A stretch of 64,000 nt of DNA from Dehalococcoidia bacterium (GCA_963555985.3 OY820591.1:1344001-1408000), one strand, 5' to 3'. Counted from the first letter of the stretch, positions 1 to 64,000 are shown. The notes: generated by a model not told the origin, from the letters alone. Numbers and translations: made by a program.

Positions 1-5
1 TGCAG

Positions 6-848
6 TTGGTTCGTTTCGGCCTGAACTGGAATTCGGTTGAGACCGCTCCTGGTGAACTTCACGATGGCTGGCTCGATCGATACCAGCGCCTGTTCGACAT
101 GTTGGACGAACGCGGGTTGATGGCGATGCCGATTATCTACAACGGATCGCCCGCTTGGGCGAACGGTTGTATACCGCCCAATCCATTCGTTCCAGATTGG
201 TGGCGTGAGTGCTGGTCGGCTCCTGCACGTGATGAGAAACTGGTGCAATCGTGGGGCAGGTTTGCTGCTTCCCGGTTTCCTGAAATCCGCTACTGGCAGG
301 TCGGTAACGAGCCTAATCTGGACTTCTTCTGGTCGGGCATCGATCCGAAACTCTACGCTGACCACCTCAAGGCCATCGCGCTTGGCATCTGGTATGAGAA
401 TCCGGACGCGATCATCATCGCCGCTGGCATCTGCTGCAACGGCCTCGAATTCTTCACGCAGTTGTACGAGTTCGGCTTTGGGCTCTACCACGACGTCAAC
501 GCGATTCACTACCCGTATACCGAGCAGCCTTCGCAGTTCCTCGGCAAGTACCTGGCGGTCATGAGAGATTACGGTGACGCCGGGCGACCCATCTGGAGCT
601 CAGAGATGGGAGCGCCCTTCACGGACGACAGCAGACATCAGGCACTCTTGATCGAGGAGGAGCTTGCCTGGTTGACTAGCCGTGCCGAGGTGCGGGCGGC
701 GTTCGTCTATAACTTCTGGGATCATGGTCAGCGTGAACCTCCTCCGTACTCCGGTCTCGTGCTGCGCGAGTACGACGAGGGCTTCACGCCAAAGGCGTCG
801 TACTGGGCCGTCCGCGAGTTCCTGACCAGGCAGCCCAAACCGGACTGA
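6..848 (+). CDS. Clan GH-A glycoside hydrolase (GH5/GH39-like), probably 5'-truncated by the window edge
   Basis: WQVGNEPN acid/base motif and IWSSEMG nucleophile motif; VR..LNW N-terminal strand. Confidence 0.75.
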   Translation: MVRFGLNWNSVETAPGELHDGWLDRYQRLFDMLDERGLMAMPIIYNGSPAWANGCIPPNPFVPDWWRECWSAPARDEKLVQSWGRFAASRFPEIRYWQVGNEPNLDFFWSGIDPKLYADHLKAIALGIWYENPDAIIIAAGICCNGLEFFTQLYEFGFGLYHDVNAIHYPYTEQPSQFLGKYLAVMRDYGDAGRPIWSSEMGAPFTDDSRHQALLIEEELAWLTSRAEVRAAFVYNFWDHGQREPPPYSGLVLREYDEGFTPKASYWAVREFLTRQPKPD

Positions 849-854
849 GCAGAC

Positions 855-1478
855 CTACTCGTCGGCCGCCGACTGCTCTCTCGAAGATTGATCGGCAGGG
901 GTCGGCGGCCGCCCGAAGATATCTGCCAGGTCGCAGCGGAAGCCGGGTAGGACGTCTCCGCCGTCGAGTGTGTCGGGTTCCGCCACGGTTACTGTCTCGG
1001 TGTCCGATCGATAGATGTCTACCGACCGAGTGTCGGGCAGGACGACCCAGACCATGTCCACGCCGGCGTTGAGCCACATGAGGGCCTTGTCGTGGAGTTG
1101 GTTCACACGGTCACTTGGCGACTTCACTTCCACAACCAGACTGGGCGCCACTTCGAAGTAGCCGGTCACGCGTTCTGTGGGTGATAGCCGCTCTGTGAGA
1201 AACAGCGACACATCAGGGGCCCGAACCGTGTCCGGATCACGATCGACGATTACACCGCCGTCCGTGAAGACGCGACCTCTCTGTTCGTTAGCCGCCACTG
1301 CTCTGAGCAGGCTCACAAGCCTCCCTGCGATTTCGGAGTGTTCTCCACTTGGAGGAGGCATTTCGCACAACTCTCCTCGAATCAGTTCACTTCGAAGGTC
1401 GTCTTGAGACATCCGCAGCAACTCCTCAGCTGTGACGAGCTTCGGAGGAGCTGAACGAGGGGGTTGTGCAGTGACCAT
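855..1478 (-). CDS. Uma2 family (PD-(D/E)xK) endonuclease-like protein
   Basis: ELIRGEL..MPPP..EH, RAPDVS, LVVEVKSPSD motifs. Confidence 0.9.
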   Translation of the reverse strand: MVTAQPPRSAPPKLVTAEELLRMSQDDLRSELIRGELCEMPPPSGEHSEIAGRLVSLLRAVAANEQRGRVFTDGGVIVDRDPDTVRAPDVSLFLTERLSPTERVTGYFEVAPSLVVEVKSPSDRVNQLHDKALMWLNAGVDMVWVVLPDTRSVDIYRSDTETVTVAEPDTLDGGDVLPGFRCDLADIFGRPPTPADQSSREQSAADE

Positions 1479-1487
1479 GCGACCATC

Positions 1488-2690
1488 CTAGGCGTTTGCG
1501 AGGATGAGGGTGCCGGCCGAGGCGAACATCCCACCCGGACCGTGCGCCATGCTCACGTTCACGTTCGGTACCTGACGCTCGCCGCACTCCCCGCGCAACT
1601 GCCGCACCGACTCGATGATCGCGAACATGCCGTACATCCCGGTGTGGCAGTAGGAAAGTCCGCCGCCGTTGGTGTTCATGGGGAAGTCGCCGCCCGGGCC
1701 GGACTTGTAGATCACCTCGCCGTCGGGGCCGGTCTTGGTCTCGGCGAAGAACGGGCCGCCCTCGCCCTTGGGCACGAAGCCGAGGTCCTCAGCCGCCATC
1801 AGCGGCGTGAAGGTGAAGGCGTCGTAGAACATGCAGTGGTCGATGTCTTGCGGGCCCAGACCGGCGCTCTTGTAGGCGGCCTCACCCGCGATCCGGTAGC
1901 CGTCGGCCGTGGTCTGATCCCGCATCTGCGAGACCATCCAGTGCGCCGCCGCCTCGCCCGCGCCCAGCACGTAGACCGGATCTTTGGCGTAGTCGCGCGC
2001 GCGCTCTTCCGAGACCAGCACCAGCGCCCCGCCGCCGTCCGCCACCACGCAGCAGTCGAGCAGGTTGAACGGGTAGCAGATCATCCGCGAGTTGAGCACG
2101 TCCTGAGGCGTAATCGGTCCGCCGCCGCGCTCGGGCGCGCGCCGGTGAATGCCCATCATCGCCATCGGGTTCAGGTTGGCCCACGCGCGAGTCGCGGCGG
2201 CGATGTGCGCCAAGTGCTCTTTGGTCGTCCCGTACTGGTGGAAGTGGCGCAGCACCGGAATCGAGAACGTCGTCGGCGCGCCGCCGATCGCGAAGGGCGC
2301 CTCGTACTGGCCGCCCGGAGACGACGCTGACCCGCCGCGCGGGGCATCCACACCGGAGCGTCCGCTCTCACCATGCGTGACCAGCGCTACGTCGCAATAG
2401 CCGGCCATGATCGCAGCGACGGCGTGGCGAACGTGAATCATGAACGAGCAGCCGCCGACGGAAGTCCCGTCGATGTAGCGGGGCTGGATCCCCAGGTATT
2501 CGGCCACCTCGTTGGGGATCGCGCCGGCGCAGAGCAGGCCATCAACGTCTGCGAGCGAAATGCCGGCGTCGTCGAGCGCGTTCTTGGCCGCTTGCGCGTG
2601 CAGTGTCAGCCGCGACAGGTGAGGCATCCGGCCTAGGTCGTCGGTTTCGGCAGCGCCGACGATCGCGACCTTGTGTCGAATCTGATCCAT
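1488..2690 (-). CDS. SCP-x type thiolase-fold protein
   Basis: VAIVGAAET, LLDCCVVADGGGA, YDAFT, NTNGGGLS; adjacent DUF35 partner. Confidence 0.85.
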   Translation of the reverse strand: MDQIRHKVAIVGAAETDDLGRMPHLSRLTLHAQAAKNALDDAGISLADVDGLLCAGAIPNEVAEYLGIQPRYIDGTSVGGCSFMIHVRHAVAAIMAGYCDVALVTHGESGRSGVDAPRGGSASSPGGQYEAPFAIGGAPTTFSIPVLRHFHQYGTTKEHLAHIAAATRAWANLNPMAMMGIHRRAPERGGGPITPQDVLNSRMICYPFNLLDCCVVADGGGALVLVSEERARDYAKDPVYVLGAGEAAAHWMVSQMRDQTTADGYRIAGEAAYKSAGLGPQDIDHCMFYDAFTFTPLMAAEDLGFVPKGEGGPFFAETKTGPDGEVIYKSGPGGDFPMNTNGGGLSYCHTGMYGMFAIIESVRQLRGECGERQVPNVNVSMAHGPGGMFASAGTLILANA

Positions 2691-2729
2691 GAGGGAACTC
2701 CGTTTCGGGAAAAGGCTGGTTGGCGGCGC

Positions 2730-3146
2730 TTAGACAGGCTTGAACTTGGGCAGCGTGACTTCATCGGTCACGTCGTCAAAGACGATCTCCACGTCCATCT
2801 CGACCTCGGTCGCGTACGGATCGTCAATGATCAGGTTGGACATCATCCGAGGTCCCTCTGCCAGCTCAATCACCGCGATCACGTACGGCGGAGCGTTCTC
2901 CGGCGTGTTGTGCGGCGGAATCGGCTGATGCGAGATCACGAACGTGTGCACCTTGCCCTTGCCGGAAGCCTGGGTCCACTTGATGTCCCAGTTGAAGCAC
3001 GCGGGCGTCGGGCAGAAGGGTCGTGGATAGAAGTGGGGACCGCAATCATCGCAGGTGGGCAGCATGAGCTTGTGCTCTTTGAGACCGTCCCAGTAGGGCT
3101 GTGACTCAGGCGTCGGCACTGGCAGTCTGCCGGTGTAGTCGGCCAT
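2730..3146 (-). CDS. DUF35 Zn-ribbon/OB-fold protein
   Basis: CDDCG..FYPRPFCP..C, PYVIAVIELAEGPRMMSN. Confidence 0.9.
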   Translation of the reverse strand: MADYTGRLPVPTPESQPYWDGLKEHKLMLPTCDDCGPHFYPRPFCPTPACFNWDIKWTQASGKGKVHTFVISHQPIPPHNTPENAPPYVIAVIELAEGPRMMSNLIIDDPYATEVEMDVEIVFDDVTDEVTLPKFKPV

Positions 3147-3228
3147 TCTGTGCTCCTTTTCCGCCGCCTGATCTCAATCCAGCGCGGCGCTGATCGATGT
3201 CAACGGCGATGCTACACGACGCCTTCGC

Positions 3229-3840
3229 TCAATGCCCTGAGCGCCGCCGCGATTCTCGCTCGATCCAAGCGGTCTCCAGCTTCGATTTCGCCTCAGTCCA
3301 GAGCGATGCCGTCCCGCGCCGCTGACGCGCCGTCTCTGCCAGGATCACCGCCGCGGCTACAGAGACGTTGAGGCTCTGCGCGAATCCCCGCATCGGGATG
3401 ATCACCGCGCCGTCAGCCAGCGCCACCATCTCATCCGAGCAACCCGCGTGCTCATTCCCCAGAACGATTGCGGACGGCTCGCGCCAGTCGATGGTCAGGT
3501 AATCCTCCGCCTCGTCCGTCAAGCGCGTCGCGTAGACCTTGATTCCCTCGTCATGCAGCGCCTCCACGCAGGCTTCTGCGCTGTCGTAGCGCTCGAGCTG
3601 GAGCCATTTCTCGACTTGGGCGGCAACGCCGCGCGAGATCTCGGGAAACACCTGGTTCGTGTACACGAGCGCAACCCGGCCCACGCCGAAGGCGTCGCAG
3701 GAGCGCAGAATCGCCGATGCATTGTGCGGATCGTGGATGTTCTCCAACACCACCACAAGGTCATCGTGGCGTCGTTCAAGCACCTCATGCATTCGCTGCA
3801 AGCGACGAGCCGTGATTGGCCGTTGGTAAGAGTCGCTCAA
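3229..3840 (-). CDS. TrmH/SpoU family RNA methyltransferase (tRNA Gm18 type)
   Basis: LENIHDPHNASAILRSCDAFG, LGNEHAG, QSLNVSVAAA. Confidence 0.9.
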   Translation of the reverse strand: MSDSYQRPITARRLQRMHEVLERRHDDLVVVLENIHDPHNASAILRSCDAFGVGRVALVYTNQVFPEISRGVAAQVEKWLQLERYDSAEACVEALHDEGIKVYATRLTDEAEDYLTIDWREPSAIVLGNEHAGCSDEMVALADGAVIIPMRGFAQSLNVSVAAAVILAETARQRRGTASLWTEAKSKLETAWIERESRRRSGH

Positions 3841-3856
3841 GCGCTAGAACCTGCCG

Positions 3857-5647
3857 CTAGACCGCGCACTCACCCTCCCCTCGCTGGAGGATGTAGATGT
3901 CGTCGCGATCCCAGTCGATGAACATCGGCAGAGTGTCGGCCGAGAATTCCGGCGGCAGCATCAAGTCGCCGACTACTTCCTGAATCGGCGACATGCCCAC
4001 GCGATCGATCCAGGCGCTGAACAGCTCTTCGTCCCCATCGCGGTCGGAGTGGTAGAGGTCGATCACACGCTCGACGGCATCGGGCACGCGCTTAGCCGGA
4101 ATCCGCACGCGCGGCACGAGCTTGCCCAAGCGCATCTCTGTCGTCCGGTACGTACCCCCGACGAACATGTGATACGCCGGAATCTGTCGCGCGCCGACCT
4201 TGATCGCCGCGCCGTGGAAACCGATGTCGGCGATGTGGTGTTGTCCGCACGAGTTCGGGCAGCCGCTCATGTGGATCCGCATCTTGCGCGTCAGCGGATC
4301 GTCAATCGCCATCGCGCGGACGCGCTCCTGCACTGCGCGGTTGAGTCCCATCGACGAGGTGATGCCGAGCTTGCAGCTGTCGGTGCCGGGGCAGGAAACG
4401 ACGTCCTCGATCTCTTGGGCGTCCGCTGCGCCCATGCCGAGCGCATCCAACTCTCGCCAGACGGCGTAGACGCACTCGTTCGGAATCCAGCGCAGCACGA
4501 CATTCTGCTGCGGCGTGGTGCGCGCCCGCTCACGGCCGTACTTGCGCAGGATGTCGGCGAGACCGCGGAACTGCTCCGGAGTGAGGTCGCCCTGGTCGAT
4601 CGAAGCCTCAACGGCTGAGTAACCCTCCTGGACCTGGGGCCGCACATTAGCGGCGAGGAAGCGCTCGAATGCTGCCCGGTCGCCGTTTGGACTCGGAGGC
4701 GCGACTGGCATCGGGCGCTCGTCCGCTTCCTCGTCATCGAGGTAAAGCAGCTCCTCAAGCGGCGGCGATTCCTGCGCCCAGCCCTTCTTCAGTTCCTCTT
4801 CCACCATCGCCCGGAATTCTTCCTCACCCACACGGTGGACAAGGAACTTCAGCCGTGCCTTGAGGATGTTCTTGCGCAGCTCGTCAGCCGCGTTGAAGGT
4901 CCGGATCACAGCCTCGGAAACGCGCAGAAACTCGCTCATCGGCACGAAATCGGCCAACAGCAGTGCCTCCTTGGCCGCCGTCGAGAGACCGCCGCCGACC
5001 ATCACGCGGAAGCCGCGCACCTCTTCGCCGTCGATCTCACGCACCTGCGCGAAAAAGGCGAGGTCGTGAATCGCGGCGATCGCGGAATCCTCTTCGCGCC
5101 CGGTGAAATACACCTTGAACTTGCGCGGCAGCAACTGCGTAATCGCATTCCGCACCCAATAGCGCACGAACGCCCCCGCATACGGGGTCGGATCGAAGAC
5201 CTCGTTCTCCGAAATCCCCGCCCAGGGATCGGCCGTCACGTTGCGCACGGTGTTCCCGCACGCTTCGCGCGACGAGAGGCCAGCCTTGCCCAGCACGCGC
5301 AGCATGTCCGGCATCTGGTCGAGCGGGACGAAGTGCACCTGAATGTTCTGGCGTGTGGTGATGTGGCCTTTGCGCAGGGGCGCGAAGGTCTCGGTGATCT
5401 CGGCGAAACAGTCGAGCTGATCCGAGGTCACGCCGCCCATCGGCAGCTTGATCCGGTTCATATGCACGTCCGCTTGGCGCTGGCCGTACACACCCTGGCG
5501 CAGCCGGTAGAGCATGAACTCGGTCTCGTCGCGCCGCTCTGCGCGAAACGCCGTCGCTTCCGTTTCGAAATCGTCGAGTTCGCCGTCCCAGATCGGAATG
5601 ACGACTCCAGGGTCATCCCGCCGAGTGGCCGACAGAGGTTCAGTCAT
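3857..5647 (-). CDS. Nitrite/sulfite reductase (siroheme, 4Fe-4S)
   Basis: HITTRQNIQ, LPRKFK, CPGTDSC and SGCPNSCGQH cluster ligands. Confidence 0.9.
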   Translation of the reverse strand: MTEPLSATRRDDPGVVIPIWDGELDDFETEATAFRAERRDETEFMLYRLRQGVYGQRQADVHMNRIKLPMGGVTSDQLDCFAEITETFAPLRKGHITTRQNIQVHFVPLDQMPDMLRVLGKAGLSSREACGNTVRNVTADPWAGISENEVFDPTPYAGAFVRYWVRNAITQLLPRKFKVYFTGREEDSAIAAIHDLAFFAQVREIDGEEVRGFRVMVGGGLSTAAKEALLLADFVPMSEFLRVSEAVIRTFNAADELRKNILKARLKFLVHRVGEEEFRAMVEEELKKGWAQESPPLEELLYLDDEEADERPMPVAPPSPNGDRAAFERFLAANVRPQVQEGYSAVEASIDQGDLTPEQFRGLADILRKYGRERARTTPQQNVVLRWIPNECVYAVWRELDALGMGAADAQEIEDVVSCPGTDSCKLGITSSMGLNRAVQERVRAMAIDDPLTRKMRIHMSGCPNSCGQHHIADIGFHGAAIKVGARQIPAYHMFVGGTYRTTEMRLGKLVPRVRIPAKRVPDAVERVIDLYHSDRDGDEELFSAWIDRVGMSPIQEVVGDLMLPPEFSADTLPMFIDWDRDDIYILQRGEGECAV

Positions 5648-5667
5648 AATCCAGCTCCCGCCTCAAA

Positions 5668-5686
5668 TCTGACCTATACAGTCAGA
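5668..5686. promoter_or_regulatory. Operator-like inverted repeat upstream of the nitrite/sulfite reductase gene
   Basis: TCTGAC-ctataca-GTCAGA, 20 bp upstream of the ATG. Confidence 0.4.
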
Positions 5687-5748
5687 ATGGTACAGAATCC
5701 CCTCACTACCGGCTGAAACGTGCGCGAGAGCAGGGGAGACCTCTCTCC

Positions 5749-7014
5749 TCAATGTCCAAGCTCAAGTGACGGGTCAATCCGCACCGCGCGCTGCTGTTGG
5801 GCCGCTGCCCGTTCGGATCCAGCCCGCGCGCGAACGGTCGCCAACGGTTCGGGCGCACGCAAGCGTTCGCTGTTCCGCATGACAAGCTCCAGCAACGGTC
5901 GCGCATCTTGGGGACGCGGCGAACCGAAGCGCGTGATGATGTCCTCAGTCTCCGCTCGCCACACTTGCTTGCGGGAGCCGAAGCTCGGTTTGCCGGGCGA
6001 GTGTTTGGCCACTGCGCGACCCTCGTACTCGACCAACTTGTAAGCGGCGTCCAGCGCGCCCACGCTCCCACCCGTCACGACCGCTGTCCCACAGGCGAAC
6101 GCATCGATTGGCGCTCCGCTAGCCACAAGCGACGCAATCCGATCCTCGTCTAGACCGCCGCTCGCGACGATGCGCACGTGGGTCAGGCCGGCGTCATCCA
6201 GCCGTCGCCGCGCGCCGAACGCCGCCGCCGTCAGGTCCCCGGAATCGATGCGGATTGCTCCAACGGATTTCGGTCCGAGTTCTCGCGCTACGGCGACGAC
6301 GCGTTCAACCCCGCCCGCCGTGTCGTAGGTATCGACCAGCAGCGTCGTCCCCGCGTAGCGTTGCGAGAAGCGCCGAAAAGCGTCCAGTTCGTCCGTGTGA
6401 ATCAGCACGTAGCTGTGCGCCATCGTGCCGATCACCGGCAGCCCGAAGCGGCGTCCCGCCTCAACCGACGATGTGGCCTCAAATCCGGCGATGTAGGCCG
6501 CTCGCGCCGCTTGCAGAGCGGCGTCCTCACCGTGCGCGCGACGCCCCCCGAATTCGAAGAGCGGCCGCCCAGCCGCAGCATCAACCACACGCGCCGCTTT
6601 GCTGGCGACAAGTGTGGCGAAGGCAACCTGATTCATTAGCGCCGTTTCGACGATCTGGCCTGCGGGCAGCGGAGCGACGATCTGAAGCACCGGTTCCGGC
6701 GGATAGACGACCGTCCCTTCAGCGACTGCCCAGGCCTCGCCCCTGAACCGAAACTCCGCCAGCCGCTCGAGAAACTCCGCGTCGAACTGCGGCAACGTTT
6801 CGAGATACGCCAAGTCGTCGGAGGAGAACTCCATCGCCTCGAGAAAATCGAGCGCCCGCTCCAGGCCGGCGACCAGCAGATAGTCCCAACCCGCCGGTAG
6901 TTCGCGCAGCGCGAGCTCAAACACGGCCTGGCCCGTCTGACCCTGCTCGTAGTAGACCTGCGCCATCGTCAGCTCGTACAGGTCGGTGAACAATGCTGAC
7001 AGTGGACTGGTCAC
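5749..7014 (-). CDS. pncB: Nicotinate phosphoribosyltransferase
   Basis: LFTDLYELTMAQ, EFGGRRAHG, GTMAHS, LVDTYD, IRIDSGDL. Confidence 0.93.
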   Translation of the reverse strand: MTSPLSALFTDLYELTMAQVYYEQGQTGQAVFELALRELPAGWDYLLVAGLERALDFLEAMEFSSDDLAYLETLPQFDAEFLERLAEFRFRGEAWAVAEGTVVYPPEPVLQIVAPLPAGQIVETALMNQVAFATLVASKAARVVDAAAGRPLFEFGGRRAHGEDAALQAARAAYIAGFEATSSVEAGRRFGLPVIGTMAHSYVLIHTDELDAFRRFSQRYAGTTLLVDTYDTAGGVERVVAVARELGPKSVGAIRIDSGDLTAAAFGARRRLDDAGLTHVRIVASGGLDEDRIASLVASGAPIDAFACGTAVVTGGSVGALDAAYKLVEYEGRAVAKHSPGKPSFGSRKQVWRAETEDIITRFGSPRPQDARPLLELVMRNSERLRAPEPLATVRARAGSERAAAQQQRAVRIDPSLELGH

Positions 7015-7022
7015 ACCGGGCC

Positions 7023-7640
7023 TCAGCGCGCGCGCTCAATCACCGCGCCGAGCGACGCAAGCCGCGCGAGCGCCCGCTCCCCGTCGCCAGGCTCCAACTC
7101 AACGGCCGCTACGGCCGCCGTCGGTACCACCACCTCCAAGCCAAGCCCGATCGCGTCGGCAGCCGTCTCGACCACGCAGTAGTCCGTCGCCAACCCGATC
7201 ACGACGACTCGCTCGATGCCCCGATCAGCCAGCAGCCCGGCTAGCTCCGTGCGACGTTGCTCCCCGCTCTTGGGATCGCGCGTGGTGAACCCGGAGTACC
7301 CATCAGCGCCGTCGACGCCCTTGCGAATCACGGGTCCATCGGCTCGAACCAAGTCCGCGTGAAGCTCCCCGCCCCAGCTCCCGCCCACGCAGTGCACCGG
7401 CCAGAGGCCGCCCTCCGTCACGAAGTGAGGCGTCCGCTCAGGGTGCCAATCCTGCGTGTAGACCACGAGCGAACCGGACTCGCGGGCCGCGCCGATCTCC
7501 CGGTTCGCCGCCTCGATCACGCCCTCCGCCCCGCCCACATAGAGCGAGCCGTCCGGATCGGCGAAGTCGTTCTGAATGTCAACGACGATCAGCGCAGTCT
7601 GGGAGTCGTAGTCCGGCACACGGCGAAGATAGAGCAACAT
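7023..7640 (-). CDS. pncA: Nicotinamidase/pyrazinamidase
   Basis: VVDIQNDF, TQDWHP, WPVHCV, GLATDYCV; adjacent to pncB. Confidence 0.9.
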   Translation of the reverse strand: MLLYLRRVPDYDSQTALIVVDIQNDFADPDGSLYVGGAEGVIEAANREIGAARESGSLVVYTQDWHPERTPHFVTEGGLWPVHCVGGSWGGELHADLVRADGPVIRKGVDGADGYSGFTTRDPKSGEQRRTELAGLLADRGIERVVVIGLATDYCVVETAADAIGLGLEVVVPTAAVAAVELEPGDGERALARLASLGAVIERAR

Positions 7641-7670
7641 GATCGGGCGTTGGGCGATGGGGATAGGCGT

Positions 7671-7744
7671 TGGAGGCGACGACCGGATTCGAACCGGTGA
7701 TCAGGGTTTTGCAGACCCGTGCCTTACCACTTGGCTACGTCGCC
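7671..7744 (-). tRNA. tRNA-Cys(GCA)
   Basis: GGCGACGTAGCCAAGTGGTAAGGC..CTGCAAA..GGTTCGAATCC..CCA cloverleaf. Confidence 0.95.
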
Positions 7745-7787
7745 TGAAACAGAACCCGCCGCAGGCGGCGGGTGCGCTGGAGGAGGA

Positions 7788-7862
7788 TGGAGCGGAAGAC
7801 GGGATTTGAACCCGCGACCTTCTCCTTGGCAAGGAGACGCGCTACCGCTGCGCCACTTCCGC
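7788..7862 (-). tRNA. tRNA-Gly(GCC)
   Basis: GCGGAAGTGGCGCAGCGGTAGCGC..TTGCCAA..GGTTCAAATCC..CCA. Confidence 0.95.
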
Positions 7863-7893
7863 TCGTGGATCGCCCTCAGCGTAGGCCGGCTGG

Positions 7894-7981
7894 TGGTGCC
7901 GAGGAAGAGATTCGAACTCTTACGCTCGTAACGAGCACAGCGCCCTCAACGCTGCGTGTCTACCAATTCCACCACCTCGGC
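7894..7981 (-). tRNA. tRNA-Leu(GAG)
   Basis: GCCGAGGTGGTGGAATTGGTAGACAC, anticodon loop TTGAGGG, long variable arm, CCA. Confidence 0.95.
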
Positions 7982-7999
7982 ACGAGGCCCATATGCGGC

Positions 8000-8076
8000 T
8001 GGCAGGAGTGGAGGGACTCGAACCCCCGACCTACGGTTTTGGAGACCGTTGCTCTCCCAAACTGAGCTACACTCCT
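8000..8076 (-). tRNA. tRNA-Trp(CCA)
   Basis: AGGAGTGTAGCTCAG..CTCCAAA..GGTTCGAGTCC..GCCA. Confidence 0.95.
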
Positions 8077-8145
8077 CCCTCCCCAGAGCATAGCAGGATC
8101 GCCGAATCTCGCGGCAACGCGGCGATCGCTCGGAACAGTCCGCGC

Positions 8146-8859
8146 TCACCCCAGCGCAGCCCGGATCCGCTCGGGAAAGTCACCTGCAATTCCCGTCACG
8201 CCAAGCCCCGCCAGACGCGAAATCTCGCTTGGTTCGTTCACCGTCCAGGTGAACACAGCCAGACCGTGGGCGCGGCAGGCATCCACTTCCGCAGCCGTCA
8301 CCGCGCGATAGTGCATCGACAGACCGTCCAGCCGATACTCGGCGACCGCCTGCCAGATCTCCTTCGTCGGCGCGCCGCAGAGGTGCGCAATTCGCCGACC
8401 CACCGGCGCGCGCTCCGACAGCACTCGCACCGCGTTCGTGTCGAAGCTCCACAACCAGACCCATGGCAGCGCATCGCTCCGCGCTATCTCCGCCAGCACC
8501 GCATCGCAGAGCGCTTCAACGTCGTCCCCCGGACTGGTCTTGAGTTCAATCACCAGGAGCATCTGTCCGGCAATCATCTCCAACGTCTCGCGCAGTGTCG
8601 GGATCGATTCGCCGTCGCCTGCATCGATTTGACGCAGGTCTTCCAACGATGCCGCCGCAACCGGGCCGCTCGCATCCGTCGTGCGCTCCAGCATTTCGTC
8701 ATGGATCAAGACCGGAACGCCGTCCGCGCACAAGCGGACATCGATCTCCACGCCGTCGCAGCCCAGCTCCAGCGCACGCCGGACACCCAGCAGCGTGTTT
8801 TCCGGCGCATGACCCATCGTCGCCCGGTGCGCGATCACAAGCGGGTTATCGTGAGGCAT
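8146..8859 (-). CDS. Glycerophosphodiester phosphodiesterase family protein
   Basis: IAHR..GHAPENT, EIDVRL, IHD..LERTT, WTVNE; start placed at ATG 8859. Confidence 0.88.
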   Translation of the reverse strand: MPHDNPLVIAHRATMGHAPENTLLGVRRALELGCDGVEIDVRLCADGVPVLIHDEMLERTTDASGPVAAASLEDLRQIDAGDGESIPTLRETLEMIAGQMLLVIELKTSPGDDVEALCDAVLAEIARSDALPWVWLWSFDTNAVRVLSERAPVGRRIAHLCGAPTKEIWQAVAEYRLDGLSMHYRAVTAAEVDACRAHGLAVFTWTVNEPSEISRLAGLGVTGIAGDFPERIRAALG

Positions 8860-8905
8860 CGAATCGAATTTCCCCAACTTCGAGCCGACGGCGAAGAGGA
8901 TTGCC

Positions 8906-9724
8906 GTGCGCGAGCAGGATATCGCCCAGGCCTTCAACGCCAGCGGCGCCGCTTACGCCGAGACCGCGCCGGATCTCATCCAGATCGCCACGAGCGCCCT
9001 GATGGAGCGGCTCTCGCTCACGCCCGGTGATCTGTTCGTGGATCTCGGCTGCGGCCCCGGCTCGCTGATCGCGGCGGCCGAACCGCAGCTCAAGCGCGGC
9101 GGCGCGATCGGCATCGACCTCTCCCGCGTGCAGATCGAGTTGGCGCGAGAGCGCTTCCGCGATTCGCCCGTGCGCCCGCGCTTCTTGCAGCAAAGCGCCC
9201 TTGAGGCCTCGCTGCCCAGCCGCAGCGCTGCCGCGGTTGGGCTGGGATTCACCTTGCCCTACGCCGAATCACCCTTGCAACTCCTGCGCGAAGCAACCCG
9301 CCTCACTCGCGTCGGAGGCCGCGTCGCCGCGACCGTGATCGGCTCACCCTTCTTCGGCGCTCCCGGCACGCGCCTGCTCGGTGTCATGGAGCGCCGCAGC
9401 GTCGCCCCGCCCGACGTCGAGCTGCAATTCGACCCGCGCAACTTCGTCCAGCTCGCCCTCCGCAGCGAAGTCGAAGACGCGCGCCTCGACGAGGTCGTAA
9501 TCGAGGAGATCGAACGCGAGCTCTGGTGGGACGACTTCGACGCCTGGTGGCGGATGCTCGGTGCTTGGGCCTTTTTGCCTCGGGGACGCCCGATCATGCT
9601 CCGTGCCATCCGCGACGAGTTGCGCGAGGACGACCGTGTAGTCGATCCCGATGGCGTCGTGCGCTGTCGAATCAAGCTCTGGCTGCTCTCGGCCACAGTC
9701 GGTGAGGGAGACCCATGGGTGTAA
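8906..9724 (+). CDS. Class I SAM-dependent methyltransferase
   Basis: VDLGCGPG motif I, GIDLS motif II. Confidence 0.8.
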   Translation: MREQDIAQAFNASGAAYAETAPDLIQIATSALMERLSLTPGDLFVDLGCGPGSLIAAAEPQLKRGGAIGIDLSRVQIELARERFRDSPVRPRFLQQSALEASLPSRSAAAVGLGFTLPYAESPLQLLREATRLTRVGGRVAATVIGSPFFGAPGTRLLGVMERRSVAPPDVELQFDPRNFVQLALRSEVEDARLDEVVIEEIERELWWDDFDAWWRMLGAWAFLPRGRPIMLRAIRDELREDDRVVDPDGVVRCRIKLWLLSATVGEGDPWV

Positions 9725-10737
9725 CAGACAACCCCGGCAAGCGCCGAATCTCGGTCAATCTCCCCTGGAATCCCGATTTCGTCGAGACCTTCCTGCACCG
9801 CGCGCGGCTCGCCGACGAGATCGGCATCGACACGATCTCCGTAATCGAGGGCTACGGACACGACGCCTTCACCGGCCTCGCCCTACTCGCCCGCGAGACG
9901 CAGCGAGCGCGCCTCGCATCGGCGATCGTGAACGTCTTCTCGCGCACGCCCGCGACACTCGCGCAGAGCTTCGGCACCGTCGATCAGCTCTCCGGCGGAC
10001 GAGTCGTGATCGGACTTGGCGCGAGCGCACCGGGAGCGATCGAGCGCTTCCACGGCGTCAAGTTCGAGCGCCCCTTCGCGCGCCTGCGCGAGGCCATCGA
10101 ACTGATCCGCCTCTACTGGTCGCGTCGGCGCTTCGACTACGACGGCCCCACGATCCACGTAGAGCGCTCGCTGGTCACCGGCGTTGTCCCCGCTCAAGCA
10201 ACGCCGCCGATCCACGTCGCGTCGTTGCATCCCCGCTCGGTACGCCTCACCGCCGAACTCGCCGACGGCTGGATGCCCACCTGGATTCCCAATGACCGCA
10301 CTCCCGCAGCCGTCACCCAAATCCGCGACTGGACGGCCGAAGCCGGACGTGACCGCACTGCCGTTGAGGTCCGATCGCCCGGTACGGCGCTTGTGGTTGC
10401 AGATTCCGAGCGGCTGGCGCAGATCGAGCGCGAGTTCGCGCAAGGTCTCGCCTTCTTCGCCGTCCGCAACGGGCCGGGCTACTTCCATCAATTCGAGCGT
10501 CAGGGCTTCGCCGACGAAGTTGCCGCCATGCGCGACGCTTGGGCCGACGGCGGAGCGGGAGCCGCAGCTGAGATCGCGCTGGGGTTCGCCCATCGCTTCT
10601 CCGTTCGCGGCGATCTCGCCACCTGCGCCGCACATCTCGATGCGCAGGCGGCGGCAGGCGTCGATCTGCACCAGGTCTCCGTCGACACGAACGACGATCA
10701 AGCCTGGGCCGACGCGCTTGCCCGACTTGTGGGGTAA
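9715..10737 (+). CDS. LLM-class flavin/F420-dependent oxidoreductase
   Basis: RTPATLAQ..TVDQLSGGRVVIGLGAS, ELADGW. Confidence 0.88.
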   Translation: MGVTDNPGKRRISVNLPWNPDFVETFLHRARLADEIGIDTISVIEGYGHDAFTGLALLARETQRARLASAIVNVFSRTPATLAQSFGTVDQLSGGRVVIGLGASAPGAIERFHGVKFERPFARLREAIELIRLYWSRRRFDYDGPTIHVERSLVTGVVPAQATPPIHVASLHPRSVRLTAELADGWMPTWIPNDRTPAAVTQIRDWTAEAGRDRTAVEVRSPGTALVVADSERLAQIEREFAQGLAFFAVRNGPGYFHQFERQGFADEVAAMRDAWADGGAGAAAEIALGFAHRFSVRGDLATCAAHLDAQAAAGVDLHQVSVDTNDDQAWADALARLVG

Positions 10738-10790
10738 CGTCATACACGCCCAGACGAAACGATCGCCCACTCGCACGAGAGGAACACCCT

Positions 10791-11321
10791 ATGGCCGACC
10801 TGACCGGAGCTCAGATCCTCGCCCTCTTCACCGACCGCGTACTGCGCTGGACCGCGCAAGGCATGGAAGACCTCACCCAGGAAGAAGTCCATTTCCGCAC
10901 TCACACCGACCAGAACTGCATTGGCTTTGAGGCCTGGCACATCGCCCGCACCGCCGACAACTTGATCCACTTCGCCTTCGAGCGCGAGCAGCCAATCTGG
11001 ATGCAGAAGAACATGCACGAGACCTGGGGTCTGCCCAAGGTCGACCAGGGCACCGGCACATCGTTTGACGAGGTCTCCAGCTGGGTCTTCCCCGAAGGCA
11101 AGGAGATCGCCGCCTATCTCAACGATGTCGCGGACGTGATCGTGCCTCGAATCGAAGGCATGAGCGACGACTACCTCCAGTCCATCACCCGCATCGTCCC
11201 CCAGGGCGAACTCCCCAAGTGGCAGATCATCGGCCAGGTGATCATCAACCACTCCAACAACCACCTCGGCCAGATCAACGTCGGCCGCACCATGCAAGGC
11301 AAGGACGGCCTCGGCTTCTAG
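10791..11321 (+). CDS. DinB family protein
   Basis: N.IGF..WHIARTAD and C-terminal H...HLGQI metal ligands. Confidence 0.85.
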   Translation: MADLTGAQILALFTDRVLRWTAQGMEDLTQEEVHFRTHTDQNCIGFEAWHIARTADNLIHFAFEREQPIWMQKNMHETWGLPKVDQGTGTSFDEVSSWVFPEGKEIAAYLNDVADVIVPRIEGMSDDYLQSITRIVPQGELPKWQIIGQVIINHSNNHLGQINVGRTMQGKDGLGF

Positions 11322-11397
11322 GGGCGCGGCGGACCATTCTGCTCTCTACTTCCTTCTCTGTGGGAGGTGCCGCTCCCTTCCCGTTCTCCCCCCAGCG

Positions 11398-11614
11398 GAG
11401 ACTGATGCATAACTCCCTCCGCCGTCATTCCCGCAAACGGAGGCCTTTGCAAAACTCCCATTTCCGTCATTCCCGCGAACGGAGGCCTTTGCAAAACCCC
11501 TATATCCGTCATTCCCGCGAACGCGGGAATCCATGCGGCGCCTCGAGTGGCATATGAATTCCCATCTGCGAGGGAATGACGAGCTCAGCCGATCGCGGGT
11601 TATGCATCTCCCCC
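11398..11614. mobile_element. MITE family A copy carrying REP-like palindromes and two 42-bp family-B left-end units
   Basis: Left end GAGACTGATGCATAAC, degenerate right end GTTATGCATCTCCCCC, 5-bp flank CAGCG on both sides (11393-11397, 11615-11619). Confidence 0.75.
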
Positions 11615-11653
11615 CAGCGGGGAGAGATACCCACGAGCACTACGGAGGCTCCC

Positions 11654-12979
11654 GTGCCCCAATCCGCCGGCGTCCACCTCATCAACCCGATCTCCCTCAC
11701 CGAGCAGCTCGCCGCGACTCGCTCCGGCGCTCTGTCCCTAGACGAGCTGATCGAACAGGCACTGCGGCGTCTCGATCAAGTGAACCCGCTCGTTCGCGCG
11801 ATGTTGCCCGACATCCGCCAGCGCGAACGCCTCGCCTCCGAAGCCCGAACCATCTCCGAGCGCTGGCCCGATCCGGACGACCGCCCGCCCCTCTACGGCG
11901 CGCTCGTCGCCGTCAAAGACATCTTCAACGTCGACCGGATGCCGACCCGCGCCGGATCAGCCGTCCCGCCTGAGTCCTTCAGCGGCCGCGAAGCCGATGT
12001 CGTCGCCCGCCTGCGCGACGCCGGAGCGCTCGTACTCGGCAAAGCGGTCACGACCGAGTTCGCCTACTTCGCCTCCGGCGCAACTGCCAATCCCCACAAC
12101 CGCGACCACACCCCCGGAGGCTCCAGCAGCGGTTCCGCCGCCGCGATCGCCGCCGGCATCGCCCCGTTGGCGTTGGGCTCCCAGACCGTCGGTTCCGTCG
12201 TCCGCCCAGCCTCCTTCTGCGGCGTCATCGGCTTCAAGCCCTCCTACGACCGCATTCCCACGGGTGGGACGCTCTACTATTCGCCATCGGTCGATACGAT
12301 CGGCTACTTCGTCAGTTCGGCTGCCGATGCCGCCCTGGTCGCGCCGTCGCTGCTCCTCGGCTGGCGCGAGGGTGAGGATGCAGAAGCCCCGGCGCCGCGA
12401 ATCGGAGTCCCCACAGGCGCGTTCCTGGATCAGGCCGGCTCCGAGATGCACAGCGCTCTAGACGCCGCCGCTGACCGGCTGCGTGATGCCGGCATGACCG
12501 TCGAACCTGCGCCGACCCTTCACGACATTGCCGACATCAATACCCGACACCGCAATCTCACCACCTACGAGTTCGCCGAAACCCACCACGAGCGCTACGC
12601 CAAGTACGGCGCGATGTTCCGCCCGGAGAGTGCGCAACTGTACGAAGCGGGATTAGCCATCGCAGCCGAGGATGCCGAAGCAGGACGCGCCAGCCGAATC
12701 GCTCTCCGCCAGCGTCTGCACGAACGCATGGATCGCGCTGGGATCGACGCCTGGCTTGCCCCCTCCGCCGTCGGCCCTGCCCCCGACAGCCTGCGCACCA
12801 CCGGCGATCCCGCCATGAACCTGCCCTGGACTCACGCCGGGATGCCCGTGATCTCGCTCCCGTTCGGCGATGTCGACGGCCTTCCGCTCGGCCTCTCGCT
12901 GGTCGGCCGCTTCGGCCACGACGAGACCTTGCTGGGTCAGGCCGCGATGGTTGAGTCAGCCTTGGCCGCTGACAGGTGA
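11654..12979 (+). CDS. Amidase signature family protein
   Basis: [31 protein letters not shown]; GGAGG RBS before GTG 11654 (the longer ORF start lies inside the MITE). Confidence 0.9.
12891..12972 (+). repeat. Amidase 3' end, copy 1 of an imperfect ~82-bp direct repeat
   Basis: Matches 13773-13854. Confidence 0.85.
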
Positions 12980-13082
12980 CCGCAACGGACAATTCAGCAT
13001 TCGCATCAACGACCAGTACCGCATCTGCTTCGTCTGGACCGATGCTGGTCCCCACCAAGTCGAGATCACTGACTATCACTAG
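12969..13082 (+). pseudogene. higB: HigB (RelE/ParE-type) toxin, C-terminal remnant
   Basis: [30 protein letters not shown]; N-terminal two-thirds absent. Confidence 0.85.
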
Positions 13083-13084
13083 AA

Positions 13085-13440
13085 GAGACTGATGCATAAC
13101 TCCCGCCGCCGCCATTCCCGCGTTCGGAGGCCTTTGCAAAATCTCCATCTCCGTCATTCCCGCGCAGGGAGGCCGTTGCAAAACTCCCATTTCCGTCATT
13201 CCCGCGCAGGGAGGCCTTTGCAGAACCCCCATATCCGTCATTCCCGCGCACGCGGGAATCCATGCGGCGTATCGAGCGAGACGTGGATTCTCACGTTCGC
13301 AAGAATGACGAAACGCTCAGATCGAGGATTCTGCAAAGGCCTCCGTTCGCGGGAATCCAGTCTCCCTATCTGCTCAGCACTGGGTGCCTCGTTGAGTCGG
13401 AATGGCGGAAATGCGGCATCATGGGTTATGCATTGGTCTC
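13085..13440. mobile_element. MITE family A copy inserted between higB and higA
   Basis: TIRs GAGACTGATGCATAAC / GTTATGCATTGGTCTC, TSD TAGAA (13080-13084, 13441-13445). Confidence 0.85.
13127..13343. mobile_element. MITE family B nested in family A
   Basis: TIRs GAGGCCTTTGCAAAA / TTCTGCAAAGGCCTC, TSD CGTTCG (13121-13126, 13344-13349); left ends at 13127, 13169, 13211. Confidence 0.8.
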
Positions 13441-13457
13441 TAGAAAGGAGAGCAGAA

Positions 13458-13772
13458 ATGGTGCGCATTCCGACCAGCCGAGAGCCGACTCACCCGGGTT
13501 CGATGCTGCTGTACGAGTTCCTGCAGCCCATGGAGTTGACCCAGCGCGAGTTGGCCACTGCGATCCACGTGCCATTTCAGCGCGTGAACGAGGTGGTTCG
13601 GGGCAGACGCGGCATAACGCCGAGTACGGCGCTGCGGCTCGCTAGGTACTTCGGCACGACTCCCGACTTTTGGATGAATCTCCAATTGCGCTGGGACCTC
13701 TATCACGCGCAGCAGGCCGAAGCAGCAGAAATCGAGACCATCCAGCCATTGCAACCCGTGAACGCCAGATGA
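13458..13772 (+). CDS. higA: HigA family addiction-module antitoxin
   Basis: PTHPG..L..EFL, RVNEVVRGRRGITPSTALRLARYFGTTPDFWMNLQ; AAGGAG RBS. Confidence 0.92.
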   Translation: MVRIPTSREPTHPGSMLLYEFLQPMELTQRELATAIHVPFQRVNEVVRGRRGITPSTALRLARYFGTTPDFWMNLQLRWDLYHAQQAEAAEIETIQPLQPVNAR

Positions 13773-13861
13773 GCCTCTCCCTGGCTGGCTGCTTCGGCCA
13801 CGACGAGACCTTATTGGGGCAGGCCGTGATGGTTGAGAAAGCTCTGGCGACTGAGCAATAG
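13773..13861 (+). repeat. Second, diverged copy of the amidase 3' end
   Basis: Encodes [28 protein letters not shown], versus [28 protein letters not shown] in the intact gene. Confidence 0.85.
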
Positions 13862-14016
13862 CGACACGCCCGCAGAGACTCGACCTGCTCTTCGGCTGGT
13901 GCGCCCTCATGAGCGGACTTCCACATTCCCAACGACAGAGATGCCGTCTGTTCGGGCGGTAGCCTGCCGATGGCCGCATCCACCCATCTTGAGGCCTGAA
14001 ACCCGAACGCTTTCCG

Positions 14017-15081
14017 ATGAGGACTCTCAACACACTCCGCGGCGTCTTCGTTGGGTTGATTGCCTTTGCGGCCGCGCAAGTACTCTCGCTGCTTCCTCAA
14101 GAGTTCACCCTCCGTCTGCTGGAACGGAACCTTGCCAGACGCCGGACACGTGATGCTCTGGCTGAGCGGCCGGACGGCATCCACGTCCTGCTCTGCGGGG
14201 CCGGCGGCCCGCTCACGGACATCAAGCGTTCCGGCCCCTGCGTGGCCGTCCAGGCCGGAGCGCACCTGTATGTGATCGACGCCGGCACCAATGGCGCGCG
14301 CAACCTGGGACGGTTCTCGGTCAATCCGGGACGAGTCGAGGCGGTCTTCCTGACCCACGCGCACTCGGATCACATTGACGGCCTGGGCGAACTCGGCATG
14401 TTGCGCTGGATCGGCAGCGGCAGCGAGCGACCGCTGCCCGTTCATGGCCCGCCGCCGGTCAGCGCTGTCGCCGCCGGTTTCAATCAGGCATACGCGGCGG
14501 ACTTCGGCTACCGGACTGCCCACCACGGCTCCGAGATCGCGCCGCCGAGCGGAGCCGGACTGGAGGCCTTGCCGTTCCCGTTGCCGGGCGACGGTGAACT
14601 CCACGCCGTGCTTGAGACCGAGGACGGCGTTCGAGTCAGCGCATTCTCCGTGTCGCACGCGCCCGTCTGCGAGGCCGTGGGCTATCGGATCGACTACCGG
14701 GGACGCTCGATCGTGGTGAGCGGCGACACCGCGTACTCCGCCAATCTGATTCAACATGCGCGCGGCGTCGACCTGCTCGTGCACGATGCGCTAGCGAGCA
14801 GGCTGACCGAGCGGATCGCCGCCGCTGCGGAGTCGGCTGGCAACCGGCGCGCGGCCAAGGTGCTGCGCGACGTGCCCTCGTACCACGCCACTCCGGTGGA
14901 GGCTGCCGAGGCCGCAGCCGCGGCCGGCGCGAAACAGTTGCTGCTCTATCACATCGTCCCGCCGTTGCCGACGTCTGCGCTGGAACGAGTCTTCCTCAGC
15001 GGCGTCGCCGATGTCTACGAGGGCAGAGTCGCCCTCGGTCGAGACGGCACGCTCATTTCGCTGGACGAAGGGTCGCAATAG
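14017..15081 (+). CDS. MBL-fold metallohydrolase (RNase Z/arylsulfatase-like) with N-terminal membrane anchor
   Basis: THAHSDHIDG, VSGDT, LVHDA, YHATP, YHIVPP. Confidence 0.85.
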   Translation: MRTLNTLRGVFVGLIAFAAAQVLSLLPQEFTLRLLERNLARRRTRDALAERPDGIHVLLCGAGGPLTDIKRSGPCVAVQAGAHLYVIDAGTNGARNLGRFSVNPGRVEAVFLTHAHSDHIDGLGELGMLRWIGSGSERPLPVHGPPPVSAVAAGFNQAYAADFGYRTAHHGSEIAPPSGAGLEALPFPLPGDGELHAVLETEDGVRVSAFSVSHAPVCEAVGYRIDYRGRSIVVSGDTAYSANLIQHARGVDLLVHDALASRLTERIAAAAESAGNRRAAKVLRDVPSYHATPVEAAEAAAAAGAKQLLLYHIVPPLPTSALERVFLSGVADVYEGRVALGRDGTLISLDEGSQ

Positions 15082-15114
15082 CGTCCTGGCGGGCCCAACC
15101 AAGCAGTCTCGAAC

Positions 15115-15189
15115 TGGTCCCCCCGGGAGGATTCGAACCTCCGCGCGCGGTTTAGGAAACCGGTGCTCTCTCCCCTGAGCTACGGGGGG
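15115..15189 (-). tRNA. tRNA-Arg(CCT)
   Basis: CCCCCCGTAGCTCAGGGGAGAGAGC..TTCCTAA..GGTTCGAATCC..ACCA. Confidence 0.9.
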
Positions 15190-15269
15190 CCGCTCGAATG
15201 TATCAGCGCGGTTGCGTAACCTGCGCCTCAGTCCCTCCTGCCGCGATCCAGCACACCGAGAGTTCTCTC

Positions 15270-15521
15270 ATGCCGCTCTACGAGTACTACTGCCGCGCCT
15301 GCAACGAGAAGTTCACCAAGCTCCGCCCGATGAGCGCCGCCGCCGAACCCTACGACCACGACTGCGGCCAGACCGCCCAGAAAGTCCTCACCGCCGCCGT
15401 CGTCACCGTCGCCGGACAGTTTGCCGAGGCCGAGGCGGCCGAAGCCGCTCCGGTCGGCGGCGGCTGCGCCTGTGGCCGAGGATCGTGCGGCTGCGGCGGC
15501 GGCATGGGCGCGTTGAACTAG
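15270..15521 (+). CDS. FmdB family zinc-ribbon protein
   Basis: MPLYEYYCRAC..F, Cys/Gly-rich tail GGGCACGRGSCGC. Confidence 0.85.
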   Translation: MPLYEYYCRACNEKFTKLRPMSAAAEPYDHDCGQTAQKVLTAAVVTVAGQFAEAEAAEAAPVGGGCACGRGSCGCGGGMGALN

Positions 15522-15580
15522 CACGCTCTCCCGCCCCGCCGGACGCGACTGATTCCTACCCATCGGCGATTGGCTGAACG

Positions 15581-17062
15581 ATGAACCACCGCTTGCTGCT
15601 CCTGTCAGCGGGAACGCTGCTCACCGCCGCTGTCGTCGCTGCGATCCTGATCAGCGGTCTGATCCCGCTCGATTTCGCCGTCTCCGACAAGCACGGCGAC
15701 AGCCAAATCGACATGCGCGTACAAGCTCGGCAAACGGAGAGCGGTCGAGTCGAGGTGCGGGCCCAATCCAGCGCCGGCAGCGGCGAATGGATCACTCACA
15801 CGCCCGAGGCCCGCTTCCTCCCCGCCGAACCCCAGCCCGGCAGCTGGTACTCCAGCAATTCGTTCGCCGTGAGCGCCCCCGCTGCGGCGCCGGACAGCTC
15901 CGACGAAGCGCGCTACACCCAGTCCTTCGTCGAGCAGGCGATCGACTACTACGAACATCACGGCCGTGAGGCGACGATCGAGTACTACAGCACCCCCGGC
16001 AGCGCCGAGGGGCAGTGGTACATGTTCATCATCGATGAAGCGGATGTCATCATCGCCCATCAGAATCCGGATCTGATCGGAGCCCACGCCGACGACGTCA
16101 ACGGCCCCGACGGCTACCCGGCCGGGCGCATGGTCGTCGCCTCCGCCACTGAGGACGGCGCCTGGGTCGATTACCAGTTCAGCAATCTCGCCAGCGGAGA
16201 AGACGAGATCAAGCACTCCTGGGTCGTGCGTCACGACGGCCTGATCTTCGGCTCCGGCTGGTACGAGCAAGCTCCGTCGAAAGTTCACGCGCCGGGCGCG
16301 TTCACGCAGTCCTACGTGGCGCGAGCGCTGGAGCTGTACCGCGTGCTGGGCCGCGAGGCGACGCTGGAGTACTACAGCACGCCCGAGAGCGCCGACGGCC
16401 AGTGGTACATGTTCATCCACACGACCGAGGGCACGCGCGTCGCGCACGCCCACCGCGCCAACCGTCCGGGCTGGCTGGGCAGCAACGTCGGCGTGGGCGG
16501 CGTCGACGTGACCGGCTACAACTACGGCCAGGACATGCTCACCATCGAGGATCGCGGCTGGGTCGCCTACGTCTTCGTCAACCCCGCCGACCAAGACCAG
16601 TACCAGCGCAAGCACAGTTGGATCGTCACCCACGACGGCCTCCAGTTCGGCTCCGGTTGGTACGACCGCCACTACGACCTGGCGGGCGAAGACCCGGCCG
16701 GCTACTCGAAGTTGCTCGTCCAGCAGGCGATTGACCTGTACGACGCCGAGGGACGCCAAGCGGCGCTCGACTACTACAGCTCGCTCGAGAGTGTGGACGG
16801 CGAGTGGTATGTGATCATCATCCACCCCGACGGCACGCGCCTGGCGCATCCCTTCCTGCCGCTGGGCGAGAACATTCTCGACAGCGGCCCCGACATCACC
16901 GGCTACGACTTCCGCCCGGACATCGTCGCGGTCGAAGACCGCGATTGGGTGAGCTACGTGTTCGAGAATCCCGACACCGGAGAGCAGAACCAGAAGCACA
17001 CCTGGATCGTGCGCCACGACGGACTGCTCTTCGCCGCCGGCTGGTACGAAGAGATCGAGTAA
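15581..17062 (+). CDS. Secreted or membrane-anchored protein with three tandem Cache-like domains
   Basis: N-terminal hydrophobic segment; three repeats of V.QAI..Y...GREAT..YYS....GQWY.FI ... WV.Y.F.NP....KHSW...HDGL.FGSGWY. Confidence 0.8.
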   Translation: MNHRLLLLSAGTLLTAAVVAAILISGLIPLDFAVSDKHGDSQIDMRVQARQTESGRVEVRAQSSAGSGEWITHTPEARFLPAEPQPGSWYSSNSFAVSAPAAAPDSSDEARYTQSFVEQAIDYYEHHGREATIEYYSTPGSAEGQWYMFIIDEADVIIAHQNPDLIGAHADDVNGPDGYPAGRMVVASATEDGAWVDYQFSNLASGEDEIKHSWVVRHDGLIFGSGWYEQAPSKVHAPGAFTQSYVARALELYRVLGREATLEYYSTPESADGQWYMFIHTTEGTRVAHAHRANRPGWLGSNVGVGGVDVTGYNYGQDMLTIEDRGWVAYVFVNPADQDQYQRKHSWIVTHDGLQFGSGWYDRHYDLAGEDPAGYSKLLVQQAIDLYDAEGRQAALDYYSSLESVDGEWYVIIIHPDGTRLAHPFLPLGENILDSGPDITGYDFRPDIVAVEDRDWVSYVFENPDTGEQNQKHTWIVRHDGLLFAAGWYEEIE

Positions 17063-17116
17063 AGCGGCAGTGACGGAGGGTAGAGTTCGCACAGGCCGAG
17101 ATCCGTTCCCCTCCTA

Positions 17117-17249
17117 GAGACCGATGCATAACCCTTGTTTCGTCATTCCCGCGAAAGCGGGAATCCATGTGGTGCCTCGAGTGGCATCTGGACCCCCATT
17201 TGCGAGGGAATGACGAGCTCAGCCGATCGCGGGGTTATGCATCGGTCCC
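17117..17249. mobile_element. MITE family A, minimal 133-bp copy
   Basis: TIRs GAGACCGATGCATAACCC / GGGTTATGCATCGGTCCC, TSD TCCTA (17112-17116, 17250-17254), internal CGTCATTCCCGCGAAAGCGGGAATCC dyad. Confidence 0.85.
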
Positions 17250-17257
17250 TCCTACCC

Positions 17258-17944
17258 TCACGCCCGGCGCAGGACCCACCAACTCACTCCGCTCAGCGCG
17301 GCCAACGGAACCAGAATCGCCGCGCCGATCAGCAGCGTCGTGTCGAAGAAGAAGCGCTGCGGGAAGAGCTGAATCAGCGCGTCGCGCGAACTCAGCTGCC
17401 AGAGATCGTTGGTGAAGAAGATCAGGTGGAAGCTGCGGAAGGCGGAGTCGAACCCGCTCAGCCCGAAGATCGCCAGCGCGACGAACGCGATCGCGACGAT
17501 CCCGCAGGCGATCAGGACTGATCGCGCCAGGCTGCGCAGCGCCCGCTCGGCCCGCCAGATCACAAACGCGATGAAGGCGATGATGTAGCCCAGCGCGGCC
17601 CAGCCCGCGTCGTAGACCCGCGCCATCAGCCGCTTCACGTCGACCATGTGCAGCACTTCGCGCTCGGAGTAGAAGGGCGCGCCGCCGACGCTGACCGTCA
17701 GCAGTTCGTCGTCGTTGGAGAGGTAGTCGCGCGTTTCGGCGGCGACCCGATCCACTTCCTCCGGCGTCAGACCGGTGCGCGAGACGGCGTCGTAGCGCTC
17801 GAAGCCGCGCTCCCACCAGGCGTCCGAGGTCGCGGCATAGCGCACCGCGAGCGCAATCGGCAGCACCAGCAGCGCCAGCGCCAGCGCCAGGTGCGCCAGC
17901 GTCCAGGCCAGGCGAGCCGCGATCAGCAGAGCGATAGGATTCAT
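17258..17944 (-). CDS. TIGR01906-like integral membrane protein
   Basis: REVLHMVDVKRL, F.SFHLIFF.NDLW, LIQLFPQRFF; several TM segments. Confidence 0.85.
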   Translation of the reverse strand: MNPIALLIAARLAWTLAHLALALALLVLPIALAVRYAATSDAWWERGFERYDAVSRTGLTPEEVDRVAAETRDYLSNDDELLTVSVGGAPFYSEREVLHMVDVKRLMARVYDAGWAALGYIIAFIAFVIWRAERALRSLARSVLIACGIVAIAFVALAIFGLSGFDSAFRSFHLIFFTNDLWQLSSRDALIQLFPQRFFFDTTLLIGAAILVPLAALSGVSWWVLRRA

Positions 17945-17980
17945 GCGTCGCCTAGAGCCTATCGAGTGCCGGAGTCTCAG

Positions 17981-18901
17981 ATGTTGCGGAACCTCGCCAA
18001 GATCATTGAACTTGCCGGACTCGAAGACGAAGCGACGTTCAGCGTCGTGCGCTCGTCCGCCGCCGCAGCGCCGCTCACGACGGGCGCGCTCTTGGTGCTG
18101 GTAGACGATCCCCTTGGCCTGGCGACCACGCTGCGCCACTATCCGGCGGAACACGCCGTCCGCGTCGTTGATCGCGACGAGCGCGTCAGCGCCTCCACTG
18201 TGGCCGAACTCTTGCAAGACAGCGAGCACGCCGCCGCGCTGATTCTCGATCCGATCGATCTGTTCGAGCTGCGCAACGCGCCAGAGGGCGTGCGCGGCGT
18301 GATCGACCGCCTGCGCGATCCCGACGACGGCTGTCCCTGGGACAACGCGCAGACGCATCTGAGCCTGCGCCCGCATCTGCTCGAAGAGACCTACGAGGTG
18401 CTCGAAGCGATCGCCGGGGGCGACCCCGCCCACCTCTGCGAAGAGTTGGGCGATCTGCTGATGCAGGTGGTGCTGCACGCGAAGCTGGCCGAGCAGGACG
18501 GGCACTTCAGCCTCGACGACGTGGCCGAGGGCATTCGCGCCAAGCTGGTGCGCCGTCACCCTCATGTCTTCGGCGACGCCTCGGCCGACTCTGCCGCTTG
18601 GGTGGAGGGCGCTTGGGAGCGTCTGAAAGCGAGGGAGCGTCCCAACCGCGAGTCCGTGCTCGACGGCGTGCCCAAGACGCTGCCGGCGCTGGCGCGAGCC
18701 CAGTCCTTGCTCGGCCGCGCGGAGCGCAACGGCTTTGCTCGCCAAGCCGGTGGGAGCGACGATCCGGGCGAGCGGGCGCTTGACCTGGTGCTGGAGGCAA
18801 GGGCGGCCGGGATCCAGCTTGAGGATGCGGTCCGGGATGCTCTGGATCGTTTTGAGCGGGGTGTTCGTGCGGTGGAGGCGGAGGGTCGGGGCGGGGGGTG
18901 A
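17981..18901 (+). CDS. mazG: MazG family nucleotide pyrophosphohydrolase
   Basis: GCPWD..QTH.SL..HLLEETYEV, EELGDLLMQVV.H, KLVRRHPHVFG; second domain shortened. Confidence 0.85.
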   Translation: MLRNLAKIIELAGLEDEATFSVVRSSAAAAPLTTGALLVLVDDPLGLATTLRHYPAEHAVRVVDRDERVSASTVAELLQDSEHAAALILDPIDLFELRNAPEGVRGVIDRLRDPDDGCPWDNAQTHLSLRPHLLEETYEVLEAIAGGDPAHLCEELGDLLMQVVLHAKLAEQDGHFSLDDVAEGIRAKLVRRHPHVFGDASADSAAWVEGAWERLKARERPNRESVLDGVPKTLPALARAQSLLGRAERNGFARQAGGSDDPGERALDLVLEARAAGIQLEDAVRDALDRFERGVRAVEAEGRGGG

Positions 18902-18933
18902 GTGGTTTCGGTGGTTCGGGATTCTCGTCTGCG

Positions 18934-19053
18934 GGGAGGTTTGCGTATGGCAAAGACCGTCATACCCGCGCTTGCCGCGGGTATCTCGCTGTGATCTGCA
19001 CGGTCGTCGCTCGCGCGGCAATGACGGAGCACGTCGGCCATTGCAAAGCTCTC
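18934..19053. repeat. Degenerate MITE-B-like element with a different internal palindrome
   Basis: Ends GGGAGGTTTGCG / TTGCAAAGCTCTC; internal CGTCATACCCGCGCTTGCCGCGGGTAT...CGCGGCAATGACG. Confidence 0.55.
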
Positions 19054-19116
19054 CCCCCCTTGCGGGGGGAGATGCCGAAAGCCTGCCCCAGGCCTGAACT
19101 GGGGGCAGAGGGGGGT
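19051..19116 (+). repeat. CTCCCCCC..GCGGGGGGAGATG..CAGAGGGGG palindromic repeat, copy 1
   Basis: Related copies at 20257-20324 and (inverted) 47229-47279. Confidence 0.75.
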
Positions 19117-19201
19117 ATCCCATTTGCACCGCCATCGGCGTCTGAACCAGCGCTTCTATCCCATATGTGAACAGTCCCTAACGCCGGAAACTCACTCCAA
19201 A

Positions 19202-19303
19202 GAACACAAATTCCCACTCTGTCAACCAGACAACAACCCCAATCACCCCAATCACGACCAAACCATGTAACGTCGTCAGAACCTACGTATCGTACAAGCG
19301 TAC
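19202..19303 (+). promoter_or_regulatory. LexA/SOS-box-like sites upstream of the orphan HTH gene
   Basis: GAAC-acaa-ATTC (19202), GAAC-ctac-GTAT (19279), GTAC-aagc-GTAC (19292); equivalent sites in the paralog leader. Confidence 0.5.
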
Positions 19304-19322
19304 TCGAAAGGAAGCCGCAACC

Positions 19323-20225
19323 ATGTACATCTCACCCCGCCGACGCCGCCGCATCCTCGAAGCCCACCGCCTCCGCCAGGAGGGACACTCCCTCCGCGCC
19401 ATCGCCCAATTCCTCGACGTCTCCGCTGCCACCGTCCACGCCGACCTCAAACTGCTCGAAACCCACTGGAGCGACCTCGTCGAACAAGCCGCCGACGACC
19501 TCCTCCTCAACCAAATCAATCAGCTCGAACGTCGCCTCGTCAAAGTCCTCGAACGCAACCCCTTCGACGTCTTCGACCGCTACGTCGTCAGCCTCGGCGA
19601 GGGCTACTTCCGCGCCTGGACCGACACCCTCTCCGCCACCGATATCGTCCGCGTCCAACAGGCCCACACCGCCGAAATCGCACTCCTCTTCCGCGAAACC
19701 CGGCGCGCCATCCAGGACCTCCACCGCCGCGCCGGACAACGCCGCGACCTGGCCGCACAATCCGACTCCGACCGCGAACCCGACTACCCCGCCGAAGAAC
19801 TCACCGATCCCCCGAGCCCCGGCGAAGAGCTCCTGATCCAACAACGCCGCGACGACCGCGCCCGAACCCAAGCCGAATTCCTCCCGGACGCCCCGGACTC
19901 GCTGAACATCCCTGAACACCCTGAACCCGCTTCAGCCCAGCCAGCAAAGGAAAACCTCCAAACCGGCCCGCCCGAAAAAATTTCCCCTGAACAACCTGAA
20001 CACCCACCCGGCGACGCCCCCGAAGACAGCCCCGAACATCTCCCCGTCGCCCCCAAAACCATGCTCCAAGCCATCCACGACGAGATCGTCGCCGACAACC
20101 CCCTCCTCAAAAGCAAAAACGAGGACGAACTCATCGCCTTCCTCGACCAACTCGCCCTCCAAGTCCAACCCGAAGACCCAACCGAACCCCCCATCCCCAT
20201 CTACACCGACGCCGCCGGCAGCTAA
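19323..20225 (+). CDS. Orphan N-terminal HTH protein, paralog of 48330-48833
   Basis: AAGGAAG RBS; G.SLRAIAQFLDVSAATVHADL helix-turn-helix; Pro/Glu-rich linker. Confidence 0.8.
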   Translation: MYISPRRRRRILEAHRLRQEGHSLRAIAQFLDVSAATVHADLKLLETHWSDLVEQAADDLLLNQINQLERRLVKVLERNPFDVFDRYVVSLGEGYFRAWTDTLSATDIVRVQQAHTAEIALLFRETRRAIQDLHRRAGQRRDLAAQSDSDREPDYPAEELTDPPSPGEELLIQQRRDDRARTQAEFLPDAPDSLNIPEHPEPASAQPAKENLQTGPPEKISPEQPEHPPGDAPEDSPEHLPVAPKTMLQAIHDEIVADNPLLKSKNEDELIAFLDQLALQVQPEDPTEPPIPIYTDAAGS

Positions 20226-20256
20226 ACAGAACCGCTCCCAAAACTCCCCCTCCCCT

Positions 20257-20324
20257 CTCCCCCCCTTGCGGGGGGAGATGTCCCGTAGAGCCTGCCCCCG
20301 CGAAGGCGGGGGGACAGAGGGGGT
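20257..20324 (+). repeat. Palindromic repeat, copy 2
   Basis: CTCCCCCCCTTGCGGGGGGAGATGTCC..GGACAGAGGGGGT. Confidence 0.75.
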
Positions 20325-20355
20325 CCGCACGCCTCTTCGGGAAGCCCGCACCCCA

Positions 20356-20690
20356 CCGTCATTCCCGCGCCGGGAGACCATTGCAAAACCCCACTTCCGT
20401 CATTCCCGCGCAGGCAGACCGTTGCAAAATCCCCATATCCGTCATTCCCGCGAACGCGGGAATCCACGTCCCACTCGATACGCCGCATGGATTCCCGCCT
20501 GCGGAGGCCCTTGCGAAACCCCCATTTCCGTCATTCCAGGCTTGACCTGGAATCTCGTTCGGAGTTCGGTCTATCGGGTCAGGCGAGATTCCAGCTTTCG
20601 CTGGAATGACGAGAGCAGCGGGAATGCCAATGTGCAAAGGCCTCCCTGCGCGGGAATGACGAAATCAGCCGATCGCGAAGCGATGTATCA
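20356..20690. repeat. Nested REP/MITE array
   Basis: Repeated CCGTCATTCCCGCG half-sites, B-type left ends at 20374 and 20415, complete B element at 20504-20644. Confidence 0.8.
20504..20644. mobile_element. MITE family B, complete 141-bp copy
   Basis: TIRs GAGGCCCTTGCG / TGCAAAGGCCTC, TSD CCTGCG (20498-20503, 20645-20650). Confidence 0.8.
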
Positions 20691-20747
20691 ACCTCTGAGA
20701 GGCAAGAGGCGTCTGCACGATTATCCCCGGAACTGTGCAAACAGACC

Positions 20748-22991
20748 CTAGCTCCGGGTCAGGTTCGCAATCGAGGCGAGTAGGCGCTTGACGCCGGTTT
20801 CCTCGAATCTGACCGTGACCTCGGCGTCCGCTCCGATCGGGCGCAGGGAGACCACGACGCCCGCGCCGAAGGTCTCGTGCGAGACGCGATCGCCGGGGTT
20901 GAGGCCGATCTGGACGGGTTCCGCCTGGGCGTCGTCGAAGCTGTCGAAATCGTCCCAGCGGACGGTGCGGTTGCGTGCGGGGCGCACGTCCTGTCCGACC
21001 TGGGCGCTCGCGGCGCGATCGAGCTGCACCAGTTCGGCGGGCAGATCGAGCAGGAATCGGGAGGGGGAGTTGTGCCCGGAGCGGCCCTGATAGGCGCGGC
21101 GGAAGGCGTAGAGCAGATGCAGCTCGCGTTCGGCGCGGGTCATGCCGACATAACAGAGCCGCCGCTCTTCCTCCAACTGGGCGGGATCGTCCATCGACAA
21201 CTGGTGCGGCAGCAGGTTCTCCTCCAGTCCCGCCATGAACACGACCGGGAACTCCAGCCCCTTGGACTGGTGCAGCGTGATCAGCGTGACCGCGTCGGGC
21301 GGGCCTTCGGGCAGGTCGTCTACGTCGGCGACCAGGGCGACATCTTCGAGGAAGGCGTCGAGCGCCGCGCCCGGCGCGATCTCCGCGTAGTTCTCGGTGA
21401 CGGTGATCAGCTCCTGCACGTTTTCCCAACGGCTCTCGGCGTCGGTTTCGTTGTCCGCCTGACGCTCGAGGTAGTCGCGGTAGCGAGTCTTGAGCAAGAT
21501 CGTGCGGAGCGCGGCGCCCAGCGGCTCGCGCGCGGCCTGGGCCCGCGCCTCCTCGATCAAACCGACGAAGGCGTGCAGCGTGCTCGCCGCTTTGCGCGAC
21601 GCCGCTGGCGGCGCGACCTGACCGTTGAGCGCATCCGCGTCCCTGCCCGAAGCGGCCTCTGCCGCCTGCATCAAGGTGCGCCCGTGCATTGCCGCCCAGT
21701 CGGTCAGGTTTAGCACCGTTTTCGCGCCTACGCCCCGCGTGGGCACGTTGACGACGCGATTGAAGGCGACCGAGTCCGCCGGATTCCGGACCAGACGCAG
21801 GTAGGCGAGCAGATCGCGCACTTCGCGCCGGTCGTAGAAGCGAGTCGCGCCGACGAGTCGGTAGGGCAAGCCGTGCTGAACGAACGCCTCCTCGATCGGC
21901 CGCGACTGCGCGTTGGTGCGGTAGAGCACGGCCGCGTCGCCCGGGCGCATCGCGCCCTCCCGGATCCCGCCTTCGATCGCCGCCGCGATGTACTCCGCCT
22001 CATCCTGTTCGCTGTAGGCCTCATGCACTCGCGGCAGGGGGCCGTCGTGGTTCTCGGTGATCAGCTGCCGCTCGATGCGGTCGCGTCCGCGCGCGATCAC
22101 CGCGTTGGCGACGTCCAGGATCTGCTGCGTGGAGCGGTAGTTGTTGTTCAGCTGGACTTCGGCAGCGGCGGCATGGTCGTTGATGAAGTAGCGCAGGTTG
22201 CGGATATCGGCCGAGCGCCAGGAGTAGATCGACTGATCCGGATCGCCCACGACGGTCAAGTTCTGGGTACCTCCCGACCAGGCGCGGGCGAGCTGATATT
22301 GCACCGTGGAGGTGTCCTGGAACTCGTCCACCAGCACGTGCTCGAATCGATCCTGGTAGTACTGCCGCGCCTCGGCGAGCTCGAACAGTTGCAGTGTGCG
22401 CAGCAGCAGGTCGTCGAAGTCGAGCGCTTGGGCTTCGCGGAGCGCGGCCGCGTAGCGTTCCCAGACTCGCGCCGCCACCTCGTCGAAGTAGTTTCCGGTC
22501 GCCGCCGCGAAGTCCTCCAACGAGGTGCCTTCGCTCTTGCTGCGCGAGATTCGGCTCAACATCGCGCGGGGCGCGTACTGCTTCGGATCGAGCTGGAGTT
22601 CTTTGAGCGCGGCGCGCACGATCTGCATCTGGTCGTCGTCGTCGAAGATCTGAAACTGTCGCGGCACCGCGATCGCATCGCCGCGCGAGCGCAGCATCCG
22701 CACGCAGATGCGGTGGAAGGTGCCCAGCCAGACCTGTTCGCTCTGCTCTTCGCCGATCAGCGCTTCCAGCCGTCCGCGCATCTCGCGCGCGGCGCGGTTG
22801 GTGAAGGTGACCGCCAGAATGCGCCAGGGCGCGACGCCCTGCTCGATCAGCCAGGCGATCCGGTGGGTGACGACGCGGGTCTTGCCCGAGCCGGGTCCGG
22901 CCACGATCAGCAGCGGCCCGTCGGGATGCGTGACCGCTTCGCGCTGGGCGTCGTTGAGTTGTTCGAGCTGGATGGAGGAACGAGTGGTCAT
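20748..22991 (-). CDS. pcrA: UvrD/PcrA family DNA helicase
   Basis: LNDAQREAV, AGPGSGKT, VDEFQD, GDPDQSIYSWR, NYRST, EEERRLCYVGMTRA, C-terminal Tudor-like domain. Confidence 0.93.
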   Translation of the reverse strand: MTTRSSIQLEQLNDAQREAVTHPDGPLLIVAGPGSGKTRVVTHRIAWLIEQGVAPWRILAVTFTNRAAREMRGRLEALIGEEQSEQVWLGTFHRICVRMLRSRGDAIAVPRQFQIFDDDDQMQIVRAALKELQLDPKQYAPRAMLSRISRSKSEGTSLEDFAAATGNYFDEVAARVWERYAAALREAQALDFDDLLLRTLQLFELAEARQYYQDRFEHVLVDEFQDTSTVQYQLARAWSGGTQNLTVVGDPDQSIYSWRSADIRNLRYFINDHAAAAEVQLNNNYRSTQQILDVANAVIARGRDRIERQLITENHDGPLPRVHEAYSEQDEAEYIAAAIEGGIREGAMRPGDAAVLYRTNAQSRPIEEAFVQHGLPYRLVGATRFYDRREVRDLLAYLRLVRNPADSVAFNRVVNVPTRGVGAKTVLNLTDWAAMHGRTLMQAAEAASGRDADALNGQVAPPAASRKAASTLHAFVGLIEEARAQAAREPLGAALRTILLKTRYRDYLERQADNETDAESRWENVQELITVTENYAEIAPGAALDAFLEDVALVADVDDLPEGPPDAVTLITLHQSKGLEFPVVFMAGLEENLLPHQLSMDDPAQLEEERRLCYVGMTRAERELHLLYAFRRAYQGRSGHNSPSRFLLDLPAELVQLDRAASAQVGQDVRPARNRTVRWDDFDSFDDAQAEPVQIGLNPGDRVSHETFGAGVVVSLRPIGADAEVTVRFEETGVKRLLASIANLTRS

Positions 22992-23078
22992 CGCAGCGAG
23001 CATAGCTGCGAGATCGGGATATAGTGGCAGCGCGGGTATCGGGGCGGGCGTCGGGCTGACGCGCTTGCGAGGCGGAAC

Positions 23079-23654
23079 ATGGTCGCTGCGGCGGCGGGCG
23101 GATCGTTCGAGAGTTGGAGCGCTGCTGGGGTTGATTGGCCCGGCGGCAGTCCTGAGAACACCGGCCTGATCATCGCCATCATCGTGGGCGCGTATTTGGT
23201 GGCGCTGTGGATTTCGGCGGCGGTCTGGACGGCGCGCGACATTCGCAACCGGACGCACGATCCGGTGGCGCAGATCGTCTCGACCCTGATCGTGCTCGTG
23301 TTCAACTTCCCCGGGCTCGTGCTCTACCGCGTGCTGCGTCCGCCGCTGACCTTGCAGGAGGCGGAAGAGCATCAGTTGGAGACCGACGCGCTGACGCGCG
23401 AGCTCCAGCAGCACCCCAGCTGCCCGCGCTGCCAGGCGGAGATCCTGCCCGACTATCTCGCCTGTCCCCGTTGCGCGGCGCTTCTGCGGCGTCAGTGCGA
23501 GTCCTGCGCGCGCATCCTCGATCCGGCCTGGGTGATGTGTCCCTGGTGCGCGCATCGGGTTGAGACCGAAGCGGCGAATGGCACGTCCGAGTCTGCCGTA
23601 CGATCAGCTACGCCCGAAGCGAGCCCGAGCCAGGAGAGTGCGACAGATGGCTGA
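23079..23654 (+). CDS. Membrane protein with C-terminal double zinc ribbon
   Basis: Two TM helices, then CPRC..CPRC..CESC..CPWC. Confidence 0.8.
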   Translation: MVAAAAGGSFESWSAAGVDWPGGSPENTGLIIAIIVGAYLVALWISAAVWTARDIRNRTHDPVAQIVSTLIVLVFNFPGLVLYRVLRPPLTLQEAEEHQLETDALTRELQQHPSCPRCQAEILPDYLACPRCAALLRRQCESCARILDPAWVMCPWCAHRVETEAANGTSESAVRSATPEASPSQESATDG

Positions 23655-24486
23655 GATTCGACACTCGCGGATCGAGATCAACGGGGTCTCGGCTCCGATC
23701 GCGGAGGCGGGACCCGACGGTTCGTCGGAGGCGGCGGTCTGTCTGCACTCGGTGCCGGGCTCGGGCCGCGACTTTCAGTGGCTGCTGCCGGAAACGGGCG
23801 AAGTCGTGCGTTCGATTGCGCTGGATCTGCCCGGTTTCGGGCGGGCGGACAAGCCGCGCGACTTTCCCTACTCGATTCAGGGCTATCAAACCTGGCTCGC
23901 GCCCGCGCTGAACGAGTTGGGCGCGGAGCGGGTGCATCTGATCCTGCACAGCTTTCACGGGATGACCGGTCTGATGTGGGCGGCGATGAACCCGGACAAG
24001 TGCGCGTCGGTGACGCTGCTCGATTCAGGTGTCCTGGAGGACTACAAGGGCAACCTGGTGGCGAATATCTGGCGCACGCCGATCGCGGGGGAGATTCTCC
24101 AGTTCACGACGACCCGTCCGCTGTTCAAGCTGTTCATGCGCTGGGGCAATCCGCGCGGGCTGAATCCGCAGTGGCTTGACGAGTTGATCACCGAGGACGA
24201 TCGCGACACGCGCCGGGTCACGCTCGAGCTCTACCGCAACACCAACTTCGACGACGCGAGGATCTTGCGCGAGGCGCTGAGTCCGCGCGAACTTCCGGCG
24301 CTGGTGATCTACGGGAAGAAAGATCCATTCATCAGCTGGAAGTACGCCGAGCGTCAGCGGGAGACATTCCCCGAGGCGGAAGTGCACGTCTGGGAAGATT
24401 GCGGCCACTTCCCCCACGTCCAGCATCCAGAGCGGACGGCGGCGGAGGTGGTCCGATTCGTGCGCGACCAGCTTGATGGCGTCTGA
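23647..24486 (+). CDS. Alpha/beta hydrolase
   Basis: LDLPGFGRAD, HSFHG nucleophile elbow, GHFPH. Confidence 0.85.
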   Translation: MAEIRHSRIEINGVSAPIAEAGPDGSSEAAVCLHSVPGSGRDFQWLLPETGEVVRSIALDLPGFGRADKPRDFPYSIQGYQTWLAPALNELGAERVHLILHSFHGMTGLMWAAMNPDKCASVTLLDSGVLEDYKGNLVANIWRTPIAGEILQFTTTRPLFKLFMRWGNPRGLNPQWLDELITEDDRDTRRVTLELYRNTNFDDARILREALSPRELPALVIYGKKDPFISWKYAERQRETFPEAEVHVWEDCGHFPHVQHPERTAAEVVRFVRDQLDGV

Positions 24487-24504
24487 GCTGACCGAATCAA
24501 CAGA

Positions 24505-25263
24505 TCAGATCGGATTTCTCGTCCAGCAGGCTGGGCAGGTGCATGTGTTGCGTGTTTCGTGATAGTGGACCAGTCCATGCATCACGCCGTCGACAGAGTC
24601 GAACTTACGGGCGATGAGATCGAATTGCTGCTGGGCTCCGCGTTCATATCTGCGGAAGACTGCATTGGCAATGAAGTCCGCCAGTTGAAGCGGCCGCCAA
24701 CCTTCCACTGGAGCGAACGCTGGCACACCCAATTGGTTGCGCTGGTCGCCACCCCAGCGATTTTGGTTTTCCCAGAGGTTTGAATGGTGTCGTTGGAGAT
24801 TGTCCTGATAGGCAGATTGTGCCACGAGCGTCATACCCCTCTCCATATTGGCGGACGTTTCTTCATTGGAGATGTTGCTGAGGAAGATGTCGAAGCGAGC
24901 AAGCAGGTGCTCGATCGCCAACTCATATGGCGGTTCGTTGACGTACTTGGTGTCGATCGCGATCCCGAACAAAGTCGCGTCAGAGTTGGAGATCAGGTGA
25001 TAGACGTTGTTTAGCAGACGAAGCCGTGTACCAAAATCGAGGTTGGTGAACGGCGGTTTGAGCCCGCCTTCGCTGGCCGAGAGATCCGTTGCGTGCAAAG
25101 GGGAAGACCGCTGGCCCAAGAATCGGTGAGTGAGTCTGTCGAGGCGGGCTGAAATTTCCGGTATTGATCCGACCGGCAGGGCCAGGCCGGCAAGGACAAA
25201 GTACCGGGTGCCTTTGCCACCTAGGGCCGGATCCCCGGACTCGTCCAGAAACAGGATGTACAT
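24505..25263 (-). CDS. DUF3800 domain protein
   Basis: MYILFLDESGD N-terminus, LHATDL, LQLADFIA; C-terminal CTCPAC; visibly more AT-rich than its neighbours. Confidence 0.88.
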   Translation of the reverse strand: MYILFLDESGDPALGGKGTRYFVLAGLALPVGSIPEISARLDRLTHRFLGQRSSPLHATDLSASEGGLKPPFTNLDFGTRLRLLNNVYHLISNSDATLFGIAIDTKYVNEPPYELAIEHLLARFDIFLSNISNEETSANMERGMTLVAQSAYQDNLQRHHSNLWENQNRWGGDQRNQLGVPAFAPVEGWRPLQLADFIANAVFRRYERGAQQQFDLIARKFDSVDGVMHGLVHYHETRNTCTCPACWTRNPI

Positions 25264-25277
25264 CAGGAGTGTGAGTG

Positions 25278-25345
25278 AGCCGGCTGGCCCTCCCCGGAAG
25301 GGGAAGGGCCAACAGACCATGATCAGGTGGCCTTGCCGACTTGAC
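25278..25345 (-). ncRNA. Candidate structured RNA upstream of DUF3800 gene 1
   Basis: Minus-sense hairpin UGGCCCU-UCCCC-UUCC-GGGGA-GGGCCA, extendable by G-U pairs. Confidence 0.45.
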
Positions 25346-25381
25346 TAGAGGATATAGCGCGGATTGCCAAACTGCCAACCA

Positions 25382-26719
25382 CTAATCGAGGGCTCCTAGT
25401 TCGACCGCGAGGTTGGCGGTTTTCTTCATTTCTTCGAAGCGCTCGGCTTGCTCTCGGGCTCGGGCTTCGGCGGCTTCGTTCTTGTACTCGGACTCGCTCT
25501 GGGTCTCGCTGGCGACCACATCGAAGCCGTAGGGGCCGTAGACGGGAATCTCGTCGTCGGAGAGTTCGGCCATCAGCTCGGCGCGTTCGGCTTTGCGCTT
25601 GAACGCTTCCTCGATGTAGGGCGCGAGCTCTTCGGCCTTGCGCGCTTCGCGCTCGGCTTCGAACTCCTTGAACTCGGGCATCACGTCGTGCGCGAAGAGT
25701 TCGAGCGCCTCGCAGATGTGCTCGTGGCGGTTGTTGCCCGCTTGCTGGATGAAGACGGACTGGTCGACGCCGCACTCGGCGAAGGTGCGCAGGTGCTCGC
25801 GCAGCGCGTCGGGGGTGCCGATGCCGCCCTCGCCGCCCTGGGAAGGCCAGGTCTCGCGCAGTTGCTCCCAGGCTCCCCAGATGTTGGTGCGGCCGGGCTT
25901 GTGCATTCCGGCGGCGTAGTGGTGGCCCAAGGCGAACTGGAAGAAGCGGAAGCCGTCGCCGCCGCGCCGCTCGGCCTCGTCGGAGTCCTGATGCACCGAG
26001 AACGAGGAGACCATGGCGATGTTCGCGTTGACCGTGTGGCCGATCGGGACGCACTCGGTCTTGAGCGTCTCGTAGTAGTCGTTGACCCAGTGGCGCGCTT
26101 CGGCGGGGTCGATGAAGGCGAAGGTGAGCGCGCCGATGCCGAGCTTGGCGGCCAGGTGGATCGTGTCGCGGTTGGAGCAGGCGACCCAGAGGGGCGGGTG
26201 AGGGCGCTGCACCGGCTTGGGCACGACGTTGCGAGTCGGCATCGAGAAGTACTTGCCCTCGAAGCCGGGGTAGGGATCCATCGCCAACATGTTGGCGACT
26301 TGCTCGACGGTCTCGAGCCACATCGAGCGGCGTTCTTCGGGGTTGATCCGGTATCCCTCGAGCTCCGCGCGTGAGGCGGATTCGCCGGTGCCGAAATCGA
26401 CGCGCCCATTGGACACGAGGTCGAGCGTGGCAATCCGCTCGGCGACGCGGGCCGGGTGGTTGTAGCCCGGCGGCATCAGGACGATCCCGTGTCCGAGGCG
26501 GATGTTCTTGGTCCGCTGGGAGGCGGCGGCGAGGAAGACCTCCGGGGCAGAGGAGTGCGAGTACTCCTCGAGGAAGTGGTGCTCAACCTCCCAGGCGTGG
26601 TCGATACCGAGGCTGTCGGCGAGTTCGACCTGTTCGAGGGCGTCCTGGAACAGCTGTTGCTCCTGACCCTCGCCCCAGGGCTTGGGCAGTTGGTGCTCGT
26701 AGAAGATTCCGAATCTCAT
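25382..26719 (-). CDS. LLM-class flavin-dependent oxidoreductase
   Basis: MRFGIFYEHQ, EHHFLEEYSH, AERIATLDLVSNGRVDFG, PKPVQRPHPPLW. Confidence 0.92.
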   Translation of the reverse strand: MRFGIFYEHQLPKPWGEGQEQQLFQDALEQVELADSLGIDHAWEVEHHFLEEYSHSSAPEVFLAAASQRTKNIRLGHGIVLMPPGYNHPARVAERIATLDLVSNGRVDFGTGESASRAELEGYRINPEERRSMWLETVEQVANMLAMDPYPGFEGKYFSMPTRNVVPKPVQRPHPPLWVACSNRDTIHLAAKLGIGALTFAFIDPAEARHWVNDYYETLKTECVPIGHTVNANIAMVSSFSVHQDSDEAERRGGDGFRFFQFALGHHYAAGMHKPGRTNIWGAWEQLRETWPSQGGEGGIGTPDALREHLRTFAECGVDQSVFIQQAGNNRHEHICEALELFAHDVMPEFKEFEAEREARKAEELAPYIEEAFKRKAERAELMAELSDDEIPVYGPYGFDVVASETQSESEYKNEAAEARAREQAERFEEMKKTANLAVELGALD

Positions 26720-26770
26720 GCGCTCTGCTCCTTTGCACACCCGTTGAGCGGGTTCGCGCGGCCGCCGTCG

Positions 26771-27451
26771 TCAGGAGACGACGACGATCTCCTTGCCTTG
26801 CAGAATGACGGTATCGTCCGGTTCGATCAAAGGCGGGAAGGGGTCTCCCGGCCGATCGGAGGGCGGAACGCCCGCTCTGGCCGCTTCTTCGTCGCGGTAC
26901 CAGAGGGAGGCGATGCCGTCCCAGCGGCTGTCCACGCCCTGATTGGCGTGCGAAGTCGTGTAGCCGATGCAGCCGCCGTCAGTCCGCGCGATCGACTCCG
27001 CCACACGCGGCGAGTGGCCTTCGTTCCAGGCTTGGAACAGTTCTTCGCGGCTGACCTCGCCGCGCATCTTGACGAACGCGACCCACTTCAAGGCGTCCGC
27101 GTCCGAGGGCGGTTGGATGATGATGTTCTCGGTCGTGTAGAGCCCGTCGGTAGTCGGTTCGATCAGTTCGCCGAAACCGTCGATCCCGCGCAGCGCGCCG
27201 CGTTCCTCAGCGAAGGCGGCGTTGAAGTGGTCGAAGTCGCGGAACCAGAGTTCGGCCACGCCGTCATAGGGCATCTCGTCGGTGGCGGGCGGTCCGCCGA
27301 GCGAGCCGACGCTCTCGAAGAACGTGACGCAGTAGCGCTCGGGCTTGGCCAGGTTGGCCACGTGCGGGGCGTGAATGCTGCGCCAGAACTCGAAGAACGA
27401 TTCACGTTCGACGCCCTCCTTGCGGGTGACGGGGACAATCCACTTGAGCAT
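26771..27451 (-). CDS. Tandem EthD-domain protein
   Basis: Two repeats of RKEG..RE.F...W...HAP ... YDGVAELWF / WDGIASLWY. Confidence 0.8.
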   Translation of the reverse strand: MLKWIVPVTRKEGVERESFFEFWRSIHAPHVANLAKPERYCVTFFESVGSLGGPPATDEMPYDGVAELWFRDFDHFNAAFAEERGALRGIDGFGELIEPTTDGLYTTENIIIQPPSDADALKWVAFVKMRGEVSREELFQAWNEGHSPRVAESIARTDGGCIGYTTSHANQGVDSRWDGIASLWYRDEEAARAGVPPSDRPGDPFPPLIEPDDTVILQGKEIVVVS

Positions 27452-27479
27452 GACGGGACTCCTCTCAATTGCCGACAGT

Positions 27480-28853
27480 CTAAGCGTCCCCTGTCGTCGG
27501 CGCGGGCAAGGCCGCTGCCAGCTCTCGTGCACGCGATGCCTGCGCGAGAGCGATTGCGGCGCAGGCGCCGGTGTAGCCGGCCGGATCGAGCAGGTCGTCT
27601 ATGGCCTCTTCGCTCAGGTGCGCCCGTACCTCCTGGTCGGCGGCCAGCAGGTCGCGGAAGTTCGCGCCGCTGATCGCGCAGGCTTGCGCGTGTTCGTAGA
27701 CGATGTCGTGCGCCCGCTGGCGTCCGACCTGCTCGCCCAGCGCAAGCATGATCCGCTCGCTCATGATCAGACCGCCGGAGAGATCGAGGTTGCGCCGCAT
27801 CCGTTGCGGATCGACCTGGATTCCGTCGAAGAGCAGGGCCATGCGCGAGAGGATGTCTCCCACCAGCTCAATCGAGCCGGACATCACCCGCTCGATCATG
27901 ACGCTGGTGGAGCCGTCGGCCTCGTGCTCGGTGCGCATCGCGTCGAGGGCGAGTGGGAAGAGCGCCGTCACTTGGGCAGCGCCGGCGCGGATGTCCTGGG
28001 AGAGCTTGGGGTTGCGCTTCTGCGGCATGGTGCTGCTGCCGACCGTGCCGGGCGGTACGGGCTCCTCGATCTCGGCGAATTCGGGCTTCATCATGGTGTA
28101 GGTCTCGTCGGCGATCTTGCGGCAGGTCGCGGCGAGCATGGCCAGGATTGCGGCGTACTCGGCGTGGTGGTCGTGGCTGGTTCGTCCCGGTACCGGCATC
28201 GGCGCGAGACCGAGATGCACCGCCATTCGAGCCTGCACCTCCAGCCCGGGCGCTCCGAACGAGGCGAGTGTTCCCGCCGCGCCGCCGAGCATGGCGACGA
28301 AGATGCGCGGCTCCGCCTGCCGCAGCCGCTCGAGATGGCGGCAGAGCTCGTCGATCCAAGCTCCGACCTTGTAACCGAAGGTCGCGGGCACGGCGTGCTG
28401 ACCATGAGTGCGCCCCGCGATTGGGTCGTCGGCGGTGCGCTCGGCAAGCTCCGCGAGCAAGCCGAGCACTGTTCCCAGCTGGCCCAGGATGATCTCGTGG
28501 GCGCGGCGGAGCTGGAGGATGTCGCCGGTCTGAGTGATGTTCTGGGTGGTCGCGCCCCAGTGGACGTATCCGCCGACTTCGTCTCCGAGGATGCGATCGA
28601 GCTCCCAGATCAGCGGCACGAGGGGATGCGCCGTCACGGCCAGCGTGGCTTCGATCCGCTCGATGTTGAGGAGTTCGAGGCGGCAGTGCTGGGCGATTTC
28701 GGCCGCGGCGTCGGCGGGGATCATGTCGAGTTCGGCTTCGGCGCGGGCCAAGGCGGCTTCGACATCAAGCCAGGCCTGCCAGCGGGCTTCGCGGGTGAAG
28801 AGGGCGCGAATGCCCGGGTCGGGGACTCTCGCGGCGGTTGGTCGGTTCTGCAT
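27480..28853 (-). CDS. Adenylosuccinate lyase / carboxymuconate cycloisomerase family lyase
   Basis: HWGATTQNI, GRTHGQHA, GSSTMPQKRNP. Confidence 0.85.
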   Translation of the reverse strand: MQNRPTAARVPDPGIRALFTREARWQAWLDVEAALARAEAELDMIPADAAAEIAQHCRLELLNIERIEATLAVTAHPLVPLIWELDRILGDEVGGYVHWGATTQNITQTGDILQLRRAHEIILGQLGTVLGLLAELAERTADDPIAGRTHGQHAVPATFGYKVGAWIDELCRHLERLRQAEPRIFVAMLGGAAGTLASFGAPGLEVQARMAVHLGLAPMPVPGRTSHDHHAEYAAILAMLAATCRKIADETYTMMKPEFAEIEEPVPPGTVGSSTMPQKRNPKLSQDIRAGAAQVTALFPLALDAMRTEHEADGSTSVMIERVMSGSIELVGDILSRMALLFDGIQVDPQRMRRNLDLSGGLIMSERIMLALGEQVGRQRAHDIVYEHAQACAISGANFRDLLAADQEVRAHLSEEAIDDLLDPAGYTGACAAIALAQASRARELAAALPAPTTGDA

Positions 28854-28932
28854 GGACGACTCCCTTGGACTCAGCGCGGCGGAGCGCAGTGGCGGGTAGG
28901 ATCGGACTGCAAGCTAACGAAGGGAACGGGCA

Positions 28933-30147
28933 ATGGTTGCTCCGCTGGAAGGTGTTCGGGTGGTGGAGGTTGCGAACTGGCTGGCTGCGCCGTCGGCTGC
29001 GGCGCTGATGGCCGATCTCGGCGCGGACGTGGTGAAGGTGGAGCACCCCGGCGGGGATCCCTGGCGCACGACATACATGCCCGGGCAGAAGGCCGACTTC
29101 GATCCGGAGACCGACGTGGACGCGCCCTTCGAACTCGACAACCGGGGCAAACGCGGGCTCGCGCTCTCCCTGGAACGGCCGGGCGCGAGCGATGTCATGC
29201 ACCGCCTGATTGCGCGCGCCGACGTGTTCATCACCAACCTCACCGCGCCAAGGATTGAGAGATACGACCTCTCGTATGAGCGTCTACACGAGCTCAATCC
29301 TCGTCTGGTCTATGTCGTTCTGACCGGCTACGGCACGCGTGGAGCAGACCAGGCCAAGACGGGGTTCGACCATTCCGCCTTCTGGTCGCGTTCGGGGATC
29401 ATGAGCCTGTTCGGTGAGCCTGGTGGGCCGCCCATGCAGTGCCGGCCGGGCCAGGGAGACCATACGACTGCGCTCAATCTCCTCTCCGGGACGCTTGCCG
29501 CGCTGCGCCTGCGCGACCTGACCGGCGAGGGTCAGCGGGTAGAGATCACGCTTCAGCGGACAGGAGCGTGGACGATCGGCGTCGATCTGTCTACGGTTCT
29601 GATCACGAAGCGCCAGCCGCAGCGGATGAACCGGATCGTTCCCGGAAATCCGCTGTTCAACTGGTACGAGACCGCCGACGGGCGTTGGGCGATGCTGGTG
29701 ATGCCGACCCCCGACCGCCATTGGGCGCCGATGTGCCGCGCCCTGGATCGCGAGGATCTGCTGGCCGACGAGCGCTATGCCACGCTGGCGGAGCGGAGGC
29801 GGCACAGCGCCGAGTTGACCGCACAGATCGCGGACACGATGCGCACACGGACGTTGTCGGAATGGACGCCGCGCCTGGACGCGGAGGCCCTGACCTGGGC
29901 TCCGGTGGCTGAAGTGACCGAGGTGATCGCGGATACGCAGATGGAGGAGATGGATGCCTGGCGGTGGCTGGAGGGAGCGCAAGGACCGTTCCGCACGCTG
30001 AACACACCGTTTGAGATCAGGGGCGCGGATGTCGGTCCGCGCGGGCCTGCGCCGCGAACCGGTGAGCATACGCATGAAGTGCTGCGCGAGCTCGGTCTGA
30101 GCGATGAGGAGATCGCCGGTCTGGCCGAGCATGGGGCGCTCGGATAG
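28933..30147 (+). CDS. CaiB/BaiF family III CoA-transferase
   Basis: PLEGVRVVE, ADLGADVVKVE, NRGKR, P..GEHT. Confidence 0.92.
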   Translation: MVAPLEGVRVVEVANWLAAPSAAALMADLGADVVKVEHPGGDPWRTTYMPGQKADFDPETDVDAPFELDNRGKRGLALSLERPGASDVMHRLIARADVFITNLTAPRIERYDLSYERLHELNPRLVYVVLTGYGTRGADQAKTGFDHSAFWSRSGIMSLFGEPGGPPMQCRPGQGDHTTALNLLSGTLAALRLRDLTGEGQRVEITLQRTGAWTIGVDLSTVLITKRQPQRMNRIVPGNPLFNWYETADGRWAMLVMPTPDRHWAPMCRALDREDLLADERYATLAERRRHSAELTAQIADTMRTRTLSEWTPRLDAEALTWAPVAEVTEVIADTQMEEMDAWRWLEGAQGPFRTLNTPFEIRGADVGPRGPAPRTGEHTHEVLRELGLSDEEIAGLAEHGALG

Positions 30148-30166
30148 GCGGGTAGGGAGCGCCTGG

Positions 30167-31381
30167 ATGTCGTCCGAGGGCGACGATAGGTACGAGCAGG
30201 AGAGCGCCGCCGGACTTGGCGACGAGCTTCCGGTGCTGCTTGAGTTCGTGCGGCGATTCGTGCGGCGCGACATTTGGCTGTGGGAGAAGCGGATTGATCC
30301 GAATGCCAGCCGTCTGCCCGCCGATGTGTTCGGTGAACTCCATGGCCGCGTCTCGGAGTTCGGGCTTGATCATCTGATGGCACCGCGGGGCAGCTGTGCG
30401 GGCCCTGCGCTCGACCTGCCGGATTGGGAGCGGGCGCGGATTGTTGAGGAGATCGCGCAGCATCGCGCGGGGTTGCTCTATCCGGCTTACGGGCTCTTCG
30501 ATCCTGATCTGCCGCCCCAGCTCTACGCGGCCACGACTGAGCAGCGACGCGCGTTTCTGCTCCCCCTGATCGAGCGAAAGGCGCACTGCTTTCGCGGTCT
30601 TGACGATCCGGATTTGGCTGGTCTTCCCGTTGACGGGGTGCGCGCGCGGGCGCTGCGTCAAGGCGATCGCTGGATGTTGGACGGCACCAAGATCTTCGTC
30701 GCCGACGCGGAGGATGCCGACTTTGGTCTGGTCTACGCGAATAGCGAGTGGAGTGCGGGTGAGCGCGAGGGCGTTTCCTTGCTCGTCGTTGAGACCGACC
30801 GCACGGGATTTCAGCGCTGGCGTCCGTGGCCAACCGTCGCGGTCGGGCGGGACACGATGGAACTGAATTTGTCGGCGGTGAAGCTGCCCGAGCTCAATCT
30901 GCTCGGCGAGCCGGGGGCTGGGCCGGCTTTCGCCAATGGGCTTGTTCTGCGCCGGCGTGTGTTCACGGCGGCTCAGGTCACGGGGGTGGCATCGGCGGCG
31001 CAGGATATTGCGCGCGGCGGCATATGGTCGCGCTCGGAGGACGGTTTGGCGCTGGCGAGGGGAGAACGGGCGCGGCTGGCGCTGGCTGACAATGAGATCG
31101 CGGTCAGCGCGGCGCGGCAGCTCTATCTGGCTGGTGCGACTGCGACCGACTCGGACGGGGCGCTGCTCGAGCCCGTGCTGGCGGCGCAGGTGTTTGCCCT
31201 CGATGCGGCGAGCGCGGTCGTCGGGCGAACCATGCACTTGCTCGGAGTCGCGGCGGCATCGGCTGACCTACCGTTGGAGCGCTGGGCGCGTGAGTTGCAA
31301 TGGCTGCGGGTGACCAGCGGGGGCGCTGATCGCCAGCGTCTGGCGATTGCGGCGAAACTGGTTTCGACGTTCAAGAAGTAG
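30167..31381 (+). CDS. Acyl-CoA dehydrogenase-fold protein with divergent catalytic motifs
   Basis: W.LDGTKIFV, LPLERWAR; TEP motif and catalytic Glu not recognisable. Confidence 0.75.
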   Translation: MSSEGDDRYEQESAAGLGDELPVLLEFVRRFVRRDIWLWEKRIDPNASRLPADVFGELHGRVSEFGLDHLMAPRGSCAGPALDLPDWERARIVEEIAQHRAGLLYPAYGLFDPDLPPQLYAATTEQRRAFLLPLIERKAHCFRGLDDPDLAGLPVDGVRARALRQGDRWMLDGTKIFVADAEDADFGLVYANSEWSAGEREGVSLLVVETDRTGFQRWRPWPTVAVGRDTMELNLSAVKLPELNLLGEPGAGPAFANGLVLRRRVFTAAQVTGVASAAQDIARGGIWSRSEDGLALARGERARLALADNEIAVSAARQLYLAGATATDSDGALLEPVLAAQVFALDAASAVVGRTMHLLGVAAASADLPLERWARELQWLRVTSGGADRQRLAIAAKLVSTFKK

Positions 31382-32573
31382 ATGCGTCGTCGATGGGCGG
31401 ATGATCGAGGGCGGCTGAGGCGATCAGCTCCAGCCCGCGCGGGGTGATCGGCGGGTTGAAGAGGGGGCCGCGCACGTCGCGGAGGTAGCGTTCGAGCGGT
31501 TCGGAGCGATGCAGCGAGATGCCGCCGACCAGACGCATACAGCGGTCGACTACCTCGACGGCGGTGTCGCCGGCGTGGAGTTTGGCTGCGGCCACGCGCG
31601 GGCCAAGCTGGGCGCGTCCCTCACGATCGAGCTTGTCCCAGGCGCTGGCGGTCTCGTGGAGCAGGGCGCGCGAGGCGATCAGGCGTAGATCGATCTCGCC
31701 GACTGCGCTGCGCACGGTGGGGATGCTCGCGATCGGAGCGGGCGCACCGCCGGGTCGGCGGTTGCGGCAAAATTCGACGGTGTAGTCGCGGGCGGCTTCC
31801 GCGACTCCCAAGGAGGCTGCGGAGACCAGGAGCGCGAACCAGGCGAAGTCGCCGTGTCGTTGGCCGGCTCGGGCTGGTTCCTGGCGGATGAGGAACTCGT
31901 CGTCGGTGAGCGGCACGTTGTCGTACCAGACGTCGTGCGAGCCGGTGGAGCGGAGGCCGACGACGTCCCAGGTCTCCTCAATGCGCAGGCCGGGCGAGTC
32001 GCGGTGGACGGCGACTCGCGCCAACATGCCGGAGCCGTCTTCGAGGGCGCAGTAGGTGTTGAACCAGGTCAAGGCCGGCGCGAGCGTGGTGAACGATTTG
32101 CGTCCGTTGAGGCGCCAGCGGCCAGGACCGTCGGGCGTGAGCTGAGTTTGGGGGCGGCCGCCGCCTTGAGGCGAACCGAGTTCGGGCTCGGTCGCCACTT
32201 GATTGACGAGTGCGCCCTCGCTGACGACGCTGCGGAAGATGCGTTCCCGGAGTTGCTCGGGCCAACTGCGATTGGCGCGCTCGCTGCCGACCGACATCAG
32301 ATGCATCCCGCAGGCGAATGCGAGCGGCATGTCGGCTTTGGCCAACGCGGTCTGGGCAGCGACGAGGTCTGCGAGCTTGCACTCGCCGCCGCCGTACTCG
32401 CGCGGGATGGGGGCGGCGAGCCAGCCAACCTCGCGCAGGAGCTCAAGGGAAGCAAACGGGAATTGGGCGTTGCGGTCGGTTTCCCGAGCGAGCTCGGCGA
32501 TCGTCGCCAAATGCGGAGTGATTCGGTCGACCAGCTCGCGGCCGGCATCGGAGGTTTTCGGGAGCGATGCCAT
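31371..32573 (-). CDS. Acyl-CoA dehydrogenase family / flavin monooxygenase
   Basis: TEPELGS, LNGRKSF, WDVVGLRSTGSH, LERYLRD. Confidence 0.88.
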   Translation of the reverse strand: MASLPKTSDAGRELVDRITPHLATIAELARETDRNAQFPFASLELLREVGWLAAPIPREYGGGECKLADLVAAQTALAKADMPLAFACGMHLMSVGSERANRSWPEQLRERIFRSVVSEGALVNQVATEPELGSPQGGGRPQTQLTPDGPGRWRLNGRKSFTTLAPALTWFNTYCALEDGSGMLARVAVHRDSPGLRIEETWDVVGLRSTGSHDVWYDNVPLTDDEFLIRQEPARAGQRHGDFAWFALLVSAASLGVAEAARDYTVEFCRNRRPGGAPAPIASIPTVRSAVGEIDLRLIASRALLHETASAWDKLDREGRAQLGPRVAAAKLHAGDTAVEVVDRCMRLVGGISLHRSEPLERYLRDVRGPLFNPPITPRGLELIASAALDHPPIDDASTS

Positions 32574-32602
32574 CTGAAGTCGTGAGCCAGCCGCCGCAGG
32601 TG

Positions 32603-32935
32603 TTAGAGGATGTCTCGGAGGCGCTTGAGCGCGCGGACGCGAACCTTGCCGCGCTCCACCGCTTCCCGCGCCGGGATCGTGATCGACTCGCCTGTGGCCG
32701 GGTTGCGGCCCATGCGCTCCGGGCGCGCCGTCTGCGCCTGGATGTCGATCTTGACCAGTCCCGCGATCGTCACAGAGCCCACACCGCCCGGGGACAGATC
32801 GTGCTCAACGACCTGGACCAATCCGTCGATCATGCGATTCACGTCGCTGGTTGCATAGCCGGTCAGCTCGGCGACGGCGCGCGCCATCTGCGACTTGGTT
32901 CGAGGTCGATCGACCTGCTCAATCTCTGCTGTCAC
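32603..32935 (-). CDS. HU family DNA-binding protein
   Basis: TKSQM, R.GRNPATGESITIPA, ALKRLRD; GAAGGG RBS before GTG. Confidence 0.88.
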   Translation of the reverse strand: MTAEIEQVDRPRTKSQMARAVAELTGYATSDVNRMIDGLVQVVEHDLSPGGVGSVTIAGLVKIDIQAQTARPERMGRNPATGESITIPAREAVERGKVRVRALKRLRDIL

Positions 32936-33065
32936 GGTCTGTCCCTTCTCATGGTCATTGCCGAGCCGTCCGCCTATCGGAACCGGGTTGTTCCCTATCA
33001 TTACTAGCGGCTAGTTCGTGGGCAAGTGTACACACGATCAGGATATGGGGTACCACTCCGCTCTG

Positions 33066-33728
33066 ATGACGAATATTCGAGCACTGGAATTGACTGATGC
33101 GCTCGCTCGGTATGTCGAGCGCACCTTTGCCCATGAGGACGAGGTGTGGCGCGAACTGCGCGCCGAGACTGCTCGCCTGCCCGCCGGGGGGATGCAGATC
33201 GGAGCGGATCAGGCTCGTCTCTTGGCTTGGCTGGTGCGGCTGATCGGGGCGCGGCGGACGCTGGAGATCGGCACCTTTACAGGCGCATCGGCGCTGGCAG
33301 TGGCGCGCGCTCTACCGAAGGACGGACGCCTGGTCGCGTGCGACATCAGCTCTGAGTGGACGGCAATTGCGCGTCGCTATTGGACTGCTGCGGGCGTAGG
33401 TCACAAGATTGAGCTTCGGCTCGCGCCTGCGCTCGATACATTGGCCTTGCTTGCGCGCGAAGGCGGGCCGCCCTTCGACTTTGCCTTCATCGACGCCGAC
33501 AAGGAACCGGTGCAGGCGTATTACGAAGGAGCTCTGCGCCTCGTTCGCGCCGGCGGGGTGATCGCGGTCGACAACACGCTCTGGGGCGGCGCGGTCGCTG
33601 ATCTAGCTGTCAATGATCCCGACACGCGCGCGATCCGCGCGTTCAACGAGCGCGTCAGTCAGGATCCGCGAGTGGATGCGGCTCTGCTGACCGTCGGTGA
33701 CGGGGTGACGCTGCTGCACAAGCTGTAG
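33066..33728 (+). CDS. O-methyltransferase (caffeoyl-CoA/COMT type)
   Basis: LEIGTFTG, FDFAFIDADK, VDNTLWGG, VGDG. Confidence 0.92.
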   Translation: MTNIRALELTDALARYVERTFAHEDEVWRELRAETARLPAGGMQIGADQARLLAWLVRLIGARRTLEIGTFTGASALAVARALPKDGRLVACDISSEWTAIARRYWTAAGVGHKIELRLAPALDTLALLAREGGPPFDFAFIDADKEPVQAYYEGALRLVRAGGVIAVDNTLWGGAVADLAVNDPDTRAIRAFNERVSQDPRVDAALLTVGDGVTLLHKL

Positions 33729-33747
33729 CGGCGCTCCCACTCGGCGC

Positions 33748-34629
33748 TCAGGCCAGGCCGTCTAGCGGGACGTGCTGCTGCACGAGCGCCGCCGCCGTGG
33801 CCAATTTGCGCTCACCCAGGAATCCGCCCGCGCCGTACAAGGGGCCGATCGCCGCGATCGTTTCCACCGTCGAGAGCGCGGTCGTGATCAGCGCGAACGA
33901 TTCGCGCTCGGCCCGCTGAGCGACGTAGGGCAGTGTCGGTTCGCCGCCCGAGAGGATCAGACAGAGCGGCTCGTAGTCCAACGCGCCCAGCGCGATGTCG
34001 ATTCGATCGTGTCGTGAGACGACCGTCTTGTCGGGATACTTGCGAAAGTAGTCCATGCCTTCGTGCGCACTGACCGGGCCGATGACGAGATCGCGCGAGG
34101 CTTCGTCGAACAACTCTTCAGCACCGGAGAGTTCGCCCGCGATCGCGGGCGCGATCTCTCGCACCGTCGGTGCGGCGAGATGGCGATCCTGCGGGATCGT
34201 AGCGAGCGCTTTGCCACCCAATTCCTCGACTCGCGCCCGCGCCGCCGCTTCACCGTGTTGGGGAACCCCGTTGAGGATCACCCCGTCCGGGTTGAGTTCG
34301 GCAATGGCGCGGGAGAGCGTCTCATCGTCCGCCTCGCCGTGCCGCGCCACGAGCAGCGTGTGATCCGCTTCGACGCCGTTGCCCGATTCCACCTCGATCA
34401 CGGTGTGGTCGGTGTCGCTGGAGATGTGATCGATGCTGGCGGTCACGCCGCCGGAGCGGACGCCGCGCACGCGGGCGAACTGGGCAGCGTCGGAGGCGGC
34501 GCTGTCGCCGTCGTCGAGGCGGATGAGGCGCACGCTGGCACCCGATGCGCGGAGGGCGGTTGCCAGCCCGCCGGCCACAACCGACTTGCCGTCGCGGGGG
34601 AGGGTGGAAGTGATGAGAATGCGTGCCAC
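33748..34629 (-). CDS. Phosphotransacetylase N-terminal (BioD-like/DRTGG) protein
   Basis: ITST...GKS P-loop, IPQDRHLAAPTV, DR.DI.LGAL..CLILSGG. Confidence 0.7.
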   Translation of the reverse strand: MARILITSTLPRDGKSVVAGGLATALRASGASVRLIRLDDGDSAASDAAQFARVRGVRSGGVTASIDHISSDTDHTVIEVESGNGVEADHTLLVARHGEADDETLSRAIAELNPDGVILNGVPQHGEAAARARVEELGGKALATIPQDRHLAAPTVREIAPAIAGELSGAEELFDEASRDLVIGPVSAHEGMDYFRKYPDKTVVSRHDRIDIALGALDYEPLCLILSGGEPTLPYVAQRAERESFALITTALSTVETIAAIGPLYGAGGFLGERKLATAAALVQQHVPLDGLA

Positions 34630-34745
34630 GGCGCGCTCCGAAGGGGGTGATGCAGACGAACGCTCTTCTGCCAGAGGCTAGCCGTGAACGCTGCTAAGCG
34701 CAGTCGGCGCGAGGGCGGGCGCGATAGACTGGCGCCGGGAGGGAC

Positions 34746-34982
34746 GTGATGTCGGAGCGGCGCGGGGCGAACGAGAGCCAAGAAACGAGAGGCTGGCCGC
34801 CTCCCGCTCCGGGCGCGCGGCGCCGGCGGCGTCCACCGGAGCGTCACGCCCGCTGGATCGACGCCGAGAATCGGGCCGAGGAACCGCGCGAGGGCGCACC
34901 GACCTGGATCTGGTGGGTGCTGCTGGGGCTGTTGTTCTTCGGCGTGCTTTCGGTGATGGTGCGGATGTTCTTGGTGCTATAG
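34746..34982 (+). CDS. Small membrane protein
   Basis: Single C-terminal TM helix; fills an intergenic gap. Confidence 0.5.
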   Translation: MMSERRGANESQETRGWPPPAPGARRRRRPPERHARWIDAENRAEEPREGAPTWIWWVLLGLLFFGVLSVMVRMFLVL

Positions 34983-35063
34983 CAGGGGCTGGCAGGTGCA
35001 CAAGCCTCAGTTCGGTATCTTGCCTTCTCAGCGGCAGGACACGGTTGGAGTTGGAGCCTAGGT

Positions 35064-37541
35064 ATGACCACGGACGTGGACACGACCCTGCTGGAGGGCA
35101 TCCGAGTACTCGATCTGGCGACGCCCCGTGCGGAAATGGCGGGGCGCGTGCTGGCCGACATGGGCGCCGAAGTGATCAAGGTCGAACCGCCTGAGGGAGC
35201 AGCCGCCCGACGCCTGCCGCCCTTCAGCGAGGCGGATCCGGATCGCTCGCTCTACTGGGCCGCGATGGGCTTCGGCAAGCGCAGCGTTGTGATCGATCTG
35301 GAGAGCGAAGCCGGGCGGGCCGACTTCCGCGCCCTGCTCAAGAGCGCCGACGTGTTGATCGAGTCCTTTGACCCGGGCGTGATGGCGAGCTGGGGACTCG
35401 GCTACGACGATCTCAAGGACGACCACGCCGATTTGATCTACGTCTCTGTGACGCCGTACGGACAGGACGGCCCGCACGCCGACCGTCCGGCGACCGAGCT
35501 CACGATTGAGTCGGCGGGCGGTCTGGTCGGTCTGCAAGGCGATGGGGATCGTCCGCCGCTGCCGGTGGGTTTTCCACAGGCGGCGATCCACGCCGGGGTG
35601 CAGGCGGCGGCGGATACGTCGATTGCGCTGCGTGAGCGTGAGCTCTCGGGGAAGGGTCAGCAGCTGGACGTGTCGATGCAGGCGGCGATCGTCTGGACGT
35701 TGATGCACGCCACCGGCTTTCCGCCAAACACGGGCGGCGATCCTCCGGGGACGTGCGACGAGCGAGCGGGCGGAGTCGTGCAGGGCCCGGCGGCGTTTCC
35801 GATCCATCCCTGCGCGGACGGCTATGTGACGTTCAGCATCGTGCCGGGCGGGTTGGGGTTGCGTCACTCGACGAAGGTGATGAAATGGATCGCCGAATGC
35901 GGCGAACTGAGCGGGGAGCTGGAAGACGCAGATATCGACGAATGGGCGGCGGCGCTGGGTCGGGCAGCGATGGAGGATCCGGCCGAGGCCGGGCGCATGA
36001 TGGGCGTGGCCAACGAGATCCTGCACAACTTCGTGGCCAAGCGCACGATGGCGGAGTGTTACGAGCGAGCGGTCAATGATGGTTTCATGCTGGCGCCTCT
36101 CTACACGGTCGAGGACATCGCCAAGGACAAGCATCTCGAGGCGCGTGGATATTGGGTGGAGATCGAGGGCAAGCGCTATCCCGGCCCGTTCGCCAAGCTC
36201 TCGGAAACCCCGCTGCAACTCGTCCGGCCGGCGCCGACGCTTGGTCAAGACCAGGGACTGTTGGCTGAGGCCGGGCGTGCGCTCCAGCGCTCTGCGCGCA
36301 CGCCGATGTCGTCCAACGGCGTGCGTGGAGACGACGGCGGCGCGCTGTCGGGCGTCAAGATCGCCGACTTCGCCTGGGTCGGCGTCGGTCCGCTGATCTC
36401 CAAGTCGATGGCCGACCACGGCGCGACCGTGGTGCATATCGAATCGGCGACTCGTCCCGACGTGCTGCGTCTGGCGCCGCCGTTCAAGGACAATGAACCG
36501 GGCATGGACCGAGCGCAGTTCATGGCCAACTTCAACTCGTCCAAGATCGGCGTGGCGCTGCGGCTCGACACGGAGCAAGGGCTGTCCTACGCGAAGCAGC
36601 TGGTCGACTGGGCCGACGTGGTGGTGGAGTCGTTCACGCCGGGCACACTGAAACGGTTTGGACTCGATTACGCCACGCTGAGCCGGGAGCGTCCTGAGAT
36701 CATCATGCTCAGCACCTGTCTGCGGGGGCAGTGGGGGCCGGAGTCGAGCTATGCCGGCTTTGGCTTGCAGGGCGCTTGCCTGTCCGGTCTGCATCGGATT
36801 ACCGGTTGGCCCGACCGTCAGCCGGCCGGCACCTGGGGGGCGTACACGGATTTCATCAATCCGCGTTTCGGTTCGGGCGTGTTGGCGGCTGCGATTCGAT
36901 ACCGCGATCTGACCGGCAAGGGTCAGTACATTGACCTCGCGCAGACGGAGGCGGGGATTCACTTCGGCGCGCCGCTGCTGCTCGATTACTTCGAGAATGG
37001 GCGGATCGCCGAAGCGCCCGGTCACGACTCTCTGTATGCCGCGCCTAACGCGGTCTTCCGGGTTGGAGAAGGCGAACGCTACGTAGCGATCGCGACCGAG
37101 ACCGCCGAACAATGGCGGGCGCTGCGCGACGCGGCGGGTCTAGAGAACTGGTCGGGGAGCAGCTACGACGAGCTCGCTGCTCGGATTGCGGCGAAGGCGG
37201 AGATCGAAGCGGCGATCGCCGAATGGTGCTCGCCGCAGACGGCAGACGCGGTGATCGACTGCCTGACTCAGGCCGGAGTTCCGGCGTCGCTGGTGGAGTG
37301 GCCGTCGGACCTCTACGAGGATCCGCAACTGACGCACCGTGGCTTCTTCGTCACGCTCGATCACTCCGTGATGGGTCCGACGCCGTACGACGGTTTGGTC
37401 ACGAAGTTCTCGGGCGGGACGGCTCGGTTGCGCCGGGCGGCGCCGGCGATTGGCGAGCATACGCACTATGTGCTTTCGGAGATCCTCGATCGTCCCGATG
37501 AGGAAATCACCGAGGCGCTGGTCGCGGGAGCGTTGCAGTAG
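35064..37541 (+). CDS. Fused double-domain CaiB/BaiF CoA-transferase
   Basis: Two CaiB repeats (LEGIRVLDL..ADMGAEVIKVE; LSGVKIADF..ADHGATVVHIE). Confidence 0.9.
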   Translation: MTTDVDTTLLEGIRVLDLATPRAEMAGRVLADMGAEVIKVEPPEGAAARRLPPFSEADPDRSLYWAAMGFGKRSVVIDLESEAGRADFRALLKSADVLIESFDPGVMASWGLGYDDLKDDHADLIYVSVTPYGQDGPHADRPATELTIESAGGLVGLQGDGDRPPLPVGFPQAAIHAGVQAAADTSIALRERELSGKGQQLDVSMQAAIVWTLMHATGFPPNTGGDPPGTCDERAGGVVQGPAAFPIHPCADGYVTFSIVPGGLGLRHSTKVMKWIAECGELSGELEDADIDEWAAALGRAAMEDPAEAGRMMGVANEILHNFVAKRTMAECYERAVNDGFMLAPLYTVEDIAKDKHLEARGYWVEIEGKRYPGPFAKLSETPLQLVRPAPTLGQDQGLLAEAGRALQRSARTPMSSNGVRGDDGGALSGVKIADFAWVGVGPLISKSMADHGATVVHIESATRPDVLRLAPPFKDNEPGMDRAQFMANFNSSKIGVALRLDTEQGLSYAKQLVDWADVVVESFTPGTLKRFGLDYATLSRERPEIIMLSTCLRGQWGPESSYAGFGLQGACLSGLHRITGWPDRQPAGTWGAYTDFINPRFGSGVLAAAIRYRDLTGKGQYIDLAQTEAGIHFGAPLLLDYFENGRIAEAPGHDSLYAAPNAVFRVGEGERYVAIATETAEQWRALRDAAGLENWSGSSYDELAARIAAKAEIEAAIAEWCSPQTADAVIDCLTQAGVPASLVEWPSDLYEDPQLTHRGFFVTLDHSVMGPTPYDGLVTKFSGGTARLRRAAPAIGEHTHYVLSEILDRPDEEITEALVAGALQ

Positions 37542-37608
37542 GCGGCGGGACATCGGACAAGCATCATCTAAACTGCGCGCGTAGGACGCACAGGGAAGGA
37601 CTAGAAAG

Positions 37609-38790
37609 ATGGGTAACCGCACGATGCGCGGCGAAGTGGCGATCATCGGCGTCGGCGAGACGACGTATTACAAGCGCGGGCGCTCGCCGGATCCCGAGTT
37701 CAAGCTCGTGATCGAGGCGATCCTCAAGGCCAGCGCCGACGCGGGGATCGATCCTCGTGAGATTGACGGGTTCGCGTCGTACTCGAACGACCGCAACGAC
37801 CCGTCGCGGATTGCGGCGGCGCTGGACATCAAGGATCTGCGCTTCTCCAACATGGAGTGGGGCGGCGGCGGGGGCGGCGGTTCCGCCGCCTGCGCGCACG
37901 CTGCCTCGGCGGTCGCCACTGGTCTCGCCGATACGGTGGTCGTCTTCCGCGGCCTCGCGCAGGGACAATTCGGACGCTTCGGCCAGGGTGCGCGGATCCC
38001 GCATGTGCGGGGCGATCAGGCGTACACCGCGCCCTACGGTCTGATGTCGCCGGCGCAGTCGTTCGCCATGCGGATTCACCGGCTGTACGAGGACCACGGG
38101 ATCACGCAGGACACGCTCAAGGCCTGCTCGCTGGCCTCGTACCACCACGCGCAGAACAACCCGCGCGCGGTCATGTACGGGCGTCCACTCACGCCCGAGG
38201 ACTACGATCAGTCGCGCTGGATCGTGGAGCCGTTCCACTTGTTCGACTGCTGTCAGGAGAACGACGGCGCAGCGGCGATGATCTTCGTCTCGGCCGATCG
38301 GGCGAAGGACTACGCGAAGACGCCGGTCTACTTCCTCGGTGGGGCCGTCGGTTCGGGCAACCGCGCCGGATCGGGGTCGCACAACGCGACCGACTACGCG
38401 ACCTCGAACTTTAAGACGGTCGCGCCGCGGATGTACGAGATGGCGCAGGTGAAGCCGGAAGAGGTCGATGTCGCGCAGGTCTACGAGAACTTCACCGGCG
38501 GCGTGGTGATGAGCATCATCGAGCACGGCCTGACGACCTACGAAGAGGCGAACGAGTTCATCACCTTCGACAACCTGATCGCGCCGAGCGGCAAGATGCC
38601 GATCAACACGAGCGGCGGCAACCTGGCCGAGTGCTACATGCACGGGCTGGAGCTGAACATCGAAGCCGTGCGCCAGGTGCGCGGCGAGTCCTGCAACCAG
38701 GTCGACGACGTGAACGTCTCGCTGGTCGCGTCCGGGCCGATGGTGACCCCGGTCTCCGACATGATCGTCGGTTCAGAGGCGGTGCTCTAA
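37609..38790 (+). CDS. Thiolase-fold protein, Ltp2-like
   Basis: GGGGGGS in place of the thiolase Cys, DCCQENDGA, YENFT, GGNLAECYMHG. Confidence 0.85.
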   Translation: MGNRTMRGEVAIIGVGETTYYKRGRSPDPEFKLVIEAILKASADAGIDPREIDGFASYSNDRNDPSRIAAALDIKDLRFSNMEWGGGGGGGSAACAHAASAVATGLADTVVVFRGLAQGQFGRFGQGARIPHVRGDQAYTAPYGLMSPAQSFAMRIHRLYEDHGITQDTLKACSLASYHHAQNNPRAVMYGRPLTPEDYDQSRWIVEPFHLFDCCQENDGAAAMIFVSADRAKDYAKTPVYFLGGAVGSGNRAGSGSHNATDYATSNFKTVAPRMYEMAQVKPEEVDVAQVYENFTGGVVMSIIEHGLTTYEEANEFITFDNLIAPSGKMPINTSGGNLAECYMHGLELNIEAVRQVRGESCNQVDDVNVSLVASGPMVTPVSDMIVGSEAVL

Positions 38791-39242
38791 TGGCGAATCC
38801 CGGAGCGTATTACCTGGGCGAGGGGATGCCTGCGCCCGCGCCGGCAATCGACGGACTGGACACCGAGTACTGGGAGGGCGTCAAGCGCCACGAGTTGCTC
38901 GTCCAGAATTGCAACACATGCGATCGTCCCCAGTTCGGCCCCGAGTGGAACTGCCACCGCTGTCATTCGTTCGACCTGGGCTGGAAGCCAGTCGAGGGCA
39001 ATGGTCGGATCTACTCCTGGGAGCGAGTTTGGCACCCTGTCCACCCCGCGCTCAGCGAGAGTTGCCCCTACCTCGTCGTGCTGGTTGAGCTGCCCAACCA
39101 CGAGAACGTGCGCATGGTCGGCAACCTCGTCGGCGATCCGATGCAGACGGTGGAAATCGGCGCAGAGGTGCGCCCTTACTTCGAGGATCACGACGAGGGC
39201 GATGAGCCGTTCACGCTGGTCCACTGGGAAGTCGTCAGCTAG
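38790..39242 (+). CDS. DUF35 Zn-ribbon/OB-fold protein
   Basis: CNTC..CHRC, PYLVVLVEL, RMVGNL; TAATG overlap with the upstream gene. Confidence 0.9.
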   Translation: MANPGAYYLGEGMPAPAPAIDGLDTEYWEGVKRHELLVQNCNTCDRPQFGPEWNCHRCHSFDLGWKPVEGNGRIYSWERVWHPVHPALSESCPYLVVLVELPNHENVRMVGNLVGDPMQTVEIGAEVRPYFEDHDEGDEPFTLVHWEVVS

Positions 39243-39270
39243 CGGTCTCTGCCCCGCCCCGCTGCGAGCG

Positions 39271-39306
39271 AACAGAGAGGACGCCCGAAAGGGCGTCCTC
39301 TTCGTT
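39271..39306. terminator. Probable bidirectional intrinsic terminator between convergent genes
   Basis: GAGGACGCCC-GAAA-GGGCGTCCTC hairpin with TTCGTT / AACAGA flanks. Confidence 0.75.
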
Positions 39307-39312
39307 GTGCTG

Positions 39313-42237
39313 CTAGCCGGTGTTTCGCAACCCCGCCGCCACTCCATTCACGCTGCGCAGGATCGCTTCGAGTGTGTCGCTGCGTTCCGGATCGGCTTCG
39401 TCCATGTCGCGGATCTGGCGTAGCAGTTCGACTTGCAGAAAGCTCAGCGCGTCGACATAAGGATTGCGCAGGTCGATCGAGCGCCGCAGCACCGGCGACC
39501 CTTCCAGTAGCCGCTCCTGATCGCTCAGGCGATTCAGGATCGAGGTCGTGCGCTCGAACTCGGCTCGGAGGCGCTCGAAGGTGCGGATGTCCCGATCGCC
39601 ATCGCCCAGCGTGCGCGCGTAATGCTCCGCGATCCCGAAGTCGGCCTTGCCGCAGACCATCTCGACGTTGGAGAGCAGGGTGGCGAAGAAGGGCCAGCGC
39701 GCGCGCATGTCTCGGAGCAGCGCTTCGCCGGCGTCGCCGTGCCGCTGGATGAACTGTTCGAGCGCCGTGCCGACGCCCATCCAGCCGGTGATCACGTGCC
39801 GCGACTGCATCCAGGCGAAGACCCAGGGGATGGCGCGCAGCGACTTCAGGGAGGCGTCGCTGCCGGGCCGGAAGGTTGGGCGTGAGCCGATCGCGAGATC
39901 GCCGAGGACTCCAATCGGGGTGACTCGCTGGAAGTAGCCCGGGAGGTCCGGGTTCTCGACGACCTGCGTGCGATAGGCGAGGCGCGCGGATGAAGCCAGT
40001 TCGTCCATTGCCTCGTGATAGCGCTCGCGCTCTTCGGTCGGGGTGTCGTCGTGATCGCGGTCGAAGCGCTTGGCCAGAGCCGCCGCCAGCGTCTGCTCCA
40101 AGTTCCAGCGGGCGAGCGCCGGCATCCCGTAGGTGAACTGGATCATCTCGCCTTGTTCGGTGAATTTGATCCCGCCCTCAGTGGTGTGCGGCGGGAGCGC
40201 GAGGATCGCGTCGTGGGAGGGGCCGCCGCCGCGGCTGACCGTGCCTCCGCGACCGTGGAAGAACATCAACTCGATGCCGTGCTCTCGGGCCACTTGGTGC
40301 ATCGCCTCCTGTGCGCGGTAGAGGCCCCAGAGTGACGGCAGCACGCCGTCGTCCTTGGCCGAATCCGAATAGCCGACCATCACTTCCTGAAGTCCGTCGT
40401 GGGCGTCGAGGTGGCGTCGGTAGGCGGGGTGTCCGAAGAGCGAACGCAGCACGGACGGGGCGTGGTCGAGATCGTCCACTCGCTCGAAGAGCGGCGCGAT
40501 CCGGATCTGTCCGCCCGGTGCACGCCGGGCCAGATCGTTGAGGCCGGCCTGCCGCGCGACCAGCACCGGCGCGAGTATGTCGGCGGCGGTTTCGGTCATC
40601 GAGACGACGCAGGTCTGCATCGCTTCGGGCCCGCAGATTCGCTGAACCCGGCGCGCGGTGCGGAAGCGGCGCAGGGTGTCGTCGTCCTGCGTGGAGAGCG
40701 CATGTCCGACGGGGAAGTAGTCGCGATCGAGTTCGTTGGCCAGAAACGCCTCGCGCTGGGCAGGGTTGAGTTCGAGATAGCTGCCGCCCGGCGGCTGGAT
40801 ATCGAGCGCGGTCAGGACGGTGTCGGCGGCCTGGTGGAAACGCGCCGCATGGTCGCGGATGTCCAGCGCGGCGAGATGGAACCCGAAGGCGCGGGCGCGG
40901 TCGATGAGCGGCTGCACCACGTTTTCGGCCCCGCCGCGCGCGCCGTGCACGCGCAGGCTCTCCGCGATCGTCTCCAGATCTGCGACATACTCGCGCACCG
41001 ATTCGTAGGAAACGCCGTCGGAGTCGGAGGCGTCGTCCAGTTCGGCGCGTAAGGTCGGGGCGCGGCGATCGAGGAGCGCGCGATCGGCGTCCAGCGTCGC
41101 CCGCAGGCGGGCGGACATGTAGCGAATCTTCTGTCGGTAGCGCTCCGAAGTACTGCGTTCGGCCAAGCGCTCGCGGACGCGCGGCATACGCTGAGCGTCT
41201 GCCTGGAGCGAGGATTCCAGCCGCGCCGTGGTCGATATTCGGCGGGTCGAGTGCAGCAGCATCGAGTCCATCTCGCGCACTGCGTCCAGGTGCAGGCGCA
41301 GCGCCAGAGCGCGCATATTGAGCGCGGTTTGCCAGGTGAGATCGGGGGTCACATTCGGATTTCCGTCCGCGTCGCCGCCCATCCAGGAACCCAGCACGAT
41401 TGGGGCCGGGGCCGCGGTCGGATCGAGCTCGGTCGCGGCTCTGAACTCGGCGCTGACCGCGGGAACCGCGTCCCAGAGGGTCGTCGCCACCGTGTGCAGG
41501 AGCAGGCGCGACTCTTCCAGCACGGTCGGGCGGCGGTGACGCAGATGATCGGCTTGCCAGAGACTCTCGATGTGGGTGGTCAGACGCGCATCGATGCTCG
41601 CCAGCTCTTGCGGCGTGGCCTGCTCGCGTTCGAGCAACAGCCTGTGCACCTGTTGCAAGGTTCGCATCATGGTCAGGCGCTGGGACTCGGTCGGGTGAGC
41701 GGTGAACACCGGCCGCAAGGCGATGCCAGCGGCGGCTGTTTGCATCGCGGCCTGATCAACGCCGCGCTCGCGCAGGGTGTCAACCATTGCTCGAATCGAG
41801 CGCGGCGAGGGTCGCTGGTCCTGTTGCGAGCGCAGCCTGCGGCGGCGGATGCGGTGCGTCTCTTCGGCGGTGTTCGTGAGCAGGAAGTACATCAGGAAGG
41901 CGTTGCCGACCTCGGCAGCGAGCCAGAGCGGCCAACTGCGGACCAACGCCGCCATCTCCGGGGTCAGCTCCGGTTCGGCCGGGCCGCGACTGCCGCGCCG
42001 CCGCTGCGCGAGCGCGCGGAGTTCCTCGACGGCGTTGAAGACCGTCTCCCCGTCCACTTCGGCGATCATCCGCCCCAGCAGGCTGCTCAAGAGGCGCACG
42101 TCGCGGGCCAGCGGAGCGTCGACCAGACGCCGGTTGTTGGCCGTTTGCGCCGCTTCGATCGTGGTTCGCGGCGCTCGTTGTGTTGAACGCGCCACAGCAT
42201 CCCTCTCAGCGAATCCGCGCGTGTCTAGGCTGCGCAT
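39313..42237 (-). CDS. ppc: Phosphoenolpyruvate carboxylase
   Basis: VFTAHPTE, QEVMVGYSDSAKD, FHGRGGTVSRGGGP, LRAIPWVF, C-terminal LRNTG. Confidence 0.95.
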   Translation of the reverse strand: MRSLDTRGFAERDAVARSTQRAPRTTIEAAQTANNRRLVDAPLARDVRLLSSLLGRMIAEVDGETVFNAVEELRALAQRRRGSRGPAEPELTPEMAALVRSWPLWLAAEVGNAFLMYFLLTNTAEETHRIRRRRLRSQQDQRPSPRSIRAMVDTLRERGVDQAAMQTAAAGIALRPVFTAHPTESQRLTMMRTLQQVHRLLLEREQATPQELASIDARLTTHIESLWQADHLRHRRPTVLEESRLLLHTVATTLWDAVPAVSAEFRAATELDPTAAPAPIVLGSWMGGDADGNPNVTPDLTWQTALNMRALALRLHLDAVREMDSMLLHSTRRISTTARLESSLQADAQRMPRVRERLAERSTSERYRQKIRYMSARLRATLDADRALLDRRAPTLRAELDDASDSDGVSYESVREYVADLETIAESLRVHGARGGAENVVQPLIDRARAFGFHLAALDIRDHAARFHQAADTVLTALDIQPPGGSYLELNPAQREAFLANELDRDYFPVGHALSTQDDDTLRRFRTARRVQRICGPEAMQTCVVSMTETAADILAPVLVARQAGLNDLARRAPGGQIRIAPLFERVDDLDHAPSVLRSLFGHPAYRRHLDAHDGLQEVMVGYSDSAKDDGVLPSLWGLYRAQEAMHQVAREHGIELMFFHGRGGTVSRGGGPSHDAILALPPHTTEGGIKFTEQGEMIQFTYGMPALARWNLEQTLAAALAKRFDRDHDDTPTEERERYHEAMDELASSARLAYRTQVVENPDLPGYFQRVTPIGVLGDLAIGSRPTFRPGSDASLKSLRAIPWVFAWMQSRHVITGWMGVGTALEQFIQRHGDAGEALLRDMRARWPFFATLLSNVEMVCGKADFGIAEHYARTLGDGDRDIRTFERLRAEFERTTSILNRLSDQERLLEGSPVLRRSIDLRNPYVDALSFLQVELLRQIRDMDEADPERSDTLEAILRSVNGVAAGLRNTG

Positions 42238-42273
42238 TGTCGATCATTACAGGTTTGCAGCGAAAGCGGGGGC

Positions 42274-44247
42274 ATGATGAGTGAACAGTCTGGCGATCCG
42301 ACCGCGGCTCCGTATGGATCTTGGGCGTCCCCGATCGCCACGGAGATGCTGACCGCAGGCGCACTGCGCTTTGACGAGTTGGATGTGGACGGCGATGACC
42401 TCTACTGGGTGGAGTCGAGGCCGGATGAGCAGGGCCGGTATGCGGCGATGCGCTACTCGGCGGACGGTGAGCTCTCGGAGGTCACGACTCCCGAGTACAG
42501 CGCGCGCACGCTCGTGCATGAGTACGGAGGCGGCTCGCTCGCGGTCTCGAACGGCGTTGCCTACTTCTCGAACTTCGCCGATCAGCGGCTCTATCGGCGT
42601 GCGGTTGACGGCTCGGAGGAGCCGGTCCCGCTGACAGCGGAGATGTCGGTCCGATACGCCGATGCGGCTGTGGATGTGGAGCGGGAGCGCCTGATCTGCG
42701 TGGCGGAGGACCATCGGCGTGAAGGCGTCGAAGCTGAGAACCTCCTCGTCGCCGTGCCCACGGACGGCAGCGCAGCTTCCGCCGAGGAGTTGCATCCGAT
42801 TCATCAGGGATTTGACTTCTACTCCTCGCCGCGAATCAGTCCCGACGGGCGTCGGCTTGTGTGGATCTGCTGGAACCATCCGAACATGCCCTGGGACGCG
42901 ACCGAGCTCTGGCTCGCAGACTTGGCGACGGACGGCTCGGTGCTGTCGGCGCGCCGAATCGCGGGCGACACCGCCGGCGTCGTCTCCATCATCGAGCCGC
43001 GCTGGGGACCGGACGGCACGCTCTACTGCGTTTCCGACGAATCCGGCTGGTGGAACGTTCAGCGCTGGGACGGCGATCGGCTCGCGCCAGTCCTCTCCAT
43101 GGAGGCCGAGTTCGGACAGCCGCAGTGGGAATTCTCGATGTCCAGCTACGCGGTGATGGACGAGTGTTGCCTGGTGGCGCAGTACGGCAATGCCGATGGT
43201 CGCCGACTCGGTGTGATCGACATGGAGGCGGGGGAACTGAGAGAGCTGGACACGCCATTCAACAGCTTTGGCTTTTTCACCGCCGCCAGCGGCCCGCGCG
43301 TGATCTGTGCTGCGGCCGGAGCGGATGTCGGCGCGGCGATCGTGGCGATCAACGTTGACGACGGCGAGCTTGAGACGATCCGCGCATCAACCGGTCCGGA
43401 GCTCGATCCGGCTTTCATCGCTCCGGCGGAGGCGATTACCTATCCGACCACGGGCGGTCATGTTTCCCACGCCTACTACTACGCGCCTCGCAATCCCGAT
43501 TTCCGCGCGCCCGAAGGCGAACTCCCGCCGCTGGTGACATTCATCCACGGCGGGCCTACCAGCGCGACTGCGCCGGGCTTCAATCTCGCCATCCAGTACT
43601 GGACGACGCGCGGGTTCGCGGTAGTCGATGTGAACTACCGGGGCTCGACCGGCTACGGGACCGAGTACCGGCGTCAGTTGAACGGGAATTGGGGCGTCGT
43701 TGATCGCGAGGACTGCGAAGCGGCGGCGCGCTACCTCGTTGAGCGCGGTGACGTGGACGGTTCGCGCCTGGCCATTCGCGGCGGCTCGGCGGGCGGCTAC
43801 ACGACGCTCTGCGCGCTCACGTTCGGCGATGTCTTCACGGCCGGCGCTTCGTACTACGGCGTCTCGGATGCGGCGGCGCTCGCGGAGGATACGCACAAGT
43901 TCGAGTCGCGCTACCTCGATTCGCTGATCGGCCCGTATCCCGAACGGGCGGAGCTGTATGAGCAGCGCTCGCCGATTCACGCGGTTGACCGGCTCTCGTG
44001 CCCAATCATCTTTTTGCAGGGTCTGGAGGACAAGATCGTACCGCCGAATCAGGCAGAGCGGATGGTGGACGCGCTGCGCCAGAAGGGTTTGCCGGTGGCC
44101 TACATCGCTTTTGAGGGCGAACAGCACGGGTTCCGCCAGGCGGCGAACATTCAGCGCGCGACGGAAGCGGAGCTCGATTTCTACGGCCGCATCTTCGGTT
44201 TCACGCCGGCCGGTGCGATCGAGCCGGTGGAGATTGAGAACCTGTAG
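42274..44247 (+). CDS. S9 family peptidase (dipeptidyl aminopeptidase/acylaminoacyl peptidase)
   Basis: APYGSWASPI, HGGPT, GGSAGG, D.IVPP.Q, GEQHGF. Confidence 0.92.
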   Translation: MMSEQSGDPTAAPYGSWASPIATEMLTAGALRFDELDVDGDDLYWVESRPDEQGRYAAMRYSADGELSEVTTPEYSARTLVHEYGGGSLAVSNGVAYFSNFADQRLYRRAVDGSEEPVPLTAEMSVRYADAAVDVERERLICVAEDHRREGVEAENLLVAVPTDGSAASAEELHPIHQGFDFYSSPRISPDGRRLVWICWNHPNMPWDATELWLADLATDGSVLSARRIAGDTAGVVSIIEPRWGPDGTLYCVSDESGWWNVQRWDGDRLAPVLSMEAEFGQPQWEFSMSSYAVMDECCLVAQYGNADGRRLGVIDMEAGELRELDTPFNSFGFFTAASGPRVICAAAGADVGAAIVAINVDDGELETIRASTGPELDPAFIAPAEAITYPTTGGHVSHAYYYAPRNPDFRAPEGELPPLVTFIHGGPTSATAPGFNLAIQYWTTRGFAVVDVNYRGSTGYGTEYRRQLNGNWGVVDREDCEAAARYLVERGDVDGSRLAIRGGSAGGYTTLCALTFGDVFTAGASYYGVSDAAALAEDTHKFESRYLDSLIGPYPERAELYEQRSPIHAVDRLSCPIIFLQGLEDKIVPPNQAERMVDALRQKGLPVAYIAFEGEQHGFRQAANIQRATEAELDFYGRIFGFTPAGAIEPVEIENL

Positions 44248-45666
44248 ATGCCTGAGATTCACGAACTGACGGCAGTCGAGCTTCGGCAGGCTTACCGGTC
44301 GCGGGAGTTGTCGCCGGTTGAAGCAGTGGATGCGATCTTCGCGCGAATCGACCTCCTAGAGCCGTCGTTGCACGCGTTTATCACGGAGACCCGCGAACTC
44401 GCGATGGAGCAGGCACGGGAGGCTGAGCGGCAGTGGTTGCGGCCTGAACGGTGGCTGCAAAAGCCTCTGCTGGGCATTCCGTTGACGATCAAGGATCTCG
44501 TTGATGTTGCGGGTGTTCCGACGACGATGGGTTCGCTCGTGACCTCACACGAGCCGGCTGCGGAAGATGAACTCTTCGTCCAACTCCTGAGGTTCTCGGG
44601 CGCGATCTTCCTGGGCAAGACAAACACCTCGGAATTCGGCCTGGCTGCGCAGACAGCAAACCGCCTCGGCCCGGCGACAGTGAATCCCTGGGATGTGGAG
44701 CGCACCGCCGGCGGTTCCAGCGGCGGCGCGGCGGCGGCCTGCGCCGCAGGTTTCGGTCCGTTGCATCATGGGACCGACGGGGGCGGATCGGTCCGGATAC
44801 CCGCGGGCTACTGCGGTGTGATCGGCGTCAAGCCGACAGGCAGGCGCGTTCCCCGCCGCCAGCGAGGCTCCGGCATGTCGCAGATCTCGACGGACGGCGT
44901 GCTGGCGCGTTCCGTCGCCGATGCGGCGCTGATGCTCGAAGACATCGCGCGGCGTCACCCGGATGATCAGACGTCCTACCGGACTCAGTACGACGATGTG
45001 ATCTCCGCGGCTACTCCACAGAGTCTGGGAGGACTCAGGATTGGCGTCACGACTCAGCTCGGTTGGCCGACCCCCTGCGAGCCGCTGATCGCCGATCGCG
45101 TTCACGTAGCAGCGGATGTGTTGCGACAGGCCCACGCGCGCATTGAGCATGCGACCCTGGACATCTCCGATCCGAACGAGGTGTTCCCCGTGTTGTCGGC
45201 CGTGGGCGCCGCGGCGAACTACGGTCCATTGTGTGTTGGGCGCACGGACGAGTTGAGCGATTACGCCCGCGCGAGCGTGGATCGTGGCCGCGCCTTGAGC
45301 GGCGTTCAAGTAGCTGAGGCCTATGCCGCACTGGATCGGCTGCGTCAGCGGATGGATGTCTGGTTCGATCGCTACGACGTCTTGCTGACACCCACCAGCG
45401 CAATCACCGCCCACCGGCATGGGGCTCGGATTGATCAGATCGCCGGACGGGGAATCAGTCCCTGGACGGCCTCGATTCTTTACACGCCGCTCGCCAACCT
45501 GATTCAGGCGCCCGCCATTGCCATGCCGGCCGGACTGGACCGCGATTGCTTGCCGATCTCGGTGCAACTGATGGGCCGCCCCGGCGAGGACGCCACCGTG
45601 ATCCGTTGCGCTGCGATGCTGGAGGATGCAGGCTTTGGCGGTCCTATTCGTCTAGCACCAGTGTGA
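44248..45666 (+). CDS. Amidase signature family protein
   Basis: IKDL, GGSSGGAAAA, GTDGGGSVRIPA. Confidence 0.9.
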   Translation: MPEIHELTAVELRQAYRSRELSPVEAVDAIFARIDLLEPSLHAFITETRELAMEQAREAERQWLRPERWLQKPLLGIPLTIKDLVDVAGVPTTMGSLVTSHEPAAEDELFVQLLRFSGAIFLGKTNTSEFGLAAQTANRLGPATVNPWDVERTAGGSSGGAAAACAAGFGPLHHGTDGGGSVRIPAGYCGVIGVKPTGRRVPRRQRGSGMSQISTDGVLARSVADAALMLEDIARRHPDDQTSYRTQYDDVISAATPQSLGGLRIGVTTQLGWPTPCEPLIADRVHVAADVLRQAHARIEHATLDISDPNEVFPVLSAVGAAANYGPLCVGRTDELSDYARASVDRGRALSGVQVAEAYAALDRLRQRMDVWFDRYDVLLTPTSAITAHRHGARIDQIAGRGISPWTASILYTPLANLIQAPAIAMPAGLDRDCLPISVQLMGRPGEDATVIRCAAMLEDAGFGGPIRLAPV

Positions 45667-46420
45667 CCGGCGCGTGATCGGAGGGCTTATCGCCGTCGCC
45701 CTCCTGCCGCCGCTCCTCAATGTCGATCTCAACGGCGGAGGCGCGCTCGCGGATTGGGTCGCTGATCAGATGATGGTCGATCCGCAGCCCTTTGTTCTGC
45801 AGTACTCCGCCGGTGCGGTAGTCCCACCAGGTGTAGACCCCGGGCGACTCGTCGAAGAGGCGTAGCGCGTCGGTCAAGCCCCAATCGATCAGCGCATTCA
45901 GGCGTTCCCGTTCGGGGCTGGAGCAGAGGTTCTTTTCGTGCCAGGCGGCCGGGTCATTCACGTCGCGGTCGTCGAAGGTGATGTTGTAGTCGCCGGTGAG
46001 GACGAGCGCGTCGGCACTGTCGCGCTGACCGAGCCAAGCGCGGAGTCGGTCGAACCATTCGAGTTTGTACTGGTACATGGGATGGCCGACCTCGCGTCCG
46101 TTGGGACAGTAGAGGCTGACCACTTGTACGCCGTCGATCTCGGCGGTGATGCCGCGGGACTGATCGTCGTCGGGCCAGGGTACGGCGACTTCCACCTGAT
46201 CGGGCCAGTCGAGCGAGGCGATGGCGACGCCGTTGTAGCTCTTCTGGCCGTGGATGGCGAGTTGGTAGCCGAGTTGGTCAAAGCCGTCGAAGGGGAACTG
46301 CTCCTCGGTGCACTTGAGCTCTTGCAGGCAGAGCACGTCTGGACGGTTTTGATCGAGCCAGTTGAGCACGCGGTCTTCGCGAGCGCGGATTGAGTTCACG
46401 TTCCAGGTGGTGATGCGCAT
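45644..46420 (-). CDS. xth: Exodeoxyribonuclease III
   Basis: TWNVNSIRAR, LQELK, YNGVA, GDYN, RIDH, SDHAPV. Confidence 0.93.
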   Translation of the reverse strand: MRITTWNVNSIRAREDRVLNWLDQNRPDVLCLQELKCTEEQFPFDGFDQLGYQLAIHGQKSYNGVAIASLDWPDQVEVAVPWPDDDQSRGITAEIDGVQVVSLYCPNGREVGHPMYQYKLEWFDRLRAWLGQRDSADALVLTGDYNITFDDRDVNDPAAWHEKNLCSSPERERLNALIDWGLTDALRLFDESPGVYTWWDYRTGGVLQNKGLRIDHHLISDPIRERASAVEIDIEERRQEGDGDKPSDHAPVTLVLDE

Positions 46421-47211
46421 GGCGGGTTTCCTTCGAGAGACGCGGCGGTTCGGCGGATGTGGTGGAAGATGATTCCAGCTGCGACGGCGACGTTGAGCGA
46501 TTCGACTGAGGGAGCGATTGGCACGGCGACCCGCTCATCCACTTGCGGTTCCAGCTCGAGACTGATCCCGGAGCCTTCGTTGCCGAAGAGCCAGACGGTT
46601 GGTTGCTTGAGCTTGATCGTATCGAGCGGCGTTCCGTGCGGATCGGCGGCGATCACGCGGGCGCCTTGTTGGTGCAGATCGGTGAGATCGGCGAGCAGGT
46701 CTGAGGAGCGGGCGATCTTTGCCTGGAACCAGGCTCCGGTTGCGGCGCGGGTGACTCGCGGGTGGGTTGGGTCGGCGCTGCCGGGGCCGATCAGGATGAG
46801 CTCGATGCTGAAGGCGGCGGCGGAGCGAATGATTGCGCCGACGTTGCCTGGGTCCTGTACTCCGTCTAGCGCTAGCGAATGCCATGCAGTGTCGGCGGGC
46901 AGCGCTCGAATAGCGTCCTGCGCCGACGGGAGCTCGTCGCGGATGACGGCGAAGTCGCCTTGGGGGGTGCGCGTGTCGGAGAGGCGCTCGGCGTCGGCTT
47001 GGGTGATGCGGACTGAGTTCGAGTGTAGCGCCGACCACGTGGCGGGGTTTGTCGCGAGCACGTCCAGCACGGGCGCGCCTGCCGCGAGGGCGTCTCGGAC
47101 GAGCTTCTCGCCGTCGATCAGGTAGGCGCGCTGTTCTCTACGCCCGCGCGCGGTCTTGAGTTCTCGGAGTTGGCGCAGGCGGGCGCGCGAGAGTGTGCTT
47201 GGCTTGTTCAC
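46396..47211 (-). CDS. TrmH family RNA methyltransferase
   Basis: LDGVQDPGNVGAIIRSA, FGNEGSG, ESLNVAVAAG; start moved out of the upstream repeat. Confidence 0.88.
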   Translation of the reverse strand: MNKPSTLSRARLRQLRELKTARGRREQRAYLIDGEKLVRDALAAGAPVLDVLATNPATWSALHSNSVRITQADAERLSDTRTPQGDFAVIRDELPSAQDAIRALPADTAWHSLALDGVQDPGNVGAIIRSAAAFSIELILIGPGSADPTHPRVTRAATGAWFQAKIARSSDLLADLTDLHQQGARVIAADPHGTPLDTIKLKQPTVWLFGNEGSGISLELEPQVDERVAVPIAPSVESLNVAVAAGIIFHHIRRTAASLEGNPPCASPPGT

Positions 47212-47228
47212 GTTGCTAGAGGCGGGCA

Positions 47229-47279
47229 GACCCCCCTCTGTCACTTCGTGACATCTCCCCCCGCACTGCGGGGGAAGAG
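47229..47279 (-). repeat. Palindromic repeat, copy 3 (no insert in the inner loop)
   Basis: Reverse complement reads TCTTCCCCCGCAGTGCGGGGGGAGATGTCACGAAGTGACAGAGGGGGGTC. Confidence 0.7.
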
Positions 47280-47293
47280 TGTTGGGAGCGTTC

Positions 47294-48145
47294 CTAGCCG
47301 CCGTTGAACTCGGCCTTGAGTGCGGCGTAGCGGTCTAGCAGGGGGATGACGGTATCGGCTTCGGCGGGTGGGAGGCCGAAGATGATGCGCTGGAAACCGA
47401 TGTCGATTAGGTCCTGGACTTGTTCGGGGTTGGGGCCGACGCCGAAGACGGTGCGGTTGATGGTCTCGAAGTCGCGGTCGGCGCGGTCGGCGGCGGCGCG
47501 GAGCTGCTCCATATCGGCGCGCATATCTCCGCGCAGGGCGATCGGCAGCCAGCCGTCGCAGTAGTCCACTACGCGGTCGAAGGCCCACTTCGACTGAGCT
47601 CCGAGCAGGATGTCGGGGCCGTTCTCCTGCACCGGCTTGGGGTAGCTCCAGACGGGATCGAAGTCGATGAACTCACCGTGGAATTCAGGCTCGTCTTTGG
47701 TCCAGAGTTCGCGCCAGGCGAGCACGATCTCGCGGGTGATCTTCCAGCGGTCTTTGAAGTTCCAGCCGTGGTTCTCCAATTCTTCCGCGTTCCAGCCTGC
47801 GCCGATGCCGAGGATTAGGCGTCCGCCGGAGATCATGTCCAGCGAAGCAGCGGACTTGGCCGCCACGAGCACATCGTGTTCGGGCACGAGCAGGATGCCG
47901 GTGCCGACCTTGATCGTCTCGGTCGCGGCGGCGGCGGCCATCAGGGAGACAAAGGGGTCGTGAGTGTGCCAGTACTCCTGGGGCAGATCACCGCCGCCGG
48001 GCCAGGGCGATTGGCGCGATGTGGGAATGTGGGTGTGCTCGGGGAACCAGAGCGACTCGAAGCCGCGCGCCTCGGCCTCGCGGGCAAGTTCGGGCGGCTG
48101 GATGGCGTAGTCGGTGGGGAACATGGAGACGCCGAAGTCGGTCAT
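47294..48145 (-). CDS. LLM-class F420-dependent oxidoreductase (Rv2161c-like)
   Basis: GFESLWFPEHTHIP, ASLDMISGGRLILGIGAGWN, YPKPVQ. Confidence 0.9.
   Translation of the reverse strand: MTDFGVSMFPTDYAIQPPELAREAEARGFESLWFPEHTHIPTSRQSPWPGGGDLPQEYWHTHDPFVSLMAAAAATETIKVGTGILLVPEHDVLVAAKSAASLDMISGGRLILGIGAGWNAEELENHGWNFKDRWKITREIVLAWRELWTKDEPEFHGEFIDFDPVWSYPKPVQENGPDILLGAQSKWAFDRVVDYCDGWLPIALRGDMRADMEQLRAAADRADRDFETINRTVFGVGPNPEQVQDLIDIGFQRIIFGLPPAEADTVIPLLDRYAALKAEFNGG

Positions 48146-64000: not shown

Follow-up and report, generated by a model that had tools for sequence, protein, structure and literature searches.

Known hairpin repeats and related elements

The NTS/SRM hairpins, which are the single-strand targets of Ssn GIY-YIG nucleases (PMC11893778), are among the described repeats most similar to those presented here. 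In the portions of the original report available to us (Chenal et al. 2025, PMC11893778), the features held in common with our locus are the NTS motif and its one-sided CGTC tag; candidate counterparts of the nuclease genes are two short genes for a lone GIY-YIG domain, each with hairpin variants on either side. Those portions treat hairpins and nuclease, whereas capped elements with inverted ends that split hairpins and leave a duplication are not described there, and the terms 'MITE' and 'NIME' are absent from its whole text.

The CGTC-1 REP and dRS3 repeats, as covered in the accessible sections of two further reports (PMC3733652, PMC1797815), likewise exhibit a CGTC tag, an 8-bp stem starting with AT, a 4-nt loop and a frequent CCA tail, and they also cluster into mosaic arrays that vary between strains. 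Within those sections, CGTC REPs are listed in five phyla, with Chloroflexi not among them, and a dedicated transposase was not found (Di Nocera et al. 2013, PMC3733652); NIME arrays are stated to be unseen outside Neisseria (Bentley et al. 2007, PMC1797815). Neisseria NIMEs are described there as RS units between complete dRS3 copies, whereas the units described below end in conserved inverted repeats, beyond which lie half hairpins and a duplicated centre, and on the basis of these flanks we rejected their assignment to the NIMEs.

The CGTC-1 REP dimers of Halothiobacillus neapolitanus, which reside in 41-bp palindromes, resemble our 133-bp and 141-bp elements in forming a head-to-head doublet within inverted flanks, and in the excerpted account hairpin-less 'target' copies are absent, as they are here (0 found; PMC3733652). 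Those dimers were interpreted as REPs inserted in a palindromic target, whereas in our case the flanks appear to act as transposon ends, with the duplications lying outside them. An intergenic hairpin repeat also serves as the landing site of the REP-targeting insertion sequences ISPsy8, ISPa11, ISPpu9/10, ISRm22, ISRm19 and E. coli IS1397; according to the parts of that survey at hand (PMC1525189), these are coding elements that do not carry their own target, whereas ours are non-coding and carry the target, and hence become nested. Finally, the Correia/NEMIS, RUP and Nezha MITEs (as listed in the available part of PMC3733652) share with our elements a small size, the absence of coding sequence, multiple copies located between genes, and inverted ends bordered by duplications. 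Our elements differ in that they target the centre of a hairpin repeat and have this hairpin built into their own ends, and in that our searches found no parent insertion sequence.

Two split hairpins and an unoccupied site

The window, by which we mean the whole stretch of 64,000 nucleotides that was analysed (GCA_963555985.3 OY820591.1:1344001-1408000, Dehalococcoidia bacterium), contains two elements of the type we call family B.

13114-13126, + strand: left half of a split hairpin (ATTCCCG) and the first CGTTCG (13121-13126)
13127-13343, + strand: family B element of 217 bp, which begins GAGGCC(T/C)TTGC and finishes GCAAAGGCCTC
13127, 13169 and 13211, + strand: three stacked 42-bp left-end modules of this element
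13240-13259, + strand: its intact hairpin, then a 27-nt spacer
13287-13306, + strand: its degenerate second hairpin, with the right end at 13330-13343
13344-13356, + strand: second CGTTCG (13344-13349) and right half of the split hairpin (CGGGAAT)
20361-20503, + strand: host cluster of the 141-bp element, with a half hairpin and then two stacked left-end modules (20374, 20415)
20444-20463, + strand: intact hairpin of the host cluster, then a spacer, the left half of a second hairpin (20491-20497) and the first CCTGCG (20498-20503)
20504-20644, + strand: family B element of 141 bp, with the same start and finish
20645-20661, + strand: second CCTGCG (20645-20650), right half hairpin CGGGAAT and its GACG tag
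52222-52245, - strand: unoccupied hairpin GTTCCCG CCTGCG CGGGAAT GACG, whose centre is that of the 20.5-kb target

As the preliminary description of this DNA had stated, both elements have GAGGCC..GGCCTC ends, split the centre of an ATTCCCG-N6-CGGGAAT palindrome, and are bordered by copies of its central 6 bp; the 141-bp element, for example, is flanked by ATTCCCG-CCTGCG on the left and CCTGCG-CGGGAAT on the right. The 217-bp element has only one right end versus three left-end modules. In the 141-bp element, the end caps enclose a head-to-head doublet of ATTCCAG-type hairpins (20533-20553, 20588-20607; folding z -3.44), and 11 full-length copies of it exist with 92-100% identity, one of them on the duplicate contig C5. 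The unoccupied hairpin was previously taken to equal the 20.5-kb target, and it does match the rebuilt target over 23 contiguous bases (TTCCCGCCTGCGCGGGAATGACG), but its outermost arm base is G, not A. No end-like sequence adjoins it.

Judged by its sequence, the split palindrome is the already published NTS/SRM hairpin (dRS3, CGTC-1 REP), an identity that was missed when the palindrome itself was noticed. It fits the published NTS motif, CGTCATTCCCGCG-MAV-GCGGGAAT, including the one-sided CGTC tag, and its predicted fold has a stem of 7-8 pairs closed by a 4-nt loop (about -8 kcal/mol). Genome-wide, there are 88 matches to the exact NTS-type pattern and 0 to the reversed control, and every intact copy on contig C1 (82/82) has GTC on exactly one side. 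An end-like 15-mer is located 24-27 nt upstream of 60 of these 82 hairpins, against a background of 1.65%. Because the hairpin thus lies just inside the elements' own ends, we consider the self-targeting to be real. The earlier view that the same palindrome lies inside the element's left end holds for these 60 copies, but the 141-bp element contains ATTCCAG-type variants rather than ATTCCCG.

Target preference and duplications across the genome

The association of family B ends with palindrome centres and 6-bp target-site duplications (TSDs), for which a genome-wide check had been proposed, extends well beyond the window. CCCG occupies exactly positions -10..-7 at 65 of 85 family ends on contig C1, compared with 0.66% of 200,000 random positions. 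Among 28 complete copies, nine are flanked by identical hexamers and 15 by hexamers with at most one mismatch, whereas the corresponding means after the right flanks are shuffled are 1.29 and 4.54, and none of 100,000 shuffles reaches the observed values. The junction pattern occurs 48 times in the genome, and its backwards-read control 0 times. When ends are scored more strictly, exact repeats flank 14 complete copies; their length is 6 bp in 11 copies and 4, 5 or 7 bp in a single copy each, and palindromic arms are present in 11 of the 14. Near-identical 141-bp copies (97-100%) bear different duplications (CTTTCG, CCTGCG, CGCAGG), and once other genomes are added, perfect duplications are found in 19 of 51 end pairs.

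The first and last bases are complementary in every exact duplication (14/14), and therefore the border between end and duplication is ambiguous by one base per side; the true duplication could be 4 bp rather than 6. The E. coli insertion sequence IS1397 inserts in the loop of its own hairpin target with a 3-4-bp duplication. Some young copies, 99.3% identical, have duplications with one or two mismatches, which should not arise from fresh cut-and-paste unless the loops were converted later.

The elements take 141-bp and 133-bp forms, plus 42 bp for each extra module, and have no coding capacity; an ORF is held only by a copy loaded with an IS30-family element. The terminal inverted repeats comprise 14-bp ends, GAGGCCTTTGCAAA, on both sides, and family B shares with a sister family, C, a conserved terminal inverted repeat of 14-16 bp (GAGRCCNTTGCRAA / GAGACYGATGCATAAC).

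Nesting and the sister family

Family C is represented in the window by the following features.

11398-11614, + strand: family C element that contains a pair of solo left-end modules of family B (11440, 11482) but lacks a B right end
13080-13084, + strand: TAGAA, left copy of the 5-bp duplication of the next element, in which a higB-like remnant has its stop codon, TAG
13085-13440, + strand: outer family C element of 356 bp including its passenger, an inverted repeat with TSD TAGAA
13441-13445, + strand: TAGAA, right copy
17117-17249, + strand: un-nested family C element of 133 bp at a non-palindromic site

The outer element at 13085-13440, with ends GAGACTGATGCATAAC and GAGACCAATGCATAAC (reverse complement), is the carrier of the hairpin that hosts the 217-bp family B element, and it is predicted to fold into concentric hairpins (z -6.99). 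The 141-bp element similarly occupies the second hairpin of another cluster. The nesting noted earlier is thus evident at both loci, and the proposed avoidance of genes agrees with the intergenic position of the clusters within the window. The element at 11398-11614 is flanked by CCAGCG within a TCTCCCC/GGGGAGA palindrome. The un-nested element, however, shows that family C also resides at non-palindromic sites: it is bordered by the duplication TCCTA (17112-17116 and 17250-17254), and duplications of 5-6 bp at non-hairpin sites include TAGAA, TCCTA, TCACA and CGAACA for this family. The 'structure-specific' targeting proposed initially is not separable here from sequence-specific targeting.

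Recombination among stacked modules

As solo left-end modules, the stacked 42-bp units lack corresponding right ends, and left-type ends exceed right-type ends by 49 to 16. Contig C5 contains a second copy of the region with 97.5% identity, which lacks the module at ~20375-20415. The two versions differ by exactly one module, with the crossover lying within shared sequence, and by a 3-nt loop replacement that is the single observed case of loop conversion. Of 13 pairs of adjacent modules, three consist of near-identical tandem copies (25-26 of 26 bases), and in one array a rare arm variant recurs along with its flank. Construction of these arrays by nested insertion alone is not supported, as some of the units are plain tandem duplications.

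Given these observations, it is conceivable, albeit unlikely, that the whole arrangement is a mosaic generated by recombination, slippage and gene conversion among hairpin modules without self-targeted transposition, and that the conserved ends are simply parts of larger duplicated units. The excess of left-type ends, the tandem copies, the repeated arm variant and the C1/C5 differences all fit this explanation, as do flanks that are themselves repeated modules, such as GGAGCCTGTCCCCG, and the dynamic arrays of Neisseria are ascribed to recombination in the accessible part of an earlier report (Bentley et al. 2007, PMC1797815). Recombination nevertheless leaves unexplained the exact central splitting of hairpins with the loop kept by both halves, the matching of left and right hexamers far above random pairing, the different duplications around near-identical copies in different hairpins, and the duplications at non-hairpin sites. 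Moreover, the other ten of the 13 adjacent pairs are no closer to each other than random pairs (21.1 vs 20.65 of 26).

Transposition versus site-specific recombination

Xer sites consist of inverted arms around a 6-bp centre, as do the hairpins targeted here, and the genome encodes two tyrosine recombinases. A host Xer-type enzyme could in principle recombine the arm-6 bp-arm junction of an excised circle with an arm-6 bp-arm hairpin, which would make a transposase gene unnecessary in a genome that contains near-identical copies and no matching transposase. Mismatched hexamers in young copies would also be expected if the spacers of element and target differ. We consider this route distinctly unlikely, however, because a site-specific recombinase would not yield the 5-6-bp duplications of family C at unrelated non-palindromic sites, where one family B-like copy also has its duplication. 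In addition, duplication length varies from 5 to 7 bp, the arms of element and target share no sequence, and the same element is found with at least three different spacers, which spacer homology would forbid. On sequence grounds, the related copies with 5-6-bp duplications off hairpins point to a cut-and-paste transposase.

Candidate ssn genes

Two genes for 96-aa single-domain GIY-YIG proteins (candidate ssn) are each bracketed by CGTC-tagged hairpin variants (ATTCCAG; ATACCCG/ATTGCCG), and a check for hairpin-flanked GIY-YIG/ssn genes found no gene with the ATTCCCG form on its flanks. The hairpin doublet upstream of the first of these genes also makes up the core of the 141-bp element, and a relative has as many as 56 hairpins that lack end caps. 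By analogy with the presumed movement of REPINs by RAYT enzymes, Ssn nucleases might move hairpin doublets via single-stranded DNA, with the conserved ends as passengers. Strand joining is not a known activity of GIY-YIG nucleases, nor would flanking duplications and conserved inverted ends be expected from a single-strand cut. Furthermore, in one element the distances from the two tags to the ends are 25 and 33 nt, and thus no single cut distance fits. Although the available part of the Ssn report likens the hairpin-gene-hairpin layout to an insertion sequence (Chenal et al. 2025, PMC11893778), it also describes N. meningitidis SsnA as cleaving its single-stranded substrate not in the loop but a few nucleotides before the hairpin, on the upstream side, and we find an Ssn-based origin very doubtful.

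Search for the mobilising enzyme

No long element and no transposase gene with B ends was found in the genome. An autonomous insertion sequence, whose identification had been suggested as a check, was likewise not found in the 3.5 kb beside junction matches at 62 loci from 185,579 species or at 17 loci on metagenome contigs. Searches of the genome for Y1_Tnp, DDE_Tnp_1, rve, IS110, Transposase_mut, ISL3 and DDE_3 revealed nothing except an unrelated IS30-family element; the 0 matches to Y1_Tnp bear on the REPIN/RAYT criterion of a Y1 (HUH) transposase. The proposal that the elements are deletion derivatives of an IS5-family (IS1106-like) insertion sequence can be all but dismissed, since DDE_Tnp_1 (IS4/IS5-type) has 0 matches in this 96%-complete genome while controls were positive in 9 of 14 genomes and no search recovered a long element with B ends. 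In favour of such an origin, the ends start with GAG, a putative resemblance to this family, and the duplication would be 4 bp if the border ambiguity were resolved the other way. A frequent association of IS1106 with neighbouring dRS3 hairpins is also described for Neisseria (Tobes and Pareja 2006, PMC1525189, in the part available).

The IS30-family element (NF033563, 217 bits vs a cut-off of 80) is the sole multi-copy insertion sequence of the genome. It starts CTAGTCTCAC and finishes GAACCCACC, ends that are unlike those of family B, and we therefore rejected the possibility that family B derives from it. In nine of its ten copies it has landed in the stem of an NTS/SRM hairpin, where it leaves a 4-5-bp duplication.

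Distribution in other genomes

The distribution is patchy: this genome has 48 junctions, whereas 200 further genomes from its class have none. Across 185,579 species there are 62 exact junction matches, 47 of which occur in 21 assemblies labelled Chloroflexota or Dehalococcoidia. At 11 loci in those assemblies, short elements (120-445 bp) differ in their interiors but share these ends, and they are bordered by CGGGAAT-type arms and a 6-bp duplication without mismatch.

Proposed mechanism and implications

We judge it probable that families B (141-bp and 133-bp forms) and C are non-autonomous transposons mobilised in trans, and that their clusters are reshaped by recombination. Conserved ends with their duplications, preferred targets, nested insertions, module differences and a patchy occurrence are all observed directly; from these data we infer the type of enzyme, the cut positions and a route of insertion followed by deletion. 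Each end carries, on its inner side, a CGTC-tagged NTS/SRM hairpin with an 8-bp stem and a 4-nt loop. A transposase acting in trans would make staggered cuts ~1 bp into each side of a hairpin stem, such that the duplication would equal the loop plus two bases, or 6 bp for the usual 4-nt loop; a 7-bp duplication at a 5-nt loop is the one case that supports this rule. Family B strongly favours hairpins, and as every copy adds hairpins, insertions would accumulate in the same intergenic spots. Deletion between similar inner and outer bodies could then produce solo left-end modules, and unequal crossover could add or remove 42-bp units.

More speculatively, and with rather low expectation that it is correct, the elements may belong to a Chloroflexota-wide superfamily of end-capped hairpin carriers, whose transposase would read the dyad of the NTS/dRS3-type hairpin and cut at the stem-loop border whatever the loop length, giving duplications of loop plus two bases and self-feeding, NIME-like arrays. 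If this were true, it would provide a general route for the multiplication of Ssn-type hairpins, a matter left open in the literature as far as the accessible texts extend. Mini-transposons that land in the loops of hairpins they also carry would offer a partial explanation for the growth of repeat clusters.

Ends and duplications of the two elements

The source assembly comprises 3.33 Mb in 11 contigs (65% G+C, 96% complete, contamination estimate 7.5%), and two members of family B, which are short non-coding elements with inverted ends, lie within the window. Their flanks are as the preliminary description gave them, with each element placed between the halves of an ATTCCCG-N6-CGGGAAT hairpin whose central hexamer appears on both sides. 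An intact site that had been equated with the reconstructed 20.5-kb target is identical to it across 23 bases, but the outermost arm base differs.

Family B elements and unoccupied site
Window 13127-13343: B element, 217 bp; left flank ATTCCCG-CGTTCG, right flank CGTTCG-CGGGAAT
Window 20504-20644: B element, 141 bp; left flank ATTCCCG-CCTGCG, right flank CCTGCG-CGGGAAT
Window 52222-52245: unoccupied hairpin

The proposal that such ends lie at palindrome centres throughout the genome, with 6-bp target-site duplications, was borne out. A family B end was defined on the main contig (C1) as a sequence with at most two changes from GAGGCCTTTGCAAA and with GTCAT no more than 45 nt away. CCCG is located exactly at positions -10 to -7 in 65 of the 85 ends so defined, compared with 0.66% of 200,000 random positions, and the remaining 20 mostly adjoin degenerate arms. 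Flanking hexamers are identical in 9 of 28 complete copies and carry at most one mismatch in 15, values that were reached in none of 100,000 shuffles of the right flanks (means 1.29 and 4.54, respectively). Among the 16 copies with clean arms, eight perfect duplications were observed against 1.56 expected (reached in 2 of 100,000 shuffles). Because the shuffles fall short of the observed values, a limited variety of loop sequences does not account for the duplication. The 141-bp element is present in 11 full-length copies with 92-100% identity, one of them on a duplicate contig, and near-identical copies bear differing duplications. Several young copies have imperfect duplications.

The hairpin is carried by the elements

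The palindrome is the CGTC-1 REP, a hairpin class treated by Di Nocera et al. 2013 (PMC3733652), and likewise the Neisseria dRS3 repeat and the NTS/SRM motif, which Chenal et al. 2025 (PMC11893778) showed to be what SsnA, a small GIY-YIG nuclease, targets in single-stranded DNA. All 82 intact copies on C1 are asymmetric, with GTC before one arm only, and single-strand folds yield 7-8 pairs and a 4-nt loop. The suggestion that the element carries its own target palindrome is upheld by an end-like 15-mer located 24-27 nt upstream of the tag in 60 of these 82 hairpins, against 1.65% at 50,000 random positions. Half hairpins directly followed by an element end number 65.

The genome encodes two single-domain GIY-YIG proteins of 96 aa that share 64% identity; their genes (excerpted loci L131:1489-1779 and L132:1438-1728) are each bracketed by CGTC-tagged hairpin variants (ATTCCAG-type; ATACCCG/ATTGCCG-type). 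Both proteins are candidates for Ssn nucleases. A 147-bp family B-like element has struck the hairpin downstream of the first gene, and the core of the 141-bp element corresponds to the hairpin doublet upstream of this gene, to which end caps have been added. Among relatives, the hairpin occurs in 9 of 31 genomes searched, with up to 56 copies in one. These hairpins are mostly free of caps, so the caps have been added in certain lineages only.

A sister family and the mode of movement

The inverted ends of the superfamily take the form GAGRCCNTTGCRAA or GAGACYGATGCATAAC, the latter belonging to family C, a sister family with the same build that shares 11 of 16 end bases with B by hand count. 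Its complete copies have direct repeats of 5-6 bp.

Complete copies of family C
Window 13085-13440: repeat TAGAA, non-palindromic site
Window 17117-17249: repeat TCCTA, non-palindromic site
C1:1788642: repeat TCACA, non-palindromic site
C1:37989: repeat CGAACA, non-palindromic site
Window 11398-11614: repeat CCAGCG, within a different GC-rich palindrome

With strict end scoring, the exact flanking repeats of 14 complete superfamily copies measure 6 bp in 11 cases and 4, 5 and 7 bp in one case each; where the repeat is 7 bp, the hairpin loop is 5 nt. The first and last bases of the repeat are complementary in all 14 copies, and thus the border between end and duplication is uncertain by one base per side. 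The duplication might be the bare loop.

Three explanations other than transposition face the same observations, namely duplications at non-hairpin sites, variable duplication length, and near-identical copies with different duplications. On these grounds we consider it unlikely that the arrays are a mosaic formed by recombination only. Xer-type site-specific recombination, which would act at the arm-6 bp-arm sites, is rather improbable, and movement driven by Ssn via a single strand is more improbable again. Counting against transposition itself are the imperfect duplications of several young copies and an enzyme that was not found.

The junction, wherein an element end abuts a half hairpin, has 48 matches in this genome versus none in 200 other genomes sampled from its class, a patchiness that fits horizontal spread. 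Across 185,579 species its exact pattern was found at 62 loci. Of these, 47 come from Chloroflexota- or Dehalococcoidia-labelled assemblies (21 in all), and a scattered remainder of 15 is near a rough estimate of ~9 chance matches. Judging by the labels of the genomes that share the junction, the source genome probably belongs to Chloroflexota as well. At 11 of these loci, short elements of 120-445 bp differ in their interiors and agree in their ends; each has matching arms and a 6-bp duplication free of mismatches.

Search for the moving enzyme

The genome (96% complete) has no match to Y1_Tnp, DDE_Tnp_1, rve, IS110, Transposase_mut, ISL3 or DDE_3. It encodes two tyrosine recombinases, and the one insertion sequence that it holds in several copies belongs to the IS30 family and has ends unrelated to B. 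Neither the genome nor the fetched loci yielded a long element that combines B ends with a duplication, and no autonomous partner for family B turned up in them. The IS5/IS1106 link that had been proposed is unsupported because the searches with transposase profiles and for long elements came up empty, and descent from IS5 is barely credible.

Metagenome contigs yielded 17 junction matches, which we attribute to chance because none carries a hairpin arm. Among 88 script-listed ORFs adjoining junctions in other genomes, inspection of the first 60 residues by eye revealed no obvious transposase. No Rfam family matches the elements, and the sole match in window 10000-22000 is a tRNA.

Two candidates were rejected. 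A weak match to an IS481 model at C1:2521607 proved to be a regulator with an HTH, encoded among genes for ABC transporters, and not a transposase. A 1184-bp unit (C1:128438-129621) shares its ends with B, is flanked by an exact duplication and holds an ORF for a 338-aa transposase; nine other IS30 copies share only its inner 1040-1068 bp and differ in their flanks, and therefore an insertion sequence has entered one hairpin of a 141-bp element here. This insertion sequence (excerpted locus L001:584-1651; G000 C1:128521-129588; transposase 338 aa, NF033563 217 bits) has 10 copies with 97-100% identity. Nine of the 10 lie at the same spot in the left stem of NTS-type hairpins (GGATTCC-IS-TTCCCGC) with a 4-5-bp duplication, and thus two unrelated elements land in this hairpin.

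Nesting and remodelling of the arrays

The claim that insertions build nested arrays holds in part. The 217-bp B element is inserted in a hairpin of the C element at 13085-13440, with a separate duplication for each, and the 141-bp element occupies the second hairpin of another cluster. However, the 42-bp units that form the stacks are left-end modules standing alone, and the 65 hairpin-abutting ends comprise 49 of left type and 16 of right type. Three of 13 adjacent module pairs agree at 25-26 of 26 positions, rare variants included, and hence are tandem duplications. The other 10 agree on average at 21.1 of the 26, much as random pairs do (20.65, sd 2.17), with pairs inside the window scoring 21, 22 and 23.

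We propose that insertion would come first and recombination afterwards. Deletion between similar inner and outer bodies may leave solo left modules, and unequal crossover could add or remove units. Contig C5, a second copy of window 11357-24442 (97.5% identical), lacks exactly one module (~20375, a 41-bp indel), with the crossover within shared sequence. The imperfect duplications of young copies are ascribed to loop conversion, with one documented instance, a 3-nt loop replacement between C5 and C1 at window 13207.

Contigs C2-C11 are second copies of parts of C1 (95-99% identical; strain variants or duplications), and differ from it by replaced segments of 0.4-3 kb that lie between conserved blocks and are not bounded by repeats. 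As a source of empty/filled pairs they gave nothing beyond the module indel of C5. As regards orthologous empty sites, the nearest genomes compared belong to other genera; identity over the neighbouring gene reaches no more than 78%, and the intergenic parts cannot be aligned. Four public runs, available as short-read contigs that end at repeats, contain no contig spanning either element and no joint removing one, and are uninformative either way. The opposite order of events, with hairpin doublets entering a palindrome formed by the two ends, was discarded, as no hairpin-less end pairs occur within 28-100 bp.

Other repeats and genes around the clusters

The nested cluster at 13085-13440 has on one side a remnant of a HigB-like toxin gene (window 12969-13082), a C-terminal part that matches Pfam positions 56-83 of 91 with a score below the cut-off, and on the other a HigA-like HTH gene that is intact (13458-13772). 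The stop codon of the remnant sits within the TAGAA duplication of the outer element. Other hairpin families share the intergenic spots (window 20245-20330 and 18959-18984), one being a long GC-rich nested palindrome (CCCCTCTCCCCCC..GGGGGGAGATGTC..) and another a second CGTC-tagged hairpin with ATACCCGCG arms that is very abundant genome-wide.

A ~0.6-kb repeat unit (excerpted locus L002:452-2219; G000 C1:664751-666518) has ~25 genome matches of roughly at least 0.5 kb and an ORF for a 120-aa protein of no known family with an acidic C-terminal tail. Five copies are followed by a gene for a 472-aa protein like terminase large subunits (Terminase_3/6N; phrog_2 E 6e-23), with 87-90% identity. 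These terminase-linked units are stand-alone, 2 kb long and edged by complex GC-rich palindromes, and are not prophages. Dispersed 1-kb units embedded among hairpin modules (excerpted loci L003:155-1006, L004:423-1103 and L007:333-1109) encode 226-283-aa proteins whose sole recognisable domain is an N-terminal HTH.

Relation to published work and significance

Each component is known already: the hairpin and its nuclease, MITEs, and insertion sequences that target REPs. Di Nocera et al. 2013 (PMC3733652) found no dedicated transposase for CGTC-type hairpins, Bentley et al. 2007 (PMC1797815) propose a recombinase of unspecified identity for mosaic arrays, and Chenal et al. 2025 (PMC11893778) liken the layout to an insertion sequence and go no further; the text of the last mentions neither 'MITE' nor 'NIME'. 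A full-text literature search of main texts found no account of these components in combination, of small elements with end caps that carry the NTS hairpin and enter the loops of its other copies with a duplication, or of NIME-like arrays of comparable anatomy outside Neisseria.

The present observations place the hairpin inside small elements with clear transposon hallmarks that prefer other hairpin copies as landing sites. If the enzyme is found, its hairpin-centred integration activity could become a tool. For genomes with hairpins at hundreds of copies, the elements offer a concrete, testable mechanism for the growth of NTS/dRS3 mosaic arrays, and they provide an example of a mobile element that creates its own harmless place between genes and stays there.
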